From an uncultured Alphaproteobacteria bacterium (lineage in GTDB: Bacteria; Pseudomonadota; Alphaproteobacteria; Rhodobacterales; Rhodobacteraceae): a stretch of DNA of 64,000 nucleotides. Location of the stretch: positions 292,652 through 356,651 of the forward strand of contig CAVXNV010000004.1 of assembly GCA_963763165.1 (NCBI GenBank), read 5' to 3'. The notes beneath the pieces were generated by a model, which was not told where the DNA came from, searched no databases, and was given only the letters and a program-made list of their open reading frames with translations. The position numbers and the translations under genes are program-made. Shown here piece by piece: positions 1 to 64,000 of this stretch. Within the stretch, counting starts at the first letter, position 1. Every line of letters begins with the position of its first letter.

Positions 1-30
1 CATTCCGTCCTGCGGGACTTAGCAAACATC

Positions 31-60
31 AAGCCTGTCGCGGAAACGCGGCAGGCTTTT
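31..60 (+). terminator. Rho-independent terminator-like hairpin
   Basis: AAGCCTGTCGCG-GAAA-CGCGGCAGGCTT followed by a T-rich tail. Confidence 0.6.
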
Positions 61-461
61 GATTTTGGATTCCCTATTATCCACGAGAAAAAGCAGGAGG
101 TGCGCCAAACTCGTGTCGCCCCGCTGCCGAATGGCGGGCGAAGCACGTTGCAGAAATCAAACCTCCGACGTCGAGACTCCGAACGGCGATCAGCCCGGTC
201 TGCAAGCGCGCAGTCTAAAAGGCAACTCGGCGGACAGCGCGGACCTCTATTTCCGTAGCCGTTGTCGTAAACACGATGGCCACGCGAGGACGCGGCTTCT
301 CTGCACGGGCAATATTTCAAAGGTGTCGTGGGTTTCTGGGGATTGGCAGAAGTTCGCTATCCGCCCCGTCCACGGCCCCTCGGAACCGCAAGGGACTTGA
401 TACGTTTGCCAAGGCAACGAAGATTTGCCCGGCCTGCAAAGACCGGGAGACAGGATACCGA

Positions 462-1517
462 GTGACCATCTTCCTCAACGGATTGGCGACGGCCGTGCCG
501 CCGCATGTGCTGCCTCAGAACGTTGTCCAGGACCGCGCACAAGAGTTGCTGGGCCCGAAATACCCGCAATTTCAGAGGCTTCTTTCGACGTTCGTGAATG
601 CCGGGATCGACCGGCGATACTCGGTCGTGCCGCTCGAGTGGTTCACCGGAGACCACGGGTGGAAGGCGCGCAACGACGCCTATCTCGAGGGTGCAACCAC
701 GCTTTTCATCGATGCGGCGCGACAGGCGCTCGCGGCGTCGGGCTGGTCGGCGGACGAGGTCGACTGCATCGTCACGGTTTCTTCCACCGGCGTCGCAACG
801 CCGACGCTCGAGGCGCGAGCGGCAGCGACGCTCGGCTTCCGCGACGATGTGCGCCGCGTGCCCGTATTCGGCCTTGGCTGCGCAGGCGGCGTTTCTGGCC
901 TTTCGATCGCGCAGTCCATGGCCTCCTCCCGGCGGGGCGAGCGCGTGTTGCTCGTTGTGGTTGAGGCCTGCACATTGTCCTTTCGCACCGATCGGCTGGA
1001 GAAGGCGGACATCATCGCCACTGTCCTCTTTGGCGATGGCGCGGCGGCGGCTTGCCTGTCGAGCGAGCCAGGAAACCGATCAATCGAGGTCGAACGAGGT
1101 GCCCAGATCACATGGCCCGCCACTCTGGGGATCATGGGCTGGGACGTGGACGATACCGGGCTCGGCGTCGTGTTCGACCGCGCCATTCCGAACTTCGTCG
1201 ATGGCCATCTCGAACAGGCGACTGGCCGCGCGCTTGCGGAGTGCGGGCTTGAGCCCGGTGATATCGACCGCTTCGTTTGCCATCCCGGTGGTGCGAAGGT
1301 CGTCTCCGCCATCGAGCGCGCATTGCATCTTGAGCAGGGATCACTCGACGCCGAGCGCGACGTGCTGCGCGCGGCGGGTAACATGTCCGCACCAACGGTG
1401 CTCTTCGTTCTCGATCGGGTCCTGAAGTCCGGCAGGACGGGACGGATGATGGCGATGGCCCTCGGACCGGGCTTCACCGGGTCCTTCATGCCGATCCGGG
1501 TCGGCGCAGCCGCATGA
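462..1517 (+). CDS. Type III polyketide synthase (chalcone synthase-like, BpsA/SrsA type)
   Basis: Catalytic triad motifs GLGCAGG (Cys), CHPGG (His), GNMS (Asn); also LFGDGAAA and GPG. Start placed at GTG 462 behind a GGAGA RBS; the ORF track begins at 276. Confidence 0.93.
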   Translation: MTIFLNGLATAVPPHVLPQNVVQDRAQELLGPKYPQFQRLLSTFVNAGIDRRYSVVPLEWFTGDHGWKARNDAYLEGATTLFIDAARQALAASGWSADEVDCIVTVSSTGVATPTLEARAAATLGFRDDVRRVPVFGLGCAGGVSGLSIAQSMASSRRGERVLLVVVEACTLSFRTDRLEKADIIATVLFGDGAAAACLSSEPGNRSIEVERGAQITWPATLGIMGWDVDDTGLGVVFDRAIPNFVDGHLEQATGRALAECGLEPGDIDRFVCHPGGAKVVSAIERALHLEQGSLDAERDVLRAAGNMSAPTVLFVLDRVLKSGRTGRMMAMALGPGFTGSFMPIRVGAAA

Positions 1518-2014
1518 GCCTCGGCGCCGCCCTCTTCATCGGGTTCCTTATCGTTCAGCGTCTGGGTGAGTTGGGTCTCGCACGCCGCAACACACACGCA
1601 CTGCTCGTGGATGGGGCGCGGGAGGTCGATGCCGATCACTATCTCCTGATCGTCGCGCTCCATGTCGCCTGGATCGCGAGCATCGCGCTGCTGGGCTACG
1701 ATCAAGCCGTTGTCATGGCGTGGCTCGCCGTATTCGCGCTGCTCCAGCTCTTTCGCCTCTGGGTTCTTGCGGCGCTCGGGCGACGCTGGACGACACGGAT
1801 AATCGTCACCGGCACGCCGCTTGTCGCGCGGGGACCGTTCCGCTTCATGCGTCATCCGAACTACACCTTGGTCGTCTGCGAGATCGCCGTGGCACCGCTG
1901 GTCTTGGGGCTCTGGCAGGTCGCGCTGCTGTTCAGCGTGCTCAACGCCGCTGTCCTGACCATCCGCATCCGGGCCGAGAACCGCGCGCTCGCGCCGTATC
2001 GAACAGAGCGATGA
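1514..2014 (+). CDS. Isoprenylcysteine carboxyl methyltransferase family membrane protein (BpsB/SrsB type)
   Basis: Hydrophobic 166 aa; LGRRWTTRII, GPFRFMRHPNY and RIRAEN motifs; ATGA overlap with the PKS stop. Confidence 0.9.
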   Translation: MSLGAALFIGFLIVQRLGELGLARRNTHALLVDGAREVDADHYLLIVALHVAWIASIALLGYDQAVVMAWLAVFALLQLFRLWVLAALGRRWTTRIIVTGTPLVARGPFRFMRHPNYTLVVCEIAVAPLVLGLWQVALLFSVLNAAVLTIRIRAENRALAPYRTER

Positions 2015-3018
2015 ATTGGCTTCTGCGCCACCCCAAGCTGCTGCTGGCAGCGGTTCTGGCGCTTGCTTTCCTCGCTGTAGCGCCCATTGGCAGCCTGCGG
2101 TTCGACAGCAACATCAACCGGGTGTTCCTGTCGGACACGGCGCTTTCCGATGCACAGCGCGACTTCGAAGAGCGCTTCGATACCACGCTTTCGGATGTCG
2201 CCGTGCTGGTCGAATCCCGAACTCAGCTAAGCGAAACCCAGATTGCCGCGGCGCGCGACCTTGCGCTCGATTATGAACTGACACCCGGCGTTGTTGCGGT
2301 CGTCTCGCCTTTCAGCCTCCGCTTTCCGCCGGGCCGCACGCGATGGCCGGAAGAACCAGTCATCCCCGCACGTATCGACCGCACCGACCTGTCAGACCGT
2401 CTTGCCGCGTTTCGCGCTCTCGATACGGGACTTCCGACCCTTCTCGCGCCCGATACACTGTTGATCCTGGCGTCGATTGACACGCGTGAGCGCTCGCTTG
2501 GGGACGCGCTGCCCGAGCTGCGGTCTCTGGCTGCATCGGTCGAAGAGACAGGCGCATCCGTCACGATCACCGGGCAGGATGTCGTCGGCCTCGCCATCCG
2601 GGACGGCCTTGCGAAAGATCTCTTGCGCTTGAACCTGATCGGCGCGGCTCTCGTTCTGCTGGCAGCCATGGCGCTGTTACGTGATCCGCGTCTCGTTGCA
2701 GTCGCGATCGGACCGCCTCTTCTGGGCGCGGTCGGCACACTCGGGCTCGCCGCGTGGCTCGGCCTGCCGATCACCGTGCTTTCGAATGTCATTCCGATGC
2801 TCATGCTCGTCATCGGCGTCGCGAATGGGCTGCATCTGGCAGTGTCCCTTGCCCGGGCGGAGGGGCAGATCGCAGCACGCGTCCAAACCACCTTGCGCGA
2901 GGTCGGCCCGGCCAGCGCGCTGACGTTCGGTCGGCATCTTCTTCCAGACATCGCGGACGGACTTCAGTTCGGTGATCATGGAGTGGCCTCGCTTCGGGGG
3001 GAACCCAAAATAGGCTGA
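2011..3018 (+). pseudogene. Truncated MMPL/RND-family transporter
   Basis: N-terminal TM, periplasmic loop (TITGQ), then the first TM bundle (PITVLSNVIPMLMLVIGVANGLHL). Family-like sequence stops at GPASALT (~2925) and the second half is missing; ATGA overlap with the methyltransferase. Confidence 0.75.
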
Positions 3019-3056
3019 TTTCTCCTAACCGGAAGCGACTAGGTTATGGCGTAGCC
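2926..3056 (-). mobile_element. Possible IS 5' end remnant (IS1595-like) truncating the MMPL gene
   Basis: Minus-strand ATG 2979 gives MITELKSVRDVWKKMPTE, which resembles IS1595-type transposase N-termini as I recall them; it begins exactly where MMPL similarity ends. Confidence 0.4.
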
Positions 3057-3227
3057 GGGACCTTCGCGAGGCAAGCAGGCCGAGCATTTCCGAAAGCCCT
3101 GCTTTTTCTCGTGGATAACAGGGATTGCTTTTGTTCGACAAGGCCATCCACGACAGCTTAAAGTTCTCCGGGTCGCCAACGAATCCCGGTGCCTGGGCGC
3201 TAGTCGCATATTCAGAAGGGAGAGCAG

Positions 3228-3914
3228 ATGGGTTTCGGCAATCAGGCCATCTATCAAACGAGGATCCTGCTAAACGAGATGTTGCGCCATGTCGGCGTCC
3301 AGATCGTTAAGGCCGCAGAGATGGAGGAGCTGAAATCCTTCATGTATCCCGCGCTGGCCGGCGCAAGACGGACGCCGGAAGTCTTCGTCGAGACGGGGAC
3401 ATATTTGGGCAACACGACGGCCGCAGCCGCGCGCGTCTTCCGGAAAGTTCACACCATAGAGCTCTCAGAGGAGCTGCATCTAAAGGCGCAGGCCCGCTTC
3501 CGCGATGTCGAGAACATCACCTGCCATCAGGGTAATAGCCCGGACGTGCTGCTCAAGCTGGTTGCCAGTATTCAGGAACCTGCGGTGTTCTTTCTCGACG
3601 CTCACTGGTCTGGCGGGGTCACGGCACATGGGGAAGTTGAGGTTCCACTCCTTGAAGAGCTCGGGATAATCAGGAACCGGAACATGGATGACGTCATCAT
3701 CATAGATGACCTGAGGCTCATCGGCAGATCCGGAAAGACAGGGCTCCGGCTCAGTCGGGAATATCCTATATCAGACTTCGATTGGCGCGACGTGACGTTG
3801 GACGCGATATTGGAGGCATTGGGCCGCCCCAAGCATATCAGAGAATACGCCGACAAGTTGATCATCGATTTGAAGGACAGTCATTCCGGAATGCCGGCGC
3901 GCAAGCGTCCATAG
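3228..3914 (+). CDS. Putative class I SAM-dependent methyltransferase
   Basis: VFVETGTYLGNT motif I-like, IELS, FFLDAHWSGG, IIIDD; GGAGAG RBS; visibly lower GC than its flanks. Confidence 0.7.
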   Translation: MGFGNQAIYQTRILLNEMLRHVGVQIVKAAEMEELKSFMYPALAGARRTPEVFVETGTYLGNTTAAAARVFRKVHTIELSEELHLKAQARFRDVENITCHQGNSPDVLLKLVASIQEPAVFFLDAHWSGGVTAHGEVEVPLLEELGIIRNRNMDDVIIIDDLRLIGRSGKTGLRLSREYPISDFDWRDVTLDAILEALGRPKHIREYADKLIIDLKDSHSGMPARKRP

Positions 3915-3919
3915 ACCAC

Positions 3920-4255
3920 GGGCAAGAGGTCCCTCCCGCCGAAGTGGGACGCGTAAAGCGCCCTGGGCCGGGCGGTTCAGCATGGTGGAACGTGTCAATG
4001 GCGGAGTAAAACCGACCACATGGCGGCGCAAAACCAGGCCATTGGCGGGGCGCCAAGCGTCATGGCGCGCGGGCTCCCAGATAGCTCGCGCGTACCAGGG
4101 CGCTTGGCCCGCAGGACCAGTCCTGTGACGGACAGTGCAGCCGCCGAGAGCAGGAAGTGCTGAGCCATAATCACCTCGCAGTGTAACAAATGTTCACACT
4201 GTGTTCTCAATCGAGGGCTGCGACAAGCGTTTGGTGCATCTGCTACCTAAGACCG
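3920..4255 (-). mobile_element. Internally deleted IS1595-family (ISNha5-like) remnant with one terminal IR
   Basis: ATG 4168 gives MAQHFLLSAAA, a typical alphaproteobacterial IS1595 transposase start. Upstream end reads CGGTCTTAGGTAGCAGATGCACCAA on the minus strand (4255-4231), matching CGGnnTT-type ends. The body of the gene is missing. Confidence 0.65.
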
Positions 4256-4450
4256 GATTTCTCAATGAGACCCTGTTCCGCAACCTTGCACCCGTAATCC
4301 GATCGCCGCATGGGTCGCCGACTACCACACCGCGCGGCCCCATTCAGCCCTCGGCTACCAGACCCCCGCAGGTTTCGCCCTGCATCTGACCACCGCCATC
4401 GCCCGACCCGCTGCACGCGATTGAAGTTCCGCGCGCCGGACGATTGTTCA
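4256..4450 (+). mobile_element. IS3-family transposase 3' remnant
   Basis: Frameshifted translation FLNETLFRNLA...AWVADYHTARPHSALGYQTPA matches the C-terminus of the IS3 integrase core. Confidence 0.8.
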
Positions 4451-4799
4451 GTGCGGTAGCGCTGGTCGAAACCAGGACCCGCGTTTCGTCCGGCCCCTCG
4501 ACGGCGAACGCACTGCGGCGGTTTTCAAACAGAACAGGTTCGGACAGCGCCTGATCCAGAAGCCGCTGGCGCCAATCCCCGGGCATGTCCGAAAGCTCAC
4601 CGCCGACAATCGGATTGAGATCCCTGCCAAAAACAGTGTAGCAGTCTCTGCCCTCATCGCCGCGGAAACGCAGCGCCGCGGCAGTCAGGCAGTATCCGAT
4701 AGTGCGCCGCTACTCGCAAGATCGCCGTCGCCACTTCGGGGCTTGACGTGATGATCCCGTTCCACGCGAATTCATCTTTTGCTCTCCGAGCGTTCCTGT

Positions 4800-5636
4800 T
4801 TAGGATAAACGAGTGGGATCAGTCTGCCTGGCGGCAGCGTTAATCTCCCTGTCTCGATCCGGTGCGGGCTGCCCGGCGTCCGTGTCAAACTCTGGACTGC
4901 ACCTTTCGGAGTCCCACCAGCAGCCACAGTGCAGACGGGGTGGCGAGCGCCAGATCAGCCAAGCCACACCCAGAAGGTCAGGAAGGCCCGCCAGACCGCG
5001 CTGCCAGTTCGTGTAATGGGACCGCCCGGTTTGGCGCGGCGCGTGGGTGGCCGGCATGTGAACGATGTCCCAGCCGTCGCGCTTCATCAGGGCCGGCATG
5101 AAACGGTGCAAATGTCGGAACCAAGGCAGGTCCAGATAAGCCTGGCGCCAGAACACCCGCAGCGCGCAGCCTGAATCCGGACAACCATCGCGCAGCAGCG
5201 CACCGCGGATCATGTTGGCCGTGCGTGACGCCAGCCGTTTGGACAGGCTATCCTTGCGTTTTGCGCGGACGCCCTGGATCATGCCGACAGACGAGGGCGC
5301 CGCCCGGAACGCGGCGATCATCGCTCGCAGGTTCTCCGGTGGATTCTGCCCATCGCCGTCCAGCGTTGCGACGATCGGTGCGCGCGCAATTCGGATGCCG
5401 CTGCGCAAGGCTGCAGACTGGCCCAACGGGTGCATGTGCGTAGCGACGCGAAGCCAGGTCCAGTCAGCAGTCAAGCCTTTTAGAACTTTCCCGGTGTCGT
5501 CCGCCGAGCCGTCATTCACCACGATTACCTCGGCGCCGAGATCTTCGGCAAGCTTGCGCAAATCGCTCAGGAGATTCGGCAGATTTCCGGCCTCATTGTG
5601 GGCCGGGATGACGAAGGCGATTTCCGGCTGTGTCAT
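4800..5636 (-). CDS. GT2 polyprenyl-phosphate glycosyltransferase (ArnC/DPM1-like)
   Basis: VIPAHNE, VVNDGSAD, GQSAAL, TLDGDGQNPP, DSGCALRVF, HRFMPAL motifs. Confidence 0.9.
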   Translation of the reverse strand: MTQPEIAFVIPAHNEAGNLPNLLSDLRKLAEDLGAEVIVVNDGSADDTGKVLKGLTADWTWLRVATHMHPLGQSAALRSGIRIARAPIVATLDGDGQNPPENLRAMIAAFRAAPSSVGMIQGVRAKRKDSLSKRLASRTANMIRGALLRDGCPDSGCALRVFWRQAYLDLPWFRHLHRFMPALMKRDGWDIVHMPATHAPRQTGRSHYTNWQRGLAGLPDLLGVAWLIWRSPPRLHCGCWWDSERCSPEFDTDAGQPAPDRDREINAAARQTDPTRLS

Positions 5637-7144
5637 GGCTTGTCCTCGGTGGACCAGATGGCCCAGTCTTCATTGCGGTAGTAGATGACCTCCGCCGGGG
5701 GCCATGCTGGCAGCGGGCCAGCATTGAGTTGCCCCAGGATCAGCCCATCAGGCTCCCTCTCGGCAAACGCCTCGATATCCTCGGGTGTGGTCAGCAGCGA
5801 AAAGGGATGCTGAAGACGTCCGGCGAAATGGAATTCAGCATGATAAACGCCAGATGCCATCGCAATATGTCCATCTGCGGGTGCAAGGCGTTCGGCAATC
5901 CTGCCCGGAGACATAATTTCTCCGGCTGGCCCAATGGCGTAGGACAACTGCAGTGCCGTGATCGCCGCCGGCCCGGCCAGTATGGTCCATCCGGGCCGCA
6001 TCGCGATGACGAATGCGATAGCCAGCAACAGAAATGCAACGACGACGGCGACCGGCCATGTCACAAGGCGTTCCGCGTCCTCGCCCACAACACCAAGCGC
6101 CATCAGGCAGAAGGCAATCCCCAGCAGGGCCAGGATCGTGGCGGGAATCCACCCGTGGCGGATGTGGTCAGGCCAGCGCCGTGCCAGGAGGATTGCGATC
6201 CACGGGAGCTGTGGCGCCAGATAATGCAGCTGTTTGCCGCTGATAAGGCTGAAGATCAGCAGCGGTCCCAAGGCAGACACCCACAGCAATCTTTCCGGCG
6301 CATCCAGCGGCAGGCGTTTCCAGAAATTTGGCAGCCAGCCCCAGGGGAAAAGCAGCACCGGAATGAGCGGGATGTAATACCAGAAAGGATGGGCATGCGC
6401 GAAACTTGACACCGTGCGCCCTGCCGTCTGTGTCCAGAGCACCGCCTCGCGGTATTCCGGGCCGCCCAGCACAAGCGCCGGAACCAGCCACAAGCCGACC
6501 AATCCGATGCTGGTGGCCAACGCCACAGCAATGCCGGGAAAAACACGCGGGGTGCGAGGCGCCCACAACCGTAGAGCCAAAAGAGGCGGCAAAACATGCA
6601 CGAAAACGACCGGCCCCTTGCTCATGATCCCGAGGGCGACCGCCGCGCCGAACCAAGCCCATTGACGCGGCGAAAAACTCTCGCGTTTCCCGATGCGCCA
6701 AAGCTGGCCGATGGCCAGCACGACGGAAAGCGCCAGCATCATGTCGAACCCGGTATCCCCCGCGTAGAACAGGAAAACAGCACCGGTTGCCAGGATCAGC
6801 ATTGCAGCCGTTCCCGTTCGGCGACTCAGACCCATGCTGTCGCTCACACGACCAGTCGCCCACACGGCGGCCACGGAAAAGGCAGGGGCGACCAATCGTG
6901 CTGCCGTTTCACTCACACCCGGAAGCCAGACCAGGTTGATCAGCCAGAACAGAAGTGGCGGCTTGTGATCGTATGGCACGCCGTTTTTGAAGGGGACCAA
7001 CCAATGATCGCCGAGCCGCATTTCCCAAGCCACGGAAAGATAACGGGTCTCGTCTATTGGCATCAAAGGTCTCAAAAGCACGCCTGTTACGATCAGGAGG
7101 GCAAATGCGACGAGAACGTACCGCCTGTCAGGAAGCGGCATCAT
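5633..7144 (-). CDS. ArnT/GT39-family glycosyltransferase
   Basis: DETRYLSVAWEM, HKPPLLFW, KGPV and KQLHY motifs; many TM segments; ATGA overlap with the GT2 gene. Confidence 0.9.
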   Translation of the reverse strand: MMPLPDRRYVLVAFALLIVTGVLLRPLMPIDETRYLSVAWEMRLGDHWLVPFKNGVPYDHKPPLLFWLINLVWLPGVSETAARLVAPAFSVAAVWATGRVSDSMGLSRRTGTAAMLILATGAVFLFYAGDTGFDMMLALSVVLAIGQLWRIGKRESFSPRQWAWFGAAVALGIMSKGPVVFVHVLPPLLALRLWAPRTPRVFPGIAVALATSIGLVGLWLVPALVLGGPEYREAVLWTQTAGRTVSSFAHAHPFWYYIPLIPVLLFPWGWLPNFWKRLPLDAPERLLWVSALGPLLIFSLISGKQLHYLAPQLPWIAILLARRWPDHIRHGWIPATILALLGIAFCLMALGVVGEDAERLVTWPVAVVVAFLLLAIAFVIAMRPGWTILAGPAAITALQLSYAIGPAGEIMSPGRIAERLAPADGHIAMASGVYHAEFHFAGRLQHPFSLLTTPEDIEAFAEREPDGLILGQLNAGPLPAWPPAEVIYYRNEDWAIWSTEDKP

Positions 7145-7442
7145 TGGGGCGCGCGCGAGAGATCAGAACAAGGTTGCGCAAATATACTACGGTTCCGACG
7201 GACTGGCCCATGATAAAGACCGGATCCCGGCGCCAGATCGCATAGATAAGCAGCATGATGCCGCCCGCCAATGATATCCACCAGAAGACGGTCGGCATGA
7301 CGGACGCGCCCGCACGTTCCGATGCGATCCACTGCACCAGGAACCGTGATGTGAACAATAGCTGTCCGGCGAATCCCAGCAGCAATATCGGGTGCAATGA
7401 AAAGGTGGTCAAAAGGCCTGCTCCATGTGTGTTTCTGCGCAA
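7128..7442 (-). CDS. Lipid-A-disaccharide synthase N-terminal (LAB_N) domain small membrane protein
   Basis: LGFAGQLLFTSRFLVQWIASERAG..P..FWWISL.GG..LLIYAIWRRDPVFI.GQ..G..VY.RNL; start codon uncertain. Confidence 0.85.
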   Translation of the reverse strand: MRRNTHGAGLLTTFSLHPILLLGFAGQLLFTSRFLVQWIASERAGASVMPTVFWWISLAGGIMLLIYAIWRRDPVFIMGQSVGTVVYLRNLVLISRARPNDAAS

Positions 7443-7759
7443 TCGGCGTGATTGCGCACAGCGCTCGCGACGGACCAGAAGCAGGACTTTCTTACAGCGT
7501 GCTTACAGGACTCAAGTGCAGCGGACCCGATGACAAGGTCGGCAAACCGCCGCGCAGAAAGCCGGGCATTTGCTGCGCCAGTCTGTGGTGAAAGCTGAAA
7601 CTCCGACCTTGGCGAGCCTATTCTTCGGTTTACATACCTCTTGCTCTCCTTGTTCGCAAGGCACCGGCGAGGGCTGCCTGACCTCATTCAGTTCGATCTT
7701 TGCCGCTCGGCTTCCTCGACTTTCCGGCCGAACCTTGGAGACACATTCGCACCTCGAAT

Positions 7760-7877
7760 CCGATCGATGGGCCGGACCGCTTCCCAGAGATCATCCAGAG
7801 CATTGCCGTCAAGGACGGGCTCAAGAAACTTCAAGCCGCCGCCTGATCACGTCATCACCGACTTTTGGACATAGCTC
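7760..7877 (+). mobile_element. IS256-family 3' remnant
   Basis: Translation IDGPDRFPEIIQSIAVKDGLKKLQAAA* followed by the end-like sequence TCACCGACTTTTGGACATAGCTC. Confidence 0.6.
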
Positions 7878-8003
7878 CTTCCGGATCGGTGATGAGCTAT
7901 CCGAAGTTCCAGCAGTCCGGAATGGCGGAGGTGTTGAGACGATAGCTGTCCGCGCAGCTAGCCTCCGGCGAAAGCGGGGCGGTCCAGGCTCGGGAAGTAT
8001 TTG

Positions 8004-8033
8004 TTGACAGATTGTCGCACTGAGCCTTATCAT
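8004..8033 (+). promoter_or_regulatory. Sigma70-type promoter for the MCO operon
   Basis: TTGACA (8004-8009), 18-nt spacer, TATCAT (8028-8033); GGAGG RBS before ATG 8111. Confidence 0.55.
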
Positions 8034-8110
8034 CGCTCACTTACGACTCGCCGCCTCGTCTGTAGTCCTTACCCCCCAACTTCGAACACCTGAGACAATG
8101 GAGGTTCTCC

Positions 8111-11100
8111 ATGTCCGTTGCTGGCTGTTTGACCGTTTACCGCAAGGCTCATCTCCTGATCGGTGTAGTCGGCTTGTTGGCACATGCCACGGCATCGTAT
8201 CCAGAAACAGCTCAGATCGGCCCGCCCGATCAGGCCAGGTCCGGGTATTGCACCCGCGACAAGACTGTGGTCGCCCGCGTCGTTGCGCTGGAGCAGATGT
8301 ACATCTACAACCGCTTCGGCGCGTTCAACCCCGGTGGGATGCTCTATGCGCTGCGCCGCGATGTGGTGACCAGCGACGACAGCGATGAGCCGGCATTGGA
8401 CAATATCGGCACCGCGCTGGGTGATGGCGAAGCGATTCCGCCTGAACCCGATCCGGCGACCGATGCGTTGCTTGCGGGAAACGTGCGCTTGCGCCCCGAC
8501 AAGCGGCCGAGGCCGATCGTCCTCCGGGTAAACGAGGGCGACTGCCTGAAGGTCGTGTTCACCAACCTTCTCAGTCCTGACCGCGACGGCGAGGAACATG
8601 TGATCGACCCGGCGACGGGAGAGGAAATCTCCACCGATTCGGATGAACCTGCAACGCGGTCCGCCTCGATCCATGTGAACGGGCTGGAACTCTCGGGTAG
8701 CGTCGCATCGGATGGTACGAATGTGGGCTTCAACGAAAACTCGCTCGCTGACCCGGGCGAGACAAAGACCTACACATGGATTGCCAAGAAGGAGGGTGGC
8801 TTCCTGCTTTACTCGATGGCCGCCGCCGCCGGCGGAGAGGGCGATGGCGGGCAGCTTGGTCTCGGTCTTTTCGGCTCCGTCAATGTCGAACCGGCGGGAT
8901 CCACCTGGTATCGGTCGCAGGTCACGGAAGAGCAGCTCGCGGCATCGCGGGACATGAGCTTCTTGAACTCGGACGGCAAGAAGGGTCTATCGGACGGCGG
9001 CACCCCGGTCATCGACTACGGGTCCACGGACAGCGCTGGTATCCCGATTCTTGCCATGAACATGCCCTCCGATGACCCGGATGCGGCGCACGAGATCGTC
9101 CATTCCGACATCAACGCCATCATCGACGTGCGCGAGAATGGCGAAAAGTGCGACCAGATCCTCGGCCCCGGCTCAGCCTGCGGCGAGCCGTTCCGCGAAT
9201 TCACCGTGATCTTCCATGACGAGATCACGGCCGTGCAGGCGTTTCCGGAACTGGAGGACGAGGAGAACCCGATTTCCGCCCTGCGCGACGGCATGGGCAT
9301 CAACTATGGCGCGGCGGGACTTGGTGCGATGGTGCTGGCCAACCGCAAGGACATCGGCCCGGCCAAGGACTGCGCCGAATGCAAGCTCGAGGAATTCTTT
9401 CTGACCTCCTGGGCAATGGGCGATCCGGCGCTTGTGATCGAACGGGGGCCCGAAAACAAAGCTGTCGCCGCGCTCTATCCCGACGATCCCTCGAACGTGC
9501 ACCATTCCTACCTCGGCGACGCCGTGCGGTTCCGCAACATGCACGCCGGGCCGAAGGAGACGCATGTTTTTCACCTCCACGCGCATCAGTGGACGCAGGA
9601 CTGGCACGATCCGGATTCGGTCTACCTCGACAGCCAGACCATTTCTCCCGGTGCGTCTTTCACTTACGAAGTGCATTATGGCGGCTCCGGGAACCGTAAC
9701 CTGACGCCCGGAGACTCCATCTTTCACTGCCACCTCTACCCGCATTTCGCCCAAGGCATGTGGGAACTTTGGCGCACCCACGACGTGTTCGAGGCCGGCA
9801 CCGACGATCGCAGGCTTCCCGACGCCGAGATTGCCGGCGGCACACCGAATCCCGCCATCGTACCGCTGCCCGACACGCCGCTTCCGCCGATGCCGACCTC
9901 GGCCTTCGAGGGCTATCCGTTCTACATCGCCGGAATTGCCGGTCATCGACCGCCGCAGGCGCCACTCGATATAGATCCGGATGCCTACGCCGAGGATGCA
10001 AACCAGACCCTGATGCGCCACGTCGTCCTTTCAGGCGAACGCGAAGTCGGCGTGGAAGCCTTCGGCACCGACGCGAACGGCGATCCGAAGGAATTGGAGG
10101 CGAAGTATTTCGACACGGCCATCCCCGAGGATGACCCAATGGGTCAGGCGAACCGCATCGCAGCGCGGGTTCGCGCCGAGAATGCGAACGACGCGCTCTT
10201 CGGGCTGGCTGCCAAGCTGACGAAGGCCTGGATCAGGCGGTTGCCGCTCGACGGCACACCAGAAGAGCAGACGGCGATGGAGTTTCACGCCGGAACTGGC
10301 CCCGGCGCGGTGGAGATCGCACGGTCGAAATATGGCGTGCCGGAACGCGGCTATCCGAGCTGCATGTCGAACGGCACCTGCAACGGGCCGGCGAGTGACG
10401 TGTTCTTCCGCGTCAACGGCTATTCCCCGAAACCCGGCGCACCGTTCGCCGATCCATGCCCGACGCGGTTCTATCTCGGCAAGAAGGAAGACGACCCTGA
10501 CGATCCGGCGAAATGGGCGGGGCTTCAGCCAGAACGGAGATACCGCACGACCTATTTGCAATTCGACATGCCGGTGAACAAGCATGGCTGGCACGACCCG
10601 CAGGGACGCCTCATCGCGCTGGAAGAGGACGCGGCAAGCATTCTCGATCATACGCGCGCGCCGGAGCCGTTCTTCTTCCGCGCCAATTCGGGCGAGTGCA
10701 TCGTCTTTGAGGCGACGAACCTGATCCCCTCGAATCTAAACCTCGACGATTTTCAGGTGTTCACACCGACCGATACGATCGGCCAGCACATCCATCTGGT
10801 GAAGTTCGACGTGACCTCTTCCGACGGGTCCGGCAACGGCTGGAACTACGAAGACGGAACGTTCTCGCCCGATGAGGTTCGCGAACGGATTTTGGCCAAC
10901 AATGCCTTCAAGGGCACGGCGGAACTGCGGCCCTTGACCCACCGGCTGTTCCGCAATGGCGGGCCGCTGGCGGGCGATCCGCGCGGGCAATGTCCCGAAA
11001 GCCTGCCCGCCGATCCGACCGAGGCCGAGCATGTGCTGGCCGATCATCCGTGGTGCGGCGCGCAATCGACGATCCAGCGATGGTGGGCCGATCCGCTGCT

Positions 11101-13855
11101 GAACCAGAACGGCGTCGACCGGTCGATCCGCACGGTGTTCACGCATGATCATTTCGGACCGAGTTCGGCCCAGCAGCATGGCTTCTACGCCGCCTTGGTG
11201 ATCGAGCCGAACGGGTCGAGTTGGCAGACGCTCGCCGGCAAGACCTTTGGTGGGCAGGATGCGACCGGTGCGCAGATCGTGTCGCGCCCCGACGGTGGCC
11301 CGACCTCTTTCGCCGCACAGATCGTGGAACCGGCAACCAAGGCCAAACCGGCGAAGTCGCAGCGCGAATACAACATCGCGGTCGCCGATTTCGCGCTGCT
11401 CTACACGGCGCCGCCGCAGAACAAGCCGATCAGCCCGCCGGGCCAGCTTGACCACGACCTGCCCGAGATGGTGTTCGACTCCACCCTGCCGCGGCCGGAA
11501 GGCATCTCCGTATCCGATCCGGGCGGGCAGCTGATGAACTATCGGCACGAACCGATACCGGCGCGTGTCGGCACCGCCAATGCCTTGGGCAAATGGTCGC
11601 TCAAGTCCTTTGATGCTGCGTCCTCGTCGAATGACGCCTGCAAGGCGGCACTCGAGACCGCGCGGCCGACAGGCGGTGGCGGAAACGCGCCCGATGCGCG
11701 TCTCAGCGACTGCCGCGACGGCCCGTGGGGTCCGGATCAGGCGGCGGCATGCGAGGCGCGCGTGATCGCGGAACTGTGCGACCAGAGCGATCTGGCTAAC
11801 GTCTTCTCGTCCTACGCCCATGCCGGGCAGGATCAGGAAATTCGCGACACCATCGCCGCCGACAATCTCACCTACGACACGCGGCGCATCTTCATGGAGA
11901 ACTATCTTCGCCGCGACTGCGCCGACACCGACGACCTCAACTGCTCCGAGCCGGCCGGGCTGCGCAAGGACGGCGACCCGGCGACGCCGCTTCTGGTGGC
12001 GCGGGAAGGCGACGACGTGCAGGTGCGGCTGGTGCAGGGCGCGCAGGAGGAGAACCACATCTTCTTCATGAACGGGATGAAGTGGCTGGCCGTTCCGGGG
12101 TCCGAGAACTCGGGCTGGCGCGCGGCGCAGCATATCGGCATTTCGGAACACTTCGAATTCAACATCAACATCCAGGACCCGTCGCCGCAGCAGACCAAGG
12201 ACCATCTTTATGGCACCACGGCGACCGACAACTTCTGGGATGGGCAATGGGGCTTCCTGAGGGTCGTGGGCGAGGATGATCCGCTGCCCGCGCTTGCGCC
12301 GCTGCCGACAAACCCCGGGCCTGACGGTCTGGTCAATGCCGTGATGGACAACTGTGCGGCCAGCGTTCCGCGCCGGACGTTCCAGGTCGAGGCGTGGCGC
12401 ACCCGCGATCTGATCCCCGACGGCGCGCTTCGCTATCACTCGAAACGCAACCTTTCGGACCCCTCGGCGACGATCTACGTGCTGACCGGAGAGACCTCGG
12501 AGGGCGCGGCCGACGCGGCAGGTACCCGTCCGGCGTCCGTAGCGCATCTGTCGCGACAGATGTCGGACGTCACGCTGATCGCCGCCGGTGACAAGACACC
12601 CGAACCGCTGATCCTGCGGGCACGGGCGGGCGAGTGCATCGAGGTCGAACTGACCAATCGACTGGGTGCCGAGCCTGAGGATCTCACCAACCCGGCGGTC
12701 TGGAGCTGGAACATGATGCCGCCCATCGCCGACAGCCTGAACTTCAACGATGTCCGTGCCTCACGCGCCGTCGGTTTGCACGCGCAGCTCGTTGCGGGCA
12801 ATGCGGTGTTGAATGACGGGTCGGCGGCGGGATTCAACAACTCCTCGCTCGCCTATCCCTGCGATGCGTCCGATCCGCTGCAATTCTGTGGCAGCGACGG
12901 CGGCGACAGCCTGCCCGACGACAAGTATCTGAAGGACAACCGCGTCACCTATCGCTGGTACGCGGGCGACTGGAAGAAGGAACCCGGCCAGACGGAACCG
13001 ACCTTCACGCCGGTGGAGTTAGGAGTGGCGGGATTGCAGAACTTCGCTGACGTCATCAAGGGTGCGTCCCATGGCACCATCGGCGCGCTGGTGGTCGAGC
13101 CGGTGGGCGCCGAGTGGCAGACCGATTGCAGCGTCGTCCGTGCCCACCCGAACGCCGATGCCGACAGCAAGCGCGAGTGCCTGAACGCGGCGGCGACGGT
13201 CACGACACCGGACGGCAAGACCTTCCGCGAATTCGTGCTGATCTACCAGAACGACGTCAGCCTGCGCAATCGCGGCGAGGCGCTGGCGAACCTGCGCAAT
13301 GGAGACGATGCCGAGGACAGCGGGCAGAAGGCGTTCAACTACCGGTTCGAGCCGTTCTGGACGCGGCTTGACGCCAACCCGGCGGCCGACCCCGAGACGA
13401 TGATGGACTACGACTATTCCAACCTGCTTTCGTCAAAGCCCGAAGACGGCTTCGGCGACCCGTCCACCCCGCTCTTTACCGTGGCTGCCGGAACGCCTGT
13501 GCGGCTGCGCATCGTCGAGCCGTCGGGCCATCCGCGCAATGGTGCCTTCACGCTCTCGGGCCATGACTGGGTTGCATATCCCTGGACGGAAAGCTCGACC
13601 GTGCAGACAGATGATCCGGGTCCGCAGAACCGCTCTGGTGACGTGAATGGAATGGGCCCGGGGCGACATGTCGACGTGCTTCTGAACGCCGCTGGCGGGA
13701 CGGAGCGGCTGACAGGCGACTACCTCTACCGCACGCCTCTGGGCTTTGCCTTCGGTGGCGGACAATGGGGCATCATGCGGGTCTTTGATCCCGCGACCTG
13801 CCAGGACGGTGCGCTTCACGACAGCCGCACCGGACGATTGCAGGTCTGCAGGTAG
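8111..13855 (+). CDS. Giant secreted multicopper oxidase, MnxG-like (1914 aa)
   Basis: Cu motifs HVFHLHAH (~9563), HCHLYPHFAQGM (~9725-9760), QHIHLVKFD (~10787) and THDHFGPS (~11144). The N-terminal VVALEQ...NRFGA...ALRRDVV...LRPDKRPRPIVLRVNEGDCL segment resembles MnxG-type MCOs. Hydrophobic Sec-type N-terminus. Confidence 0.88.
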   Translation: MSVAGCLTVYRKAHLLIGVVGLLAHATASYPETAQIGPPDQARSGYCTRDKTVVARVVALEQMYIYNRFGAFNPGGMLYALRRDVVTSDDSDEPALDNIGTALGDGEAIPPEPDPATDALLAGNVRLRPDKRPRPIVLRVNEGDCLKVVFTNLLSPDRDGEEHVIDPATGEEISTDSDEPATRSASIHVNGLELSGSVASDGTNVGFNENSLADPGETKTYTWIAKKEGGFLLYSMAAAAGGEGDGGQLGLGLFGSVNVEPAGSTWYRSQVTEEQLAASRDMSFLNSDGKKGLSDGGTPVIDYGSTDSAGIPILAMNMPSDDPDAAHEIVHSDINAIIDVRENGEKCDQILGPGSACGEPFREFTVIFHDEITAVQAFPELEDEENPISALRDGMGINYGAAGLGAMVLANRKDIGPAKDCAECKLEEFFLTSWAMGDPALVIERGPENKAVAALYPDDPSNVHHSYLGDAVRFRNMHAGPKETHVFHLHAHQWTQDWHDPDSVYLDSQTISPGASFTYEVHYGGSGNRNLTPGDSIFHCHLYPHFAQGMWELWRTHDVFEAGTDDRRLPDAEIAGGTPNPAIVPLPDTPLPPMPTSAFEGYPFYIAGIAGHRPPQAPLDIDPDAYAEDANQTLMRHVVLSGEREVGVEAFGTDANGDPKELEAKYFDTAIPEDDPMGQANRIAARVRAENANDALFGLAAKLTKAWIRRLPLDGTPEEQTAMEFHAGTGPGAVEIARSKYGVPERGYPSCMSNGTCNGPASDVFFRVNGYSPKPGAPFADPCPTRFYLGKKEDDPDDPAKWAGLQPERRYRTTYLQFDMPVNKHGWHDPQGRLIALEEDAASILDHTRAPEPFFFRANSGECIVFEATNLIPSNLNLDDFQVFTPTDTIGQHIHLVKFDVTSSDGSGNGWNYEDGTFSPDEVRERILANNAFKGTAELRPLTHRLFRNGGPLAGDPRGQCPESLPADPTEAEHVLADHPWCGAQSTIQRWWADPLLNQNGVDRSIRTVFTHDHFGPSSAQQHGFYAALVIEPNGSSWQTLAGKTFGGQDATGAQIVSRPDGGPTSFAAQIVEPATKAKPAKSQREYNIAVADFALLYTAPPQNKPISPPGQLDHDLPEMVFDSTLPRPEGISVSDPGGQLMNYRHEPIPARVGTANALGKWSLKSFDAASSSNDACKAALETARPTGGGGNAPDARLSDCRDGPWGPDQAAACEARVIAELCDQSDLANVFSSYAHAGQDQEIRDTIAADNLTYDTRRIFMENYLRRDCADTDDLNCSEPAGLRKDGDPATPLLVAREGDDVQVRLVQGAQEENHIFFMNGMKWLAVPGSENSGWRAAQHIGISEHFEFNINIQDPSPQQTKDHLYGTTATDNFWDGQWGFLRVVGEDDPLPALAPLPTNPGPDGLVNAVMDNCAASVPRRTFQVEAWRTRDLIPDGALRYHSKRNLSDPSATIYVLTGETSEGAADAAGTRPASVAHLSRQMSDVTLIAAGDKTPEPLILRARAGECIEVELTNRLGAEPEDLTNPAVWSWNMMPPIADSLNFNDVRASRAVGLHAQLVAGNAVLNDGSAAGFNNSSLAYPCDASDPLQFCGSDGGDSLPDDKYLKDNRVTYRWYAGDWKKEPGQTEPTFTPVELGVAGLQNFADVIKGASHGTIGALVVEPVGAEWQTDCSVVRAHPNADADSKRECLNAAATVTTPDGKTFREFVLIYQNDVSLRNRGEALANLRNGDDAEDSGQKAFNYRFEPFWTRLDANPAADPETMMDYDYSNLLSSKPEDGFGDPSTPLFTVAAGTPVRLRIVEPSGHPRNGAFTLSGHDWVAYPWTESSTVQTDDPGPQNRSGDVNGMGPGRHVDVLLNAAGGTERLTGDYLYRTPLGFAFGGGQWGIMRVFDPATCQDGALHDSRTGRLQVCR

Positions 13856-13864
13856 GGGGGATGC

Positions 13865-15901
13865 ATGACCTATTCCGCCCATCTTGTCGCCATCGCCCTT
13901 GCGGTACTGGGTATTGTCCCGGCGAGCACGCAAGTCGACGACCCGCTCTCCCTCGGCGAGCTATGCGGCCCGCAGGATGGGCTCGGCCCGAAGCTTGGTA
14001 GTACGGACGATGCCCTTTCGACCGTCTTCGCCCGGCATAAAGATCACGAACCGCCACAGTTGCGTGGCGCGGGATGGGACGTTCCGCAAACCAGTGTCTT
14101 CGATCCGGCCACGGCCGTTAGCGAGCTTGCGGTCGCGGCGCTGACCGGCGGACAGGTCATCGCCGGAGAGGAAGCGCGCGTCACCCTTCGGATCACCGAT
14201 GGCGTGAGTGGACTGCCAGTGACAGGCCGCAGCGTCGCGGGCTGGATGCTCCTTCAGCGCAACGCCCAGGTCGCCGCAGAGATGCCGTGCAGCGCCAAGG
14301 CAACGCTCTTCACGCAAGGACGGGTGACGGCGCGGCCCGATGTCGATCTGAACGCCTCGAAGCTTCTGGTGCTGAACCGCGACGGAAGCATCGCCATCGT
14401 CAACCCGCAGGTGGATTTCACCATCACCCAGATGGAGGGCGTGATCCCGCTTCCGGGGGTCCCCGCCGACTGGGCGCTTGCCGAGGATAGTCAGACGCTT
14501 TTCGTGTCGCTTCCCATCTACGGGGCGGTCGCGGTGATCGACACGCGCAGCTTCCAGATGAGCGGCCTCATCGAACTTCCGAAGGGCAGCATGCCGACGC
14601 AACTGCTGCCGCTGTCGGACGGGGCGGTCGCGGTCTATCTCTCCGCCCACGGAGCGGTGACCATCGCGCGGCCTGACGGCACCGGGCAGACCGACCCCGT
14701 CGCGGTCGGGAGCGGTCCTGTGGCGATGGCCGAAGGGGCGTGGCGGCTGATCGTCGCTGCCTCGGGCAAACTGACCACAATCGACAGCGCGACCGGCGCC
14801 GTCGCGGCGGAAGCGGATATTCCGGCTGGCGAGCCTTCGCTTGCCATCGCGCCGGACGGTCTGTCGGTCTTTGTCACCACGGCCACCGCGACCGGAATCG
14901 AACGCCGCGACATCCGCGCGTTGAAGCTGCGCGGGACGGTGGCGGCCGAGCCTGGCGTCTTCGCACTGGCGCTTGAACCCGGACGCAGGCATCTCGTCGC
15001 CCTGAATCGCAAAACGGACCAGATGCTCCTGATCGACACGCGCACCGATACCGTCTCGGCGACGGGCCGGACGCCGCCCCAACCCGTCGAGGTCGCGTTC
15101 TCGCACGACTACGCCTATGTGCGCGGGCTGGAAGGCGACCATTTCAGCGTCTTCGAACTGGTGGAGCTGCGTCAGGGCAACCTTGTGCCTGTAGAGGTAC
15201 AGTCGGCTGCTGCACCCGTGACCCCGCGCGAGGCGTTGTCGCGCGCCCGGATGATCGCGCCCTACGGACATGGCGCGCTGGTGGGCAATGCCGACGAACA
15301 GGTGGCATATTATTACATGGAGGGCATGAACAGCCCGGTGGGCACGGTCAAGACCTACGGATCGAACGTGCAGGGGCTGATGACCATCGACCGGGGCTTC
15401 CGCGAAACCGCGCCGGGAGTCTACGAAACGACGGCGACGCTGCCTTTCGGCGGTGCCTATGACATTCCCGTCGCTATCGACGCGGACGGGTTCGTCACCT
15501 GTTTCGCCGCCACCGCACTGCCCGCCGCCAAAACCGAGGCGGAGGAAAACCGCACGGCGCTCCGGATCGAACCGGAGGCGCTGAATGGCATGGTCGCAGG
15601 AAGCCGCGGCGCGGTCGTGGTCCGGTTGATCGACGACAGCACCGGCCAGCCGGCCCTCGGTCTCAGGGACGTGCGGCTCCTCGCGTTTTTGCCGAGCGGC
15701 GGCTGGCAGGGCCGCAAGTGGGCCACCGACGTGGGGCAAGGCCGCTATGCCGTCGACTGGAAGTTTCCGAAGCCCGGCCGCTACGGCCTCAGCCTGCAGA
15801 TCGCTTCGGCAGGCATGGGATATGCCGATCAGCGTCCGGTATATTTCAACGTCGGAGCGCCGGGTGACGGCGTGTCCAAAGTAAGGGATGGTTCGCCATG
15901 A
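13865..15901 (+). CDS. Secreted YVTN/YncE-like beta-propeller protein with C-terminal Ig-like (YtkA-like) domain
   Basis: Signal peptide; repeated LFV..P..G.VAVIDT blades; C-terminal GRYAVDWKFPKPGRYGL; 9-nt gap after the MCO. Confidence 0.7.
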   Translation: MTYSAHLVAIALAVLGIVPASTQVDDPLSLGELCGPQDGLGPKLGSTDDALSTVFARHKDHEPPQLRGAGWDVPQTSVFDPATAVSELAVAALTGGQVIAGEEARVTLRITDGVSGLPVTGRSVAGWMLLQRNAQVAAEMPCSAKATLFTQGRVTARPDVDLNASKLLVLNRDGSIAIVNPQVDFTITQMEGVIPLPGVPADWALAEDSQTLFVSLPIYGAVAVIDTRSFQMSGLIELPKGSMPTQLLPLSDGAVAVYLSAHGAVTIARPDGTGQTDPVAVGSGPVAMAEGAWRLIVAASGKLTTIDSATGAVAAEADIPAGEPSLAIAPDGLSVFVTTATATGIERRDIRALKLRGTVAAEPGVFALALEPGRRHLVALNRKTDQMLLIDTRTDTVSATGRTPPQPVEVAFSHDYAYVRGLEGDHFSVFELVELRQGNLVPVEVQSAAAPVTPREALSRARMIAPYGHGALVGNADEQVAYYYMEGMNSPVGTVKTYGSNVQGLMTIDRGFRETAPGVYETTATLPFGGAYDIPVAIDADGFVTCFAATALPAAKTEAEENRTALRIEPEALNGMVAGSRGAVVVRLIDDSTGQPALGLRDVRLLAFLPSGGWQGRKWATDVGQGRYAVDWKFPKPGRYGLSLQIASAGMGYADQRPVYFNVGAPGDGVSKVRDGSP

Positions 15902-17463
15902 AACGCATTCTTCTTGCCCTTCTTGTGCTTTTCGCCCCGGGCCTCGCCGATGCCGACATGGCGCATCAGTTCCTGCTGGTCGGCCATATCGAGAGCCTGA
16001 CCGCGGATGATGCGGCAGACCCGTTGTCAGCGGGCAAGATCAAGGTGCACGGGGTCGAGGTGCTGCTTCCGAAGAATCTGATCGTGCAATTGCCCGCGCG
16101 CTATCTGACAACGGCTGACATCATCAACCTTAATCCCGTTTCGCCCGGCACCGAATCCGGCCTCGCGTTGGATGACGCAACGCCGCCCTTCGCCTCTTAC
16201 GAGGCGACGGTGGTCGGCAATATCGTCGGTCAGCAATATATCGCGGGGTTGGTCTGGATCACCCAGCATTCGCTGGCCGAAGGCGCGGGCTACATCAAGG
16301 AGATCCTGCCCAACGGCGAAATCCATGTCGTTGCCGACCCCGATCCCGCCGCTCCCGTCCAGCAGATCACCCGCATCCGCATCAACGACCCGAACGGCGT
16401 TTTCGCGCCGCCCGATCCGCTGGCCGACGAACGGTTCATGGTGGACGAGGCGAACCCGACAATCCATGCCGGATCGGGCTATCCGATGTGCGTCGCCCAT
16501 GCCGGAGCGCCCGGCGAGTGCCCGGCGACGAACCGGCCGACAGGAGCGGATGGCAAGCCGCTGACGACTTTCGTGATGTGCAACCCGTCGGTGACGCCGC
16601 CGCCCGCGTCCGACCGCTGCGCGACGGGTTTGCCGGGCGCTCCAGCGGGGGCGCTGCGCATCCCGCCCTGCCCAGACTGCGACCAGACGAAACAGGCGCC
16701 ACTGATGCCGGGGGACTACATCATCTACTCCGGCACGCTGGCAAAGGACGGTGCCGACATCTACATCTCGGCGCATACGGTCGGAGCGAATGTCGGTATC
16801 TATACCGCCCCCGGCGGCGATCCTGCCTATGTGCTGATCGAGGGTTCGCTGATAGGGACCCAAGGCCCGCGGATCACCCGTGATCCGCCTGATCCGGCGG
16901 ACCCCACCGCGACCTTTCCGCAGGAGACGCAGGACCGGCTGAAAATCGAGGGGGTGACGACCGACCCCAGCCGCAGCGTCGAACTTTACGCGATCGACGT
17001 CGACGGGGCGACGGGCGACACGAGCTTGCGCATCTTCAACACGGTGCCTGCCACGCCCAACCCGCTTGGCCGCTTCCGGTTGATCCTCGGCCAGCGGGCG
17101 AACGCGCTGTTCGTGAAGGATACCGACATCCTGAAGGGTGCGCCGCGCGAGTTGATGGCGCGGGTAGCGAGCGGCCCCGACCTTGACGGCCAGCCGGTGC
17201 CCGAAGCGCCGCTTTTCGCGCATGGTCTGGTCGCCGGACAATACGTGGCGCCCTTCGGTGAGTTCATCTTTGTCGAGAACAAGGTGATTGGCGATCCGAT
17301 CCTGCCCAACAACTTCGACTGCCTGCCGTTCCTTCTGTTCGGCTCCGGCCCGCTGACGACGACAGTGCCTGCCGGTCCACTGGTCGGAACGCTTGTTCCC
17401 TGGCCCGACGTCATTCCGGCGCCGACCGAAATCAGTTGCGGACCCCGACCGCGACCCTTGTAG
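15898..17463 (+). CDS. Secreted Pro/Cys-rich hypothetical protein (521 aa)
   Basis: Signal peptide MKRILLALLVLFAPGLADA; ATGA overlap with the propeller gene; high-GC codon pattern. Confidence 0.8.
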   Translation: MKRILLALLVLFAPGLADADMAHQFLLVGHIESLTADDAADPLSAGKIKVHGVEVLLPKNLIVQLPARYLTTADIINLNPVSPGTESGLALDDATPPFASYEATVVGNIVGQQYIAGLVWITQHSLAEGAGYIKEILPNGEIHVVADPDPAAPVQQITRIRINDPNGVFAPPDPLADERFMVDEANPTIHAGSGYPMCVAHAGAPGECPATNRPTGADGKPLTTFVMCNPSVTPPPASDRCATGLPGAPAGALRIPPCPDCDQTKQAPLMPGDYIIYSGTLAKDGADIYISAHTVGANVGIYTAPGGDPAYVLIEGSLIGTQGPRITRDPPDPADPTATFPQETQDRLKIEGVTTDPSRSVELYAIDVDGATGDTSLRIFNTVPATPNPLGRFRLILGQRANALFVKDTDILKGAPRELMARVASGPDLDGQPVPEAPLFAHGLVAGQYVAPFGEFIFVENKVIGDPILPNNFDCLPFLLFGSGPLTTTVPAGPLVGTLVPWPDVIPAPTEISCGPRPRPL

Positions 17464-17473
17464 GAGTTTCGTC

Positions 17474-18046
17474 ATGGCTTTCAATGCCGCAGAAGTTGCT
17501 GATCGCCCGGCGCTCGCGACGGACCCGGATACCGACTTCCAGTCGTGGAAGGGGATCGCGGCAGACGGCAACACGCTCCGGTTCTCACGGATGCGGTCGG
17601 ACCAGAAGCGAACCTGGTGCAGTATCGCCAATGCCGACCAGTTCGTCAGGCTGACCCAAGGGCTGAGCTTCAACGGCCATTTCCAGGAATATGGCGATAC
17701 GCTGATCTCGACCAATCATTCTCCTGGCCTCGTCTTGTCACTTGACTTCGACCATCCCGTGATCGGCGCTGGACTGGATGTCGAACCCGCTCCAGCCGCC
17801 GCCGGGGCTGGCCAACCCTACAAGGTGAGCCTGAGGGTATCGAATACTGGCACCGGTGAAGGCTTTCAGGTAGAAAAGGCCGCGAATACCGGCGCATGCC
17901 AGTTCGTCGGCGCGAAAAGCGATGCCGACAACATCGACCGGATGACGGTGACCGTTGCTATGATCGATGACACTGGTCAGGAAACACCTGTGGATTTCGC
18001 GGTAAACAGGCTCGAACTTCTGGTTCCGGTCGGTCTTATCGTCTGA
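17474..18046 (+). CDS. Hypothetical beta-rich protein (190 aa)
   Basis: ATG 17474 follows a TAGGAG RBS that overlaps the upstream stop codon; no signal peptide. Confidence 0.7.
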   Translation: MAFNAAEVADRPALATDPDTDFQSWKGIAADGNTLRFSRMRSDQKRTWCSIANADQFVRLTQGLSFNGHFQEYGDTLISTNHSPGLVLSLDFDHPVIGAGLDVEPAPAAAGAGQPYKVSLRVSNTGTGEGFQVEKAANTGACQFVGAKSDADNIDRMTVTVAMIDDTGQETPVDFAVNRLELLVPVGLIV

Positions 18047-18126
18047 AGAGCAAGCAACACAGCGCTCGGCGAGAAAAAACAACAGAACCGATGGTTCGGA
18101 TGCTTCCTGTCGCGTTGGGCTCTGTT

Positions 18127-18718
18127 GATGGCGTGGATGCCCCCTTTCGACGCAATCACAATGTGCCAAAGTGATGTGCGTCGAAGCCATCACAGAAGGA
18201 GAGAACATCCATGTCCGACGTTACCATCATCGGCCTTGACCTGGCAAAGCGCGTCTTCCAGCTGCACGGCGCGTGCTGCGACGGGTCTGTCGCATTTCGC
18301 AAGAAGCTGTCCCGGGATCAGCTGCTGGCGTTCCTCGCCATGAAGCCTGCGCGATGGCGCATTGCTGCGGTCGCGAGTTCGAGAAGCTGAGACATGAGGT
18401 CCGCTGAATCCCGCCGATTCATGTGACGCCTTCCGTCAGGCGTCAGAAGAACGATGGGGCAGACGCCGAGGCGATCGTGGAGGCGGCGTTGCGCCCGACC
18501 ATGCGCTTTGTCGCTGTGAAGACGGAGGACCAACAGGGCCGGGGCCTGCTGTTTCAAATGCGGCAGATGTTCGTCGGACAGCGCACGCAGATGATCAACG
18601 CGCTGCGTGGGCATGGTCTGGTTGCGGCGCGAGGGCCTGCTTATCTCAAGCGGCTTGCGGATGTAATTGCAGATGAGGACACACTGCTGCCCGACGAGGT
18701 CCGGGAGTTCGGCCAAAG
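18127..18718 (+). pseudogene. IS110/IS1111-family transposase pseudogene with left end
   Basis: ATG 18211 MSDVTIIGLDLAKRVFQLHG (DEDD N-terminus), then frameshifted KNDGADAEAIVEAALRPTMRFVAVKTEDQQ...RTQMINALRGH; cut off at ~18718. Confidence 0.9.
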
Positions 18719-18856
18719 GGGTGACGTCCCGGGGCGTGGTGTAGCTGGCGGTGGTCAACGGGTTTCCCGGTAGGGTCGGGTTGCGACAATCAGCCTGAAC
18801 CGAGGACGACACCCGATGACCAAACCGATGATGGACCTTCGCGCCCTGGTGAAAAG
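18719..18856 (+). mobile_element. IS256-family left end plus first transposase codons
   Basis: GGTGACGTCCCGGGGCGTGGTGTAG end sequence; ATG 18816 MTKPMMDLRALVK. Confidence 0.75.
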
Positions 18857-18955
18857 TGAACTACCCCCCCCCCGAAATTCGGACACTGACATAAGCTACG
18901 ATTTGCAGTCTGCTGATCTTCAACACGAAGGAGATCAGAGATGTCGCGCCGCCGG
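18857..18955 (+). mobile_element. IS3-family left end remnant
   Basis: TGAACTACCCCC...GAAATTCGGACACTGACATAAGCTACGATTTGCAGTCTGCTG, RBS AAGGAG and ATG 18941; 5'-TG start typical of IS3. Confidence 0.7.
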
Positions 18956-19218
18956 ACCAGTGTTCGATCAGATGTTCCATCAGGGCCTCAAATGTCGTAG
19001 CCTGACGCTCGTCCGTTTGCGCGTCTCCCATGAAGTAAAAGGAAATTTCCGGGCAAGCCGCTTGTAAATAAAAACATGAATCGACTTGGATCGATTTGCT
19101 TTCCTCCGCAGGCAGAGGTCATAGGGTGCTCCATGAATTTCAGGGCAGGGTGCAAGACGCGTGGCACCTCGGGGGCGGGAGCCGGACGGAATTGGGCCAT
19201 CAACAAAGGTGTCGTGTC

Positions 19219-20370
19219 ATGTTGACGAATTCCGATCTGGTCGAACTGACTAGGTTTCGCCGGGGGCTTCACGAACGTCCGGAACTGTCTGGTGAAGAGC
19301 GCGAAACGGCGCGCACCGTTGCCGCCGCTCTGGAATCGCTACCCGCGATCCGCATCTTGCGCGATTTGGGCGGCCATGGTGTTGCCGCCGTCTTCGAGGG
19401 CGCGGACGACGGCCCGACGGTTCTCTTTCGCGCCGAACTCGACGCTCTTCCTATTATTGAGCTTTCCGATCTTCCCTGGCGGTCGCGCCATCCCGGCAAG
19501 GGGCATTTGTGCGGCCATGACGGGCATATGACGATGCTTCTGGCGTTGGGGCGATTGATCGCGCGCAGACCCTTTGCCAGGGGCCGCGTGGTGCTGATGT
19601 TTCAGCCCGCCGAAGAGGATGGCAGCGGCGCGCGGGCGGTCGTCCGCGACCCGGCATTTGGCGAAATCGCGCCGGATTGGGCCTTTGCAATCCACAACCA
19701 GCCGGGGCGCCCCTTTGGGCAGGTGGGGGTGCGGGCGGGCCTCATCAATTGCGCGTCGCAGGGCCTTGAAATCCGGCTGACAGGCAAGACCGCGCACGCC
19801 GCCAACCCGGAGGACGGCACATCGCCTGCGCGTGCCGTCGGCCACCTGATTTCCGCCTTGAGCGATCTGGGGACGGGCGGCGCGCTGGATGATGCGTTCA
19901 GGCTGGTGACGATCACCCATGTCCGCATCGGAGAGCCGTCTTTCGGCGTCTCTCCCGGCGAGGCATTGATTCATGCGACGCTCAGAACCGCGGATGATGG
20001 CGCCATGACGGCCCTTGCCGGGCAGGCCCGAACACTGGCCGCCGAGGCCGCGAAAGGGGCGGGGCTGGAAGTGGCTTTCGCCGTGCGAGACGATTTTGCG
20101 GCCTCGGTGAACGATCCGGATGCCGCGCGCGTGGCCATGGGGGCGCTGGACGCCTTGGGCGTGGCGCACAGCGCCGCAGGTCTGCCGATGCGCGCGTCGG
20201 AGGATTTTGGCGTCTTCGGATGGCACGCGAAAGCGGCGATGCTGCTGCTGGGGTCCGGTGAGCGTCACGCCGCCCTTCACAATCCCGACTACGATTTTCC
20301 GGACGACCTGATCCCCATCGGCGCCGCCATCTTCGACCGGATCGCGCGCGACCTTCTGGGAAGCGGCTGA
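19219..20370 (+). CDS. M20D amidohydrolase
   Basis: HERPELSGEE, FRAELDALP, HLCGHDGH, FQPAEE, ALHNPDYDFPD. Confidence 0.92.
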   Translation: MLTNSDLVELTRFRRGLHERPELSGEERETARTVAAALESLPAIRILRDLGGHGVAAVFEGADDGPTVLFRAELDALPIIELSDLPWRSRHPGKGHLCGHDGHMTMLLALGRLIARRPFARGRVVLMFQPAEEDGSGARAVVRDPAFGEIAPDWAFAIHNQPGRPFGQVGVRAGLINCASQGLEIRLTGKTAHAANPEDGTSPARAVGHLISALSDLGTGGALDDAFRLVTITHVRIGEPSFGVSPGEALIHATLRTADDGAMTALAGQARTLAAEAAKGAGLEVAFAVRDDFAASVNDPDAARVAMGALDALGVAHSAAGLPMRASEDFGVFGWHAKAAMLLLGSGERHAALHNPDYDFPDDLIPIGAAIFDRIARDLLGSG

Positions 20371-20376
20371 AGCGCC

Positions 20377-21778
20377 TCAGGTCGCGCCTTTCGCCCGCGT
20401 CATCGCATCCAGGATGCGCGCCCAGCTGCGCGTGCCCTTGTGAAAGCTCTCGACGTCGTATTTCTCGTTCGGGGAATGGATGGCGTCGTCGTCCTTGCCG
20501 AAGCCGATCAGCATCGCCGTCATACCGAGGATTTCGCCGAAATGGCCGGCAATTGGGATCGAGCCGCCGCAGCCGACATAGGCGGCGTCTTCGCTCCATT
20601 CCTCGGACAGCGCCTTACGCGCCGCCTCGAAGGCGGGGTCGGAGATGTCCATCACCCCGGCGCGGCTGGCGCCGTGGGCGGTGAATTCGGCGCTGCAGTC
20701 CACTGGCAGCGCGGCCTTCACATGGGCGCGGAAGGCGTCGCGGATCGCATCGGGATCCTGTCCCGCGACCAGGCGAAAGCTGATCTTGGCGCTGGCCTGG
20801 CTGGGCAGCACCGTCTTGAACCCGTCGCCGGTATAGCCGCCCCAGATGCCGTTGACCTCGGCCGTGGGGCGCGACCAGATCATTTCCAGCGGCAGGCGCC
20901 CATCCTCGCCCGCGGGCTGGCTGAGGCCGACATCGCCCAGAAACCGCGCATGATCGAAACCCAGACCTTCCCATTGCGCGCGCACCTCGGGCGAAAGGTC
21001 GGGAATGTTGTCGTAAAAGCCGGGCAGGGTGACGCGGCCGGCCTCGTCATGCAGGCTCGCCATTGCCTTGCTCAGCACGCGGATCGGGTTCGCGGCAATG
21101 CCGCCGAAAAATCCCGAATGCAGGTCCTTGTCGGGGCCGGTGATCGTCACCTCCTCGCTGATCATGCCGCGCAGCATGGTGACGATGGCGGGCGTCTTCG
21201 ACTGGAAAAGCCCGGTGTCGCAGATCAGCGCGATGTCGGCGCGCAGCTCGTCCGCGTTGTCCTGCATGAAGGGGACGAGCGAGGGCGATCCCGAACTCCT
21301 CCTCGCCCTCGAAAAAGAACGTGATGCGGCAGGGCAGGGCGCCGTTCACCTCGCGCCATGCGCGGCAGGCCTCGATAAAGGTCATCAGCTGGCCCTTGTC
21401 GTCGCCGCTGCCGCGACCGCGGATGACCTCGCCCTTTGGCGTCTGCTCGATGGCCGGATCGAAGGGATCGCGCGTCCAGAGCGGCAGGGGATCGACCGGC
21501 TGCACGTCGTAATGGCCGTAGAACAGCAGGTGCGGCGCGCCCTCGGGCGCGTCCTCGCCCGCATGGCCGACCACCATGGGGTGTTTGGGCGTCGCACGCT
21601 TATCCGCCGCGATGCCGATACTTTGCAGGTCCGCCACCAGCCAGTCGGCGGCGTCCTGGCACGCGCCGGCATAGGCCGGATCGGTCGAGATGGACGGGAT
21701 GCGCAGGAAGTCCAGCAGGCGTGCGGTGGCGTCGGGCATCTGCGCATCGATGCGGTTGAGGACGGCGGACAGGGACAT
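20377..21778 (-). pseudogene. M20/M25/M40 dipeptidase (ArgE/DapE-like) split by a 1-bp frameshift
   Basis: N-half YGHYDVQP, RGSGDDKGQ, FEGEEE (ORF 21047..21901); C-half DLHSG, GCGGSIP, HSPNE (ORF 20377..21267). Removing one A at 21294-21295 restores EEESGSPSLVPFMQ. Confidence 0.85.
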
Positions 21779-21872
21779 GGGGCACCTCGGTTTGGACGTT
21801 GGGCGCAAATCTAACAGGCCGCGCCGCGCTGTCCAGCCGCCGCTGTCCCTGCGGCGGCGGGAGCGATGCGGA

Positions 21873-21886
21873 TTGATGCACGTCAA
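21873..21886. promoter_or_regulatory. FnrL/FNR box upstream of hemA
   Basis: TTGAT-GCAC-GTCAA (reverse complement TTGAC-N4-ATCAA), 134 nt upstream of hemA. Confidence 0.75.
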
Positions 21887-22019
21887 TGCGCAACGCGGCA
21901 ATTTGTAGCCTGTTGAAAGAAAAGGCCGCCGGTTATATGACTTTGAAAGACCCGAGGGGCGGTGCAGCCATGCCGCCGGGCGCGCGCTTGCGCCGCCGCG
22001 ACCAAGGAAAGGACGCCCG

Positions 22020-23255
22020 TTGAATCATCCGATCGATTACACGGCAAAGCTGGACGAGGCGCTGGACCGCCTGCATGGCGAAGGCCGCTATCGCACCTTC
22101 ATCGATATCGAGCGGCGGCGCGGGCAGTTTCCCCATGCCACGTGGAGGCGGCCCGACGGGGCGGAAAAGGCCATAACCGTCTGGTGCGGCAACGATTACC
22201 TTGGCATGGGCCAGCACCCCGAGGTTCTGGCCGCGATGCACGAAGCCATCGACGCCACCGGCGCCGGATCGGGCGGCACGCGCAACATCTCCGGCACTAC
22301 AGTCTATCACAAGCGTCTGGAGGCAGAACTGGCCGATCTGCACGGCAAGGAGGCGGCGCTGCTGTTCACCAGCGCCTACATCGCCAATGACGCAACGCTG
22401 TCGACCCTGCCAAAGCTGTTTCCGGGCCTCATCATCTATTCCGACGCGCTGAACCATGCGTCGATGATCGAGGGCGTGCGCCGCAATGGCGGCGCCAAGA
22501 GGATCTTTCGCCACAATGACGTGGCGCATCTGCGCGAGCTGATGGCCGCCGACGATCCCGCCGCGCCCAAGCTGGTGGCGTTCGAATCGGTCTATTCGAT
22601 GGACGGCGATTTCGGCCCCATTGAGGCACTCTGCGACGTGGCCGACGAATTCGGCGCACTGACCTATATCGACGAGGTGCATGCGGTGGGCATGTATGGC
22701 CCGCGCGGCGGCGGCGTGACCGAACGCGACCGCCTGGCGCACCGCATCGACATCATCAACGGCACGCTGGCCAAGGCATACGGCGTAATGGGCGGCTATA
22801 TCGCCGCCTCGGCGCGCATGTGCGACGCGGTGCGCAGCTATGCGCCCGGCTTCATCTTCACCACGTCGCTTGCGCCTGCCGTCGCGGCCGGGGCGGCGGC
22901 GAGCGTCGCATTTTTGAAACGCGATCAGAGCCTGCGCAAGCGGCACCAGACGCAGGCGAAGATCCTGAAGCTCCGGCTCAAGGGGCTGGGTCTGCCGCTG
23001 ATCGATCATGGCAGCCATATCGTTCCGGTGATCGTGGGCGATCCGATACATACCAAGAAACTCAGTGACATGCTGCTGGAAAGGCATGGCATCTACGTGC
23101 AGCCGATCAACTTCCCGACGGTGCCGCGGGGCACCGAACGGCTGCGATTCACGCCTTCGCCGGTGCATGGTCCGGGCGAGATTGAAAAGCTTGTCGAGGC
23201 GATGGATGCGCTCTGGAGTCATTGTGCGCTAAATCGCGCCGACATGAGTGCATGA
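22020..23255 (+). CDS. hemA: 5-aminolevulinate synthase
   Basis: [46 protein letters not shown] (PLP Lys); TTG start uncertain. Confidence 0.97.
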
Positions 23256-23367
23256 CCTGAAGACAGGTGCAATGGCGCTTGCGATATGCTAATTTGCCTG
23301 AAAACAAAAGGCAGGGTCGAATCGCGATTGTTGACCTATGCTTAACGATGATTGAGGGGCAGCTTGC

Positions 23368-24666
23368 ATGAAATTGCGTCGGTTTTCGCGGGGCAGCGCG
23401 ACCACGGAGGCGGAGCCGCGCGGCTTCAACTCTTTCGATCTGCGCCTCGGCGATCTCATGCGCGGCGAGCGGGCCACGATGGGCAAATCGCTTCTGGATG
23501 TCGAGCGTGAGCTGCGCATCAAGGCCAGCTACGTCGCCGCCATCGAGAACGCCGATCCTGATGCCTTCGACACGCCCGGCTTCATCCCCGGCTACGTGCG
23601 CTCCTATGCGCGATACCTGGGCATGGACCCGGACCGCGCCTTTGCCTCCTTCTGCGCCGAAAGCGGATTTTCCACCGCGCACGGCATGTCGGCCGCCGCC
23701 TCTTCGGTGCGGCGCAGTGACGGGCCGGTGCCGCGCCTTGCGGGCAAGGGCGATGCGCGCCTGACGGCGCCCAGCACGCCTTTCATCCCCGCCAAAGAAA
23801 GCCTTCTGTCGCAGATCGAGCCGGGCGCCATCGGCTCTGTCGCCGTGCTGATCGCGCTTATTTCCGCCATCGGCTATGGCGGTTGGAGCGTCCTGAACGA
23901 GGTGCAGCGCGTCCAGGTTCCCCCGGTCGAAAACACCCCCGACGTGCTGGCCGATCTGGACCCGCTGGCCGATGCGCGCGGCAAGGGCGGTGCCGCCTCT
24001 GCCGGGGGCGAGGCGGCGGACGAGGACGCCGACATCGTCGCCAGCGGCGGCTTTGCCGCGCCCGAGGGCGAGACGCTGGACCGGCTCTACCGCCCCGAGG
24101 CGCTGGACGTGCCGGTGCTGGTCGCGCGCGACGGTCCGATCTCGACCCTCGACCCGATGCAGGGCGGCACGCTGGTCGGGGCGGGTCAGGTCATTGCCAG
24201 GACGGCCGAGGCGCCCGAGGCCGAGCCGGGCGCGATCGACGCGGCCATCGCATCGGTCATGGGCGTTCCGACCCCCGCGCCGCAGGTCGTCGCGCCCGCG
24301 CCGACGGGGGTGCAGATGGTCGCCGTGCGCCCCGCCTGGGTGCGCGTGCGCGCCGCCGACGGCAGCGTGATCTATGAAGGGATCATGAATGGCGGCGACA
24401 CCTACGACGTGCCGCTGACCGAGGTGCCGCCGACTCTTCGGGTGGGCGAATCGGGGGCGATCTATTTCAAGGTCGCGGGCCAGCATTATGGCCCCGTCGG
24501 CGCGCGCGGCGCCGTCACCGCCAATCTGGCGCTGGCGCCCGATGGCCTGACGGAGACGCTGAGCGTGGCCGATCTGGCGCAGGATTCCGATCTGGAGCGC
24601 TATGTCGCCGAACTTGAGACGATGGTCGAGCGTCTTCCCGGTGCCCCGCAGCCGGCAGGCGATTGA
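23368..24666 (+). CDS. RodZ-like HTH/DUF4115 membrane protein
   Basis: [42 protein letters not shown]; one TM; C-terminal [12 protein letters not shown]; sits upstream of ispG. Confidence 0.88.
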
Positions 24667-24743
24667 AGCCGGGCGCGGATCGTCCTATCTGTCAGCTGAA
24701 ACGATACCGGCAGGCCGCATCCGCCGGAGGAAGGACCGCCCGA

Positions 24744-25871
24744 ATGTCGCTGAACCCCATCCGTCCCTGGCGCAATATCGAGCGCCGCCAGAGCCGCCAG
24801 ATTCATGTCGGCAGCGTTCCCGTGGGCGGCGGTGCCCCGATCTCGGTGCAGACGATGACCAATACCGCGACGACCGATATCGCCGGAACCATCGCGCAGG
24901 TGCAGGCGGCAGCCGATGCGGGCGCCGACATCGTGCGCGTGTCGGTGCCGGACGAGGCGTCGGCCAAGGCGCTGCGCGAGATCGTCCGCGAAAGCCCGGT
25001 GCCTTTGGTTGCCGACATCCATTTCCACTACAAGCGCGGGATCGAGGCCGCCAAGGCGGGCGCCGCCTGTCTGCGCATCAATCCCGGCAACATCGGCAGC
25101 CCGCAGCGGGTGCGCGACGTCATCCAGGCCGCGCGCGATCATGGCTGCTCGATCCGTATCGGCGTCAATGCCGGCAGCCTTGAGCGGCACCTGCTGGAGA
25201 AATACGGCGAGCCGTGCCCAGACGCGATGGTGGAAAGCGGGCTAGAGCATATCCGCATCCTTCAGGACAACGATTTTCACGAGTTCAAGATCAGCGTGAA
25301 AGCCTCCGACGTCTTCATGGCCGCAGCCGCCTATCAGCAGCTGGCCGAGGCGACCGACGCCCCCATCCATCTGGGCATCACCGAGGCGGGCGGGCGGATC
25401 AGCGGTACGGTGAAATCCGCGATCGGCATGGGCAACCTGCTCTGGGCCGGGATCGGCGACACGATCCGCGTCAGCCTGTCTGCCGATCCGGTGGAAGAGG
25501 TCAGGATGGGCTTCGAGATCCTGAAATCACTGGGTCTGCGGCACCGCGGCGTCAACATCATCAGCTGCCCCAGTTGCGCACGGCAGGGCTTTGACGTGAT
25601 CAAGACGGTCGAAAAGCTGGAAGAGCGGCTGGAGCACATCAAGACGCCCATGAGCCTGTCGATCATCGGCTGCGTCGTGAACGGTCCGGGCGAGGCGCTG
25701 ATGACGGATGTCGGTTTTACCGGCGGGGGCGCGGGGTCGGGCATGGTCTATCTCGCCGGAAAACAGAGCCACAAGATGAGCAACGACCAGATGATCGACC
25801 ACATCGTCGAGCAGGTCGAGAAACGCGCCGCCCGGATCGAGGCAGACGGCGCGCAGGAAGCGGCCGAGTAG
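24744..25871 (+). CDS. ispG: Flavodoxin-dependent HMBPP synthase
   Basis: [48 protein letters not shown]. Confidence 0.98.
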
Positions 25872-25901
25872 CGCCGCCCGGCCGAGGGGCGGCGCGGTGC
25901 G

Positions 25902-26684
25902 TCAGCCCCGGATATCCGCCACGATTTCGCGCATGCCTTCCAGCGGCACGTAGCCGCGCAGCATCCGGTCATCGATGACGAAGGACGGGGTGCCTGTGAT
26001 CTGAAGCGTCTGGCCAAGGGCGCGATTCGCCTCGATCACGTCGCTCACCTCGTCGCTGTCCATATGCGCGGTGATCGCTTCGGCATCCAGATCCAGCGTC
26101 TCCGCCAGCCGGACCAGACCGGCCTGCGACATCTCGCCTTTATAGGTCATCATCGCGTCATGCAGCAACTTGTAGGCATCCGCCCCCAGCACCTGCTGGG
26201 CTGCGATGGCAAAGCGGGCGGCGAGGGTGGATTCGTCGCCCAGGATCGGGAATTCCTTGATGATGACGCGGATGTTTCCATCGCTCTCGATCAGCTCCTC
26301 GACCTCGGGGAAGGCGCGGCGGCAATAGCCGCAGCGGTAATCCATGAACTCGACCAGCGTGACGTCGCCTTCGGGGTTGCCGCCCACCCAGGAGTGGCCG
26401 TCGTCAAAGATGGCCTCGCGGTTGGCGGCGATCAGATCGGTGTCGTTGGCGCTTTGCATTTCCTGCTGGCGCTGCTCCATGACGGCGGCGGCCTCGAAGA
26501 TGACTTCGGGATTCTCCAGCAGATAGCTGCGCACGCGGGCGCCGAACGCGGCCTTTTCAACGTCAGTATATTCAGTGACGGCAACGGGCGCGGGCAGCGG
26601 GGCAGGGTCGGGCGTGACCCACGCGGTCAGCGCGGCGCCGACGACGATTACACCGACACCGGTCAGGATGGCTGTGCGGTTCAT
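25902..26684 (-). CDS. DsbA-family thiol-disulfide oxidoreductase
   Basis: EFMDYRCGYCR CxxC, KEFPILG, ITGTPSF. Confidence 0.92.
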   Translation of the reverse strand: MNRTAILTGVGVIVVGAALTAWVTPDPAPLPAPVAVTEYTDVEKAAFGARVRSYLLENPEVIFEAAAVMEQRQQEMQSANDTDLIAANREAIFDDGHSWVGGNPEGDVTLVEFMDYRCGYCRRAFPEVEELIESDGNIRVIIKEFPILGDESTLAARFAIAAQQVLGADAYKLLHDAMMTYKGEMSQAGLVRLAETLDLDAEAITAHMDSDEVSDVIEANRALGQTLQITGTPSFVIDDRMLRGYVPLEGMREIVADIRG

Positions 26685-26712
26685 GCAGATCACTCCATAT
26701 ATGGTGGCCCGT

Positions 26713-28059
26713 TCATTTCCGGGCGGCTTTGGCGGCAGAAAGCACATCTTGCGCGCGTTGCCAACCGCCCGACCCCTCGGGCAGCAGCCCGGCGGCGCGT
26801 TGCGCGTGGATTTCAGCGTCTTCCAGCCGGCCCGTCATGGCATAGCGTTCGGCGGTGATCAGCGACGCCATGCCCATCTGGTCCGTTTTGGCGTAAGCCA
26901 CCGCCAGATCGCGCATCACCCGCGCGTCGCGCCCGTCGCGGGCGCGCGCCTTTTCCAGCACGTCCAGCGCCTTGCCATATTGCCCCTGAGCCACCAGCGC
27001 CCGCCCGTAGGAGCCAAGGATCAGCGGATGCTCGGGCGCGGCATTCACGGCGCGCGCATAGGCGGCGGTGGCGGCGTCGAACTGTCGGTTTTCCATCAGG
27101 ATCTGGCCGCGCAGCTCGTGATAGAACGCATCCTGCGGACGCAGGGCAATGGCGCGATCCATTTCGGACAGCGCGTTCTTCAGGTTCGACTGCCGATGCA
27201 ACGCGATCGCGGCGCGCATGTGCCCCACATCGGCAAAGCCCGATTCGCCCGCGCGGCTCAGGGTCCATTTCGCGTCGCGGGTGAAGGCCGAAAGCTTGCC
27301 CTTGGCGCGCGCGAACCAGTAGAGATCGGCGTTGCCCGGCGCCATCTTCCCCTTGTAGGCGGCGGTCTGCCGCTCCAGCACGCGCGCCCGGTCAGCGGAC
27401 AGGGGATGCGTGCGCGCATACGGGTCCTGCCGCGCCGCCGACAGCGCCTCCTGCCCGCGAAAGATGTCCATGACCTGAACCGCGCCGCCGGGATCGCGCC
27501 CCGCGCGCACCATGTAGGCGACGCCGGCGCTGTCGGCGCTGCTTTCCTCGGCGCGGGTATGCGCGAAGAACAGCCGCGCGGCGGTGCCCTGCGCCCCCAG
27601 TGCGATTCCCGCCGCCGCCTGCGCGTTGCCCGACGCGGCCCCCGCGGCAGCCGCCAGCGCAAGGCCGAGGCCGGCGGCGGTGCGCGCGTTGCGCATGTTC
27701 TGCGGGCGGCGCACCAGATGGCCGTTGGCGATATGCGCCGCCTCATGCGCGATCACAGATTGCAGCATCTGCGGCGTTTCCATCTTCAGCAGCAGGCCCG
27801 AATGGATGAAGATCGTGTCCCGGTCGACGACGAAGGCATTCAGCGTCCGGTCGTCGATGAGCAGCACGTTCATTCGGCCGGCGTTCAGCCCGGCCTGCTG
27901 AAGGATCGGCGTGGCCAGTTGCATCAGCGCGTATTCGATGTCCGGATCGCGCAGCAGCGCGACCGCCCGCGCCGGCTGCGCCGCGAGGGCGATCAGCGGC
28001 GCGATCATCGTCAGGCAGGCGAATGCCAGGCGTCGCGGAAACGGGAAGATCGGGCGCAT
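26713..28059 (-). CDS. M48-family metalloprotease with TPR repeats (BepA-like)
   Basis: LNAFV, HEAAH (HExxH), RAEESSAD, THPLSADR, C-terminal TPR-like helices. Confidence 0.92.
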   Translation of the reverse strand: MRPIFPFPRRLAFACLTMIAPLIALAAQPARAVALLRDPDIEYALMQLATPILQQAGLNAGRMNVLLIDDRTLNAFVVDRDTIFIHSGLLLKMETPQMLQSVIAHEAAHIANGHLVRRPQNMRNARTAAGLGLALAAAAGAASGNAQAAAGIALGAQGTAARLFFAHTRAEESSADSAGVAYMVRAGRDPGGAVQVMDIFRGQEALSAARQDPYARTHPLSADRARVLERQTAAYKGKMAPGNADLYWFARAKGKLSAFTRDAKWTLSRAGESGFADVGHMRAAIALHRQSNLKNALSEMDRAIALRPQDAFYHELRGQILMENRQFDAATAAYARAVNAAPEHPLILGSYGRALVAQGQYGKALDVLEKARARDGRDARVMRDLAVAYAKTDQMGMASLITAERYAMTGRLEDAEIHAQRAAGLLPEGSGGWQRAQDVLSAAKAARK

Positions 28060-28253
28060 GGATAGCCTTTCGGATCGGTGTGGATGGTGCGCGGGACCAG
28101 ATTACGAACAATCCCGCGCCGTCATCAAGCGGCGCTGCGTCGCTTTCTCGTGATGGCGCGCCCGCAGGGCGGGACAGCGCGCGGCGCGACTGTTATGGTC
28201 GCCGGCGAACCTGTCGGCGCGCCGACCGACCACAACAGACCGGACCGAACAGC

Positions 28254-29489
28254 ATGTTGAGACTGACGATCATTCTGATCGCCGCCCTGATCGCGGGCGG
28301 CGCCGGAACGCAGGCGGGCGCGCAGGAGGGCGGTTTCGGCAGCCTCGCCCGGCTGAGGCCCGAAGCGAGCGCCATAACCGACAAGCGCGGCGAGTTGCTG
28401 GTCAGGCTGGGGCTGAGCCAGGGGGTGCCCTTCCGAATCTTCACCCTCGACGCGCCCGAGCGGCTGGTCGTCGATTTCCGCGAGGTGGACTGGGCCGGCA
28501 CGCTTGGCCCCGAACTGGTGCAGACCGATCTGGTGCGCGCCGCGCGCGTCGGCGGCTTTCGCCCCGGCTGGTCGCGCATGGTGCTGGATCTGGCCGGGCC
28601 GTTCGCGCTGGTCCACGCGGTGCTGAAGACCGGGGCCGGGGATGGCAGCGCCGATCTGGTGCTGACGCTGGCGCATACCTCGCCCGAGGATTTCGCCGCC
28701 GGGGCCGGGGTGCCCGCGCCGCAACCGGGCTGGGATCTGCCGCCGCCCGCCGAATTCGGCGCCGCCGCACCGCGCGCCCCGGATGCGCCGCTGGTCGTGG
28801 TGCTGGACCCTGGCCATGGCGGAATCGATCCCGGCGCCGACGCGGGCGGTGCGGTCGAGAAGGACCTGATGCTGGGCTTCGCGCGCGAGTTGAAGGAGGC
28901 GCTGCTGCGCGCGGGCGATATCGAGGTGGTGCTGACGCGCGAGGATGACAGTTTCGTGTCGCTCGAGCGGCGGATCAGCATCGCCCATGCCGCGCAGGCG
29001 GACCTTTTCCTGTCGCTGCACGCGGATTCGCTGGATGAGGGGATGGCGAGCGGCGCCACCATCTACAAGCTGGGCGCGGACGCCTCGGATGCCGCCAGTG
29101 CCGCGCTGGCCGAGCGGCACGACCGCGCCGACATGCTGGCCGGGTTGGACCTGAGCGGCACAGATGATGTGGTCGCCGATGTCCTGATGGACCTTGCGCG
29201 GATGGAAACGCAGCCGCGCGCCGATCTGCTGGCGCGCGCGCTGCTGGTCGGGCTGAAGGAGGCCGGGCTGCCCGTCAATTCGCGCCCCCTGCGCAGCGCC
29301 AGCTTCTCGGTGCTGAAATCGCCCGACATGCCGTCGATCCTGCTGGAGGTGGGATTCCTGTCGAACGGGCGCGATCTGGACAACCTGACCGATTCCGCAT
29401 GGCGGGGCGACATGGCGCAGGCCATTGCCGACGCCATCGGTGCATGGATCATCGCCGACGCCGCCAATGCGCGGCTGGTGCGCCAGTGA
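28254..29489 (+). CDS. N-acetylmuramoyl-L-alanine amidase with AMIN domain (AmiC-like)
   Basis: RLVVDF AMIN domain; LDPGHGG, SLHAD, LLEVGFLSN. Confidence 0.95.
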   Translation: MLRLTIILIAALIAGGAGTQAGAQEGGFGSLARLRPEASAITDKRGELLVRLGLSQGVPFRIFTLDAPERLVVDFREVDWAGTLGPELVQTDLVRAARVGGFRPGWSRMVLDLAGPFALVHAVLKTGAGDGSADLVLTLAHTSPEDFAAGAGVPAPQPGWDLPPPAEFGAAAPRAPDAPLVVVLDPGHGGIDPGADAGGAVEKDLMLGFARELKEALLRAGDIEVVLTREDDSFVSLERRISIAHAAQADLFLSLHADSLDEGMASGATIYKLGADASDAASAALAERHDRADMLAGLDLSGTDDVVADVLMDLARMETQPRADLLARALLVGLKEAGLPVNSRPLRSASFSVLKSPDMPSILLEVGFLSNGRDLDNLTDSAWRGDMAQAIADAIGAWIIADAANARLVRQ

Positions 29490-29609
29490 TCGCTGGCCCG
29501 GCGCGGGCCGGTCGCTGCGCGGATACCGGCGCAGTCCTGTCGCGCTTGTGTTTTGACGCGAGGCGCGCCGCCGCATATATCGGCGGCGGGGCCAACAAGG
29601 TGGGCGTGC

Positions 29610-32126
29610 GTGCTTAGATTCATATTGACGTTCTTCGGGTCGATCTTCAGCGTGATGACATTGGGCATCATGTTGATCGCGCTCAGCATCGGCGCGATCT
29701 TCTACATCTATGGCCGCGATCTTCCCAGCCACCAGAGCCTTGCCAATTACACCCCGCCGACGATCAGCCGCATCTACTCGGGCGAGGGGAGGATCATCGA
29801 TGAATTCAGCCAGGAGCGGCGTCTTTTCACCCCGGCCGAAGACATTCCCGACCTCGTCAAAGAGGCGTTCATCTCGGCCGAGGACAAGAATTTCTACAGC
29901 CACGGCGGCTTTGACGCGGGCGGCATCGCCGCCGCCGTGGTCGAGGCGGTCAAAACCCGCGGCAGCAACGTGCGCGGCGCGTCGACCATCACGCAGCAGG
30001 TGATGAAGAACTTTCTTCTGTCGGGCGACCGGCGGATCGAGCGCAAGATAAAGGAAATCATCCTCGCCACCCGCATCGAGGAGACGCTGAGCAAGGAAAA
30101 GATCCTCGAACTCTACCTGAACGAGATTTTCCTCGGCCAGAACAGCTATGGTGTGGCCGCCGCCGCGCAAACCTATTTCAACAAGACGCTGGCCGATCTG
30201 GCCCCGCACGAGGCGGCCTTCCTCGCCTCGATGCCGAAGGCGCCCAGCAATTACCACCCGGTGCGCAACGCCGACCAGCTGCTGACGCGGCGCAATTACG
30301 TGCTGCGCGAGATGCGGCAGAACGGCTATCTCAGCGAAGCGGTCTACGAGGAGGAGGTCGCCCAGCCGCTGCGCAGCGTCCAGGGCGGCGATTTCGAGCC
30401 GTTCTCGGCCAATCTGCCGCCGCGCGACTACTTCACCGACGAGATCCGCCGCCAGCTGAGCAAGGATATCGGCGAGGGCGAATTCTTCTCCGGCGGCTTC
30501 ACCGTGCGCGCCACGGTCGATCCCGAAATGCAGGCCGAAGCGGCGGTCGCGCTGCAGGCCAAGCTGGAGGAATATGACCGCGGCCTCGGCCGCTGGCGCG
30601 GCACCGGCAAGACGCTGCCGCCCGAGGCGCTGGAAAGCGAAGAGGCATGGCGCGCGGCGCTGGCCGATCTGAGCGTGGCGCGCGATATCGATCTGGATAG
30701 CCACTGGTATCCGGCCGTCGTGCTGGGGATCGAGGACCAGCAGATGCGCATCGGGATCGAGGACGTCCCGGCCACCGACGCCGAGCCGCAGGTCATCCCG
30801 CGCGAGGATATCGCGTGGCTGCCGAAGAATTTCCAGGAGACGTTCGAGGTCGGCGACGTGGTGCATGTGCGCCGGATGACAAAGGATGGCGAGTTCCTGC
30901 GCTGGACGCTGCGGCAGGTGCCGCGGGTGCAGGGCGGGTTCATGGCGATGGACGTGAACACGGGCCGCGTGATTGCCATGCAGGGCGGGTTTTCCTATCA
31001 GAATTCGGTTTTCAACCGCGCCACGCAGGCCAAGCGTCAGCCCGGCTCCAGCTTCAAGCCTTTCGTTTATGCCGCCGCGCTCGACAGCGGCTATTCCCCG
31101 GCGACCATCGTGGTCGACGCCCCGATCGAGGTGAACACGCCGCAGGGCATCTGGCGGCCACGCAACTCGTCGAACAAGTATTACGGGCCGACGCCGCTGC
31201 GCACCGGGATCGAGCAGTCGCGCAACCTGATGACCGTGCGCCTCGCGCAGGAGGTGGGGATGGACACTGTCGCCGCCTATGCGGAACGGTTCGGCGTCTA
31301 CGAGAACATGGGAACCTACCTCGCCAACGCCTTGGGAAGCGAGGAATCGACGGTCTTCAACATGGTCGCCGCCTACGCCATGTTCGCCAATGGCGGCGAG
31401 CGGGTGGAGCCGACGCTGGTCGACCGCGTGCAGGACCGCTACGGGCGCACCGTCTACCGCCATGACGAACGGACCTGCACCGATTGCGACGACCCGCGCA
31501 TCGCGCCGGGGCGCGGGCCGCGCATCGTTTCGGATCGCGAGCGGGTGATCGACGCGATCACGGCTTATCAGCTGACCTCGATGATGAAGGGCGTGGTCGA
31601 GCGCGGCACGGCGGCGGGCAATGTCAACCTCTCGGTGCCCGTCGCGGGCAAGACCGGCACCACCAACGACGCGCGCGACGTGTGGTTCATCGGCTTCACC
31701 AGCAATATTGTCGCCGGCTGCTATATCGGCTATGACCAGCCGCGCAGCCTTGGGCGCAGCGCCTATGGCTCGGGAATGTGCGGGCCCGTCTTCACCCAGT
31801 TCATGCGCAAGGCGACGGCCAAATATGGCGGCGGCGAATTCGCCGTCCCGCCCGGCGGCCATTTCATCAATATCGACCGCCGCACCGGCGCCCGCCTGCC
31901 TGACGGCGCCGCGGGACCCAACGTCGTGGCCGAGTATTTCCGCGATGGCGAGGATCCGATGTTCGGCCTCATGTTCGACGGCGGTTTTGCCATGGGCAAC
32001 GATCTGGAGCTTTTCCGCGACGGCGAGGACGAGCAGGTGCGCAGCGTCACCACCTCCAGCGGCCAGACCGGCAAGGTCGGCAAGAAGGCCACCTTCGGCT
32101 CGATGTCCTCCGGCGGGCTTTACTGA
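29610..32126 (+). CDS. mrcA: Penicillin-binding protein 1A
   Basis: Transglycosylase GASTITQQ and RKIKE; transpeptidase [16 protein letters not shown]; GTG start 29610. Confidence 0.95.
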
Positions 32127-32209
32127 CGCAGCAATGGCGGCGGGCAGGGCGCGCTTGCCCGCCGCCCGCCGCTGCGGTATCAGGCGGGCGAGCCAACAGG
32201 AAAGACCTT

Positions 32210-33334
32210 ATGCGCGCGGAAATTCAGTCCATTACCCAAGACATCGAGACGTCGCTGGACCTGCTCCGCCAGCGCATGGGATGGGATACGGTCCGGCACC
32301 GGATGGAAGAATTCAACGCGCGCGTCGAGGACCCGCAGCTTTGGGACGATCCGGCCCGGGCGCAGAAACTGATGCGCGACCGGCAGGCGCTGGTCGACGC
32401 GCTGGAGACGCATGACGGCATACAGGCCGAGCTTTCGGACAATGTCGAACTGATCGAGATGGGCGAGGCCGAGGGTGATGCCGACATCGTGGCCGAGGCA
32501 GAGACGGCCCTGAAGGCGCTGAAGAAACGCGCCGCTGCGAAGGAGTTGGAGGCGCTGCTGAATGGCGAGGCCGACGCCAACGACACGTTCCTCGAAATCA
32601 ACGCGGGCGCCGGCGGCACGGAAAGCTGCGACTGGGCGAACATGCTGGCGCGCATGTATGTCCGCTGGGCCGAAAAGCGCGGCTACACGGTCGAGCTTCA
32701 GTCGGAACAATCCGGCGACGAGGCGGGGATCAAATCGGCGGCCTACAAGATCAGCGGTCACAACGCCTATGGCTGGCTGAAATCGGAATCCGGCGTTCAT
32801 CGCCTTGTGCGTATCAGCCCCTTCGATTCGGCGGCCAAGCGGCATACCTCCTTCTGCTCGGTCTGGGTCTATCCGGTGGTCGACGACGATATCGACATCG
32901 AGGTGAACCCCGCCGACATCCGCATCGACACCTATCGCAGCTCCGGCGCGGGCGGGCAGCACGTGAACACCACCAACTCGGCGGTGCGGATCACGCACCA
33001 TCCGACCGGGATCGTCGTGACCTCTTCGGAGAAATCCCAGCACCAGAACCGCGATATCGCCATGAAGGCGCTGAAATCGCGGCTTTACCAGCTGGAGCTG
33101 GACCGCCGCAACGCCGCCATCAACGAAGCGCATGATGCCAAGGGCGATGCGGGCTGGGGCAACCAGATCCGCAGCTATGTCCTCCAGCCCTATCAGATGG
33201 TCAAGGACCTGCGCACGCAGGTGGAGACATCCGACACCAAGGGCGTTCTCGACGGCGATCTGGACCAGTTCATGGCCGCGACGCTGGCGATGAATGTCAG
33301 CGGCAAAAGCCGGGCCGAGGCGCAGGGCGACTGA
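32210..33334 (+). CDS. prfB: Peptide chain release factor 2 (single uninterrupted ORF)
   Basis: VRISPFD (SPF), [17 protein letters not shown]. Confidence 0.98.
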
Positions 33335-33377
33335 CCGCACAGCCGGGTATCTCTGCCAGGGCTGACGGAGGTCCGCG

Positions 33378-33710
33378 CTATTTCAGCGGATCGTGCCCCC
33401 AGTTCATCAGCGAGTAGCGCCAGGCCGAATGCTTCTTGTCCTCCGCCGGGCCGCCCTGGGCCAGGTGGCGCTTGATGTAGCCGACCACCTTGGCCATGTG
33501 ATCCCACTGATCATCTGTGAGATCGTCCTTCTTCGTGTGCTTGATCCTGACGATGCGGCGGCCGGACGCGTGGCCGGTGGATTCGCCGCTGTCCGAGTCG
33601 CCGACCGATTTCGATTCGTCCGTCCGCAACCACTCTTCCAGTTCCTTCGGCGTCATGTTCACCAGATCGCGCCATTCCTCCCGGATTTCGTTGCGGGTTT
33701 TCGATGACAT
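33378..33710 (-). CDS. DUF3140-like protein
   Basis: [18 protein letters not shown]....ESTGH.SGRRIV...[14 protein letters not shown]...[12 protein letters not shown]. Confidence 0.8.
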
Positions 33711-33791
33711 GGGCAACATCCTTTCGATATGTTTGCAAGGATAACGGCGCCGGGCGGTTCGGGTTTCGCCCGAAGCGTTTGGGGAGGGATT

Positions 33792-34571
33792 ATGAAAGAC
33801 ATACGATTGGCCGAGCCGGGGGTGCCGGATTTGGGCGCGCCAACGCTGCCCATGCTGCGCGAGGCGCTGCGCCGCGGATGGCGCGACATGCGGCGCGCGC
33901 CGGGCTATGCCATCACCTTTGCCAGCGTCTATGTGGGGATCGGCTGGCTCATGGTGTGGGTGACGGTGGCAACGGGGCACAGCTATTGGCTGGTCTTCGC
34001 GGCCGTCAGCTTCCCTCTGATCGGGCCTTTCGCGGCGGTCGGTCTCTACGAGGTGAGCCATCGGCTGGAGCGGGGGCTGCCGCTGGATTCGCGCGCGATC
34101 TTCGGCGTCATCCGGCACCAGAGCCAGCGGCAATTACCCTCTATCTGTGTCATCGTTCTCATGATCTTCCTGTTCTGGTTCTTCCTGGCGCACATGATAT
34201 TCGCGCTTTTCCTCGGATTTTCGACCATGACCAATGTATCGACCTCCTATGACGTCTATCTGACGTCCGAGGGTCTGGGCATGCTGGCCATGGGCAGCGT
34301 GGTGGGCGGGCTTTTTGCGCTGCTCATCTACATGATCACCGTGATCGCGCTGCCGTTGCTGCTGGATCGCGAGGTGGATTTCGTCACCGCGATGATCACC
34401 AGCTTCGGCATGGTGACGGCCCATCCGGTGCCGATGCTGGCCTGGGCGGTCTTCATCGCGCTGACCACATTCCTGGCGCTGTTGCCGGCGTTTCTGGGAC
34501 TGTTCATCGTGCTGCCGCTTCTGGGCCACGCGACATGGCATTTCTACCGGCTGCTCTGCGAGGCGGGCTGA
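33792..34571 (+). CDS. DUF2189 integral membrane protein
   Basis: [44 protein letters not shown]. Confidence 0.85.
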
Positions 34572-34574
34572 GTG

Positions 34575-34790
34575 CTATTCCTCGCGCCCGTGGCGCAGGA
34601 GGCGGCGGTGAAGCTGGCGGGCCTCCGGCGCGCCCGCTTCCAACGCGAAAACATAGGCATGCGTGAGGAAAAAGCACGACGCATCCAGATCGTTCGCGCT
34701 GTCGGCCGCCTCGGTATAGAGGGCGATCAGCGCGGCCGGATCAGGCCGCGCATGCGCGTCCAGCATGCGTGCATGCAGATCGCCGTTCAT
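34575..34790 (-). CDS. Small hypothetical helical protein (71 aa)
   Basis: ATGA overlap with the Rieske gene stop; CFFLTHAYVFALEAG. Confidence 0.7.
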   Translation of the reverse strand: MNGDLHARMLDAHARPDPAALIALYTEAADSANDLDASCFFLTHAYVFALEAGAPEARQLHRRLLRHGREE

Positions 34791-35941
34791 TCCGCCGCCC
34801 GTTTCAAACCGCGATATGCGTCGATCTTGCCAGCCACCCAGGCGTGAAAGCAATGCGTCGGGCTGTCCATCACCGGCGAGAAACGACCGCCGTCGAACTG
34901 GGTGACGTGACGGCCTTTCTGCATCCCCTCGACGACGAAAATATCCTCCTCGAAGACGCCCTTCCACAGCTGGGTGTTGCGCGCCTTGAGCCCCTCATCC
35001 ACGCCCGGCTCGGCGTAATAGATATGCACATGCTCGACCGTGCGCTCCGGCCCCTGAGGCTCGAGAATGATGGCATAGGCATGATCGCGATGCGCGCCCA
35101 GAAGGACGTTGGGATAGACGGCGACATACTCGGCCTGTTCATTCCACTTGGCGCCGACGCCGTCGAAATCGGGAAACCTGTCGCCGTTTTCGTTGGTAAG
35201 CTGGCGGTAGACCATCGTGCCCTGGCCGGAATAGGCGGCAGGCTCTTCGATATGGTAGTGATCTTCGAGCCGCGAATAGCTGTTGAGGCCGGGATGCACC
35301 CAGGGCAGATGATAGCTTTCGCAGTAGTTTTCGACCGCCAGCTTCCAGTTGCACTGCACCTCCAGCGTGAAGCGGCTGTCATGGCCGCCGTGATGCAGCG
35401 GAAGGTCGAAATCGCGCCATCGCTCGATGATGTGCGACATGGCGATATCGAACTCGGGCGCATCGCCCGAGACGTTGATCCAGACGACATCGCGCCAGAC
35501 ATGGCTGCGCACCTCGCCAAGGCCCAATTCGCTGCGCTTGATGGCCGCGTGGGTGTTCCGGCCGGGGCCGCCGACATGCGGCGTGCTGACCAGATCGCCC
35601 TTGGTGGAGTAGCACCACGAATGATAGGGACAGCGGATCGCCCCCTCGATCCGGCGCGGGCTGTCGACCAGGATCATGCCCCGGTGGCGGCAGATGTTCT
35701 GAAAGACGCGCACCGCTCCATCCTTGTCGCGGATGAGCAGAAGCGGCACGCCGAGGAAGGTCAGCGGCACCGCGTCACCCGGCAGGGGCACATCGGCGGC
35801 GACGGCAAGCCCGGCCCATTGCGTGAAGAGCAGCGCGTTCCTTTCTTCCTCGAAGACGGCGGGATCGATGTAATGCCCATTGGGTAGCCCGTTGGCCTTG
35901 TCCACGGACGCACGGACGTTGGAGAGGTCGGTCAGGGTCAT
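34787..35941 (-). CDS. Rieske non-heme iron oxygenase alpha subunit (choline monooxygenase/N-demethylase-like)
   Basis: CRHRG...CPYHSW Rieske motif; NWK..VENYCESYHLPWVH and EED mononuclear Fe ligands. Confidence 0.93.
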   Translation of the reverse strand: MTLTDLSNVRASVDKANGLPNGHYIDPAVFEEERNALLFTQWAGLAVAADVPLPGDAVPLTFLGVPLLLIRDKDGAVRVFQNICRHRGMILVDSPRRIEGAIRCPYHSWCYSTKGDLVSTPHVGGPGRNTHAAIKRSELGLGEVRSHVWRDVVWINVSGDAPEFDIAMSHIIERWRDFDLPLHHGGHDSRFTLEVQCNWKLAVENYCESYHLPWVHPGLNSYSRLEDHYHIEEPAAYSGQGTMVYRQLTNENGDRFPDFDGVGAKWNEQAEYVAVYPNVLLGAHRDHAYAIILEPQGPERTVEHVHIYYAEPGVDEGLKARNTQLWKGVFEEDIFVVEGMQKGRHVTQFDGGRFSPVMDSPTHCFHAWVAGKIDAYRGLKRAAE

Positions 35942-36045
35942 GGCAGGCTCCTGCAAGAGGCAATAGCCTGAGCGTTGCACGGAAGGGGCGCGCGTAACCG
36001 CACAGACGCGACGCGACTTTTCTCACCGCGACACGGCGCGCGAAT

Positions 36046-36864
36046 TCACCGGAAGGGCTGATCCAGCCGCAACAGCCGCGCGTGGAAGGCCGGCACATCC
36101 TCGAGCGCGATCAGACCGGCGGTGCGCGCGGCGCTCAGGATCGCGCCGGTATGATGTCCCAGATGCTCATAGACCATGCGGGCGGCGCGGATGCCGCTGA
36201 CCTTCTCGCGCACGGTGCGGGTGACGTAGCCTTCCCAGAGGTTGCGTTGAAAGGCGGTTTCCGGCGCAAGGAAATTGAACGAGCAAGCCAATGAATTCCG
36301 ATGGGTCACGATGATCATGATCCCTTCTTCCTGGCGCATGACCACGCCGCGATATTCGCGGTCGGCCGCGGCGGTGGACAGCCCCTGCCGCCGCATGGCC
36401 GAGCGCGGCTCGAAACCGCGCAGGAACGTATAGCCTTCCGCGCGATGCACCAGTACCAGGCCCATCACGAATTGCGTCTCGTCGATGAAGCTGCGCCGGA
36501 CGAACCGGTAAATGCCGTTGGGGAACAGATCGGTCGGCACTGCTACCGGCTCGGCGCCGAAGAAACCCGCAACGGCAGGATGGCTCAGCAGATCGAAGGA
36601 GGCGCTGCGCGCGGTGTTCGCCGGCTCCAGCAGGATCCGGGCATCGGTGCCGAAGAACTGGCAGATGCGGTGCAGGACATCGGGGCGCGGAAAGCTTTCG
36701 CCGCTGAGATAGCGGTTGAACTGCGTCCGGTTGATCCCGAGGTCGCGGCAAAGCCCGGCCACCGACGGATAGTCGGCGCTGAGCGCGCGCAGGTTTTCGC
36801 CGAAGACCGCCCGCAGGCGTGCAGGATCGGCGTCATGCTGATAGGAGCCAGGAGGACGCGCCAT
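36046..36864 (-). CDS. XRE-family HTH regulator with uncharacterised C-terminal domain
   Basis: FGENLR.L....SVAGLCRDLGINRTQFNRYLSGESFPRPDVLHRICQFFG. Confidence 0.85.
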   Translation of the reverse strand: MARPPGSYQHDADPARLRAVFGENLRALSADYPSVAGLCRDLGINRTQFNRYLSGESFPRPDVLHRICQFFGTDARILLEPANTARSASFDLLSHPAVAGFFGAEPVAVPTDLFPNGIYRFVRRSFIDETQFVMGLVLVHRAEGYTFLRGFEPRSAMRRQGLSTAAADREYRGVVMRQEEGIMIIVTHRNSLACSFNFLAPETAFQRNLWEGYVTRTVREKVSGIRAARMVYEHLGHHTGAILSAARTAGLIALEDVPAFHARLLRLDQPFR

Positions 36865-37032
36865 GCAGCGGTCAAAGTCGCGGTAGCATCGCCGCAACGG
36901 CGCGCTGACAAGTGCGGCCGGCGGCGCAGAGTGGAAGAAAGCGTACTAATCTCATGGCCTCATCCTGCCGTGCTGTCGACAATTTGCAAGGAGATATCAC
37001 ACTGGTGCGCGCTCGTGGCGGCACGGGCGGAT

Positions 37033-37056
37033 AAGTGACGCGCTTTGGCGTCACTT
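37033..37056. promoter_or_regulatory. Perfect 9-bp inverted repeat, candidate operator
   Basis: AAGTGACGC-GCTTTG-GCGTCACTT between the divergent XRE and OB-fold genes. Confidence 0.4.
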
Positions 37057-37241
37057 TTCGCAATTATTGACACAAATTCGGCACGTGCGATGCGCATTCA
37101 GTCATGGATCGGCGGCGCAGAAGGCGACATCTTAACCACTAGGGAAGCATCGGATTGAGACGGCGGCAAACGGCCGGAGGATCCGGAACGGGAACAAAAC
37201 TGCGCCGCGACGGGGCGCATGGATGGGCTATTGGGGGAAAT

Positions 37242-37583
37242 ATGTACGGGGTCGTTCTTTGGACGGATCAGCGCGAGAACCGCGCTGTCATATGGTGTGA
37301 GGATCACGGAGATCTCGCTTTCTACAGGGGCGCCAAGGGGGACGATGCCGCGATGGCGGCGGGCGATCTGATCGAATTCGACTTGCGCGACGGCGGCGAG
37401 ATGCGGTTGGCCGACACGCCCCGTCTGGTCACGCGGCACAGTCATCCGACGCTGGGGGCCGACCTGAAGCGCGCCGGCGCACGGCTGGGGGCCATCAGGA
37501 CCGCGGCGCCCGTCGCCGCCAACAGCGGCGTGCCCGCCGACATCATACCCTTCGGATCGCGCAGGCGCACGGCCTGCGGCTAG
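37242..37583 (+). CDS. Small cold-shock/OB-fold-like hypothetical protein
   Basis: MYGVVLW.D....AVIWCEDHGDLAF...GDLIEFDL; GGGGG RBS; followed by a terminator. Confidence 0.7.
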   Translation: MYGVVLWTDQRENRAVIWCEDHGDLAFYRGAKGDDAAMAAGDLIEFDLRDGGEMRLADTPRLVTRHSHPTLGADLKRAGARLGAIRTAAPVAANSGVPADIIPFGSRRRTACG

Positions 37584-37612
37584 CGCGGCGCGACGGGTGC
37601 AGCGATTCGAAC

Positions 37613-37644
37613 AGGCCGGACCGGGAGACGGGTCCGGCCTTTTT
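37613..37644 (+). terminator. Rho-independent terminator
   Basis: AGGCCGGACC-GGGAGACG-GGTCCGGCCT-TTTT between convergent genes. Confidence 0.8.
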
Positions 37645-37653
37645 CGATTGCGC

Positions 37654-38214
37654 CTACGTGCCGCGTGGCAGGGCGGCGATGCCGGTGCGCGCCAGGTCCG
37701 ACAGACCCAGCGGGCGCATGAGATCGGCAAATGCGTCGATCTTTTCCGACGTTCCGGTAATCTCGAAGGTGAAACTGTCGAGCGTGCTGTCGACGACGTT
37801 GGCGCGAAAGATGTCGGCAAGCCGCAGCGCCTCGACGCGCTTCTCGCCCTCTCCGACGACCTTCAGCAGGGCCAGTTCGCGCTCGACCGCGCGGCCTTCG
37901 ACGGTCAGGTCGTGGACCTCGTGAACCGGCACGATCCGGCCAAGCTGCGCCTTGATCTGCTCGATCACCTGCGGCGTGCCGGTGGTGACGATGGTGATGC
38001 GGCTCAGATGGCCCTCGTGGTCGATTTCGGCCACGGTCAGGCTGTCGATGTTGTAGCCGCGCCCTGAAAAGAGGCCGATGACGCGGGCCAGAACGCCCGC
38101 CTCGTTGTCGACGATGACGGCGAGGGTGTGACGCTCCTCGATATCCGAAAAGGTGGGGCGCAGGTTGTAGGCCGACTGCTTGGTCGAGCCTTTCTTGATC
38201 TTCAGTGCGGACAT
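37654..38214 (-). CDS. ilvH: Acetolactate synthase small subunit
   Basis: VDNEAGVLARVIGLFSGRGYNIDSL ACT domain; ERELALLKV. Confidence 0.96.
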   Translation of the reverse strand: MSALKIKKGSTKQSAYNLRPTFSDIEERHTLAVIVDNEAGVLARVIGLFSGRGYNIDSLTVAEIDHEGHLSRITIVTTGTPQVIEQIKAQLGRIVPVHEVHDLTVEGRAVERELALLKVVGEGEKRVEALRLADIFRANVVDSTLDSFTFEITGTSEKIDAFADLMRPLGLSDLARTGIAALPRGT

Positions 38215-38292
38215 GTCAGCTCCTTTGCAGCGCGCCGCGGGGGCGATTATTCTGCCAAATTTCCTTTGTATATCGTGTCTTGTGCGCCACCG

Positions 38293-40047
38293 TTAAACCA
38301 TCACCGCACCCTTGGAGCCGATGGCGTCCTTGGTCGACGCCTCGCCCAGAAGCATCTTGTTATGCGGCTCGCCTGACGGAATCATCGGGAAGCAGTTTTC
38401 GTGCTTTTCCACCAGACAGTCGAAGATCACCGGGCCGTCATGGGCGATCATCTCGCGGATGGCGTCGTCCAGGTCGGCCGGATCCTCGCAGCGGATACCC
38501 TTGGCGCCGAAGGCTTCGGCCAGCTTGACGAAATCGGGCAGGGCTTCGGACCAGGAATGGGAATAGCGTTCGCCATGCAAGAGTTCCTGCCACTGGCGGA
38601 CCATGCCCAGGCGTTCGTTGTTCAGGATGAACTGCTTGACCGGCAGGCGGAACTGGATCGCGGTGCCCATTTCCTGCATGTTCATCAGCCAACTCGCCTC
38701 GCCCGCGACGTTGATGACCAGCGCACCCGGATGCGCCATCTGCACGCCGATGGACGCGGGGAAACCATAGCCCATGGTCCCCAGACCGCCCGACGTCATC
38801 CAGCGGTTCGGCGCCTCGAAACCCATGTATTGCGCCGCCCACATCTGGTGCTGGCCGACCTCGGTGGTGATGTAGCGGTCATGATCCTTGGTCAGCGCCT
38901 CCAGCCGGGTGAGGGCGTGCTGCGGTTTGATCGTCGGGCCCGACTGCTTGAAGCTGAGGCAATCGACTTTGCGCCATTCGTCGATGCGCGCGTTCCATTT
39001 TGCAATCGCCTCGGCGTTGACCTTGCGGCCGCGCGATTTCCAGACCTTCAGCAGATCCTCCAGCACATGGGCGATGTCGCCGACGATGGGGATGTCGGCC
39101 TTGATCACCTTGTTGATCGACGAGGGGTCGATGTCGATATGCGCCTTCCTCGAGCCGGGCGAGAACGCGTCGAGCCGCCCGGTGATCCGGTCGTCGAACC
39201 GCGCGCCGACATTGATCATCAGATCGCAGTCGTGCATCGCCATGTTCGCCTCGTAAAGCCCGTGCATGCCCAGCATGCCCAGCCACGCCTTGCCGCTGGC
39301 CGGATAGGCGCCGAGGCCCATGAGCGTCGAGGTGATGGGAATGCCCGTCGCCTCGACCAGTTCGCGCAGAAGCTGGCTTGCGGCGGGGCCGGAATTGATC
39401 ACGCCGCCGCCGGTATAGAAGACCGGGCGCTTCGCGGTCTCGATCGCGGCGGCCAGTTCGGTGATGGCGTCGAGATCGCCCTTGACCTGCGGCTGGTAAT
39501 GCCCGGTGCGCACCTTTTGGGGCGGGGTGTAATCGGCGCTGGCGAATTGCACGTCCTTCGGGATGTCGATCAGAACCGGGCCGGGGCGGCCGGCGGTGGC
39601 GACGTGGAACGCCTCGTGGATCACCGCCGACAGCTTGGCGGTATCCTTGACCAGCCAGTTGTGTTTCGTGCAGGGACGGGTGATGCCGACGGTGTCGGCC
39701 TCCTGAAAGGCGTCGGAGCCGATCATGAATGTCGGCACCTGGCCGGTGAGAACCACGATGGGGATGGAGTCCAGCAGCGCATCGGTAAGGCCGGTCACCG
39801 CATTGGTCGCGCCGGGGCCGGACGTGACCAGCACCACGCCGGGTTTGCCGGTCGAGCGGGCGTAGCCCTCGGCGGCATGCACCGCACCCTGTTCGTGGCG
39901 CACCAGGATATGCCGGATGCCGTTCTGCTGGAACACCTCGTCATAGATCGGCAGGACCGCCCCGCCGGGGTAGCCGAATACGACGTCCACGCCCTGGTCC
40001 TTGAGGGCCTGAACCACCATTTTCGCTCCGGTCATCTGACGTGTCAT
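38293..40047 (-). CDS. ilvI: Acetolactate synthase large subunit
   Basis: FGYPGGAVLP, RHEQGA, TSGPGATN, RFDDRITG, VGQHQMWAAQ, GMVRQWQ. Confidence 0.97.
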   Translation of the reverse strand: MTRQMTGAKMVVQALKDQGVDVVFGYPGGAVLPIYDEVFQQNGIRHILVRHEQGAVHAAEGYARSTGKPGVVLVTSGPGATNAVTGLTDALLDSIPIVVLTGQVPTFMIGSDAFQEADTVGITRPCTKHNWLVKDTAKLSAVIHEAFHVATAGRPGPVLIDIPKDVQFASADYTPPQKVRTGHYQPQVKGDLDAITELAAAIETAKRPVFYTGGGVINSGPAASQLLRELVEATGIPITSTLMGLGAYPASGKAWLGMLGMHGLYEANMAMHDCDLMINVGARFDDRITGRLDAFSPGSRKAHIDIDPSSINKVIKADIPIVGDIAHVLEDLLKVWKSRGRKVNAEAIAKWNARIDEWRKVDCLSFKQSGPTIKPQHALTRLEALTKDHDRYITTEVGQHQMWAAQYMGFEAPNRWMTSGGLGTMGYGFPASIGVQMAHPGALVINVAGEASWLMNMQEMGTAIQFRLPVKQFILNNERLGMVRQWQELLHGERYSHSWSEALPDFVKLAEAFGAKGIRCEDPADLDDAIREMIAHDGPVIFDCLVEKHENCFPMIPSGEPHNKMLLGEASTKDAIGSKGAVMV

Positions 40048-40087
40048 CGTTTCGCTCCGTTCATGACATCACTCTGCTTGCGCGCAT

Positions 40088-40111
40088 AAAAAAGCCCCCT
40101 GAAGTGGGGGC
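40088..40111 (-). terminator. ilv attenuator terminator
   Basis: Minus strand GCCCCC-ACTTCA-GGGGGC-TTTTTT, 40 nt upstream of ilvI. Confidence 0.85.
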
Positions 40112-40138
40112 GCATGGGGAACCTCGTGGGTGTCCGGA

Positions 40139-40186
40139 CTACCGGCCCATGCGCTTTTCCGGCGTGACTACTACGAGCGGCTCCAT
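40139..40186 (-). CDS. ilv leader peptide MEPLVVVTPEKRMGR
   Basis: AAGGA RBS; Leu-Val-Val-Val control codons; leader GCGCATGGG can pair with CCCATGCGC, which overlaps the terminator 5' arm. Confidence 0.85.
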   Translation of the reverse strand: MEPLVVVTPEKRMGR

Positions 40187-40379
40187 TGGACCATTCCTTA
40201 TTGCGTGCGTGGCGGACATTATGACCGCGCGCATATGGCGTCAAGCGCATGCGGCGGATAAAATGTCGCATGCGCGATCAAAATTTTGCATTTGTTGCGC
40301 AGAATGGCAGCGTTTCGACGTTTTGCCCCCGCCGGACGCCTCCGGCGGGAGTATTTCGGCCAAGATGAACCGAGGCGCC

Positions 40380-41336
40380 CTACTGCTGGCGCGCATGCAT
40401 GATGAAGCCGAGGAAGTTCAGCAGCACCTGCGCGGCAAGGATCGAGGTCGTGTCGCCCGCGTCATAGGCCGGAGCGACTTCGACAAGGTCCATTCCGACG
40501 ACCTCATGCGCCTGCGCGACGGCCTGCAGCAGTTCGAGCACCTCGTAATAGAGAAAGCCGCCATGGCTGGGCGTGCCGGTGCCGGGCGCGATGGACGGGC
40601 AGAACCCGTCGATATCGAGCGTGACATAGACGCACGCACCTGCGGGAATGCGCGCCGCCAGCGCCTCGGGTCCCAGATCGCGCGCCTGGCGGACCGAAAG
40701 AATGTCCGACCCCATCGCGCGGGCGGCGTCATAGCCATCCCTTGCGGTCGAGCTGACATTGCGGATGCCGACCTGCGTTAGGCCGGTGACATAGGATTTT
40801 TCGGCGGCGCGGCGCATCGGGTTGCCATGGCCGTTCCTCACCCCGTGACGCTCGTCGACGAAATCGAGATGCGCGTCGATCTGGAGGATATGGATGTCGC
40901 CGTGACCTTCGAAGGCGTCGATACAGGGGATGTTGATCGAATGATCGCCGCCGATGACGACGGGCAGGGCGCCCGCATCCAGGATCGCACGCACGCCTGC
41001 CGCGATGTTTGCATGGCTTTGCGCCGTGTCGGTATGGATCATGTCGGCGTCGCCGATGTCGACGATGCGCACATCCTCGCCCAGATAGGTCGTGTCGTCC
41101 TCGTGATCATAGGCGCCCGCATGGCCGAAGCTGAAGAGGGTCGACGCCTCGCGCACCGCGCGCGGGCCAAAGCGTGCGCCGGGCCGGAACTGCGTGCCGC
41201 CGTCGAATGGCGCGCCGAGAACGGCGATATCGGCATCAATCGCGCCCCAGTCGGCAACGTAAGGCCGCTTGCCGAAGGTCGATATCCCGACGAAGGGCAG
41301 GTTCAGCCGCCCGGTTTGGTAGTCATGTCCGCTCAT
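40380..41336 (-). CDS. speB: Agmatinase/ureohydrolase
   Basis: GAPFD, RFGPRAVRE, GGDHS, DAHLDF, DIDGFCP..APGTGTP; exact substrate not established. Confidence 0.85.
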   Translation of the reverse strand: MSGHDYQTGRLNLPFVGISTFGKRPYVADWGAIDADIAVLGAPFDGGTQFRPGARFGPRAVREASTLFSFGHAGAYDHEDDTTYLGEDVRIVDIGDADMIHTDTAQSHANIAAGVRAILDAGALPVVIGGDHSINIPCIDAFEGHGDIHILQIDAHLDFVDERHGVRNGHGNPMRRAAEKSYVTGLTQVGIRNVSSTARDGYDAARAMGSDILSVRQARDLGPEALAARIPAGACVYVTLDIDGFCPSIAPGTGTPSHGGFLYYEVLELLQAVAQAHEVVGMDLVEVAPAYDAGDTTSILAAQVLLNFLGFIMHARQQ

Positions 41337-41371
41337 GCCGAAATCTCCGCTGTTGGGTCGGCGCCAGATAG

Positions 41372-42922
<1,551 letters not shown>

Positions 42923-42967
42923 TATCCGCATGTTGCGCGCTGTTTCTAAAGTGAAAGGTGCGGCATC

Positions 42968-44131
42968 GTGACGCCCGGCGCCCGCATTCAGGCTGCGATC
43001 GAGATCCTGGACGTCATTGCCGAGGGCATGCCCGTCGAAAAGGCGCTGATCGGGTGGGCGCGCCGCGCGCGCTATGCCGGGTCCGGTGACCGGGCAGCCG
43101 TGCGCGATAATGTGTTTCAGGCGCTGCGCTGCTGGCGGTCCTACGCGTGCCTTGGCGGCGGCGAAACCGGACGCGGGCGCATGATCGGCGCACTGCGGGC
43201 CGAAGGCGTTGACCCCGGAACGCTCTTCACAGGCGCCGGTCACGCGCCTGCCCCGCTCAGCGTGGCGGAGCGGGAGGAAGGATGCGCGCCGGCCGGCGCG
43301 GATGCTTACGACTTGCCCGATTGGCTGCTGGAGAGGTTCCGCGCCTCTCTTGGTCCCAAGGCCGAAGCGATGGCCGTGGCATTGCGCGCGCGCGCGCCCG
43401 TCATGCTGCGCGTCAACCGGCGCAAGGCGACCATTGCCGACGCGCTCGCCGCGCTGCGGCGCGACGGCATTAACTGCGCGCCGCATCCCATCGCAGAGAT
43501 GGGGTTGATCGTGACGGAGGGCAGCCGGAAACTGGCCTGCAGTGCGGCCTATCTGGGGGGGCTGGTCGAGCTTCAGGACGGCTCCAGCCAGGCCGCGATG
43601 GAGGGGGTGGACGTCTCGCAGGCAGATCGCATCCTCGACTACTGCGCCGGCGGCGGCGGCAAGTCGCTGGCCTTGGCGGCCCGCAGCGCGGCACGCATTC
43701 TTGCGCATGATGTCGATGCCGCCCGTATGGCGGACCTGCCGCAGCGGGCGGCGCGGGCAGGGGTAGAGATCGCCAGCGTCGAAACGTCAGCTTTGGCGTC
43801 CAACGGTTTGTTTGATATCGTTTTATGCGATGTGCCCTGTTCCGGAAGCGGCACCTGGCGCCGCACGCCCGATGCCAAGTGGCGCCTGACACCGCAGCGG
43901 TTGGCCGAACTGACGCGGTTGCAGGCGCAGATCGCAGAAGATGCGTCACGTCTGGTCGCGCCGGGCGGGCAGCTGATCTATGCCACCTGCTCGCTCCTGG
44001 TCGAGGAAAACGAGGCGCAGGTTGAGGCTTTCCTGTCGGCTCGGCCGGGTTGGGTGCGGCGCAAAGCCCACAGGTTCGATGTGACGGACGGTGGCGACGG
44101 CTTCTTTGTGGCGCACCTTGGGCGCGATTGA
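42968..44131 (+). CDS. RsmB/NOP-family m5C RNA methyltransferase
   Basis: ELQD..SQ, DYCAGGGGK, DVPCSGSGTWRR, YATCS. Confidence 0.92.
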   Translation: MTPGARIQAAIEILDVIAEGMPVEKALIGWARRARYAGSGDRAAVRDNVFQALRCWRSYACLGGGETGRGRMIGALRAEGVDPGTLFTGAGHAPAPLSVAEREEGCAPAGADAYDLPDWLLERFRASLGPKAEAMAVALRARAPVMLRVNRRKATIADALAALRRDGINCAPHPIAEMGLIVTEGSRKLACSAAYLGGLVELQDGSSQAAMEGVDVSQADRILDYCAGGGGKSLALAARSAARILAHDVDAARMADLPQRAARAGVEIASVETSALASNGLFDIVLCDVPCSGSGTWRRTPDAKWRLTPQRLAELTRLQAQIAEDASRLVAPGGQLIYATCSLLVEENEAQVEAFLSARPGWVRRKAHRFDVTDGGDGFFVAHLGRD

Positions 44132-44171
44132 TACCTGCAAACACAACCCAAACAGGCATACCGGACTCGCG

Positions 44172-44186
44172 TTAAGGCGGCATTAA
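44172..44186. promoter_or_regulatory. CtrA full binding site upstream of cckA
   Basis: TTAA-GGCGGCA-TTAA; reverse strand reads TTAA-N7-TTAAC. Confidence 0.75.
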
Positions 44187-44290
44187 GAGGTTTGGCTCGA
44201 AGGTCGAGGGAACCGAATCGCTATGCAGGGCCGTCAGGTTTGACCATATTCGCACGTACGTTCGAAACGATCCGCCGCGCGGCGACGCAA

Positions 44291-46561
44291 ATGCGCCCGC
44301 ATGTCGGACTCATTGCATGCTCCGCGATCCCTGTCGGAGCGGCTGCGTTTATCTTACCTGGCGGAAGGGAACAGCATGCGGTTGTCCTTGTGGCGCTCGT
44401 GCTCGGCTCCAGCGCGGGATGGATCCTGCTCATGTCCTGGCTCGAGGCCATCGGCGACAGGCGCGCGATCGAATCGTTCCGCACGCTGATCGAACATGAT
44501 GCCGCTCCCAGCGTCGTGACCGGGTCCGACGGGGCTATCGCTTATTTCAACGATGCGGCGGGGCGGGCCTACAAGGCCGATCGCTGCAAAACGCTGACCT
44601 GTGCGCTCGAGCCGGTGATCGCCAATCCCGGCGCCGTTCTCTACCGGCTCCAGACACGCGCGGGCGTGCGCGGCTCCGCGCATGAGGATATCGTCACCCA
44701 TGCCGGCCACATCCGCGTGTCCGTGCATCGTGCGGGCGAAGACAACCTGCTGTGGCGGATCGAAAAATCCGCCGATGCCGCCGCGCGACGCGGTGATGCC
44801 GCGCAGTTTCCCATGCTGACGGTTGGGCGGAACAACGCTGTGCTTTTCATGAACGATGCGGCGCGGATGCTGATCGGGGAGCGCGCGCGTACGCTCGACC
44901 GGATCTGCCCGGCCTTGCCCCTGCGCACGGGCCAGGTCAACGCGATCTCCACGCAGGCGGGCGTGCAGCAATGTCTTGTCGTCGAACTTGAAGGTATTGC
45001 CGGGCGCCGCGAGGTATTTCTCATCCCCGGCGTCGCGGGTGCGGAGCAGGCGGCGCCGGGCCGTCCGATCTTCGACGATCTGCCGGTTCCAGTTCTGAAG
45101 CTGACGCGCGGCGGGACGATCATGTTCTGCAACCGTGCAGCGGGCGATCTGTTGGGAAGCGGTGATCTGGCCGGCCGACAGATCACCGACCTTCTGGAAG
45201 GGCTGGGCCGATCGATTCCCGATTGGCTTGAGGATGCGGCTCTGCAACGCGGCGCGCAGCATTCGGAATTCCTGCAGGTCCGGCGCGCCGATCGTGATAT
45301 CTTCATCCGCGTCACCCTGAACCGCAGGATAGAGGATGCAGAGATCGTCCTGATCGCCGTGCTGAATGACGCGACCGAGCTGAAATCTCTCGAAGCCCAG
45401 TTCGTTCAGTCGCAGAAGATGCAGGCCATCGGCCAGCTCGCCGGCGGAGTTGCGCACGACTTCAACAATCTTCTGACCGCAATCTCGGGGCATTGCGACC
45501 TGTTGCTGTTGCGGCACGACCAGGGTGATGCGGATTACGGGGACCTGCTTCAGATCAACCAGAACGCCAACCGGGCAGCATCGCTCGTGAACCAGCTGCT
45601 CGCCTACTCGCGAAAGCAGACCTTGCGCCCCGAGATCATGGACCTGCGCGATGCCATGTCGGACCTGACGCATCTGCTGAACCGGCTGGTGGGGGAAAAG
45701 GTGATCCTGTCGCTCAACCATGATCCGGCGCTCTGGTCGATCCGGGCAGACAAGCGGCAACTTGAACAGGTGCTGGTCAACCTCGTCGTAAATGCCCGCG
45801 ATGCCATGCCCGACGGCGGCGAGATCAGGATCGAAACGCAGAACGTGTCGCTCGATGCGCCGCTTCAACGCGACAGGGCGTTGGTCGCGCCGGGACAGTG
45901 GGTGCGCATCAGCGTCAGCGACGAAGGCACGGGCATTCCAAGGGACCGGCTCGACAAGATATTCGAGCCGTTCTTTACCACCAAACGCATAGGCGAGGGC
46001 ACGGGGCTGGGCCTTTCGACCGCCTATGGCATCGTCAAACAGACCGGCGGCTTCATCTTCGTCGATACCGAGGAGGGCGCCGGCACGACGTTTTTCCTGA
46101 TGTTCCCCGCGCATCAGGCCGCCGCGACAGGACCGGTCGTGGAAAAGGTGGCGCAGGCGGATACCGCCGCCGCGGACGGGCTTGTCCTGCTGGTCGAGGA
46201 CGAAGCGCCGGTCCGGGCCTTCGCCTCGCGCGCGCTGCAAATGCGCGGCTTCACCGTCCTCGAAGCGGAATCGGCGGAGGAGGCGCTGGATATCCTGACC
46301 GACCCTGCGGTCACTGTGGATGTGTTTGTCACCGACGTGGTGATGCCGGGCATGGACGGCCCCAGCTGGGTTCAGGAGGCGCTCAAGACGCGGCCCGACG
46401 CGCGGGTGGTGTTCGTTTCAGGCTACGCCGAGGAGGATTTTGGCGACACGCAGGCACGTATTCCCAATTCGGTTTTTCTGCCCAAGCCATTCTCTCTGAC
46501 TGAACTGACGGACGTCGTGCAGCGACAGATGCGCGGTGAGCCGCCCCGGATGGCCAGCTGA
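44291..46561 (+). CDS. cckA: Hybrid PAS-HisKA-HATPase-REC kinase CckA
   Basis: Two TMs, PAS-like segments, QSQKMQAIGQLAGGVAHDFNN, NARDA, FFTTK..GEGTGLGL, REC TDVVMPGMDG; start uncertain (44192-44291); follows rsmB-like gene. Confidence 0.9.
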   Translation: MRPHVGLIACSAIPVGAAAFILPGGREQHAVVLVALVLGSSAGWILLMSWLEAIGDRRAIESFRTLIEHDAAPSVVTGSDGAIAYFNDAAGRAYKADRCKTLTCALEPVIANPGAVLYRLQTRAGVRGSAHEDIVTHAGHIRVSVHRAGEDNLLWRIEKSADAAARRGDAAQFPMLTVGRNNAVLFMNDAARMLIGERARTLDRICPALPLRTGQVNAISTQAGVQQCLVVELEGIAGRREVFLIPGVAGAEQAAPGRPIFDDLPVPVLKLTRGGTIMFCNRAAGDLLGSGDLAGRQITDLLEGLGRSIPDWLEDAALQRGAQHSEFLQVRRADRDIFIRVTLNRRIEDAEIVLIAVLNDATELKSLEAQFVQSQKMQAIGQLAGGVAHDFNNLLTAISGHCDLLLLRHDQGDADYGDLLQINQNANRAASLVNQLLAYSRKQTLRPEIMDLRDAMSDLTHLLNRLVGEKVILSLNHDPALWSIRADKRQLEQVLVNLVVNARDAMPDGGEIRIETQNVSLDAPLQRDRALVAPGQWVRISVSDEGTGIPRDRLDKIFEPFFTTKRIGEGTGLGLSTAYGIVKQTGGFIFVDTEEGAGTTFFLMFPAHQAAATGPVVEKVAQADTAAADGLVLLVEDEAPVRAFASRALQMRGFTVLEAESAEEALDILTDPAVTVDVFVTDVVMPGMDGPSWVQEALKTRPDARVVFVSGYAEEDFGDTQARIPNSVFLPKPFSLTELTDVVQRQMRGEPPRMAS

Positions 46562-46622
46562 CCGGATTGCCCCCGGAGAGAGTTTGCAGGCAGTATGCCC
46601 GGCCTCCGGCGCTGGTTCCGGA

Positions 46623-46830
46623 TCAGCCACGGCGCATCCGCTCTTGCGCGCCGAAGGCCATCTCCATCTCCCGCCGCAGTTGCGCGCGGGCGCGGGCCCA
46701 GCGCGATATAACGGTGTTCACGCCGCATCCGGTGCGTCCGGCAAGGGCGGCGGGGCTGGTCTCGCCGGAAATGACCAGCGCGATCAGCGCGGCCTGCTTG
46801 ACGGGCAGGCGGCGGACCTGCCTTTTTGCA
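46623..46830 (-). pseudogene. Degenerate ECF sigma region-4-like remnant
   Basis: LPVKQAALIALVISGETSPAALAGRTGCGVNTVISRWARARAQLR resembles the ECF 4.2 HTH (GTVMSRLARAR); no region 2 and no convincing start. Confidence 0.45.
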
Positions 46831-46987
46831 CGGTCGGGCGCCGCCCGCAGGGGGAAGATCGGCGTATCTCCGCCGCCGGGCGAACCGCAGGCGCCGGGCC
46901 GGGACGCAAAGGCCACCCAAGGCGTCTTGTATTGCGAAGCGGGCAATGCAGCCCCTTCCCGAACCAGAAGACAACAGGAGAAACCAA

Positions 46988-47236
46988 ACGACAAAATTCA
47001 TCGCAGCCGTTCTTGGCGTGAGCGCAATGACAACGGCGGCCTTTGCCGAAATGTCGACCGTCGGTGCCAACGGCGACGGCCTCGTCACCATGGAAGAGCT
47101 GCAGACCGCTTATCCCGAAGTCACGGCCGAACAGTTCAGCGAATTCGACGCCAATGGCGATGGCGCCGTGGACGACGCCGAGATGAGCGCGGCAGAGGGA
47201 TCGGGTCTGCTGCCGACATCATCCGGCGAGGGCTGA
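46988..47236 (+). CDS. Small secreted EF-hand protein, start codon ACG (possibly decayed)
   Basis: AGGAG RBS then ACG-ACA-AAA-TTC (xTKFIAAVLGVSAMTTAAFA signal peptide); EF loops GANGDGLVTMEE and DANGDGAVDDAE. Confidence 0.65.
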   Translation, partial: TTKFIAAVLGVSAMTTAAFAEMSTVGANGDGLVTMEELQTAYPEVTAEQFSEFDANGDGAVDDAEMSAAEGSGLLPTSSGEG

Positions 47237-47356
47237 TCTTCCTCCGCCGGGCGGTAACTCTTGCTGCGTCGCCGGGCAATTTCCCGCCGCTCATCCAGCA
47301 GCGGTCTAAGCGGGAATTTCCGCTGGGCCGTCAAGGGGCGGCCCAGCGGCGCAGCG

Positions 47357-48412
47357 TTATTTGGGTGCGGCGCGGCGCACCATGCCGAACAGATCCCGCG
47401 GATCGTCCGGGTCTGCCAGCATGTCCAGGTTCTGGTAGAATTCCGTGCCCTCGATCTGGCGCCGCACGTAACGCAGCGCGCTGAAATCCTCGGTGGCGAA
47501 TCCCACCGAATCGAACAGCGTGATCTGCGTGTCGCTTGTGCGTCCCTTGGCAGCGCCGGTCATCACCTGCCACAGCTCGATCACCGGATGATCCGGGGCC
47601 AGTTGCTGAATCTCGCCCTCGATCCGGGTCTGGGGCGGGAATTCCACGAAGATGTCGCTGCGCTCGAGGATGGCGGGCGCCAGCTCCGTCTTGCCGGGGC
47701 AGTCGCCGCCGATGGCGTTGATATGCACCCCCGCGCCGACCATGTTGTCGGTCAGGATGGTGGCGTATTGCTTGTCCGCGGTGCAGGTCGTGATGATCTG
47801 CGCGCCTTCCATGCTTGCCTCGGCGGTGTCACACTCAACCACGTTGAGGCCCAGCCCCGCGAGGTTCTTTGCCGCCTTGCGCGTTGCGGCCTTGTCGATG
47901 TCGAAGAGGCGCACGGTCTTGATGCCGACGATGGATTTCATCGCGAGACTCTGGAATTCCGATTGCGCGCCGTTGCCGATCATCGCCATCGTGTCGGCGC
48001 CCTTCGGGGCGAGGTATTTCGCCACCAGCGCCGAAGTGGCGGCGGTGCGCAGGGCCGTGAGGATCGTCATCTCGCTCAACAGCACGGGATAACCGTTGTC
48101 GACGTTCGCCAAGAGGCCGAAGGCGGTGACCGTCTGCAGCCCCTCGCGCGTGTTCTTGGGATGACCGTTCACGTATTTGAAGCCGTAAACCTTGCCGTCC
48201 GAGGTCGGCATAAGCTCGATCACGCCTTCTTCGGAGTGGCTGGCGATGCGGGGCGTCTTGTCGAACAACTCCCAGCGCTTGAAATCTTCCTCGATGTATT
48301 CGGCGAGCCCGGCCAGCATCGGTTCGATCCCGATATGGTGGATCAGCTTCATCATGTTGTCGACGCTGACAAAGGGCACATAGGCCTTGTCGGAAGGGGA
48401 AAGGATGCTCAT
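47357..48412 (-). CDS. ocd: Ornithine cyclodeaminase
   Basis: GVIELMP, FKYVNGHP, TALRTAA, IGNGAQSEFQ, GGDCPGKTE, FDSVGFA.ED. Confidence 0.95.
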   Translation of the reverse strand: MSILSPSDKAYVPFVSVDNMMKLIHHIGIEPMLAGLAEYIEEDFKRWELFDKTPRIASHSEEGVIELMPTSDGKVYGFKYVNGHPKNTREGLQTVTAFGLLANVDNGYPVLLSEMTILTALRTAATSALVAKYLAPKGADTMAMIGNGAQSEFQSLAMKSIVGIKTVRLFDIDKAATRKAAKNLAGLGLNVVECDTAEASMEGAQIITTCTADKQYATILTDNMVGAGVHINAIGGDCPGKTELAPAILERSDIFVEFPPQTRIEGEIQQLAPDHPVIELWQVMTGAAKGRTSDTQITLFDSVGFATEDFSALRYVRRQIEGTEFYQNLDMLADPDDPRDLFGMVRRAAPK

Positions 48413-48473
48413 GTCGTGGCCTTTTCAGGTTGAAGATGCTTACGGTGGCCGTCGCGGCAGGCGAAGCCACGGA

Positions 48474-49403
48474 TCATGAATAGGCCCGCGTCGGGCGGTC
48501 AAAGACGCGGCGGCCCAGGGCAGAGGCGGCCAGATCGACCATCACCTGCGCGGTGCGGCCCCGGTCGTCAAGGAAAGGGTTCAGCTCGACCAGGTCCAGC
48601 GACGTCATCAGGCCGCTGTCGCAGATGATCTCCATCGCCAGATGCGCCTCGCGCATGGTTGCGCCGCCGGGAACGGTCGTGCCCACGGCGGGCGCGAAAC
48701 TGGGGTCGAGGAAATCGACGTCGAGCGAGACATGCAGCATGCCGTTCGCCTTCTGCACATCCTCCAGAAAGGCCGCCAGAGGGCGGGCGATGCCGGTCTC
48801 GTCGATGCTGCGCATGTCGTGGTAGCGCACGGCGGTCGCCTGCATCGCCTCGCGCTCGTCCGGATCGACCGAGCGCAGGCCCAGAAGGCAGATATTCTCA
48901 TGCGGCACCGGGTGCCTGACTTGGGGAAAGCCGTGGAACCCCTCGCGCCCGGTGACATAACCCAGCGGTGCGCCGTGCAGGTTGCCGGACGCGGTGCTTT
49001 GCGGCGTGTGATAATCCGTATGCGCGTCCAGCCACAGCACGAACAGCGGCCGGTCTTGCGCCGCCGCATGATCCGCCGCCCCCAGGACGGAGCCAAGGGC
49101 AAGCCCGTGATCCCCGCCGAGGAAGATCGGCAACCCGCGCGGCAGCGCCTCGGCCGCAGCGCGGGCAAGCGCGCGGGTCCAGCCGATCATCTCGGCGGGG
49201 GCGTAAAGGTGGTCGGGCAGATCGGCATGCGCTTCGGCGGGATCGGGCGCGATGTTTCCGACGTCGATCACCTCGTGGCCCAGATCGGCCAGCGCCGGGC
49301 CGATGCCCGCCACGCGGTAGGCGTCGGGGCCCATGAGGCAGCCCTGGCGTCGCTTGCCGCTGTCCAGCGGCGCGCCGATCAAAATGCAGGTCTTGCCGGT
49401 CAT
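48474..49403 (-). CDS. rocF: Arginase
   Basis: GCLMGP, GGDHG, DAHTD, SGNLHG, SLDVDFLDP..AP.VGT, ELNPFLD. Confidence 0.95.
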   Translation of the reverse strand: MTGKTCILIGAPLDSGKRRQGCLMGPDAYRVAGIGPALADLGHEVIDVGNIAPDPAEAHADLPDHLYAPAEMIGWTRALARAAAEALPRGLPIFLGGDHGLALGSVLGAADHAAAQDRPLFVLWLDAHTDYHTPQSTASGNLHGAPLGYVTGREGFHGFPQVRHPVPHENICLLGLRSVDPDEREAMQATAVRYHDMRSIDETGIARPLAAFLEDVQKANGMLHVSLDVDFLDPSFAPAVGTTVPGGATMREAHLAMEIICDSGLMTSLDLVELNPFLDDRGRTAQVMVDLAASALGRRVFDRPTRAYS

Positions 49404-49518
49404 ATTGCAGTCCTCCTTGGGTTTGGCTGCAATCTCTTGCGCAAACGGGGCGGATGGAAGTGGACAATTTGCACATATGGGAACAAGATTGAGCAAAACG
49501 GAACAAGGATCCGCCGAT

Positions 49519-49947
49519 ATGGACGAAACCGATCAGGCGCTGATCGCCGCCTTGCGCCATGACGCGCGCGCGTCGCTGTCGGATCTGGCCGCAACGCTGG
49601 ACGTATCGCGCACGACAGTGCGCGCGCGGATCGAGCGGCTCAGGCGCAGCGGCGAGATCGTGGGTTTCTCGGTCGTGCTCAAGGCCGATGCTGCGCGCGA
49701 TCCGGTGCGCGGGCTGATGATGCTGGGAATCGAGGGGCGCGGCACGGACCGGATCCTGCGCCAGTTGAACGGCCTGAGCGCCGTGCGCGCCAGCCACACC
49801 ACCAACGGGCGTTGGGACATCATCGTCGAGATCGGCGCGCCCACGCTGGAGGAGTTCGACCGCGTCCTCAGCCAGATCCGGCGCATGGACGGCATCGTCA
49901 GCAGCGAGACGAGCCTGCTGCTCAGCACGCGAAAATCGACGGGGTAG
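49519..49947 (+). CDS. Lrp/AsnC-family regulator
   Basis: MDETDQALIAALRHDARASLSDLAA.L.VSRTTV..R; divergent from rocF-ocd. Confidence 0.93.
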   Translation: MDETDQALIAALRHDARASLSDLAATLDVSRTTVRARIERLRRSGEIVGFSVVLKADAARDPVRGLMMLGIEGRGTDRILRQLNGLSAVRASHTTNGRWDIIVEIGAPTLEEFDRVLSQIRRMDGIVSSETSLLLSTRKSTG

Positions 49948-49960
49948 GGTTGCGGCGCGG

Positions 49961-50413
49961 TCAGCGCCGCGCCGCCATTGCCCAGATCACGGCAAGGCCC
50001 AGCGACGCCAGCATGTTCCAGCTTGCCATCGACAGGCCCAGCATCTGCCACGCGACCTCGTCGCACATCACGATGTCCAGCGGCCCCTCAAGACGCAAAA
50101 GATCGCCGCCGGCGCCGCCGCTGCACGAAGATGGTCCCTGCCACCAGCCACGCTCGACCCCGGTATGATATGCGCCGATCGCGGCCGAGACCAGCACCGC
50201 CAGCATCCCCAGCCACGGCATGAAGCGGCCATGCGACCAGCGCCCCAGCGCAAGCGCGAAGAGGCCGATCAGCGCGGCGGCGACATGGGGCCAACGCTGC
50301 CACAGGCACATGGGGCAGGGCGCGAGCCCACCGATGTGCTGAAAGGCCAGCGCCCCCAGCAGCAGGCCCAACGATCCAAGCGCTGCAACGGCGATCAGGG
50401 CGTTCCGGTTCAT
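49961..50413 (-). CDS. dsbB: Disulfide bond formation protein DsbB family
   Basis: LAPCPMCLWQRWPH, YHTGVE..WW.GP..C, C..V.W..LGLSMA.WN. Confidence 0.9.
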   Translation of the reverse strand: MNRNALIAVAALGSLGLLLGALAFQHIGGLAPCPMCLWQRWPHVAAALIGLFALALGRWSHGRFMPWLGMLAVLVSAAIGAYHTGVERGWWQGPSSCSGGAGGDLLRLEGPLDIVMCDEVAWQMLGLSMASWNMLASLGLAVIWAMAARR

Positions 50414-50415
50414 CG

Positions 50416-50994
50416 TCACATCACCTTTATCAGCAGGAAACCCCCGACGAGGCAGGCAAAGAAAAGCGCGAAGACAAGGCCCAGCCGCCGCTCGACAAAG
50501 TCGCGCACCGGCGGGCCGAAACGCCACAGCAGCGCCGCGACGATGAAGAACCGCAGCCCCCGCGCCAGGGCCGAAGTCAGGATGAACGTGCTCAGCGCCA
50601 TGCCGGTCCAGCCCGACATGATCGTGATGACCTTGTAGGGAAAGGGCGTGACGCCCGCCGCCAGAACGGCCCAGAAGCCCAGGTCGTTGAACCGCGTGTT
50701 GAACTCGGTCATTGCGTCCGCCTTGCCGAGGGACTCAAGGATCGGGCGGCCGACCTGCTCGAACGCCAGCGCGCCGATGGCATAACCCGCAATTCCACCC
50801 AGCACCGACGCCAGCATCGCCAGTCCGGCAATCGCCCAGGCGCGGTGCGGGCGCGCCAGGATCATCGGGATCATCAGCACGTCCGGCGGAATGGGAAAGA
50901 CCGAGCTTTCAATGAAGGCGACGGCCGCCAGAACCCACATTGCACGCGGATGCTCGGCCAGGGCGAGGGTTTGATCGTAGAAGCGTCGTAGCAT
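50416..50994 (-). CDS. YqaA/DedA-family membrane protein
   Basis: AFIESSVFPIPPDVLMIPM, SVLGG..GY, TPFPYKV, ARGLRFF. Confidence 0.92.
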   Translation of the reverse strand: MLRRFYDQTLALAEHPRAMWVLAAVAFIESSVFPIPPDVLMIPMILARPHRAWAIAGLAMLASVLGGIAGYAIGALAFEQVGRPILESLGKADAMTEFNTRFNDLGFWAVLAAGVTPFPYKVITIMSGWTGMALSTFILTSALARGLRFFIVAALLWRFGPPVRDFVERRLGLVFALFFACLVGGFLLIKVM

Positions 50995-51145
50995 GGGCGT
51001 CGCGTGTTCCCTGAGACTCCTGCGGCACAGACCACGCGCGGCCAGCCCGGTCAAGCCCCGGCACCCCGCGCCGCGTAAAATCAACCCCTTCGCGCGCGGC
51101 GGGGCTGGACGAGGGCCCGGCCTTTCGCTACAGAAACGCCAGTGA

Positions 51146-51231
51146 GCCCAAGTGGCGGAATGGTAGACGCAGGGGATTCAAAATCCCCCGGCTTAACGGC
51201 CTTGTCGGTTCGAGTCCGACCTTGGGTACCA
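51146..51231 (+). tRNA. tRNA-Leu(CAA)
   Basis: Acceptor GCCCAAG/CTTGGGT; anticodon arm GGGGA-TTCAAAA-TCCCC; long variable arm; GGTTCGAGTCC T-loop; encoded CCA. Confidence 0.97.
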
Positions 51232-51259
51232 GCGCAAGTCTATGACTTTGCAAGAGAAC

Positions 51260-51287
51260 GCCGCCGATCCTTTGATCGGCGGCTTTT
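51260..51287 (+). terminator. Terminator after the tRNA
   Basis: GCCGCCGATC-CTTT-GATCGGCGGC-TTTT. Confidence 0.85.
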
Positions 51288-51489
51288 CCGTTTTTGCGTG
51301 ACTCTTACGGCTGACTCCCACGTCACTCTTGGAAATGCCGCATCTGCGCTGTTCGAAACATCGCCTTCTGGTTCGCCTCAGGATCACCCTCCCAATTGAG
51401 CTTCATATTAAGTTCCTTCCTCTTGCCGGACTTATCTTTCCAAGTGACCCGGTGATACGGCACCCATTCAGACCCGTTCCCGGGCCAAG

Positions 51490-51648
51490 CAGATCAAGAC
51501 GACGCTGAAGGGGGAGGTGGACGAGGAAGCCTCGGAAAGCCTCAAGAGAACCACATCCCGGCCATTCGCGCGCCCTAAATCAGAGCGAATTGCGATGAAG
51601 GTCATCAACCATCTGGGGGATGAAGTGATGAAGGTTTTGGGAGTTTAG
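51490..51648 (+). pseudogene. 3' remnant of a site-specific adenine DNA methyltransferase (Mod-like)
   Basis: KTTLKGEVDEEASESLKRTTSRPFARPKSERIAMKVINHLGDEVMKVLGV* matches the C-terminal SRPF.KP.SGRIAVKVINHLGDEVMKV tail I recall from such enzymes; no start codon or catalytic domain. Confidence 0.7.
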
Positions 51649-51650
51649 AG

Positions 51651-52064
51651 ATGGCTAAGGAATTAAGTGACCAAACTTTGTACATACTTCGCCACTTCGC
51701 AACAGGCGGGAGGTGCGGTGACCTGGCCCAAAAAGACCCCGGTATAAAATTAGCCTCGATTCGTCGCGCCCCTTTGGAAATGCTTCTGTTAGCCGAAGAG
51801 AAGTCAGAAAAAAAATGTTACAGCGTGCCGGATATTCGAGGAAAACACAAAAATGCCTACAAGCCTTGGACGGAAGAGGAGGAATCAGAACTCAAACGAC
51901 AATTGCATCACGGAACCGCGGTCGATCAGATCGCTGCCTCTTTGGGGAGGCAGCCATCTGCTATTCAGAGTCGGATTAGAAAGATCACTGAACCGCGCCG
52001 GATTTGCGGGAGGCTGATTGACGTTAGTTACGCGGCCACGGGTTCAGTTTCCAGAGCTGCGTAG
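51651..52064 (+). CDS. Low-GC hypothetical protein with Myb/SANT-like C-terminal HTH; 3' end supplied by the IS
   Basis: NAYKPWTEEEESELKRQLHHGTAVDQIAASLGRQPSAIQSRIRK; reading frame runs into the IS IR at 51989. Confidence 0.6.
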   Translation: MAKELSDQTLYILRHFATGGRCGDLAQKDPGIKLASIRRAPLEMLLLAEEKSEKKCYSVPDIRGKHKNAYKPWTEEEESELKRQLHHGTAVDQIAASLGRQPSAIQSRIRKITEPRRICGRLIDVSYAATGSVSRAA

Positions 52065-52936
52065 AAGTTTTCTTCGGCTTCTGCTGGCGGGATGTTCCCG
52101 ATAGGCTCGAGCAGGCGGCGGTTGTTGAACCAGTCGACCCATTCGAGTGTTGCGTATTCGACGGCCTCGAAGCTGCGCCACGGGCCGCGACGGTGGATGA
52201 CCTCAGCTTTGAACAGGCCGTTGATCGTTTCGGCGAGGGCGTTGTCATAGCTGTCGCCGACGCTGCCCACAGAAGGTTCGATACCCGCCTCTGCCAGCCT
52301 TTCGGTGTATTTGATGGACAGGTATTGGCTGCCTCGGTCGCTGTGATGCACCAGCCCCATGCCTTTGACCGGGCGACGTTCGTGGACCGCCTGTTCTAAT
52401 GCATCAAGGACGAAACCGGCGTGAGGGGAGGTGCTGACGCGCCAGCCAACGATCCTCCGAGCATAAGCATCGATCACGAAAGCCACATATGCGAACCCCT
52501 TCCAGGTTGCGACGTAGGTGAAATCACTGACCCACAGCATGTTCGGCGCGGGCACCCGGAACTGGCGGTTCACTTTGTCCAGCGGACAGGGCTGCTTTTT
52601 GTCGGGGATCGTCGTTCTGTGAGGCTTGCCTCGGATAATGCCCTGAATATCCATGTCCTTCATCAACCTCGCGACCGTGCAGCGAGCGACAGTAAAGCCC
52701 TCGCGGCGCAGCTGGTGCCAGACCTTGCGCACGCCGTAGACGCTCCAGTTCTCCTCGAAGACACGCCGAATCTCTGGCCGCATCGTCTCGTCCCGGCGCG
52801 CGCGATCCGACCACCGGGTTGGATCGGCCCTCTTGGCCAGATGATCATAATAGGTGGACGGGGCGATCGGCAGCACGTTGCAGATCGGCTCGACCCCGTG
52901 CGCATCACGATGCGCGTCGATGAAACCCACCATCAC
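52028..52936 (-). CDS. IS3 transposase OrfB (DDE)
   Basis: [26 protein letters not shown]. Confidence 0.95.
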
Positions 52937-53256
52937 TTCGACCGGCGGTCGAGCTCCGCCAGCGCAAAATAAGCCGACGCCTTGCGCAGTATCTCATTTG
53001 CCTGGCGCAGCTCGCGGTTCTCGCGTTCCAACGCCTTCATGCGCTCGGCCATCTCGCTGGAGACGCCCGGACGCTTGCCGCCATTGACCTCGGCCTTCTT
53101 GACCCAGTCGTTCAGGGTCTGGGGTGCGCAGCCGATCTTCGCCGCAATCGACATAATCGCCTGCCAACGCGACCCGTGCTGACCCTCATTGTCGAAGACC
53201 AGTCGCACCGCGCGTTCACGCACTTCAGGGGAAAACTTGTTCGTTGTCTTGTTCAT
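52933..53256 (-). CDS. IS3 transposase OrfA
   Basis: [17 protein letters not shown]; [23 protein letters not shown] zipper; GTGATG overlap with orfB. Confidence 0.95.
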
Positions 53257-53400
53257 GATGCTCCATCCTAATCAGGAGTTGGAGCCTCCGGCAAACCCGG
53301 CGCGGTTCACCTCTTCGGGCGAAGGCTTGAGGCCACAAGCCCAGGGACTGCTGCTTCGATCGGTTTAGCCGCTATGGTCAAGCTTCCTCTCGCAAACTCC

Positions 53401-54735
53401 CTAATCGAGCCGCTCAAGCACGCGCGCGAGCATGGTCAGAAAATGGTCGGCATTCTCCCGCGTAAAGATCAGCGGGGGCCTGATCTTCAGAACGTTGGCG
53501 GTTTTCGCACAGCCGGAGATCAAGACACCCTCCTCACGAAGACCGTTGATCACGGCGGTTGCAGTGGCCGCATCGGGGGTCTTCCGGACGCGATCGGAGA
53601 CCATTTCGACGCCGATGAACAGTCCCGCGCCACGAACGTCGCCGATGCTGTCGTGGCGCTCGGCGAGCGCTCTCAGACCCTCACGCATGTGGTCGCCGAT
53701 TGACCGGGAATTCTCCAGAAGCCCCTCGTCCTCGATCACGTCCAGGACCGCGGAAGCGGCGGCCACGGCCACGGCGTTGCCCCCAAATGTATTGAAGTAC
53801 CGCGCCTTGCGGCCAAATTCCTGGACCAGTTCGGGGCGGACCGCGACGCCAGCGACAGGATAGCCGTTCCCCATAGGCTTGCCCATGGTAACGATGTCAG
53901 GGATCACGTCATGGCGCTGGAAGCCCCAGAACGCGTCGCCGGTGCGCGCGAAGCCGGATTGAACCTCATCGGCAATATAGAGCGCTCCGGCCCCGTGGGC
54001 GGCTTCAACAGCCCCTTTCAGGAACCCGGCTGGTGAATCAAAGACACCGTCACTGGCGAAGATGCCATCACAGATGAAAAACGCGGGCCTGATGCCGTGG
54101 CGCTTGAGGTCGGCAAAGGCAGCGGCGACGGACTCGGCGAAGCGCTCCGGCATTGCGGCGCCCATGCGATAGGTGTCCGGCGCAGGCACGGTCCTGACGT
54201 GTGGTCCGAGGTCGACATTTTCGCCAAGCGACGGTGAGAATTCGGAGACGCTCTGCGTGATGCCGTGATAGGCGGTCTCCGTGACCACGATGCCGACACC
54301 GCCGGTACAGGCCTGAGCGATCCGGCATGCCAGGTCATTGGCGTCCGAGCCGGTGCAGGTGAACATCATGTGGCCGATGGCGTCGGGCATGGTTGCCAGC
54401 AGGCGCTCGGCGTAGTCGAGAATGGTGCCGTGGATGTACCGTGTGTTCGTGGCAAGCACGCCTGCCTGCGTGGCGATGGCCTCCACCACCTTGGGATGGC
54501 AATGCCCGATGGATGTGACGTTGTTGTATGCATCTAGGAAGGCGCTGCCTTCGGGATCAAAGAGCCAAGCGCCTTCGCCGCGAACAACATGCAGGGGCTT
54601 CTTGTAGAATAGACGATATGCCGGGCCGAGGAGGTCTCGACGACGGTCGATCATCCGACGGGTGTCAGGGTCGAGCTCGGAAGCGCCTTCTTGGAAGGCA
54701 TTGACCATGCCAGTATCGCTGTTCATGTCCGTCAT
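53401..54735 (-). CDS. Class III PLP enzyme (ETNPPL/PHYKPL phospho-lyase or GABA-aminotransferase-like)
   Basis: LDAYNNV..GHCHP, TNTRY, CTGSDAND, YHG, IADEVQSGFAR.G, VTMGKPMGNG, YFNTFGGN; ATGA-coupled to the kinase. Confidence 0.9.
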   Translation of the reverse strand: MTDMNSDTGMVNAFQEGASELDPDTRRMIDRRRDLLGPAYRLFYKKPLHVVRGEGAWLFDPEGSAFLDAYNNVTSIGHCHPKVVEAIATQAGVLATNTRYIHGTILDYAERLLATMPDAIGHMMFTCTGSDANDLACRIAQACTGGVGIVVTETAYHGITQSVSEFSPSLGENVDLGPHVRTVPAPDTYRMGAAMPERFAESVAAAFADLKRHGIRPAFFICDGIFASDGVFDSPAGFLKGAVEAAHGAGALYIADEVQSGFARTGDAFWGFQRHDVIPDIVTMGKPMGNGYPVAGVAVRPELVQEFGRKARYFNTFGGNAVAVAAASAVLDVIEDEGLLENSRSIGDHMREGLRALAERHDSIGDVRGAGLFIGVEMVSDRVRKTPDAATATAVINGLREEGVLISGCAKTANVLKIRPPLIFTRENADHFLTMLARVLERLD

Positions 54736-55814
54736 TCCATGTCGCAAGCGCGCAAAAGGGCGCGGGTAACATCTTGGGTGGGGAGTGTCGCAAAGCGCAG
54801 CATCGCATCCCTGGCCGGCCCGTTGTTCCGAAGAATGTAATCGGCGTTCTCCGGATAGCGTGCGGCGCGCCAGGTCGTGATGGTTATCGAGGCCACGAGC
54901 CGCGCGACGATCAGATCCCGAAGCAGCACGACCTCCTCTTTCAGCAAAGGGGTCGCAACGTGATAGGCCGATACCATCCGCGTCACCGCGTCCAGGGGCT
55001 GCGCTTCGCTGGCGAGGTAGGAAGCAGCGACCGCGACGTCGATGGCGAGGTGGGTGTGCACCATGTCGCCGAAATCGAGCACTCCGGAAATGCGATCGGG
55101 TGCGTCAGGATCGACAAGGATATTGTGATGGTTCATGTCGTTGTGAACCACCTGCTGCCGCAAGCGAGACAGCGGAGTTTGGGCCTCGGATCCGAACCGT
55201 GCGAGTTCGGTGCGTACCATTTTCCCTATCTCGTCATTCTCAAGGACGTCGGTCAGAGGCTGAAGTCGAGGCAGGTTGCGGATATCCCACAGCAGATCAT
55301 GGTGTGCCCCTGGGTGGTCAAAGCGGGCCAATGCATGTCCGAGGCGGGCAAGCACGGTGCCGATCTCTGACTGCATCGCCCGGGTGATTCCGATACGGTG
55401 CAGGGGGGTTCCGTCAAGCCAGCTGAGAACCCGTCCGATGCTGGTGCGACCGTCTGGCAGGGTCACGGGGACGCAATAGAGGCCACTCGATGCCGCCACG
55501 GTGCGCGGAAGCGGCAGGGCGGGGTCGACCTTTTCGACCCAGCGCAGCGCAGCTGTCTGGAAATCGGTATTCTCGGGATCCTCGACCGGGTTCGAAAGCT
55601 TCAACACGAAGCCGGGGCCGTCTGCAGCAGTGATCCGGAAATTCTGGTCGCGTTCGCAGGCGATCTCCTGAGCGTGCCCCTGGATGCCCCAATGTGCCTG
55701 TAGAAGCTCCTCGGCTTGAGCACTGGTGACGCGCGGCGGCGCGCTCGACAGAAGTCCTGCAAGGAGCGGGTCCGTCGCAATTGCGGAATCGTCGAGATGA
55801 AGACTATCAGGCAC
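54732..55814 (-). CDS. APH-fold phosphotransferase (hydroxylysine kinase-like)
   Basis: ERDQNF, VLKLSN, WLDG, LLWD, HNDMNHHNIL, LDFGD; start GTG 55814 or TTG 55820 overlapping the pxpC-like stop. Confidence 0.88.
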   Translation of the reverse strand: MPDSLHLDDSAIATDPLLAGLLSSAPPRVTSAQAEELLQAHWGIQGHAQEIACERDQNFRITAADGPGFVLKLSNPVEDPENTDFQTAALRWVEKVDPALPLPRTVAASSGLYCVPVTLPDGRTSIGRVLSWLDGTPLHRIGITRAMQSEIGTVLARLGHALARFDHPGAHHDLLWDIRNLPRLQPLTDVLENDEIGKMVRTELARFGSEAQTPLSRLRQQVVHNDMNHHNILVDPDAPDRISGVLDFGDMVHTHLAIDVAVAASYLASEAQPLDAVTRMVSAYHVATPLLKEEVVLLRDLIVARLVASITITTWRAARYPENADYILRNNGPARDAMLRFATLPTQDVTRALLRACDME

Positions 55815-56781
55815 GTTCAAGAACCTCGGGGCGCGTTTTTTGGTCGATTGCGGCGCGAAGCGCGCCTGCCTCGGCGCGATCGACGCGCCGGAAGCGGAGA
55901 ATCTCGTCCGGCTTGGCCTGGGCGAGCTTCCAGAAGGCTGCACTGGCCACCGTAAACGGATTGATAAATCCCCCCGTGCTCGGCGAGTCGTTTACGAGGA
56001 TGATGGGTGTCTGCCCTGCAAGGTTTATTGCCCCCATAGGATATCCGTGATCGACGATGTTCGAAGGGTCCTGGCCGTGATCCGGCGACTTGTTCAATGC
56101 CTTTTCGGAGAACCTGAACTCCGGGCCCGTGAGCCGCAGGCCGGTTCTGCTGCTCTTGGCCTGCAGTGTCCAGTCCGACGAAAAGAAGGCCTCGACGGTC
56201 TCGTCGCTGAGCCAGTCGTCGTTCGGCCCGGCGAGGGCTTCGATCTCCCAGTGGCGGTCGGCCGCGATTTCAGGGCGCGCTATCTCGGGGATCGTAAAGA
56301 GTTCGGAGGCGGTGCTGTCACCGACGGGGATGCTCTGACCGCTTACGAGGGCGCGGCCGCCGACACCTGCCTGGTGGAAAACCGCGCGCGACCCCATTAC
56401 TGGGTCCGTCGCGATGCCGCCGGAAACGGCGATGTAGCTTCTTGCACCCGTTCGCGCAAACGACAGGGTCAACGTCTGCCCGGCGCGAACGGGTACCGTC
56501 GCGAACATGGGAACCGGCTCTCCGTTCAGCTCCGGAGACATGTCGCCACCCGTTATCGCAACAAGCAGATCGGCCTCAAAGGTCAGTGTCGGACCGATGA
56601 ATTGGCACTCGAGCGCCGCGGTGTCGCGATCGTTGCCGACAAGGATGTTGGCCTGACGGAAGGACCAGGCATCGAAGGGGCCTGAGATCGGGAAACCCTG
56701 CTCAAGGAAACCCTCTCGGCCAGGAAGCTCCTGGACGCACGTCTGCAGACCCGGTTTGACCGTGGTGATGCTGCGGCTCAT
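55807..56781 (-). CDS. PxpC/AHS2-like carboxyltransferase-fold subunit
   Basis: PGLQTCVQELPGR.G, SGPFD, ANILVGN, R.YIAV.GG, SSRTGLRL, GQTPIIL..D.PSTGG. Confidence 0.88.
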   Translation of the reverse strand: MSRSITTVKPGLQTCVQELPGREGFLEQGFPISGPFDAWSFRQANILVGNDRDTAALECQFIGPTLTFEADLLVAITGGDMSPELNGEPVPMFATVPVRAGQTLTLSFARTGARSYIAVSGGIATDPVMGSRAVFHQAGVGGRALVSGQSIPVGDSTASELFTIPEIARPEIAADRHWEIEALAGPNDDWLSDETVEAFFSSDWTLQAKSSRTGLRLTGPEFRFSEKALNKSPDHGQDPSNIVDHGYPMGAINLAGQTPIILVNDSPSTGGFINPFTVASAAFWKLAQAKPDEILRFRRVDRAEAGALRAAIDQKTRPEVLERA

Positions 56782-57644
56782 GCGGAAGCCTCCTGCTGTA
56801 CCCTGGCCCATTCGAGATAGCGATCGACCGAGAAGACCTGATAATCGATGATGTCATGGCGGAAGGTACCTTCAGTCACACGGGCCTCGATTTCGCGGTA
56901 TTCATCGCGTTCCACCGGAACGAAGCGGACACGGTCCCCGGCCCGGAACAGGGCAAGGCTATCCCGGAAATCCGGAAGCCGTTGGTCTCCGTCATACATC
57001 GGCGCCGGCGTGTGTCCAACAAGTTGGTAGCCGCCCGGCGTGTCGTCGGGATAGATGCAGGTGAGGGCACCTCCGATTCCGACCGCCCCCTTGGGGGTCT
57101 GCGTCCTCGGGGGATTGTACTTGGGTGCGACGATCCGTGCCTCGGGCCTGAGTGCCAGAAGAGAGCAGAGGCCCGGCCAGAAACCGAGAGCCGCGACCCA
57201 GTATTCGGTGGAGGCATGCCGCCTTTTCAGCGCGTCGCGGTCGGACAGCCCGTTCAGTTCACAAACAAGGTCTGGATCAGGTGTCTTGTCGGGGTAGTCC
57301 TTGCGGTATCGTTCCACGCAGGCTTCGGTCTTGTCGTCGAAATAGAGGACAGGGATAGTGATCAGGCGACTTGCAAGCGCGCCCGTCACGCCGCGACCCA
57401 CCGCCGTATAGAGCGCTTCAATTTCAGAACAGAGATCCTCGTAGGAGATGCGGTCCGGGTCATAGTTGACCTGGAAGGAGGCGAGTTCGGGTATCAGGTC
57501 GATCAACCCGTCTATCTTCGCAGCACGCACTTCTGCGACCAGGCGATGGACGATGAAGTTGATCGTGAAATCCATCCCGTCGCCGAGCTCGACTTCGATC
57601 GCGCGATCGCCACCGGGGAAAAATCGAGGAGACTCATGAAGCAT
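56778..57644 (-). CDS. PxpB/AHS1-like subunit (long, 288 aa)
   Basis: GDRAIEVELG, IPELASFQVNYDP, ITIPVLY, ALGFWPG, TPKGAVGIGG, TPGGYQLVG.TP, GDRVRF. Confidence 0.88.
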   Translation of the reverse strand: MLHESPRFFPGGDRAIEVELGDGMDFTINFIVHRLVAEVRAAKIDGLIDLIPELASFQVNYDPDRISYEDLCSEIEALYTAVGRGVTGALASRLITIPVLYFDDKTEACVERYRKDYPDKTPDPDLVCELNGLSDRDALKRRHASTEYWVAALGFWPGLCSLLALRPEARIVAPKYNPPRTQTPKGAVGIGGALTCIYPDDTPGGYQLVGHTPAPMYDGDQRLPDFRDSLALFRAGDRVRFVPVERDEYREIEARVTEGTFRHDIIDYQVFSVDRYLEWARVQQEASA

Positions 57645-57717
57645 CGGGCCTGTGTCTCCTTCCTGTGAGGTGGCTGGCTGAGCCTGGTGGAGCGCTGGAC
57701 ACGCCGCAAACCCCTCG

Positions 57718-57765
57718 TATATGATATATTTTCAATCACAGCTAACCGTTTGCTATATGATATAT
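57718..57765. promoter_or_regulatory. Two copies of TATATGATATAT, candidate GntR operators
   Basis: Exact 12-mer at 57718-57729 and 57754-57765 (near-palindrome TATATSATATA) in the AT-rich pxpB/gntR intergenic region. Confidence 0.65.
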
Positions 57766-57838
57766 CAATTTTAGTCAATGGACTTCCCCGCAGAATCGCC
57801 GCAGAGCGACGTCCAACCAAGCGCATGAGGGGCACCGA

Positions 57839-58495
57839 ATGAAAAAGATCGAGCACCAGTCTTTGAGCGACCGGGCCTACAGTGAGATCCGGGAGGGGCT
57901 GCGAGAGGGGTTCTTCGCGCCGATGGAACCTCTCGTCATTCGCACGCTCGCTGCAGAATATGGTATTTCGGCAACCCCGATCCGGGAGGCCTTGCAGCGA
58001 CTTGTGGCCGAGCGTCTTCTGATGGTGTTGCCGAGCCGATCAATCGTCGTGCCGCGCATGACCCAGAAGCGGTTCCGGGAGTTGATGCCGATCCGGGAGT
58101 CTCTGGAGGGTATGGCGGCGGTGTTGGCAGCAGAGCGGAGTTCCGAGGAGGAGATCCAGGCGCTGACCGCGCTCACCAGCGAAGTCGAGGCTGCTGCGGA
58201 TGATCGTGACTCCGCTAGGTATCTGGCCTTGAACCGTGAATTCCATTTCAAGATCTATGAGGCGGCCCGAAATCCCGAGTTACTTCAGCTCATCGGCGAT
58301 CTTTGGTTGAAGGTCGGACCCGTCTTCACCGGGCTTTTCGACGACGACTATTTCAAGGAGCACGCGAACGACGAGCACCGCAATATTCTCGCGGCCATTG
58401 CGCGCCGGGATGCGGATGCGGCTGGTCGATACATGCGTCGGGACATCAGTATTGCGGCGCAGGCTCTGCTTCCGCTCATGCCCGAGGCTGCCTGA
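57839..58495 (+). CDS. GntR/FCD-family regulator
   Basis: SLSDRAYSEIREG...LAAEYGISATPIREALQRL; FCD NREFHF and EHRNILAAI. Confidence 0.95.
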   Translation: MKKIEHQSLSDRAYSEIREGLREGFFAPMEPLVIRTLAAEYGISATPIREALQRLVAERLLMVLPSRSIVVPRMTQKRFRELMPIRESLEGMAAVLAAERSSEEEIQALTALTSEVEAAADDRDSARYLALNREFHFKIYEAARNPELLQLIGDLWLKVGPVFTGLFDDDYFKEHANDEHRNILAAIARRDADAAGRYMRRDISIAAQALLPLMPEAA

Positions 58496-58654
58496 CGTCG
58501 CCAGACGCAGATAGGCTTGGCGCCATCTCCCAATGCGGTCCGCCCGCGCGGCGGTCTTGCGTTGTGACCGCGACGGGGCGGGCGCAGTAATAGCGGTTTT
58601 CGAAACGCTCCCAGCTCCTGGAACGGGCGTATCGAGCTTGATTGACGGAAATGC

Positions 58655-58699
58655 TTGACAGGAAGCTGCCTCCGGTAGTGATATAAGGTACATCATATA
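58655..58699 (+). promoter_or_regulatory. pxpA promoter with a third operator-like site
   Basis: Perfect TTGACA at 58655-58660; TACATCATATA at 58689-58699 (reverse complement TATATGATGTA, 1 mismatch to the repeat). Confidence 0.55.
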
Positions 58700-58716
58700 T
58701 CATTTAGGCGGGCGGT

Positions 58717-59451
58717 ATGGTTACGATCAATTGCGACATGGGCGAAGCCTTCGGGATCTATTCGTTCGGCGACAACTCCGTCTGCATGCCCTACGTGACG
58801 CATGCCAACGTGGCCTGCGGGTTTCACGCCTCTGACCCTGTTGTCATGCGGGAGACAGTCCGCAAGGCGAAGGCGGCCGGGATTCAGGTCGGCTCCCATC
58901 CCGGGTTGCCTGATCGCGAGGGTTTCGGTCGCCGCCGCATGCAGATGCGGCGTGATGAGATCTCGGCCTTGGTCATCTACCAGACCGGCGCGCTCCAGGC
59001 CTTCGCAGCGTCCGAGGGTGTAACGCTTTCCCATATCAAGCCTCACGGCGCGCTTTTCGGGATGGCACAAAACGAAACCGAGGTGGCGGAGGGGATCGCC
59101 GACGCCGCCGAGGTTCTGGGGCTTCCCGTCATCGCATTTTCCGACTGCTGCATGTCGGACGTTTTCTCCCGTCGCGGGATTCCTTTTTCCTGCGAGTTTT
59201 ATGCGGATCTCGAGTATGATGATGCAGGGCGTCAGATCATCTCGCGCGTGCATGCGGAAGTCGACCCGGAAGCGGTCGTCGCAAAGGTTCGCCGCGCGGT
59301 GCGTGATGGGACGACGACTTCGGTCTCAGGTAAGGAGGTGGCTGTCGTGGCTCAGAGTATCTGCGTTCATTCGGATACCCCGAATGCCGTGTCCGTGGCG
59401 CGGGCCGTGCATGCGGCGCTGAGCTCCGACGGACTCCTCGACGCGACATGA
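58717..59451 (+). CDS. LamB/YcsF (PxpA-like) lactam utilisation subunit
   Basis: INCDMGE, ANVACGFHASDP, GSHPG..DR.GFGRR, HIKPHGAL, EFYAD..Y, ICVHSD. Confidence 0.93.
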   Translation: MVTINCDMGEAFGIYSFGDNSVCMPYVTHANVACGFHASDPVVMRETVRKAKAAGIQVGSHPGLPDREGFGRRRMQMRRDEISALVIYQTGALQAFAASEGVTLSHIKPHGALFGMAQNETEVAEGIADAAEVLGLPVIAFSDCCMSDVFSRRGIPFSCEFYADLEYDDAGRQIISRVHAEVDPEAVVAKVRRAVRDGTTTSVSGKEVAVVAQSICVHSDTPNAVSVARAVHAALSSDGLLDAT

Positions 59452-60923
59452 TCGCCGTGCGGACCAAAACGGGCGCGGCCCTCCAACAGGCGCTCGCAGA
59501 TGGACTTGCGCCGGTTTTGCGTGCAATCTCCGGGGGGCTTGGCCCCCAGGGGCGTGCAGCGGTCTATGCCGTGGGGCAGGATGTCCGGCGCGCGGAGACA
59601 GGTACCGAGATCGCCCGGCGTTTCACCGGAAGCGGCGCCGCCGAGGTGCTCCTGAAGGAAGCGCTGGTTGCAGCCGAGAGGGACCTCGGAGATGGTTCTT
59701 CCCGTCTGGCGGTGATGGCCGGTGCGGCGCTCCACGCGGGACGGAAGTCGCTTGCGGCAGGCATTCATCCCGCACAGCTCCATCGCGCCGTCAAGGCACT
59801 CGGCGCTGAGCTCGACGGGCATTTTGCGACCCTCACGAACCCTGACCCACGGGTTCAGGAAGTGCTTCGCGCGGCAGGGCTGCAAGCCTCCGCCGCGGCC
59901 GAGCTGGAGCGGGCACTTCGCCTGGCCGGTGAGGGGGGGCATGTCGAGCTGACCGCGACCCCGGAGCCTGGCCTGCGTCTCGATCACGTCGAGGGGTTCT
60001 CGGCCGATATGACGCCGCTTCTTTCGGGCGAACTGGGGCACATGGATCATGTGCATGTCCTGGTGGCCAACGACATCATTGTGGATTTCCGCAGACTTGC
60101 CCCTGTCATCGAAGGGTTCGCGCGCAGCGACAAGTCGCTGATCATCGCGGCCCGCGGCATCGAGGGGGCGGCGAAACAGCTGCTTGAGCGGAACCGGCAA
60201 GCTGGCGTGCTGCGCGTGGCGGCGCTGACTCCGCGGGATGCGGGGCCCCGGGCGGTCGAAATCCTGAAGGATCTTGCCTGCGCCACGGGCGCCATGCTCG
60301 TGGACGACGAAACCGGCCAGTCCCTTGAGACGCTCACACCTGCTCACCTGGGCTCGGCGGCCACGTTCCGTCGTTCGGGTACGCGCGTGACCTTCGTAAA
60401 GCCGGCAGGGGCGCCCGAGGATGTCGCCGCCCGGCTGAAGGACGTCGAGCATGACATCGGGCGGCATCGATACCTCGCGCTCGACCGCGAACATGCGCAG
60501 CGTCGGCACGCGCGCCTGTCGGGCAAGTGGGTCGAGCTGTTGGTGGGACCGGATCGAACCGATCCGGCGCGTGTCGATCGGATGTCGCGTGCCTTGGCCG
60601 CGGTGCGCTCGGCGCAGTCCGGGGGCACGATCGCCGGTGCGGGCGCGGGACTTGCCGAGGTGGCAGCGCTAATTGAGCCCGAGCAATCCGCTGACCCGGC
60701 TGAGCGCGCCGCGCGCCGTCTCGTGGCGCAGGCCCTCCGCGCTCCGGGACGATGCCTGCGACGCAATGCGGGGCTGGAGGCTTTGGACGGGATCTTGCCC
60801 CACGAGGGATTGGCCGATCCGGCGCGTCTCTCCCGCGACCTTTACGACATCTCGCTCTCGCTGGCCCTGCAACTTCTGAGCCTCGAAGCTGCAGTGCAGC
60901 CTGCGCATCGCACTTCTTGCTGA
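59448..60923 (+). CDS. Highly divergent GroEL/Cpn60-like protein (491 aa)
   Basis: Colinear with GroEL: LGPQGR (LGPKGR), LLKE...GDGSSR (GDGTTT), AAGIHP..L.R, VEG, LIIAARGIEG, LKDLACATG, DREHAQRRHARLSG, GLADP (GILDP); ATGA overlap with pxpA. Confidence 0.88.
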   Translation: MIAVRTKTGAALQQALADGLAPVLRAISGGLGPQGRAAVYAVGQDVRRAETGTEIARRFTGSGAAEVLLKEALVAAERDLGDGSSRLAVMAGAALHAGRKSLAAGIHPAQLHRAVKALGAELDGHFATLTNPDPRVQEVLRAAGLQASAAAELERALRLAGEGGHVELTATPEPGLRLDHVEGFSADMTPLLSGELGHMDHVHVLVANDIIVDFRRLAPVIEGFARSDKSLIIAARGIEGAAKQLLERNRQAGVLRVAALTPRDAGPRAVEILKDLACATGAMLVDDETGQSLETLTPAHLGSAATFRRSGTRVTFVKPAGAPEDVAARLKDVEHDIGRHRYLALDREHAQRRHARLSGKWVELLVGPDRTDPARVDRMSRALAAVRSAQSGGTIAGAGAGLAEVAALIEPEQSADPAERAARRLVAQALRAPGRCLRRNAGLEALDGILPHEGLADPARLSRDLYDISLSLALQLLSLEAAVQPAHRTSC

Positions 60924-60962
60924 CCGCTTCGTTCAGCGACACGCCATGACTGAGGAACCGAA

Positions 60963-62045
60963 ATGACCGAAATGCATCCCGAACCCATGCTCGAGGTTGC
61001 GAATGTCGTGCACAAGTACGGGCGGGTCACTGCGCTGTCCAACGTCTCGCTGTCGGCCGGCAAGGGCGAATTCCTTACCATTCTGGGCTCCAGCGGCTCC
61101 GGCAAGACCACCCTTTTGCGGGTCATCTCCGGCCTGGAGATACCATATTCCGTCGATCGCTTGCGCATCGGCGGTGAAGATGTCGTCGGCCTTCCCGCGG
61201 CGAAGCGCAACTGCACCACGGTATTTCAAAATTACGCCCTGTTTCCGCACATGAACGTGATCGAGAACGTGGCCTACGGCCTGAAAATCCGCGGGCGCGC
61301 GCCGCGCGATGCGACTCGCCTGGCCCGGGAAGCGCTCGAGATGGTGCAGCTTGGCAGCAAGGCGGACAGGTCCATCCGCCAGTTGTCAGGCGGTGAGCGG
61401 CAGAGGGTGGCGCTGGCGCGGGCGGTGGTGACGCGCCCGGCCGTCCTTTTGCTCGATGAGCCGCTGGGGGCCCTCGATGAAAGGCTGCGTCAGGACATGC
61501 AGCTCGAGTTGATGGAACTGCAGCGCAAGCTCGACATGACGTTCGTCTATATCACGCACAGCCAGGAGGAAGCCCTGACCATGAGCGACCGCGTCGTGCT
61601 GATGCGGAACGGCCGGATCGAGCAGAGTGGCAGGCCGCTCGAGCTGTTCGACCGTCCGGTCACGCGGTTCGCGGCGGACTTCATGGGCTACGAGAATATT
61701 CTTTCCGGGCGACTTCTGAAACGAGACGCCGACATCGGCCAGGTCGAGCTCGAGGGCGGCGCGGTGATGCAAGGCACGCTCGCCACCTCTGAGGCACAGC
61801 CGGGCAGCTCCGTGAACATCGCGGTACGCGCGGAACGCATCGGGGCGGTCGGGCCCGGCGAAGAAGGCATAGGCGGCACCCTGGGGACACGTATCTACCG
61901 GGGCAAGTACACGGACATGCTGCTCGACACCGCGGCTGGAACCCTGCGCCTGCGGAGTTGGCACGGGGCACCGGGAGAAGACGAGGCCCTGACACGGGTC
62001 GGCTGGAAACCGGGCGATGCCGTCATCTTCCCCGAACACGCGTGA
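60963..62045 (+). CDS. ABC ATPase, PotA-like
   Basis: GSSGSGKTT, VFQNYALFPH, LSGGERQR, LLLDEP, ITHSQEEA, TOBE-like C-terminus. Confidence 0.95.
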   Translation: MTEMHPEPMLEVANVVHKYGRVTALSNVSLSAGKGEFLTILGSSGSGKTTLLRVISGLEIPYSVDRLRIGGEDVVGLPAAKRNCTTVFQNYALFPHMNVIENVAYGLKIRGRAPRDATRLAREALEMVQLGSKADRSIRQLSGGERQRVALARAVVTRPAVLLLDEPLGALDERLRQDMQLELMELQRKLDMTFVYITHSQEEALTMSDRVVLMRNGRIEQSGRPLELFDRPVTRFAADFMGYENILSGRLLKRDADIGQVELEGGAVMQGTLATSEAQPGSSVNIAVRAERIGAVGPGEEGIGGTLGTRIYRGKYTDMLLDTAAGTLRLRSWHGAPGEDEALTRVGWKPGDAVIFPEHA

Positions 62046-62126
62046 CGCACGCGGCGCTCGGGGCTTGCCGGCCGTACGGCCGGAACAAGAGAACCGCCCG
62101 TCGGGCGGCCAACAGGAGAGAGAAAG

Positions 62127-63335
62127 ATGAAGGACAAGTTTTCCACTTTCGACCAGATTGAGCTGACGCGGCGCGGCATGTTGCGCGGCATGAGTGCTCT
62201 TGCCGGAACGGCGGCGCTTGGCGCGGCGGGATTTGCTCCGCGCAGCCTTGCCGCACAGGACATGCCTTTGGTGAAGGCCTATGGCGTTCCGACCGCCGCG
62301 CTGAAAGACTGGTCTCCCATGGAGGCCAGCATCGGGGTGCGGTGCGAACTGAACGGTACCTCCAACGATGTCGGTGTCTTCATGCGCGACATCATGGCGT
62401 CGAACCTCGGCGAGACCACCGACATCTATATCTTCGAGAGCGGCACCGAGGACATCCTCGGGCCGCGTGGGCTCTATGCCAAGATCGACCCCGAGCATCC
62501 TGAACTGAAGCTCTGGGAGCGGACCTCCGACAGCTGGAAGCGGTCGCCGGTGGTGACCGATGCCGAAGGTACCCAATGGGGCGTTCCGGTGATCGGCAAC
62601 GCGGACAGTTTCGGCTACGTGCCCGAAGCACTCGGTCTCGATCCCGACAGCGAGGAAGAGCTTTCGTGGTCGCTGATGTTCGTGGACGAGGAGACCCGCG
62701 GGCGTGTCGCCTATGGTCAGGGCTGGACGTATTCGATGCCGTCTGCGGCGCTTTATCTCAAGGCGACGGGCCAGGCTGAGATTGAAGACGTCGCGGACAT
62801 GACACCGGAGGAGGCGACCGTCGTGGCGGACTTCCTCGTCGAGCGAAAGCGCGCTGGTCAGTTCCGGACTCTTTACGGCGCCTTCGAGGAGCAGATCCAG
62901 CTTCTGACCAACAAGGAAGTGGATGTCATCAACTGCTGGGAGCCTGCGGTCCGCGAAGCCAATGCCGTTCTTGGGCCGGATGCCACGAGGTATGCCTATA
63001 CCAAGGAAGGCTACTTCAAGTGGGGGCATGGGGCCTATGTGGCGGCACCAGCGATGGAGCGGGACAACGTCGACGCAATCTACAAGGTGCTCAACTACTT
63101 CCTGGATGGCGAATACCGTGCGCTGCAAGCGCGGGATCGCGGTTATGCCGGTCCGAACATGGATCTCGGCGTTGCCTATGCAGAGGAACAGGGGTGGTCC
63201 GAAGAGGAGATTGCGGCGCTGAAGGCAACCGAGGCCAAGGTGAACCGGAAGTTCGAAAAGCCCTTCACCTCCACGACGACTCCGCAGAACGCTTCGGAAA
63301 TCGAGGAGCAGTGGCAGCGTTTCCTCAACGCATGA
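62127..63335 (+). CDS. ABC substrate-binding protein (PotD/F-like) with Tat signal
   Basis: TRRGMLRG twin-arginine leader with AxA-type site; YAYTKEGYFKWGHG, YKVLNYFL. Confidence 0.88.
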   Translation: MKDKFSTFDQIELTRRGMLRGMSALAGTAALGAAGFAPRSLAAQDMPLVKAYGVPTAALKDWSPMEASIGVRCELNGTSNDVGVFMRDIMASNLGETTDIYIFESGTEDILGPRGLYAKIDPEHPELKLWERTSDSWKRSPVVTDAEGTQWGVPVIGNADSFGYVPEALGLDPDSEEELSWSLMFVDEETRGRVAYGQGWTYSMPSAALYLKATGQAEIEDVADMTPEEATVVADFLVERKRAGQFRTLYGAFEEQIQLLTNKEVDVINCWEPAVREANAVLGPDATRYAYTKEGYFKWGHGAYVAAPAMERDNVDAIYKVLNYFLDGEYRALQARDRGYAGPNMDLGVAYAEEQGWSEEEIAALKATEAKVNRKFEKPFTSTTTPQNASEIEEQWQRFLNA

Positions 63336-63431
63336 CGCCATAGCTGGCCCCTGCCAGAGGCGGGGGCCGACGTCGTCGGTCTGCGCCGCCGTTGGGCGGC
63401 GCTGCCGATATCACGGACGACAGGAAGAGAC

Positions 63432-64000
63432 ATGACGATGGACGCCGAGATGGATGCGGATATGGCTCGGACGGAGGCGGGCAGGCGGCGGACCCGCAAG
63501 GGGCGCCGCATCCCGCCCGACCAGCTTGCCCTTTGGGCAATCTGCCTTGGATGGGCCGTGCTCGTCATTGTGCCCCTGATCATCCTCTTGGTCTTCAGTT
63601 TCTTCAGTACCGAGTATTTTCAGACGGTTTACGAACCGACACTCGATACCTGGAAGGGGCTCTTCGCGTCCGGCCGCTGGGAGGTGACGCTGCGGACGCT
63701 GCGGATCGCCTTGACCGTGACGCTGATCGAGCTCGCAGTCGGGTTCCCGTTCGCGCTCTGGCTCGCAAAGGGCACGAAGAACAAGCCGACCCAGGCGGTC
63801 TTGCTGGCCCTTCTGACGATCCCCTTCTTCCTCGACCTGTCGTCGCGCACAATCGTCTGGCGCGCGATCCTCGGGCAGAACGGGTTGATCAATACAGTCC
63901 TGGTCTCTACCGGCTTGAGTGACGCCCCGCTCGACTGGTTGCTCTACACCGAATTCTCGGTGCATTTCGGTATGATACCGGCACTTTTTCCGCCAATGGT
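63432..64000 (+). CDS. ABC permease PotB-like (partial, runs off the window)
   Basis: Absent from the ORF track because it has no stop in the window; ATG 63432 gives ...IVPLIILLVFSF...TLRIALTVTLIELAVGFPFALWL...LTIPF...R..WRAILGQNGLIN. Confidence 0.9.
   Translation, partial: MTMDAEMDADMARTEAGRRRTRKGRRIPPDQLALWAICLGWAVLVIVPLIILLVFSFFSTEYFQTVYEPTLDTWKGLFASGRWEVTLRTLRIALTVTLIELAVGFPFALWLAKGTKNKPTQAVLLALLTIPFFLDLSSRTIVWRAILGQNGLINTVLVSTGLSDAPLDWLLYTEFSVHFGMIPALFPPM

Follow-up and report, generated by a model that had tools for sequence, protein, structure and literature searches.

A four-gene cassette with a predicted MnxG-family multicopper oxidase gene and insertion-sequence debris at its flanks in a Rhodobacteraceae genome

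Genes and copper-ligand motifs of the locus

The analysed window, a stretch of 64,000 nucleotides from the genome of an uncultured member of the Rhodobacteraceae, holds four closely spaced genes on the forward strand, namely a predicted multicopper oxidase (MCO) gene and three further genes that we designate B, C and D. Together with a promoter region these genes form a cassette, which is bordered on both sides by debris of insertion sequences (IS). The features of the locus are as follows:

7764..7881, no strand assigned: short IS256-like fragment, similar to transposase regions of the IS256 family on plasmids of Rhodobacterales; mobile-element debris of the left flank
7969..18046, forward strand: transferable unit, a 10.1-kb block of promoter region and four genes; flanks differ between carriers
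8004..8033, forward strand: candidate sigma-70-like promoter TTGACA-18-TATCAT, 11/12 consensus match
8100-8104, forward strand: ribosome-binding site (RBS) GGAGG preceding the oxidase start
8111..13855, forward strand: MnxG-family multicopper oxidase gene; six cupredoxin domains, 1914 aa, ATG start
9563..9580, forward strand: HVFHLH, an HxxHxH motif (aa 485-490) with H485, H488 and H490; invariant in 40/40
9725..9760, forward strand: HCHLYPHFAQGM motif (aa 539-550) with H539, C540, H541, H545 and M550; invariant in 40/40
10787..10795, forward strand: HIH (aa 893-895) with H893 and H895, predicted 'N-terminal-type' HxH trinuclear-centre motif of domain 3
11144..11152, forward strand: HDH (aa 1012-1014) with H1012 and H1014, predicted second HxH trinuclear-centre motif of domain 3
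13865..15901, forward strand: gene B, 678 aa, predicted secreted; YncE/'lactonase'-type beta-propeller with a C-terminal YtkA-like domain
15898..17463, forward strand: gene C, 521 aa, predicted secreted, Pro/Cys-rich; ATGA overlap with gene B
17471..18046, forward strand: gene D, 191 aa; no signal peptide seen
18116..18773, forward strand: decayed IS110-family transposase, frameshifted and truncated, directly 3' of the cassette

ORF calling over the window confirmed the oxidase gene, proposed in the initial annotation as a 1914-aa MnxG-type enzyme, as one unbroken reading frame, and the successive gene junctions of the cassette measure 9, -4 and 7 nt. The -35 hexamer, an adjacent GACAnnnTGTC palindrome, the RBS and the start codon are kept in a Paracoccaceae metagenome-assembled genome (MAG); the -10 hexamer is not. 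No small ORFs were found upstream of the oxidase gene within the conserved block. A further ORF at 7570-8007 (145 aa, TTG start) was rejected as a gene, as it is of low complexity, has no homologs and falls within the non-conserved spacer.

The N-terminus of the oxidase likely carries a Sec signal peptide (aa 1-28, cleavage between ATA and S, predicted by eye), and the protein would accordingly be exported. Its subclade has a plain signal peptide, and lipobox-like N-termini occur in several other subclades. The abundance of cysteines pointed out earlier amounts to 28 residues (1.5%), several of them invariant (C421/C424, C783, C863, C961/C982), and disulfide bonds may be formed.

The four ligand motifs, found at the positions and in the permuted order first described for them, total 10 His plus Cys540 and Met550, enough for one T1 site and one trinuclear centre. 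HVFHLH is predicted to provide one T1 His and two trinuclear-centre His, and HCHLYPHFAQGM the T1 Cys, His and Met together with two T3 His. Because the 'C-terminal-type' motifs (HxxHxH and HCHxxxHxxxxM) precede both 'N-terminal-type' HxH motifs, the active site is expected in domains 2 and 3. In the alignment, H485/H488/H490 pair with H281/H284/H286 of Bacillus MnxG, and H545 pairs with H340, the residue changed in PDB entry 9bxa ('Mnx H340A'). In an alignment of relatives from six phyla, Bacillus-type and Pseudomonas-type MnxG included, each of the 12 ligand columns is unchanged in 40/40 sequences; given this invariance and homology E-values that are effectively zero, the motifs are not a product of chance. 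The remaining cupredoxin repeats are degenerate (SIHVNG at nt 8666, ENHIFFMNG at nt 12050, AFTLSGH at nt 13544), and the ligand loss attributed to them fits the alignment with a Pseudomonas-type relative (L093), which has HEH and HGH at the sites of ENH and SGH.

Family position, partner genes and putative substrate

MnxG proved to be the closest named family of the oxidase. The NCBIfam MnxG profile NF041487 aligns end to end (profile positions 3-1893, 883.5 bits), the top PDB sequence match is Bacillus MnxG (9bxa, E = 7.6e-94), and PF07732 matches at aa 170-260. Structure prediction agrees with this assignment, since 9bxa_A is the first fold match of the AF2 models of both halves (aa 45-1110: pLDDT 78.5, pTM 0.85, E = 2.8e-31; aa 1100-1914: pLDDT 88.1, pTM 0.92, E = 1.4e-40). 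Fold matches of both models are exclusively MCOs and ceruloplasmin-like proteins; for the C-terminal half, ceruloplasmin and factor V/VIII rank after 9bxa_A. Homology to 9bxa points, if indirectly, to a single trinuclear site in which the ligands of domains 2 and 3 would meet.

The suggested kinship with MnxG stands at the level of the family, but the oxidase branches outside both experimentally characterised MnxG clades and, with 883.5 bits against the 3100 bits needed for equivalogs in NF041487, does not count as an equivalog of P. putida MnxG. In the tree, it belongs to a large, uncharacterised clade of Alphaproteobacteria, Nitrospira, Acidobacteriota and others, with the Pseudomonas-type relative as a long branch outside this clade and Bacillus MnxG as a distant outgroup. 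Comparisons with the Pseudomonas type used a gammaproteobacterial relative (G084, L093) standing in for P. putida MnxG; G084 scores 2414 bits on NF041487 and falls outside the clade of the oxidase. Amino acid identity of the oxidase is 30-36% to the Pseudomonas-type relative and 29-37%, in patches, to Bacillus-type MnxG. Many relatives of the oxidase are labelled 'manganese oxidase' by JGI. By sequence, the oxidase is an addition to the recognised and widespread MnxG-like family, with a predicted function.

Gene order and content of the cassette (oxidase, B, C, D) are the same in other alphaproteobacterial copies. Gene B lies directly 3' of the oxidase gene in most loci that extend far enough; this adjacency spans Alpha-, Beta- and Gammaproteobacteria, Nitrospira, Acidobacteriota and Myxococcota. 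In total, gene B adjoins MnxG-like oxidases in at least five phyla. A counterpart, a beta-propeller lactonase-family gene, is part of the P. putida GB-1 mnxG operon (PMC8218464). Gene C accompanies the oxidase gene in Proteobacteria and Nitrospira, as well as in some Planctomycetota, and matches a 124-aa and a 383-aa ORF of the Roseomonas pRo-1 operon; C198, C208, C261, C514 and H293 are conserved in its product. Gene D is restricted to the closest alphaproteobacterial clade. Family profile and PDB searches returned no family or solved-structure match for genes C and D; the one weak PDB match of gene C, 9oh5, was dismissed (E = 3.6e-4, no significant stretch). We infer that the products of B, C and D act as partner subunits or maturation factors.

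Other clades couple the MnxG-like gene with cytochrome c and SCO genes. B, C and D show no SCO family match, and the SCO protein of the Roseomonas operon gave no match in the source genome (tblastn, E <= 1e-3); the cytochrome c of related operons is missing from the cassette and likewise gave no genome match by tblastn. For MnxE/MnxF, the two small ORFs that precede mnxG in Priestia served as tblastn queries and yielded no genome match, a weak negative given how short and divergent these proteins are.

Taken together, the oxidase would be a secreted, catalytically competent six-domain MCO of the MnxG family, presumably loaded with copper and produced from a tight four-gene operon along with secreted B and with C and D. 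Its T1 copper (H485, C540, H545, M550) would draw electrons one at a time from a metal substrate, which is most likely Mn(II) and subsequently Mn(III). With H539-C540-H541 as a bridge, these electrons would reach a trinuclear copper centre built from H488/H490/H539/H541 (domain 2) and H893/H895/H1012/H1014 (domain 3), at which O2 would be reduced to water, while domains 1 and 4-6, with their paired-His ligands lost, would serve as a scaffold.

Homology makes Mn(II) a plausible substrate. An oxidase of the same architecture, on the same mobile cassette, could instead act on Fe(II), Cu(I) or organic/phenolic compounds, with Mn oxidation absent or a side reaction, and we regard this as a possible but clearly less probable reading. 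It is favoured by the fold matches of the C-terminal half, where ceruloplasmin and its relatives come next after MnxG, six-domain ceruloplasmin being a ferroxidase. The clade of the oxidase is without a characterised member, relatives are common in nitrifiers and in Acidobacteriota not known as Mn oxidisers, and the cytochrome c and SCO coupling of other clades hints at varied physiology. Moreover, the substrate range of MCOs is unpredictable from sequence, and for mnxG-like genes homology predicts Mn oxidase function poorly (bioRxiv 10.1101/2024.12.25.630300). Against this, functional data exist for only two relatives, the Bacillus Mnx complex and P. putida MnxG, and each of them is a Mn(II)/Mn(III) oxidase (PMC13689576; PMC5622069). 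In P. putida, Mn oxidation ends when mnxG and a second MCO gene are deleted together (PMC13689576). Gene B is common to the cassette and the P. putida mnxG operon, and a gene of the Mn2+ transporter family Nramp adjoins the IS6-flanked cassette on the plasmid of Microvirga sp. M2, both of which also argue for manganese.

One ordinary MCO is encoded elsewhere in the genome (C11:907-1248). A search for MopA-type animal haem peroxidases (PF03098) gave no match in the genome, and control genomes were equally silent.

Distribution and horizontal gain of the cassette

No copy of the oxidase gene turned up in 24 genomes sampled from the same genus, nor in 40 relatives. Among 401 Rhodobacterales species, the full-length oxidase type occurs in two, and a second MnxG-like lineage in 11. 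The nearest Paracoccaceae copy, in MAG L096 (9862-19880), shares 83.0% nucleotide identity over 10,095 bp with the cassette and resides at a different locus; the syntenic housekeeping flank reaches 69-74%. The cassette is also present in cultured bacteria, namely Loktanella atrilutea DSM 29326, Oceaniglobus roseus XY-R6 and Microvirga sp. M2, and similarity to the cassettes of these three genera stops exactly at 18046. The cassette clade (100% SH-aLRT) mixes Rhodobacterales, Hyphomicrobiales and Geminicoccaceae, and the Hyphomicrobiales copy, on the Microvirga plasmid, nests within it at 74% amino acid identity. Cassette boundaries were set by comparing cassettes and not by same-genus synteny; the genomes of the genus are heavily rearranged, and only one of them (G010) shares nearby DNA, a GT2/ArnT block at 4903-7522.

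Both flanks contain remnants of mobile elements. The fragment at 7764..7881 is 72-86% identical to plasmids of Paracoccus, Sulfitobacter and Thioclava, with two of the matches annotated as IS256 family transposase. The IS110 remnant, split into ORF pieces at 18211-18390 and 18423-18773 (PF01548, 24 bits, E = 3e-5), is 72% identical in nucleotides to transposases annotated as IS110 on plasmids of Sulfitobacter and Mameliella, and an intact 343-aa homolog of this transposase adjoins the oxidase in another locus (L021). An IS6 transposase lies 5' of the cassette in a further locus (L097), and IS6 copies are present on both sides of it on the plasmid of Microvirga sp. M2, so that IS elements or their remnants stand beside the cassette in four independent loci. 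No relevant direct or inverted repeats, tRNA genes or Rfam families were detected around the cassette.

Absence from 24/24 same-genus genomes, presence in 2/401 species, the 83% copy at another locus and the IS remnants on both flanks make horizontal gain of the cassette, already suspected in the initial annotation, a well-supported conclusion. The 10.1-kb cassette would have come from another alphaproteobacterium by IS-mediated movement. Vertical inheritance within the Rhodobacterales followed by many losses appears very improbable: the GC and GC3 of the cassette do equal those of the genome (GC3 0.79 vs a genome median of 0.78, hence no foreign base composition), and its nearest relatives are mostly Rhodobacterales/Paracoccaceae, but this scenario requires that the cassette was lost from all 24 genomes sampled in the genus and from about 99.5% of the Rhodobacterales species covered, and it conflicts with the different loci in two Paracoccaceae genomes, with a cassette more similar than housekeeping DNA, with the recurrent IS elements and with the Microvirga plasmid copy inside the clade. 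That the cassette is decaying, non-functional cargo of a dead mobile element, as the degraded flanking IS elements and the lack of a nearby SCO chaperone gene might suggest, can practically be dismissed in view of four intact ORFs with tight or overlapping junctions, the full set of copper ligands, the retained -35 element, RBS and start codon, and an oxidase that is 91% identical to its nearest relative in amino acids but 83% in nucleotides, which indicates purifying selection.

Interpretation and comparison with known systems

As a whole, we consider it moderately probable that the locus encodes a secreted MnxG-family MCO with manganese as its most likely substrate, expressed from an operon with putative partner genes and gained by IS-mediated transfer. 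A bolder and at present speculative extension would be that the cassette is a self-sufficient, IS-mobilised Mn-oxidation module in which the secreted proteins B and C replace the Bacillus MnxE3F3 cap as obligate subunits or assembly factors of a Mnx-type complex in Gram-negative bacteria. If this were true, a roseobacter-type host would become able to form Mn oxide by receiving nothing but the cassette, and an enzymatic MCO route would exist where Mn oxidation is ascribed to superoxide and haem peroxidases.

The gain in knowledge is incremental and reveals no new kind of system; new here are the four-gene cassette, its partner gene B across phyla, the patchy distribution and the flanks with IS debris. 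MnxG-like genes are included in the 'manganese oxidase' counts of many metagenome and metaproteome studies, while to our knowledge the biochemistry comes from the Bacillus enzyme only and the genetics from the P. putida gene only. The locus belongs to a third MnxG-like lineage, which far outnumbers the others among the sampled loci and now becomes testable through a defined transferable unit (promoter plus four genes, 10.1 kb), a beta-propeller partner that follows the oxidase across phyla and named cultured carriers. For marine Rhodobacterales, it adds a rare, horizontally spread and putative MCO route beside the superoxide and haem-peroxidase routes.

Among known systems, the best solved-structure match in both sequence and fold is the Mnx complex of Bacillus sp. 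PL-12 (MnxG-MnxE3F3, PDB 9bxa). Ligand set and order are identical, with a single T1 site and a trinuclear centre in domains 2/3, and both proteins have E-x-H rather than HxH in domain 4. However, Bacillus MnxG comprises 1217-1228 aa, and the oxidase is about 700 residues longer owing to insertions at aa 268-360, 622-813, 926-1003 and 1040-1286. MnxE and MnxF are encoded upstream of mnxG in Bacillus, whereas tblastn found no homologs in the source genome. Bacillus MnxG belongs to the spore exosporium, while the oxidase is a predicted secreted protein of a Gram-negative host, and the tree distance between them is very long.

MnxG of P. putida GB-1 (PputGB1_2447; NF041487), encoded in a six-gene mnxG operon, resembles the oxidase in length (about 1900-1950 aa), in the arrangement of its six domains and in its large insertions. 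In the Pseudomonas-type relative L093, HVFHLH, HCHFYPHFAQGM, HIH and HDH follow one another in the same permuted order, and the P. putida operon carries its beta-propeller 'lactonase-family' gene after or beside the oxidase gene, as in the cassette. The Pseudomonas type differs by its additional HEH and HGH in domains 4 and 6, by its separate clade at 30-36% identity and by a reported sigma-54 promoter in P. putida, compared to the sigma-70-like candidate here. SCO1/SenC, SurA-N and ABC genes are part of the Pseudomonas operon (PMC8218464); the cassette is without these and has C and D instead.

Human and rat ceruloplasmin and coagulation factors V/VIII share six cupredoxin domains with the oxidase at about 10-12% identity. 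Ceruloplasmin holds its trinuclear centre at the domain 1/6 interface and has three T1 sites, whereas the oxidase has one predicted T1 site and trinuclear-centre ligands in domains 2 and 3.

The uncharacterised mnxG-like genes from MAGs of Nitrospira, Nitrosomonas, Methylococcaceae and Acidobacteriota fall in the same clade as the oxidase in a sister position (44-55% identity) and share the partner gene B and often gene C. Genes of this kind, reported from sand filters and other metagenomes, have already been noted as putative Mn oxidases whose function is unproven (bioRxiv 10.1101/2024.12.25.630300). Compared to these loci, the alphaproteobacterial subclade stands out by the addition of gene D and by cassettes that are IS-associated or plasmid-borne.

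Copper ligands and fold of the oxidase

The window oxidase is encoded by one ORF with an ATG start (8111-13855, +; 1914 aa), and its four copper motifs lie exactly where the initial annotation had placed them:

nt 9563-9580, +: copper motif HVFHLH (aa 485-490)
nt 9725-9760, +: copper motif HCHLYPHFAQGM (aa 539-550)
nt 10787, +: copper motif HIH (aa 893-895)
nt 11144, +: copper motif HDH (aa 1012-1014)

Together, these motifs make up the complete ligand set of 10 His plus Cys540 and Met550, and their order is 'permuted' as claimed. All 12 of the 12 ligand columns were invariant when 40 relatives were aligned (Alpha-, Beta- and Gammaproteobacteria, Nitrospirota, Acidobacteriota, Myxococcota, Planctomycetota and Bacillota), a conservation far beyond chance. 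The degenerate motifs regarded as degraded repeats (SIHVNG, ENHIFFMNG and AFTLSGH) were likewise all located in the protein. Residues 1-28 form a putative signal peptide, as judged by eye. The ORF is intact and under purifying selection, with 91% amino acid versus 83% nucleotide identity to its nearest relative.

Pfam recognized a single cupredoxin domain only (PF07732). NF041487, the NCBIfam profile for the Mn-oxidizing MnxG of Pseudomonas, aligned over its positions 3-1893 with 883.5 bits, well under the equivalog cut-off of 3100 bits. The closest solved structure by sequence was MnxG of Bacillus sp. PL-12 (9bxa_A, E = 7.6e-94); in this alignment, H485/H488/H490 correspond to H281/H284/H286 and H539/C540/H541/H545 to H334/C335/H336/H340, the last of these being the position altered in the deposited 'Mnx H340A' complex. 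The oxidase was modelled as two halves, based on an input alignment of 81 sequences:

aa 45-1110: pLDDT 78.5, pTM 0.85, first PDB fold match 9bxa_A (E = 2.8e-31)
aa 1100-1914: pLDDT 88.1, pTM 0.92, first PDB fold match 9bxa_A (E = 1.4e-40)

The proposed MnxG relationship is thus borne out by sequence homology and by the predicted fold of both halves; further fold matches of the C-terminal half were six-domain ceruloplasmin and factor V/VIII. Compared to Bacillus MnxG, the window oxidase contains ~700 extra residues inserted within and between domains (insertions at aa 268-360, 622-813, 926-1003 and 1040-1286). An internal DNA repeat (9181-9227 versus 13213-13259) is a trace of domain duplication. 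While the Pseudomonas-type relative has additional HEH and HGH motifs, the window oxidase shows ENH and SGH at those places and, like Bacillus MnxG, is predicted to hold one T1 and one trinuclear centre.

A conserved four-gene cassette

The oxidase gene heads a cassette with three further genes:

13865-15901, +: gene B, 678 aa, starting 9 nt after the oxidase
15898-17463, +: gene C, 521 aa, ATGA overlap with gene B
17471-18046, +: gene D, 191 aa, starting 7 nt after gene C

The gene B product carries a signal peptide and a beta-propeller of the YncE/'lactonase' type; its C-terminal domain is YtkA-like, though weakly so. Family searches gave no match for the products of genes C (predicted to be secreted) and D (no signal peptide). 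A tblastn comparison of 87 loci revealed that the operon is conserved to different depths: nearly all lineages with a sufficiently long contig have gene B directly after the oxidase, which makes it a family-wide, shared partner; gene C co-occurs in Proteobacteria, Nitrospira and some Planctomycetota, and gene D is limited to the closest alphaproteobacterial subclade. In the Roseomonas gilardii pRo-1 record (L095, 19838-21330), overlapping annotated ORFs of 124 and 383 aa jointly correspond to gene C, probably a split or mis-called gene of that record.

A sigma-70-like promoter matching the consensus (TTGACA-18-TATCAT, 8004-8033) and a GGAGG ribosome binding site precede the oxidase. The palindrome GACAnnnTGTC (8005-8016) overlaps the -35 hexamer and is a possible operator. 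In the nearest relative, a Paracoccaceae MAG, the -35 element, palindrome and ribosome binding site are conserved, but the -10 element is not.

Elsewhere in the window, a block at 4800-7522 (-) encodes two glycosyltransferases, one of GT2 type and one ArnT-like (PMT family), together with a small LAB_N membrane protein, and looks like a lipid A or lipid-carrier aminoarabinose-type modification module. Only one same-genus genome has it in common with the window (G010, 77% nucleotide identity), and its distribution is itself patchy (3/25 genomes). At 276-3018, genes for a type III polyketide synthase, an ICMT-family methyltransferase and an MMPL/RND-like transporter follow one another in this order and possibly form an alkylresorcinol/pyrone lipid cluster.

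Distribution and mobile context

The full-length oxidase gene was found in none of 24 sampled same-genus genomes and none of the 40 nearest relatives. When 401 Rhodobacterales species were sampled evenly, it occurred in two, the window genome and a carrier at 79% identity, evidently Oceaniglobus roseus; any relative at all was present in 3/401 Gammaproteobacteria. A second MnxG-like lineage (2350-2720 aa) was detected in 11/401 Rhodobacterales species, including one same-genus genome, so MnxG-type oxidases are rare rather than unique in this group. Its ORFs share 40-55% with aa 50-1100 of the window oxidase, diverge in the C-terminal half and retain HVFHLH, HCHLYPHFAQGM, HIH and HDH. Plasmids of Paracoccus, Roseivivax (R. 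marinus, L098, 6980-14023), Shinella and Sphingobium carry this lineage; the Rhodobacterales carriers comprise genome G577 and 10 others.

The window oxidase falls in the same 90% cluster as a protein of the 'Paracoccaceae bacterium' MAG, which harbours the same four genes in an unrelated neighbourhood. The shared DNA (window 7969-18046; 83% identity over 10,095 bp) ends on the right exactly at the stop codon of gene D. The housekeeping flank of the MAG matches C11, another contig of the window genome, at only 69-74%, a synteny that supports the 'roseobacter-like' host.

Mobile-element traces lie beside the cassette at four independent loci. In its Logan assembly, the Paracoccaceae relative has an IS6 transposase immediately upstream, IS6 copies flank the cassette on both sides on a Microvirga plasmid, and an intact IS110 transposase adjoins it at a further locus (L021). 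The window itself contains:

7764-7881: IS256-like scrap
18116-18773: IS110-family transposase remnant, frameshifted and truncated, with no intact copy elsewhere in the window genome

On the Microvirga sp. M2 plasmid (L007/L010, 19834-22008), an Nramp gene (Mn2+/Fe2+ transporter family) comes right after the cassette, past the IS6-family transposase gene; the other IS6 copy lies ~7 kb upstream of the oxidase. An 80-bp element in the window (18868-18946), possibly a small repeat or MITE, is 95% identical to C11:496786-496865, and a Rhodobacterales MAG (L019, 9572-9639) has a similar sequence directly upstream of its oxidase gene.

The absence from all 24 same-genus genomes, the different locus in the Paracoccaceae MAG and the mobile-element traces agree with the horizontal acquisition suggested in the initial annotation. 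The base composition of the cassette is unremarkable, which is what exchange between alphaproteobacteria of high GC content should produce. We consider it highly probable that the window encodes a functional MnxG-family multicopper oxidase in a horizontally acquired cassette.

Family position, substrate and known systems

The MnxG-like family of the window oxidase is large: a word-indexed search returned >2400 matches, many with the JGI label 'manganese oxidase', 635 clusters (50% identity) match the domain 2-3 core at E <= 1e-30, and at least 575 GTDB species genomes contain a relative. In the maximum-likelihood tree, the oxidase lies inside an alphaproteobacterial subclade (100% support) together with Loktanella atrilutea, Oceaniglobus roseus, the Microvirga sp. 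M2 plasmid, a Geminicoccaceae MAG and a 'Desulfopila' MAG. The cassette of the latter (L008, 'uncultured Desulfopila sp.') is 75% identical to that of the window; its assignment to Desulfobacterota probably reflects mis-binning, or else a cross-phylum transfer. The sister of the subclade is a Nitrospira group, and the enclosing big clade also takes in Acidobacteriota, Burkholderiales/Xanthomonadales/Acetobacteraceae and Planctomycetota. The Pseudomonas-type relative G084 (2414 bits on NF041487), standing in for P. putida MnxG itself, forms a long branch outside this clade, with Bacillus-type MnxG as the distant outgroup. The oxidase thus belongs to the MnxG family, as an equivalog of neither characterized enzyme.

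A literature search found no functional study for any member of this clade. By analogy with the Bacillus and Pseudomonas enzymes, we slightly favour Mn(II) as the physiological substrate; that the oxidase acts on another substrate is the main alternative and appears less likely. Following multicopper oxidase chemistry and the same precedents, a Mn(II) oxidase of this kind would be exported via Sec (signal peptide aa 1-28) and would oxidize Mn(II), and next Mn(III), in one-electron steps at the T1 site. Electrons would pass through the His-Cys-His bridge to the trinuclear centre of domains 2/3, where O2 would be reduced to water. A role of the B, C and D products as subunits or maturation factors is speculative.

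This kind of system is already known: the literature mentions mnxG-like genes in uncultured Nitrospira, Nitrosomonas, Methylococcaceae and Nitrospinae, and database labels of relatives already read manganese oxidase. The Roseomonas pRo-1 operon includes additional SCO and cytochrome c genes, whereas the window cassette has neither; tblastn against the whole window genome gave no match to these two, nor to the small ORFs that precede mnxG in Priestia. To the known systems, our analysis adds the bounds of a four-gene mobile cassette, the oxidase-propeller pairing across phyla, and a list of cultured carriers that allows a direct test.

Follow-up and report, generated by a model that had tools for sequence, protein, structure and literature searches.

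The genes described here lie at the right-hand end of the window, i.e., the whole stretch of 64,000 nucleotides that was analysed, and continue beyond it (Table 1). They form two divergent sets around a gene for a GntR-family regulator, pxpB, pxpC, a kinase and a PLP enzyme on one side, and pxpA, a chaperonin-like gene and an ABC transporter on the other. This is the layout that an earlier note had read from the sequence, and open reading frames and profile matches confirmed every gene of it as intact; the eleven genes that remain are all of full length, with 67-87% identity to their Thioclava orthologues. An overlap of 8 nt links the pxpC stop to the kinase start, and an ATGA overlap joins pxpA to the GroEL-like gene, which is translationally coupled to it. 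The likely true start of the lyase is the ATG at 54726. In the L002 numbering, potB and potC are the ORFs 11084-12013 and 12029-12865.

Table 1. Features of the cluster and of the adjoining insertion sequence (window coordinates)
Feature	Position	Strand	Basis or remark
IS3-family insertion sequence	51989-53309	-	Pfam HTH_Tnp_1 and rve; truncates the cluster
IS3 orfB	52028-52936	-	
IS3 orfA	52933-53256	-	
BCCP gene, 5' remnant of ~24 codons (~70 nt)	53310-53380	-	aligns with BCCP of Thioclava and KMM 6894 (DNA and peptide)
Lyase, putative (class-III PLP, AGXT2L/ETNPPL/PHYKPL branch)	53401-54747	-	PF00202
APH-fold small-molecule hydroxyl kinase (putative amino-alcohol kinase)	54732-55814	-	PF01636
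PxpC/KipA-like, carboxyltransferase subdomains A-B	55807-56811	-	PF02626
PxpB/KipI-like, carboxyltransferase subdomains C-D	56778-57644	-	PF02682
ATGATATAT, two copies	57721-57729, 57757-57765		pxpB/gntR divergent promoter region
GntR-family regulator with FCD ligand domain	57839-58495	+	PF00392, PF07729
ATGATATAT, third copy	58695-58703	-	directly 5' of pxpA
PxpA (LamB/YcsF), putative metal-dependent lactam hydrolase subunit	58717-59451	+	PF03746
Degenerate GroEL-like protein, 491 aa	59448-60923	+	Cpn60_TCP1, 72.7 bits
PotA-like ABC ATPase with TOBE domain	60963-62045	+	PF00005, PF08402
Tat-exported periplasmic SBP, PotF/SpuE/YdcS fold	62127-63335	+	RR signal peptide
PotB-like permease	63432-64000, on to window-equivalent 64361	+	NCBIfam PotB, PF00528
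PotC-like permease	64377-65213 (outside window)	+	PF00528

The motif ATGATATAT has three matches in the 64 kb against 0.04 expected, all of them within the two promoter regions of the cluster, and GTATATGATATATCA is kept at the equivalent place in Thioclava. We regard ATGATATAT as a candidate GntR operator common to both operons. Of 56 loci, 51 have a GntR regulator beside the cluster.

Predicted proteins

The assignment of the PLP enzyme to the phospho-lyases (AGXT2L/ETNPPL), as opposed to ordinary transaminases, had been proposed before and is well borne out by comparison with solved structures. Its best PDB matches, the phospholyase 5G4I (5e-105) and ETNPPL 6TOR (9e-103), are far ahead of the best transaminase-like entry, which comes next at about 3e-54 (2.8e-54); it is ~45% identical to both and has motifs in common with them, including the Schiff-base lysine motif VTMGKPMGNG. 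Its Thioclava orthologue is 81% identical over the full length. Sequence comparison links the kinase to no solved kinase. It aligns with the N-terminal portion of the PRK06148 fusion family, and kinase and lyase correspond to opposite ends of one fusion family (PRK06148/PRK06149). The AF2 model of the kinase (pLDDT 92.7) finds homoserine kinase II 2PPQ, amicoumacin kinase and, in sixth place, aminopropanol kinase 6EF6 in Foldseek; K72, HNDxNxHN and DFGD are invariant. Of 65 kinase-family loci, 63 have the lyase next to the APH kinase. The pair is a general module found in several other contexts too, and the pxp-linked lyases do not form one clean clade.

The SBP has no match in Pfam or in a PDB sequence search, and is PotF-like by fold only: its AF2 model (pLDDT 83) matches YdcS, SpuE and PotF with TM 0.67-0.81 at 17% identity, as well as the GABA receptor Atu4243. 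It belongs to a distinct, highly conserved family of its own, with at least 338 homologues, at least 62% identity for all 120 matches listed, and members across classes that are 57-87% identical to it. As the fold is that of a polyamine receptor, a cationic amine is at least as plausible a ligand as a neutral lactam. The ATPase reaches 335 bits on the PotA model (cut-off 482). The GroEL-like protein scores at most 155 bits on GroEL models (cut-off 352) and retains LGPxGR, GDGTTT being replaced by GDGSSR; its gene is present in 39 of 41 kinase-type loci (defined below), and the sister clusters of HyuAB type have it as well.

Biotin genes and the IS3 element

By their profile scores, PxpB and PxpC are not 5-oxoprolinase subunits at equivalog level. 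They fall short of their equivalog cut-offs (98.9 against 145.55 bits and 158 against 500 bits), and align with the urea carboxylase model TIGR02712, PxpC at positions 447-762 (266 bits) and PxpB at 807-1086 (168 bits); PxpA attains 258 bits on subfamily NF003814, above the cut-off of 226. Since most relatives encode the Pxp proteins together with a dedicated biotin carboxyl carrier protein (BCCP) and biotin carboxylase (BC), the ring-opening chemistry is probably biotin/bicarbonate-linked and not that of PxpABC alone, the Pxp proteins working with carboxybiotin. BCCP and BC complete the cluster in 32 of 41 related species, with BC within 10 kb in 32 of the 41 kinase-type loci; they lie immediately 3' of the lyase in Alphaproteobacteria, in Burkholderiaceae they come immediately 3' of pxpC, and the second pxp locus of this genome has them between pxpA and pxpB. 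Nevertheless, biotin may not be obligatory, because nine of the 41 loci have no adjacent BC and, for one of these, in Robbsia, no BC above ~50% identity was found in the genome.

Published work offers some bearings. In P. putida, the enzyme that hydrolyses butyrolactam is PP_2920-2, a PxpABC paralogue (bioRxiv 10.1101/2021.12.09.472016). MSMEG_0435/0436, which are homologues of PxpC/B, bind BCCP-domain biotin in a pose that suits carboxyl transfer, and are devoid of key urea-carboxylase residues and of urea carboxylase activity (PMC13012033). Caprolactam hydrolysis, in turn, is endergonic, and CapAB requires ATP and bicarbonate (PMC8453981).

In the window, the end of the minus-strand operon at 53401 is not a natural one. 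A BCCP remnant abuts an IS3 element there; in the peptide alignment with the Thioclava and KMM 6894 BCCPs, IEAAVPGLV stands against MAITQIEAALPGLV. The element is bounded by 27-nt inverted repeats (51989-52015 and 53283-53309); its flanks show no matching 3-bp target duplication, and its left flank no synteny with relatives. It cuts the BCCP gene ahead of the biotinyl-lysine motif, a region that is absent here, and the BC gene that comes next in relatives is missing, with no BC or BCCP match on the contig. An IS3-associated rearrangement removed most of the BCCP gene and the whole BC gene. The lactam-opening step would consequently be either disabled or reliant on the paralogous BCCP and BC of the second pxp locus, on contig C7, and this copy of the cluster may be impaired.

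It is conceivable, though we hold it only tentatively, that this genome carries a decaying remnant of the cluster, with the ring-opening step inactivated by this loss and the other genes intact only because the event is recent. Besides the cut at about codon 24 and the absent BC, this would agree with the six 100%-identical IS copies in the genome, which indicate recent activity, with the lack of a target-site duplication, and with the split lyase ORF of a second kinase-lyase locus (contig C3). Against it stand the integrity of all eleven remaining genes, the BCCP and BC on contig C7, and the fact that adjacent BC is also missing in some intact-looking relatives. Such decay would bear on the condition of this copy, and does not conflict with the role proposed below for the cluster.

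Conservation and module exchange

A survey centred on the SBP yielded 80 species-level loci, 41 of them with kinase and lyase (kinase-type). The gene set of the window is found again in these 41, which come from Alpha-, Beta- and Gammaproteobacteria, and its order takes at least three forms; no further conserved gene was found among the surveyed loci. The cluster is common in Burkholderiaceae. The co-occurrence of the kinase/PLP pair with pxp genes elsewhere, on which the earlier note had made its proposal depend, is found in all 41 loci, each with at least two pxp genes and PxpA always kept.

It is very improbable that an ordinary 5-oxoprolinase operon, an importer of polyamines and a kinase/lyase pair of the ethanolamine-phosphate type lie together by chance and serve no common pathway. 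A stand-alone function is plausible for each part, and the kinase-lyase pair does occur in other contexts; however, one set of 11-13 genes is found again and again, in 41 species of three proteobacterial classes and in differing orders, which argues that the arrangement is not fortuitous, and both operons have the operator motif in common. Moreover, the Pxp proteins miss the 5-oxoprolinase cut-offs, and the genome has a second pxp locus.

Sister clusters carry orthologous SBP, ABC, GntR and Cpn60-like sets, with HyuA/HyuB in place of PxpABC and an omega-amino-acid:pyruvate transaminase in place of kinase and lyase. HyuA/HyuB, an ATP-dependent lactamase unrelated to PxpABC, belong to the hydantoinase/oxoprolinase/caprolactamase family. 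The closest PDB entries of the transaminase are "GABA transaminases" and the 6-aminohexanoate transaminase of P. jessenii, and it also resembles putrescine/polyamine:pyruvate transaminases. Both exchanges are predicted by a scheme leading from a lactam to a terminal amine and then to an aldehyde, and give good comparative support to lactam opening followed by removal of the terminal amine as the likely sequence. In the SBP tree, kinase-type and transaminase-type clades are split with 98% support; as they differ at only ~5 semi-conservative positions among the conserved columns, both cluster types may take the same ligand.

Proposed pathway and known systems

The cluster could be read as one GntR-controlled regulon that catabolises a small hydroxylated lactam, with the hydroxyl next to the ring nitrogen's carbon, a reading to which we give an even chance. 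We infer this substrate class, the role of biotin and the following order of reactions. The lactam would be imported by the PotF-fold SBP and the PotABC-type transporter, and its ring opened by the PxpA/PxpB/PxpC-type enzyme with consumption of ATP; in intact relatives, the dedicated BCCP and biotin carboxylase would feed carboxybiotin to this enzyme, with PxpB/C as the carboxyl-transfer or activation component and PxpA as the hydrolase. The hydroxyl of the resulting terminal H2N-CH2-CH(OH)- group would be phosphorylated by the APH-type kinase, and the AGXT2L-type phospho-lyase would eliminate phosphate and ammonia to give an omega-oxo acid, e.g., succinate or glutarate semialdehyde. The cluster contains no aldehyde dehydrogenase gene, and oxidation would fall to housekeeping dehydrogenases encoded elsewhere. 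The GroEL-like protein would be a conserved accessory.

Hydroxy-lactam degradation was already the idea of the earlier note, which missed the biotin genes and their loss with IS3, the exchange of the lactamase in sister clusters and the candidate operator common to both operons; the phospho-lyase branch, the coupling to the kinase, the pxp co-occurrence and the module swaps speak for it, and it is the best-supported reading, at about even odds. An open-chain amino-hydroxy acid or amino alcohol could instead be imported and degraded directly by kinase and lyase, the Pxp enzyme (with BC/BCCP) merely re-opening a dead-end lactam formed spontaneously from the substrate or an activated intermediate. 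5-Oxoprolinase is regarded as a damage-control enzyme, which favours such salvage, and so does the PotF/SpuE/YdcS fold of the SBP, with a GABA receptor among its matches. A study of P. putida suggested, in the same vein, that lactam hydrolases may serve the recovery of spontaneously cyclised omega-amino acids (bioRxiv 10.1101/2021.12.09.472016). Yet an ATP-consuming module of three to five genes is kept in 41/41 kinase-type loci, sister clusters exchange it for another ATP-dependent lactamase instead of losing it, and its operator motif is shared with the transporter operon. A main-line step fits this level of conservation better than a repair step, and we consider salvage unlikely.

Slightly less probable still is the import of a hydroxylated polyamine or amino alcohol (2-hydroxyputrescine, 1-amino-2-propanol), which kinase and lyase would turn into an (amino)aldehyde, PxpBC, BC and BCCP acting later, whether on a product that has cyclised or as a biotin-dependent carboxylase proper and not as a lactamase. 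The Burkholderiaceae, where the cluster is frequent, are rich in 2-hydroxyputrescine; the SBP fold, the kinship of the sister transaminases to polyamine transaminases, and the fact that PxpB/C score better with the urea-carboxylase model than with the Pxp equivalogs point the same way. The HyuAB family, too, includes carboxylases, those of acetone and acetophenone (PMC8453981). However, the aldehyde product has nothing obvious to carboxylate, the passage from 4-aminobutanal to a lactam requires an oxidoreductase that the cluster does not have, the hydrolase-type subunit PxpA is always kept, the HyuAB pairs have no adjacent gamma subunit in the ORF lists, and MSMEG_0435/0436 show no urea carboxylase activity (PMC13012033).

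The hydroxy-lactam scheme can be set against several known systems. With the PxpABC 5-oxoprolinase (E. coli YbgJKL, B. subtilis KipI/KipA/YcsF) the cluster shares the three Pfam families and adjacent, overlapping pxpB and pxpC, but PxpB and PxpC are far under the equivalog cut-offs, pxpA belongs to the opposite operon, BCCP and BC accompany the genes in relatives, and the genome has a second pxp locus. Urea amidolyase/urea carboxylase consists of BC, a KipA/KipI-like carboxyltransferase and BCCP, and N-carboxylates an amide prior to hydrolysis. PxpC and PxpB align to its carboxyltransferase region, relatives co-encode BC and BCCP, and the energetic logic is alike, ATP being spent on cleaving a stable amide; here, however, the subunits are split and not fused, and the hydrolase is of LamB/YcsF type instead of an allophanate hydrolase. 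As in PotFGHI/PotABCD, there are a TOBE-domain ATPase, two permeases and an SBP of PotF/SpuE fold, though the latter is ~17% identical to PotF, Tat-exported and outside Pfam recognition.

The caprolactam, valerolactam and butyrolactam clusters of Pseudomonas (CapAB/OplBA or PP_2920-2 with an omega-amino-acid transaminase) likewise combine ATP-dependent ring opening, removal of the terminal amine to an omega-oxo acid and a local regulator, and the sister clusters (HyuAB or PxpABC with omega-transaminase) have essentially the same layout. The window, in contrast, would remove the amine by kinase and phospho-lyase, and adds the PotF-fold importer and the GroEL-like protein, its relatives also BCCP and biotin carboxylase, none of which is described for the Pseudomonas lactam systems in the cited literature. 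Finally, a PLP enzyme and an APH-fold kinase also go together in human HYKK/PHYKPL and ETNPPL, in Arthrobacter A1RDF1 (5G4I) and in the mycobacterial aminopropanol kinase module (6EF6), whereas here the pair is coupled to a lactamase and an importer, and this coupling is new.

Gene content and regulation of the cluster

The earlier note listed two divergent operons around a GntR regulator, and an ORF listing combined with Pfam and NCBIfam scans established that these genes are real (Table). The kinase, read from its realistic GTG start, shares 8 nt with the end of pxpC; the likely start of the lyase was set by alignment to its Thioclava orthologue. The neighbouring DNA (L002; ORFs and Pfam) carries the remainder of potB and a PotC-like permease, followed by a metallo-beta-lactamase-fold gene in convergent orientation, so the plus-strand operon ends about 1.2 kb outside the window. 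Downstream of the latter gene lies a convergent second ABC importer (L002 14022-17944, window-equivalent 66370-70292), with an SBP_bac_8 binding protein, a permease and a 615-aa ORF bearing about 280 extra N-terminal residues before its ABC ATPase and TOBE domains.

Table. Coordinates of the cluster, of the second pxp locus and of the IS3 copies. Plain numbers are window positions; C1, C4, C7, C10 and C11 are contigs of the same genome (G000).
Feature	Coordinates	Strand	Remarks
pxpB	56778-57644	minus	CT_C_D, PF02682
pxpC	55807-56811	minus	CT_A_B, PF02626
APH-family kinase	start GTG 55814 (realistic), end 54732	minus	PF01636
class-III PLP enzyme	53401-54747	minus	PF00202; likely start ATG 54726
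GntR/FCD regulator	57839-58495	plus	PF00392 (GntR winged helix, N-terminal), PF07729 (FCD, C-terminal)
pxpA	58717-59451	plus	LamB/YcsF, PF03746
GroEL-like protein	59448-60923	plus	491 aa; ATGA overlap with pxpA
PotA-like ATPase	60963-62045	plus	
SBP	62127-63335	plus	402 aa, twin-arginine signal
PotB-like permease	continues past window end	plus	
second pxp locus, pxpA-BCCP-BC-pxpB-pxpC	C7:447693-451920 (L166 5643-9942)		beside divergent LysR regulator
IS3, window copy	51989-53309		
IS3 copy	C11:652047-653367		
IS3 copy	C11:994281-995601		
IS3 copy	C10:3790-5110		
IS3 copy	C4:426182-427502		
IS3 copy	C1:182-1502		

Within the 64 kb of the window, the 9-mer ATGATATAT has three sites where 0.04 would be expected: two lie between pxpB and gntR and one just upstream of pxpA, and GTATATGATATATCA is conserved at the corresponding Thioclava site. 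It is a good candidate for the GntR operator, which would join both operons in one regulon.

The ATPase has the PotA model as its top match (335 bits, below the equivalog cut-off of 482), and the importer further includes a PotB match and PF00528 twice. The substrate-binding protein (SBP) has no Pfam match, and its predicted model (pLDDT 83) superposes on YdcS, SpuE and PotF with TM scores of 0.67-0.81 at 17% identity. Deducing the ligand from this protein was rejected, since its sequence has no relative in the PDB (best E-value 0.14) and the fold search returns generic polyamine receptors. Homologues of the SBP number at least 338, and each of the 120 listed is at least 62% identical. Marine Rhodobacterales, sponge symbionts, rhizobia and Burkholderiaceae commonly carry the SBP/importer family, and from this wide occurrence the substrate of the cluster is probably an abundant natural nitrogen compound.

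The GroEL-like protein scores 155 bits on the best GroEL model (cut-off 352), is shorter than the GroEL of the same genome (491 vs 546 aa), and carries GDGSSR in place of the nucleotide motif GDGTTT, with LGPxGR retained; of the marks of a GroEL chaperonin, neither a full-length match above the cut-off nor an intact GDGTTT was found in it.

The kinase and phospho-lyase pair

The PLP enzyme has a class-III aminotransferase fold (244.6 bits, residues 51-444). In the PDB, it comes closest to the Arthrobacter phospholyase 5G4I (5e-105, 355 bits) and human ETNPPL 6TOR (9e-103, 348 bits), whereas the next entries, an isoleucine epimerase and a dialkylglycine decarboxylase, stand at about 188 bits; moreover, the PLP-binding segments VTMGKPMGNG, with the Schiff-base lysine, ADEVQSGF and GSDANDLA are identical or near-identical in the alignment with 5G4I and 6TOR. 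The phospho-lyase type assigned in the earlier note is thereby borne out as a family placement: judged by sequence, the enzyme belongs to the phospho-lyase (AGXT2L) branch of class III, nearer to the characterised phospho-lyases than to transaminases, racemases or decarboxylases.

The kinase has an APH fold in which the ATP lysine K72, the catalytic loop H224-N225-D226...N231 (HNDxNxHN) and the DFG metal site D247-F-G-D250 are invariant in 34 of 34 aligned homologues. By sequence it has no PDB match at E<=0.001. The folds nearest to its predicted model (pLDDT 92.7) are headed by homoserine kinase type II (2PPQ), with the mycobacterial aminopropanol kinase 6EF6 sixth and amicoumacin kinase and N-acetylhexosamine kinase also among them, which makes it, as far as a predicted model can tell, a small-molecule hydroxyl kinase. 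Furthermore, the top NCBIfam matches of kinase and lyase are opposite ends of the roughly 1000-aa fusion families PRK06148/PRK06149, a Rosetta-stone argument for the cooperation of the two proteins, and their genes are adjacent in 63 of 65 kinase-family loci.

The same genome holds a second pair at C3:91552-93792 (L167 about 5496-7793; kinase 43% and lyase 59% identical), where the neighbouring genes encode an Opp transporter, a ThDP enzyme and an M20 peptidase. Here the lyase reading frame is broken into two ORFs that overlap (L167 5496-5924 and 5809-6660), which probably reflects either a frameshifted pseudogene or an error in sequencing. A third, more distant pair lies at C2:22817-25780 (kinase 30%, lyase 38% identical), so that, with the window, the genome has three copies of the module.

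Among species-representative genomes, a kinase-centred scan gave 80 loci, nearly all with the lyase gene next to that of the kinase; the full pxp/GroEL-like/ABC/GntR set is present in only seven (2 Rhodobacterales, Pseudohoeflea and 4 Caballeronia). Other settings include an Opp-type transporter with an HDAC-like amidohydrolase, a ThDP enzyme and an M20 peptidase, or an ethanolamine-ammonia-lyase-like protein (assigned by eye), a variety that presents the kinase-lyase pair as a portable module. A single dedicated clade of pxp-linked lyases was rejected, for the lyase tree needs 8-9 context switches; with shuffled labels it would need about 32, and context is conserved inside clades.

In turn, an SBP-centred survey of another 80 species loci recovered kinase and lyase together in 41. 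Every one of these has two or more pxp genes; the GroEL-like gene is present in 39, and a biotin carboxylase (BC) gene lies within 10 kb in 32. The earlier note had weighed whether the pair might rarely accompany pxp genes; this is not so, and pxp co-occurrence is regular, yet it is one of several contexts of the pair. De novo ORF clustering over 56 loci yielded 13 known families and shadow ORFs only, with no further conserved gene (aldehyde dehydrogenase, hydroxylase or similar) near the cluster, and the genes that flank it in Thioclava, Caballeronia and Pseudohoeflea bear no relation to each other.

Pxp proteins, biotin components and the IS3 element

All three subunit families of PxpABC are represented in the cluster. 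Nevertheless, PxpB and PxpC fall below their equivalog cut-offs (TIGR00370, 98.9 vs 145.55 bits; NF045499, 158 vs 500 bits), PxpA passes a subfamily model only, and both PxpB and PxpC score higher on the urea carboxylase model TIGR02712, whose carboxyltransferase region is matched by PxpC over positions 447-762 at 266 bits and by PxpB over 807-1086 at 168 bits. By these scores the Pxp proteins of the window are paralogues, not equivalogs, of the validated 5-oxoprolinase. The plain label "PxpABC" of the earlier note is therefore too simple, the more so because genes for BC and for the biotin carboxyl carrier protein (BCCP) go with the pxp genes and not with the kinase-lyase pair. The order is pxpB-pxpC-kinase-lyase-BCCP-BC in Alphaproteobacteria and, with further genes before potC, potC-pxpB-pxpC-BCCP-BC in Burkholderiaceae, where BCCP and BC follow pxpC and kinase-lyase are divergent; Halotalea has a single co-directional operon, without the GroEL-like gene and without BC.

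The BC tested exceeds the cut-off of NCBIfam PRK12833, and the BCCPs tested score 86.8 and 104.8 on PRK07051 (cut-off 87, at or above), both models being named 'acetyl-CoA carboxylase'. The arrangement of a split biotin-dependent system, BC and BCCP beside carboxyltransferase genes, was found in 32 of the 41 kinase-type relatives and at the second pxp locus of the genome, on C7; it is absent from the window copy. The PxpB and PxpC of C7 likewise miss the 5-oxoprolinase equivalog cut-offs, and its BCCP and BC could in principle stand in for the pair missing from the window cluster.

Cryo-EM of MSMEG_0435/0436, mycobacterial homologues of PxpC/PxpB devoid of urea carboxylase activity, has shown the biotin of a BCCP domain held in place for carboxyl transfer (PMC13012033). 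Caprolactamase requires ATP and bicarbonate for the endergonic hydrolysis of caprolactam, with a carboxy-lactim as the proposed intermediate (PMC8453981). Moreover, genetic evidence identifies the PxpABC paralogue PP_2920-2 as the butyrolactam hydrolase of P. putida (bioRxiv 10.1101/2021.12.09.472016). From the biotin genes travelling with pxp, the mycobacterial structure and the bicarbonate need of caprolactamase, we infer that the Pxp set of the cluster would activate a lactam through carboxybiotin. Biotin may not be obligatory, as nine kinase-type loci have no adjacent BC; six of seven such genomes carry a BC elsewhere at 55-65% identity, but the best match in Robbsia is at only about 50%.

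In the window, an IS3-family transposase of two ORFs lies directly downstream of the lyase, bounded by inverted repeats of 27 nt (51989-52015 and 53283-53309). In Thioclava sediminum and Rhodobacteraceae bacterium KMM 6894, which are the closest relatives (protein identities 67-87%), an 82-aa BCCP gene starts at most 25 nt after the lyase and is followed by the BC gene (about 460 aa). The 90 nt from the lyase stop to the IS align with the start of this BCCP gene, the peptide IEAAVPGLV matching MAITQIEAALPGLV of the relatives; the alignment ends at the IS edge, well short of the biotinyl-lysine motif, and leaves a remnant of about 24 codons.

A simple insertion of the element was rejected, as the remaining BCCP and BC sequences are not on its far side. 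Neither gene has a homologue on contig C4 or beside the other IS copies; the left flank shows no similarity or synteny with the DNA after BC in the relatives, and no matching 3-bp target duplication flanks the element. The six copies of this 1321-bp element in the genome are 100% identical, which argues for recent activity. Together, these observations point to a recent IS-associated deletion or rearrangement; the window copy of the cluster is truncated, may be non-functional, and offers a natural BCCP/BC knock-out to set against Thioclava.

Two of the IS3 copies lie near contig ends and may account for assembly breaks. Immediately left of the window copy, G+C drops to 0.55 (51000-51999) from 0.60-0.68 around it; the ORF 51651-52064 has no Pfam match, and this stretch may be foreign DNA from the rearrangement.

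Module swaps around one importer and a putative lactam pathway

The SBP tree splits with 98% support into a clade holding every kinase-type locus and a sister clade of three other layouts. The first of these (8 loci, in sponge-associated Poriferihabitaceae, Arenicellales and others) combines ABC, GntR and pxpABC, often BCCP/BC, a Cpn60-like protein and a 474-aa class-III enzyme, without the kinase. The second (6 loci) has no PxpABC, and a divergent HyuB-HyuA pair stands beside Cpn60-like-potA-SBP-potBC-aminotransferase-GntR; HyuA and HyuB belong to the hydantoinase/oxoprolinase family, as does the caprolactamase CapAB. The third (few loci) has a DMFase-like amidase. The aminotransferases of the first two layouts match omega-amino-acid/GABA:pyruvate transaminases at E 1e-140 to 1e-155; the P. 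jessenii 6-aminohexanoate transaminase 6G4B is another close match.

One orthologous importer is thus combined with either of two unrelated lactamase families, both ATP-dependent, and with either of two routes for removal of a terminal amine. This double swap is the strongest evidence here for a common logic, in which a lactam is opened and the terminal amine then removed; the kinase/phospho-lyase version would then suit a product that bears a hydroxyl vicinal to its amine. The core of the earlier scheme, from a hydroxylated lactam to an aldehyde, hence gains comparative support, even if its lactamase cannot simply be called PxpABC. As a caveat, the SBPs of kinase-type and transaminase-type loci differ by only about five semi-conservative changes (F236Y, V267M, V275T, R276K, T287V), and on this sequence comparison the ligands of the two clades must be very similar or identical.

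In kinase-type, PxpABC+transaminase and HyuAB+transaminase clusters alike, the gene for the divergent Cpn60/GroEL-like protein immediately precedes that of the ABC ATPase (homologues, e.g., at L163:6864-8576 and L085:5545-7125), which suggests that the partner of the protein is the importer or the class-III PLP enzyme, and not PxpABC specifically.

In three loci of Alphaproteobacteria MAGs (L154:3243-5672; L141, near 15046; L143, near 7438), the SBP family occurs near an 809-aa amidase resembling the beta subunit of N,N-dimethylformamidase, a hint that the role of the importer family may extend to small amides in general.

Altogether, we tentatively propose, while holding it rather doubtful, that the widespread orphan LamB/YcsF-KipI-KipA-BCCP-BC module is a biotin-dependent lactamase feeding a new hydroxy-lactam kinase/phospho-lyase pathway, with the GroEL-like protein as a dedicated partner. 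BC would make carboxybiotin, and the lactam would be carboxylated on PxpB/C, activating an otherwise uphill amide cleavage; PxpA would then hydrolyse the ring, after which the carbamate would decarboxylate. The pathway would end in deamination by the kinase and the phospho-lyase, and the degenerate GroEL-like protein would take part in it as its dedicated partner.

Our literature searches returned no description of a lactamase module combined with kinase/phospho-lyase, of a dedicated, highly conserved PotF-fold importer family or of a constant GroEL-like partner, no function for the PxpABC+BCCP+BC module, and nothing relevant on the catabolism of GABOB, hydroxy-pyrrolidone or hydroxy-piperidone. 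If the reading of the cluster as a lactam pathway is correct, it would provide a physiological role and a testable substrate class both for bacterial AGXT2L-type phospho-lyases and for the orphan PxpABC+BCCP+BC module, annotated in many genomes as 'acetyl-CoA carboxylase' plus 'allophanate hydrolase subunits'; the recent finding that the mycobacterial PxpC/B homologues grip the BCCP biotin makes the question of this module timely. The three-way swap (PxpABC+biotin vs HyuAB; kinase+lyase vs transaminase) in turn guides the choice of deletions and substrate pairs. With respect to known systems, the lactam pathways of Pseudomonas follow a similar logic, and the parts of the cluster are all of known families.

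Follow-up and report, generated by a model that had tools for sequence, protein, structure and literature searches.

The window, that is, the whole stretch of 64,000 nt analysed here, carries toward its 3' end a catabolic island made of two divergent operons, with a gene for a Cpn60/GroEL-like protein among those for a lactamase and an ABC importer. The features recognized were:

51989..53309, minus strand: IS3-family insertion sequence with 27-nt terminal inverted repeats and two transposase ORFs
53313..53375, minus strand: remnant of a BCCP gene (first ~17–21 codons), interrupted by the IS element
53401..54747, minus strand: class-III PLP enzyme of the O-phospho-amino-alcohol phospho-lyase type (5g4i, E 5e-105)
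54732..55943, minus strand: APH-family kinase, given as the longest ORF
55807..56811, minus strand: PxpC-like subunit (CT_A_B / KipA-type)
56778..57644, minus strand: PxpB-like subunit (CT_C_D / KipI-type)
57839..58495, plus strand: GntR/FCD-family regulator, between the two divergent operons
58717..59451, plus strand: LamB/YcsF (PxpA-like) lactamase subunit (NF003814, 258 bits, cut-off 226)
59448..60923, plus strand: Cpn60/GroEL-like paralogue of 491 aa (Pfam Cpn60_TCP1 and alignment to GroEL)
60963..62045, plus strand: PotA-like ABC transporter ATPase with a TOBE domain
62127..63335, plus strand: periplasmic binding protein of 402 aa with a twin-arginine signal
63432..64000, plus strand: first ABC permease (PotB-like), continuing past the window edge

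The second permease is the next gene, outside the window. As the initial annotation had read, the Cpn60-like ATG overlaps the pxpA-like TGA as ATGA (59448–59451), and the Cpn60-like stop lies 39 nt upstream of the ATPase ATG (60963). A GAGGAA Shine-Dalgarno sequence was found at the ATPase start, and no terminator-like site between the Cpn60-like stop and this start. Homologues of PxpA, PxpB and PxpC were all present, the latter two in the divergent operon. The phospho-lyase also matched the structure of human ETNPPL (6tor, E 9e-103). For the APH kinase, the true start is probably further downstream, because its relatives have 355–365 aa. The biotin carboxylase gene, which comes next after BCCP in relatives, was missing. 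This copy of the island may therefore be out of use, the IS3 element having cost it the BCCP and biotin carboxylase genes.

A tblastn search with the genome’s own GroES found no groES in the window, in agreement with the initial annotation. The canonical groES-groEL pair, with the only groES of the genome, was located on another contig (C11). A second LamB-BCCP-BC-PxpB-PxpC cluster, on contig C7, was without a Cpn60-like gene.

The Cpn60-like protein has a full-length group-I chaperonin fold. Against Pfam Cpn60_TCP1 (PF00118) it scored 72.7 bits, above the cut-off of 34.3. The NCBIfam GroEL models scored it between 133 and 155 bits, in every case far short of the cut-off (352–582); the best gave 154.9 bits (cut-off 352) and TIGR02348 133 bits (cut-off 582). 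GroEL3_Chlamy, also from NCBIfam, was a weak match (56 bits, cut-off 600). The family profile aligned to solved GroELs over the full length, residues 7–481 against 8–520, with E ~1e-62. The AF2 model of the protein alone (pLDDT 89, pTM 0.83) had a TM of 0.85 to GroEL chains in Foldseek, and the N-terminal, C-terminal and stem-loop strands of the intra-ring sheet were predicted. Nearest to the model was the nucleotide/GroES-bound, domain-closed GroEL (TM 0.85, vs 0.57 for apo GroEL), a conformation that may reflect a modelling preference of AF2.

The residue losses that the initial annotation had derived by manual alignment were all recovered with MAFFT, using E. coli GroEL numbering, and were then counted over 80 family members. 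In the window protein, GDGTTT (86–91) has become GDGSSR, with T89 and T90 replaced by S and T91 by R. K51/D52 are E/T, giving ETG, and D398 is R (RMSRAL). The apical 199–204 loop is replaced or deleted, ~30 equatorial residues (~462–489, including N479/A480) are deleted, and the C-terminus reads ...QPAHRTSC, with no GGM tail. From the ATP-hydrolysis residues D52, D87, T89–T91 and D398, the protein keeps only D87. The GroES and client contacts Y199, Y203, F204, L234, L237, L259, V263 and V264 correspond to P, deleted, deleted, A, I, K, E and R, respectively. The equatorial deletion removes the inter-ring contacts S463/V464; R452 and E461 are still there.

Substitutions of D52, T90, T91 and D398 were found family-wide. 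T91R was present in 71/80 members, T90A in 61/80, and a T or S at position 52 in 59/80. D398 was replaced by R in 51/80 and by A, S or K in most others, and residues 479–481 were deleted in 68/80. The outer sub-clades kept D52 and the 476–489 hairpin and had lost D398; they carried S, A or L at position 91 and K, N, R or E at position 398. Among the GroES and substrate contacts, Y199 was P or A across the family, Y203/F204 were deleted, V263 was E and V264 was R. The family retained D87 (78/80), G88 (80/80) and D495 (79/80), as well as G32/P33 and G414/G416, so some nucleotide or anion binding may remain. No GroES gene was found within ±10 kb of any of the ~50 Cpn60-like loci. In E. coli GroEL, the single replacement D398A leaves ~2% of the ATPase activity (PMC3813556). 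Judged by its residues, the Cpn60-like protein is a degenerate, GroES-less GroEL paralogue that is almost certainly ATPase-dead, as the initial annotation had proposed.

Orthologues were found at ~50 loci in Alphaproteobacteria and a few Betaproteobacteria, with 31–67% identity; a metagenome scan with a narrow alignment gave nine loci. The clade has family-specific invariant motifs. The apical domain is the best conserved region (mean top-residue frequency 0.60, helix H 0.71), and conservation is lowest in helix M and the intermediate domain. The sequence of the helix H/I groove is particular to the family and more polar, and it tracks the phylogeny and not the enzyme type of the island. We also looked in a representative library for natural fusions naming a partner, and the long Cpn60 proteins there were TIR-Cpn60 or tandem Cpn60, unrelated to the clade.

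Several features would fit a decaying groEL duplicate without a function of its own, an outcome considered in the initial annotation. The Cpn60-like protein evolves fastest in the island, with a mean Kimura distance of 1.15 vs 0.32–0.53 for most neighbours. At one locus the gene is 5'-truncated by an IS6-type element (L018), at another it is internally deleted and several other genes are broken (L044), and at a third the binding-protein gene has a stop codon (G300). The window island is itself damaged, by the loss of the BCCP and biotin carboxylase genes. However, intact ORFs of 465–527 aa were present at ~45 loci spanning the whole 31–67% identity range, and the dN/dS of the Cpn60-like gene was 0.14–0.36 in 11 pairs (neighbouring enzyme and transporter genes 0.03–0.15). 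The gene is thus under purifying selection. These two results largely refute the decaying copy, and the invariant motifs and the confident AF2 model also argue against it, leaving it very improbable.

The order Cpn60-like gene, ABC ATPase, binding protein and two permeases was found in the window and in loci L001–L004, L010–L042, L046–L050 and L059–L067. In nearly all loci the Cpn60-like gene is followed directly by the ATPase gene, and in L011 the two overlap by 4 nt. On the other side, pxpA is directly upstream in ~40 loci, often overlapping by 4 nt; in the core clade, the Cpn60-like start overlaps pxpA (ATGA) or lies within a few nt of its stop. This adjacency in the core clade is equally compatible with PxpA as partner.

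The enzymes of the island come in two sets. One consists of PxpABC, BCCP, biotin carboxylase, the kinase and the phospho-lyase, the other of HyuA/HyuB, a racemase-like protein and an aminotransferase. Three loci (L042, L048 and L050, from Bradyrhizobium, Rhodopseudomonas palustris and one further assembly) encoded HyuA, HyuB and the racemase-like protein, had no Pxp, APH or phospho-lyase genes, and retained the Cpn60-like gene and the same ABC importer. In the trees of the binding protein and of the Cpn60-like protein alike, these Hyu-type loci branch from within the Pxp-type ones. Since they keep the Cpn60-like gene and the importer without Pxp, the constant partner is the importer and not PxpA. 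The dedication to a PxpABC-like complex suggested in the initial annotation therefore stood only in part: LamB/PxpA, PxpB and PxpC genes co-occurred with the homologues in most loci, but not in these three, and in L047 the Cpn60-like gene is flanked by those for BCCP and an aminotransferase, with pxpA only ~7.5 kb further downstream. In L046 it likewise does not adjoin pxpA.

The island is rare and horizontally scattered, and serves to take up a cyclic amide and to open its ring with ATP. Phospho-lyase homologues were found in 130 of 401 Rhodobacterales genomes. The best 26 of these carriers had no Cpn60-like gene; they had the two-gene module of kinase and phospho-lyase only, with no Pxp genes and no importer. 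An orthologue of the binding protein was present in one of the 401 genomes, the window’s own, and no Pxp-type island lacking the Cpn60-like gene (a “natural knockout”) was found among them. Eleven loci passed the filters of a mirror-tree analysis, which is not reliable at this size; its partial correlations with the Cpn60-like protein were 0.51 for the ABC ATPase, 0.44 for the phospho-lyase, 0.41 for PxpC, −0.06 for PxpA and −0.21 for the binding protein. We found no paper tying PxpA or LamB/YcsF to a chaperonin.

The initial annotation had also considered a chaperonin of the MmoG/PrmG/MimG type, belonging to a di-iron monooxygenase cluster just outside the window. The 18 kb past the window contained the two permeases, a metallo-beta-lactamase-fold protein, another ABC system, ksgA, surA and lptD, and no monooxygenase. 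None was found in the window, and no monooxygenase family in the Pfam-annotated neighbourhoods of 14 homologous loci. With no di-iron monooxygenase nearby, the gene context leads us to reject this identity at the window locus, where it has next to no probability left.

The binding protein of the importer had no sequence match in Pfam, NCBIfam or PDB. Its AF2 model was of low confidence (pLDDT 57), and Foldseek returned weak matches only (PotD, PotF, YdcS and MotA). The twin-arginine (Tat) signal has the conserved n-region MKDKFSTxxQxELTRR. With such a signal, the protein must fold in the cytoplasm before export. All 36 Cpn60-linked binding proteins examined carried S/T-R-R after M-x-D-K/R-F/L-S-T-x-x-Q-x-E/D-L. 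Conservation was unusually high in the n-region, at 0.76; it was 0.54 in the h-region and 0.80 in the mature part. In three paralogous binding proteins that have no Cpn60-like gene beside them, the RR was present and the n-region motif was not. These same-family paralogues work without a Cpn60-like partner, which is therefore no general requirement of the fold. The conserved n-region and the Cpn60-like gene fall in one and the same clade, which means a single origin, so their co-occurrence could be due to shared descent. That L044 has lost both the binding protein and the Cpn60-like gene is uninformative, given the broken genes or poor MAG assembly at that locus. REMPs are known to recognise the Tat signal sequences of single pre-proteins (PMC3316669).

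Taken together, we tentatively propose, with somewhat less than even confidence, that the Cpn60-like protein acts as a specific binder (holdase or escort) independent of ATP and GroES, which would use its apical domain and whose client would most likely be a component of the importer. It would be a “pseudo-chaperonin”, in which selection has kept the group-I fold and the ATP/GroES cycle of GroEL is no longer run. The clade is distinct and is inherited as one unit with the PotABCD-like ABC importer. Its function would require neither ATP turnover nor GroES, and the client would be bound through the apical domain, the best-conserved part, with its polar helix H/I groove. As the enzymes are exchanged between the two island types and the pair of Cpn60-like gene and importer is constant, the most probable client is a component that both types share. 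The first candidate would be the Tat-exported precursor of the binding protein, which the Cpn60-like protein would hold or proofread, as REMPs do for Tat-exported redox enzymes. The most specific form of this proposal, a group-I fold turned into an ATP-independent Tat escort for one binding protein, with the MKDKFSTxxQxELTRR n-region read by the helix H/I groove, is speculative and, on its own, unlikely. We know of no chaperonin-fold Tat escort.

The lactamase is a less likely client than the importer. In such a reading, which broadens one from the initial annotation, the protein would help to assemble or stabilise the ATP-dependent enzyme that hydrolyses the cyclic amide, either PxpA or the PxpABC-BCCP-BC assembly, and HyuAB in the variant islands. 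Its role would resemble that of MmoG, MimG and BmoG toward di-iron monooxygenases. This is possible but rather doubtful. The frequent pxpA adjacency is consistent with it, and so is L050, where the Cpn60-like gene follows directly after hyuA-hyuB-racemase in one operon; the two types of enzyme are alike in being large lactamases of several subunits that depend on ATP. Dedicated chaperonin genes beside enzyme clusters are an established pattern (PMC11825192), and PxpB/C homologues form multi-protein complexes with biotin-dependent carboxylases (PMC13012033). On the other hand, PxpABC and HyuAB have unrelated folds, and a single polar-groove binder without an ATP cycle would have to serve both, with helix H/I sequences that do not vary with the enzyme type. 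Furthermore, the gene is not beside pxpA in L046 and L047, the C7 cluster of the same genome does without it, and the PxpA mirror-tree correlation was about zero, in what is a weak analysis.

In a further reading, which the initial annotation had raised for a scaffold or ligand binder, the fold would have been given a new role, as a sensor, a scaffold or a binder of small molecules. Its remodelled nucleotide pocket would take an anionic ligand, such as an unhydrolysed nucleotide, the ring-opened acid or a phospho-intermediate, and the protein would regulate or dock on the ABC ATPase, or channel substrate. The replacements in the pocket are conserved and non-random, as with R91 and R398, and D87, G88 and D495 are kept. 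The position directly upstream of the ATPase gene, the mirror-tree correlation with the ATPase (the highest, though weak) and the likeness of the AF2 model to ligand-bound GroEL point in the same direction. However, the pocket residues vary across the clade, and since the outer groups differ from the core, the pocket looks like several decay routes of one site rather than one new site. Helix M is the least conserved element and the apical domain the best conserved, and the closed AF2 conformation may be a product of modelling. This weakens the idea of a ligand binder, and we consider the reading improbable.

Bacterial GroEL paralogues are generally regarded as ATP-driven working chaperonins with altered client ranges. 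Here, a whole clade has diverged to ~30% identity under purifying selection, having lost the catalytic aspartate and the threonines of the phosphate loop, together with the groove for GroES and client and a portion of the equatorial domain. The clade can serve as a natural experiment on the abilities of a chaperonin fold deprived of its ATP cycle. To our knowledge, no bacterial group-I counterpart of the BBS-type chaperonin-like proteins has been described, and the clade would be a bacterial counterpart of these eukaryotic assembly factors. If the Tat-escort reading were true, it would represent a REMP-like function on a chaperonin scaffold. The clade also marks a rare mobile catabolic island, which combines an ATP-dependent lactamase with amino-alcohol kinase/phospho-lyase chemistry, or carries a hydantoinase-type variant. 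For the family of its binding protein, neither Pfam nor NCBIfam nor the solved structures offer a relative. Few genes make up the system, and it is open to genetics in cultured carriers such as Thioclava sediminum, Roseovarius pacificus DSM 29589 and Rhodopseudomonas palustris.

Compared with GroEL/Cpn60, the Cpn60-like protein has the three-domain fold over its full length, the predicted intra-ring strands, the structural glycines and D87, G88 and D495. It differs in the replacement of D52, T90, T91 and D398, in the absence from the core clade of residues ~462–489 with the adenine contacts N479/A480 and the inter-ring contacts S463/V464, and in the loss of the hydrophobic helix H/I and 199–204 client/GroES contacts, the GGM tail and an adjacent groES. 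The monooxygenase-linked chaperonins are regarded as working chaperonins. MmoG, BmoG, MimG and PrmG are similar to the Cpn60-like clade in being divergent GroEL-like genes inside a catabolic cluster, which they presumably serve alone (PMC11825192). By gene context, the partners of the Cpn60-like protein are instead an ABC importer and an ATP-dependent lactamase, with no monooxygenase, and the family has neither the catalytic aspartate nor the GroES-binding groove. GroEL2 and GroEL3 of Chlamydiae are likewise divergent GroEL paralogues with altered functional residues; their kinship is at the superfamily level only, and they come from another genomic context and another taxon. The REMPs (TorD, DmsD and NapD) would be analogous in function, as cytoplasmic proteins encoded beside one Tat-exported protein with a conserved signal region. 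Unlike the Cpn60-like protein, they have an entirely different fold, and the Tat substrate here, whose binding is putative, is a cofactor-less PotD-like binding protein and not a redox enzyme. In BBS6, BBS10, BBS12 and the CCT-like domain of PIKfyve, the chaperonin fold was kept for assembly or scaffolding after divergence of the ATPase. These proteins are eukaryotic and of group II (CCT-type), and share with the Cpn60-like clade a fold retained after its ATPase machinery had diverged.

The Cpn60-like gene lies in a locus of two divergent operons flanking a GntR/FCD regulator gene, with these features:

51989-53309: IS3-family element with 27-nt terminal inverted repeats
53313-53375: remnant of the BCCP gene, cut by the IS3-family element, ~17 codons left
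minus strand: operon of PxpB, PxpC, an APH-family kinase and a class-III PLP enzyme
plus strand: operon of PxpA, the Cpn60-like gene, an ABC ATPase, the 402-aa binding protein and permeases
59448-60923, plus strand: Cpn60-like gene (491 aa)
62127-63335, plus strand: binding-protein gene (402 aa), with 36 in the family linked to the Cpn60-like gene

The start codon of the Cpn60-like gene (ATG) shares the sequence ATGA with the stop codon (TGA) of the LamB/YcsF (PxpA-like) gene upstream of it. The PotA-like ABC ATPase starts 39 nt past the stop of the Cpn60-like gene, with GAGGAA as ribosome binding site, and no terminator-like site was found in this gap. Past the window end there were the second permease, a metallo-beta-lactamase-fold gene, another ABC system, ksgA, surA and lptD. 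The initial annotation had considered an ordinary MmoG/PrmG-type chaperonin, with a di-iron monooxygenase beyond position 64000; none was among these downstream genes.

The class-III PLP enzyme was of the phospho-lyase type (5g4i, E 5e-105; human ethanolamine-phosphate phospho-lyase, E 9e-103). In relatives, its gene is followed by BCCP and then biotin carboxylase genes. Because the IS3-family element has cut the BCCP gene and the biotin carboxylase gene is missing from the island, the pathway copy in this genome may be crippled, or may rely on paralogous genes of contig C7. There, a second LamB-BCCP-biotin carboxylase-PxpB-PxpC cluster was found (G000:C7:447690-451920; 38-64% identity to the proteins of the Thioclava island), with neither a Cpn60-like gene nor an importer of the island's type. 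The same genome carried a paralogous kinase and phospho-lyase pair (G000:C3:91552-93789), whose phospho-lyase gave two overlapping tblastn pieces, suggesting a frameshift or pseudogene.

The window protein has a chaperonin fold. It matched Pfam Cpn60_TCP1 with 72.7 bits (cut-off 34.3), but scored only 133-155 bits on all NCBIfam GroEL models, below their cut-offs of 352-582. The family profile matched solved GroELs over the whole length (E ~1e-62), and the AlphaFold2 model was confident (pLDDT 89, pTM 0.83). Against GroEL chains, the monomer model had a TM-score of 0.85 with the GroES-bound cis-ring, in which the apical domain is elevated, and 0.57 with the apo form. Either a habit of the modelling or a constitutively “closed” intermediate domain, for instance one with an R398-D87 pair, may explain this conformation.

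Alignment bore out every substitution that had been read by eye from the sequence. In E. coli GroEL numbering, GDGTTT is changed to GDGSSR, K51/D52 to E/T, and D398 to R; the 199-204 apical loop is absent, ~30 residues (~462-489) are deleted, and the C-terminus has no GGM tail. The single-ring mutant SR-1 has changes at four inter-ring contacts, and the deletion takes out two of these, S463 and V464. As had also been noted, no GroES-like sequence was found in the 64-kb window; the sole groES of the genome pairs with the canonical groEL, on another contig.

A word-indexed search recovered 45 clusters of related proteins, with 44-66% identity. An exhaustive HMMER search gave 56 representatives at E ≤ 1e-30, beyond which ordinary GroELs started, at 25-28% identity. 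In the tree, 39 representatives formed one fully supported clade, with three more small groups attached outside it; E. coli GroEL and the genome's own GroEL were placed far away. Of 80 aligned family members, 71 had R91, 61 had A90 and 59 had T or S at position 52; R398 was present in 51, and most of the others had A, S or K there. Residues 479-481 were deleted in 68 of the 80. Further shared changes were the deletion of Y203/F204, E263 and R264, whereas the family kept G32, P33, G53, D87, G88, G414, G416 and D495. The outer groups retained the 476-489 hairpin and often D52, and none had D398. In E. coli GroEL, D398A alone leaves ~2% of the ATPase activity (PMC3813556). Judged from the alignment, the catalytic, GroES-binding and client-binding residues have been lost across the clade.

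These proteins are a family, not an accident. The dN/dS of the Cpn60-like gene was 0.14-0.36 (Nei-Gojobori, 11 orthologue pairs), compared with 0.03-0.15 for the neighboring enzyme and transporter genes. Despite being the fastest evolving of the island's proteins, it is clearly constrained by purifying selection, and not a decaying groEL copy. Conservation was highest in the apical domain (0.60; helix H 0.71), and lowest in helix M, which bears D398 in GroEL. No curated model covered the clade, and its members were named only “TCP-1/cpn60 chaperonin family protein”, “chaperonin GroEL” or “hypothetical”. Three TIR-Cpn60 fusions (P0093, P0124 and P0157; 682-716 aa) were also seen among the representative proteins, with an N-terminal TIR (CAP12/Pycsar-type or TIR_2) and a full-length Cpn60. 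They are unrelated to the clade and may be anti-phage defence proteins.

We pooled ~50 loci, from 14 look-ups of encoding contigs, 33 loci in a set with one genome per species, and nine metagenome loci, and screened all by tblastn with the island's proteins. The carriers were Rhodobacterales, Hyphomicrobiales, Acetobacteraceae, Sphingomonas and Geminicoccaceae, and, from the Betaproteobacteria, Paraburkholderia and a Gallionella MAG. Nearly all informative loci had the order pxpA, Cpn60-like gene, ABC ATPase, binding protein, permease, permease, with PxpB, PxpC, kinase, phospho-lyase, BCCP and biotin carboxylase close by. The pxpA and Cpn60-like genes overlapped by 4 nt or lay within ~26 nt. 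The island is rare: of 401 sampled Rhodobacterales genomes, only the window's own had a binding-protein orthologue, and none was found in 12 other species of its genus. The APH-kinase and phospho-lyase pair was widespread as a stand-alone two-gene module, in 130 of the 401 genomes (e.g., G549:C1, G730:C1 and G557:C1; L055-L058), at ≤75% identity to the window's copy and without Pxp genes, importer or Cpn60-like gene. Damaged islands were also seen. In L018 (Roseovarius sp. PS-C2; 9236-9940) an IS6-type transposase stood in place of pxpA and of the 5' part of the Cpn60-like gene; in the MAG locus L044 the Cpn60-like gene was internally deleted (244 aa) and the permease genes fragmented; and in L052 (G300) a stop codon interrupted the binding-protein gene, and the locus had an HTH/transposase-like insertion.

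Linkage to PxpABC-type genes, as had been suggested, was seen at nearly all informative loci, but not at L042 (Bradyrhizobium sp. dw_78), L048 (Rhodopseudomonas palustris) and L050. These three had no Pxp, kinase or phospho-lyase genes. Instead, they encoded (~2500-15700 in each) a class-I/II aminotransferase, HyuA and HyuB (the hydantoinase/oxoprolinase type of ATP-dependent lactamase), an Asp/Glu-racemase-like protein and a MocR regulator. The Cpn60-like gene came after the Hyu and racemase-like genes, and was followed by the importer of the other loci (ATPase, binding protein and two permeases). All three loci were nested inside Pxp-type loci in both the binding-protein and the Cpn60-like trees, so the island's enzymes have been replaced without separating the Cpn60-like gene from the importer. 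Furthermore, in L047 the Cpn60-like gene was distant from pxpA, flanked by the BCCP gene and the aminotransferase gene, and in L036 it lay directly before the binding-protein gene; in L046, pxpA was beyond the regulator. Helix H/I sequences followed phylogeny, not enzyme type. Together, these results show strict co-inheritance of the Cpn60-like gene with the importer, and make the importer, or whatever both island types have in common, its invariant partner, and not PxpABC.

The binding protein, of a periplasmic family ~400 aa in length, had no relative by sequence in Pfam, NCBIfam or PDB, and its low-confidence model (pLDDT 57) only weakly resembled PotD, PotF, YdcS and MotA. Its N-terminus was a twin-arginine signal, which reads TRRGMLRG in the window protein and ARRDFLKG in that of L042. 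All 36 binding proteins linked to the Cpn60-like gene had the n-region M-x-D-K/R-F/L-S-T-x-x-Q-x-E/D-L-S/T-R-R (in short, MKDKFSTxxQxELTRR), with D3, S6, Q10, L13 and both arginines invariant. Conservation was 0.76 in the n-region, 0.54 in the hydrophobic region and 0.80 in the mature protein. Paralogous binding proteins without a Cpn60-like neighbor (L051, at 64% identity, L053 and L054) kept the RR and lacked the motif. The 36 fall into a single clade (97 SH-aLRT), which gives the motif a common origin with the Cpn60-like gene and makes their correlation inseparable from descent.

We infer that the Cpn60-like protein would work without ATP turnover and GroES, as a specific binder acting via its apical domain, on a client common to both island types. 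Our preferred candidate is the Tat-exported binding-protein precursor, since it folds before export and its signal has a conserved segment by which it could be recognized. REMP chaperones recognize pre-proteins by a signal segment in this way (PMC3316669). An assembly factor for the island's enzyme carries about the same weight: pxpA overlaps the Cpn60-like gene, and MimG and BmoG offer a precedent (PMC11825192), but the Cpn60-like gene was kept when unrelated enzymes were exchanged. A third possibility, that the pocket has been repurposed to bind an anion or to regulate the ABC ATPase, is weakened by the differences in pocket residues from sub-clade to sub-clade.

No published link between proteins of this clade and Pxp or Hyu clusters was found. 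Catabolic clusters with a dedicated GroEL paralogue are already known. What is new among such paralogues is a clade tied to an importer and, as predicted from its residues, ATPase-dead and GroES-less.
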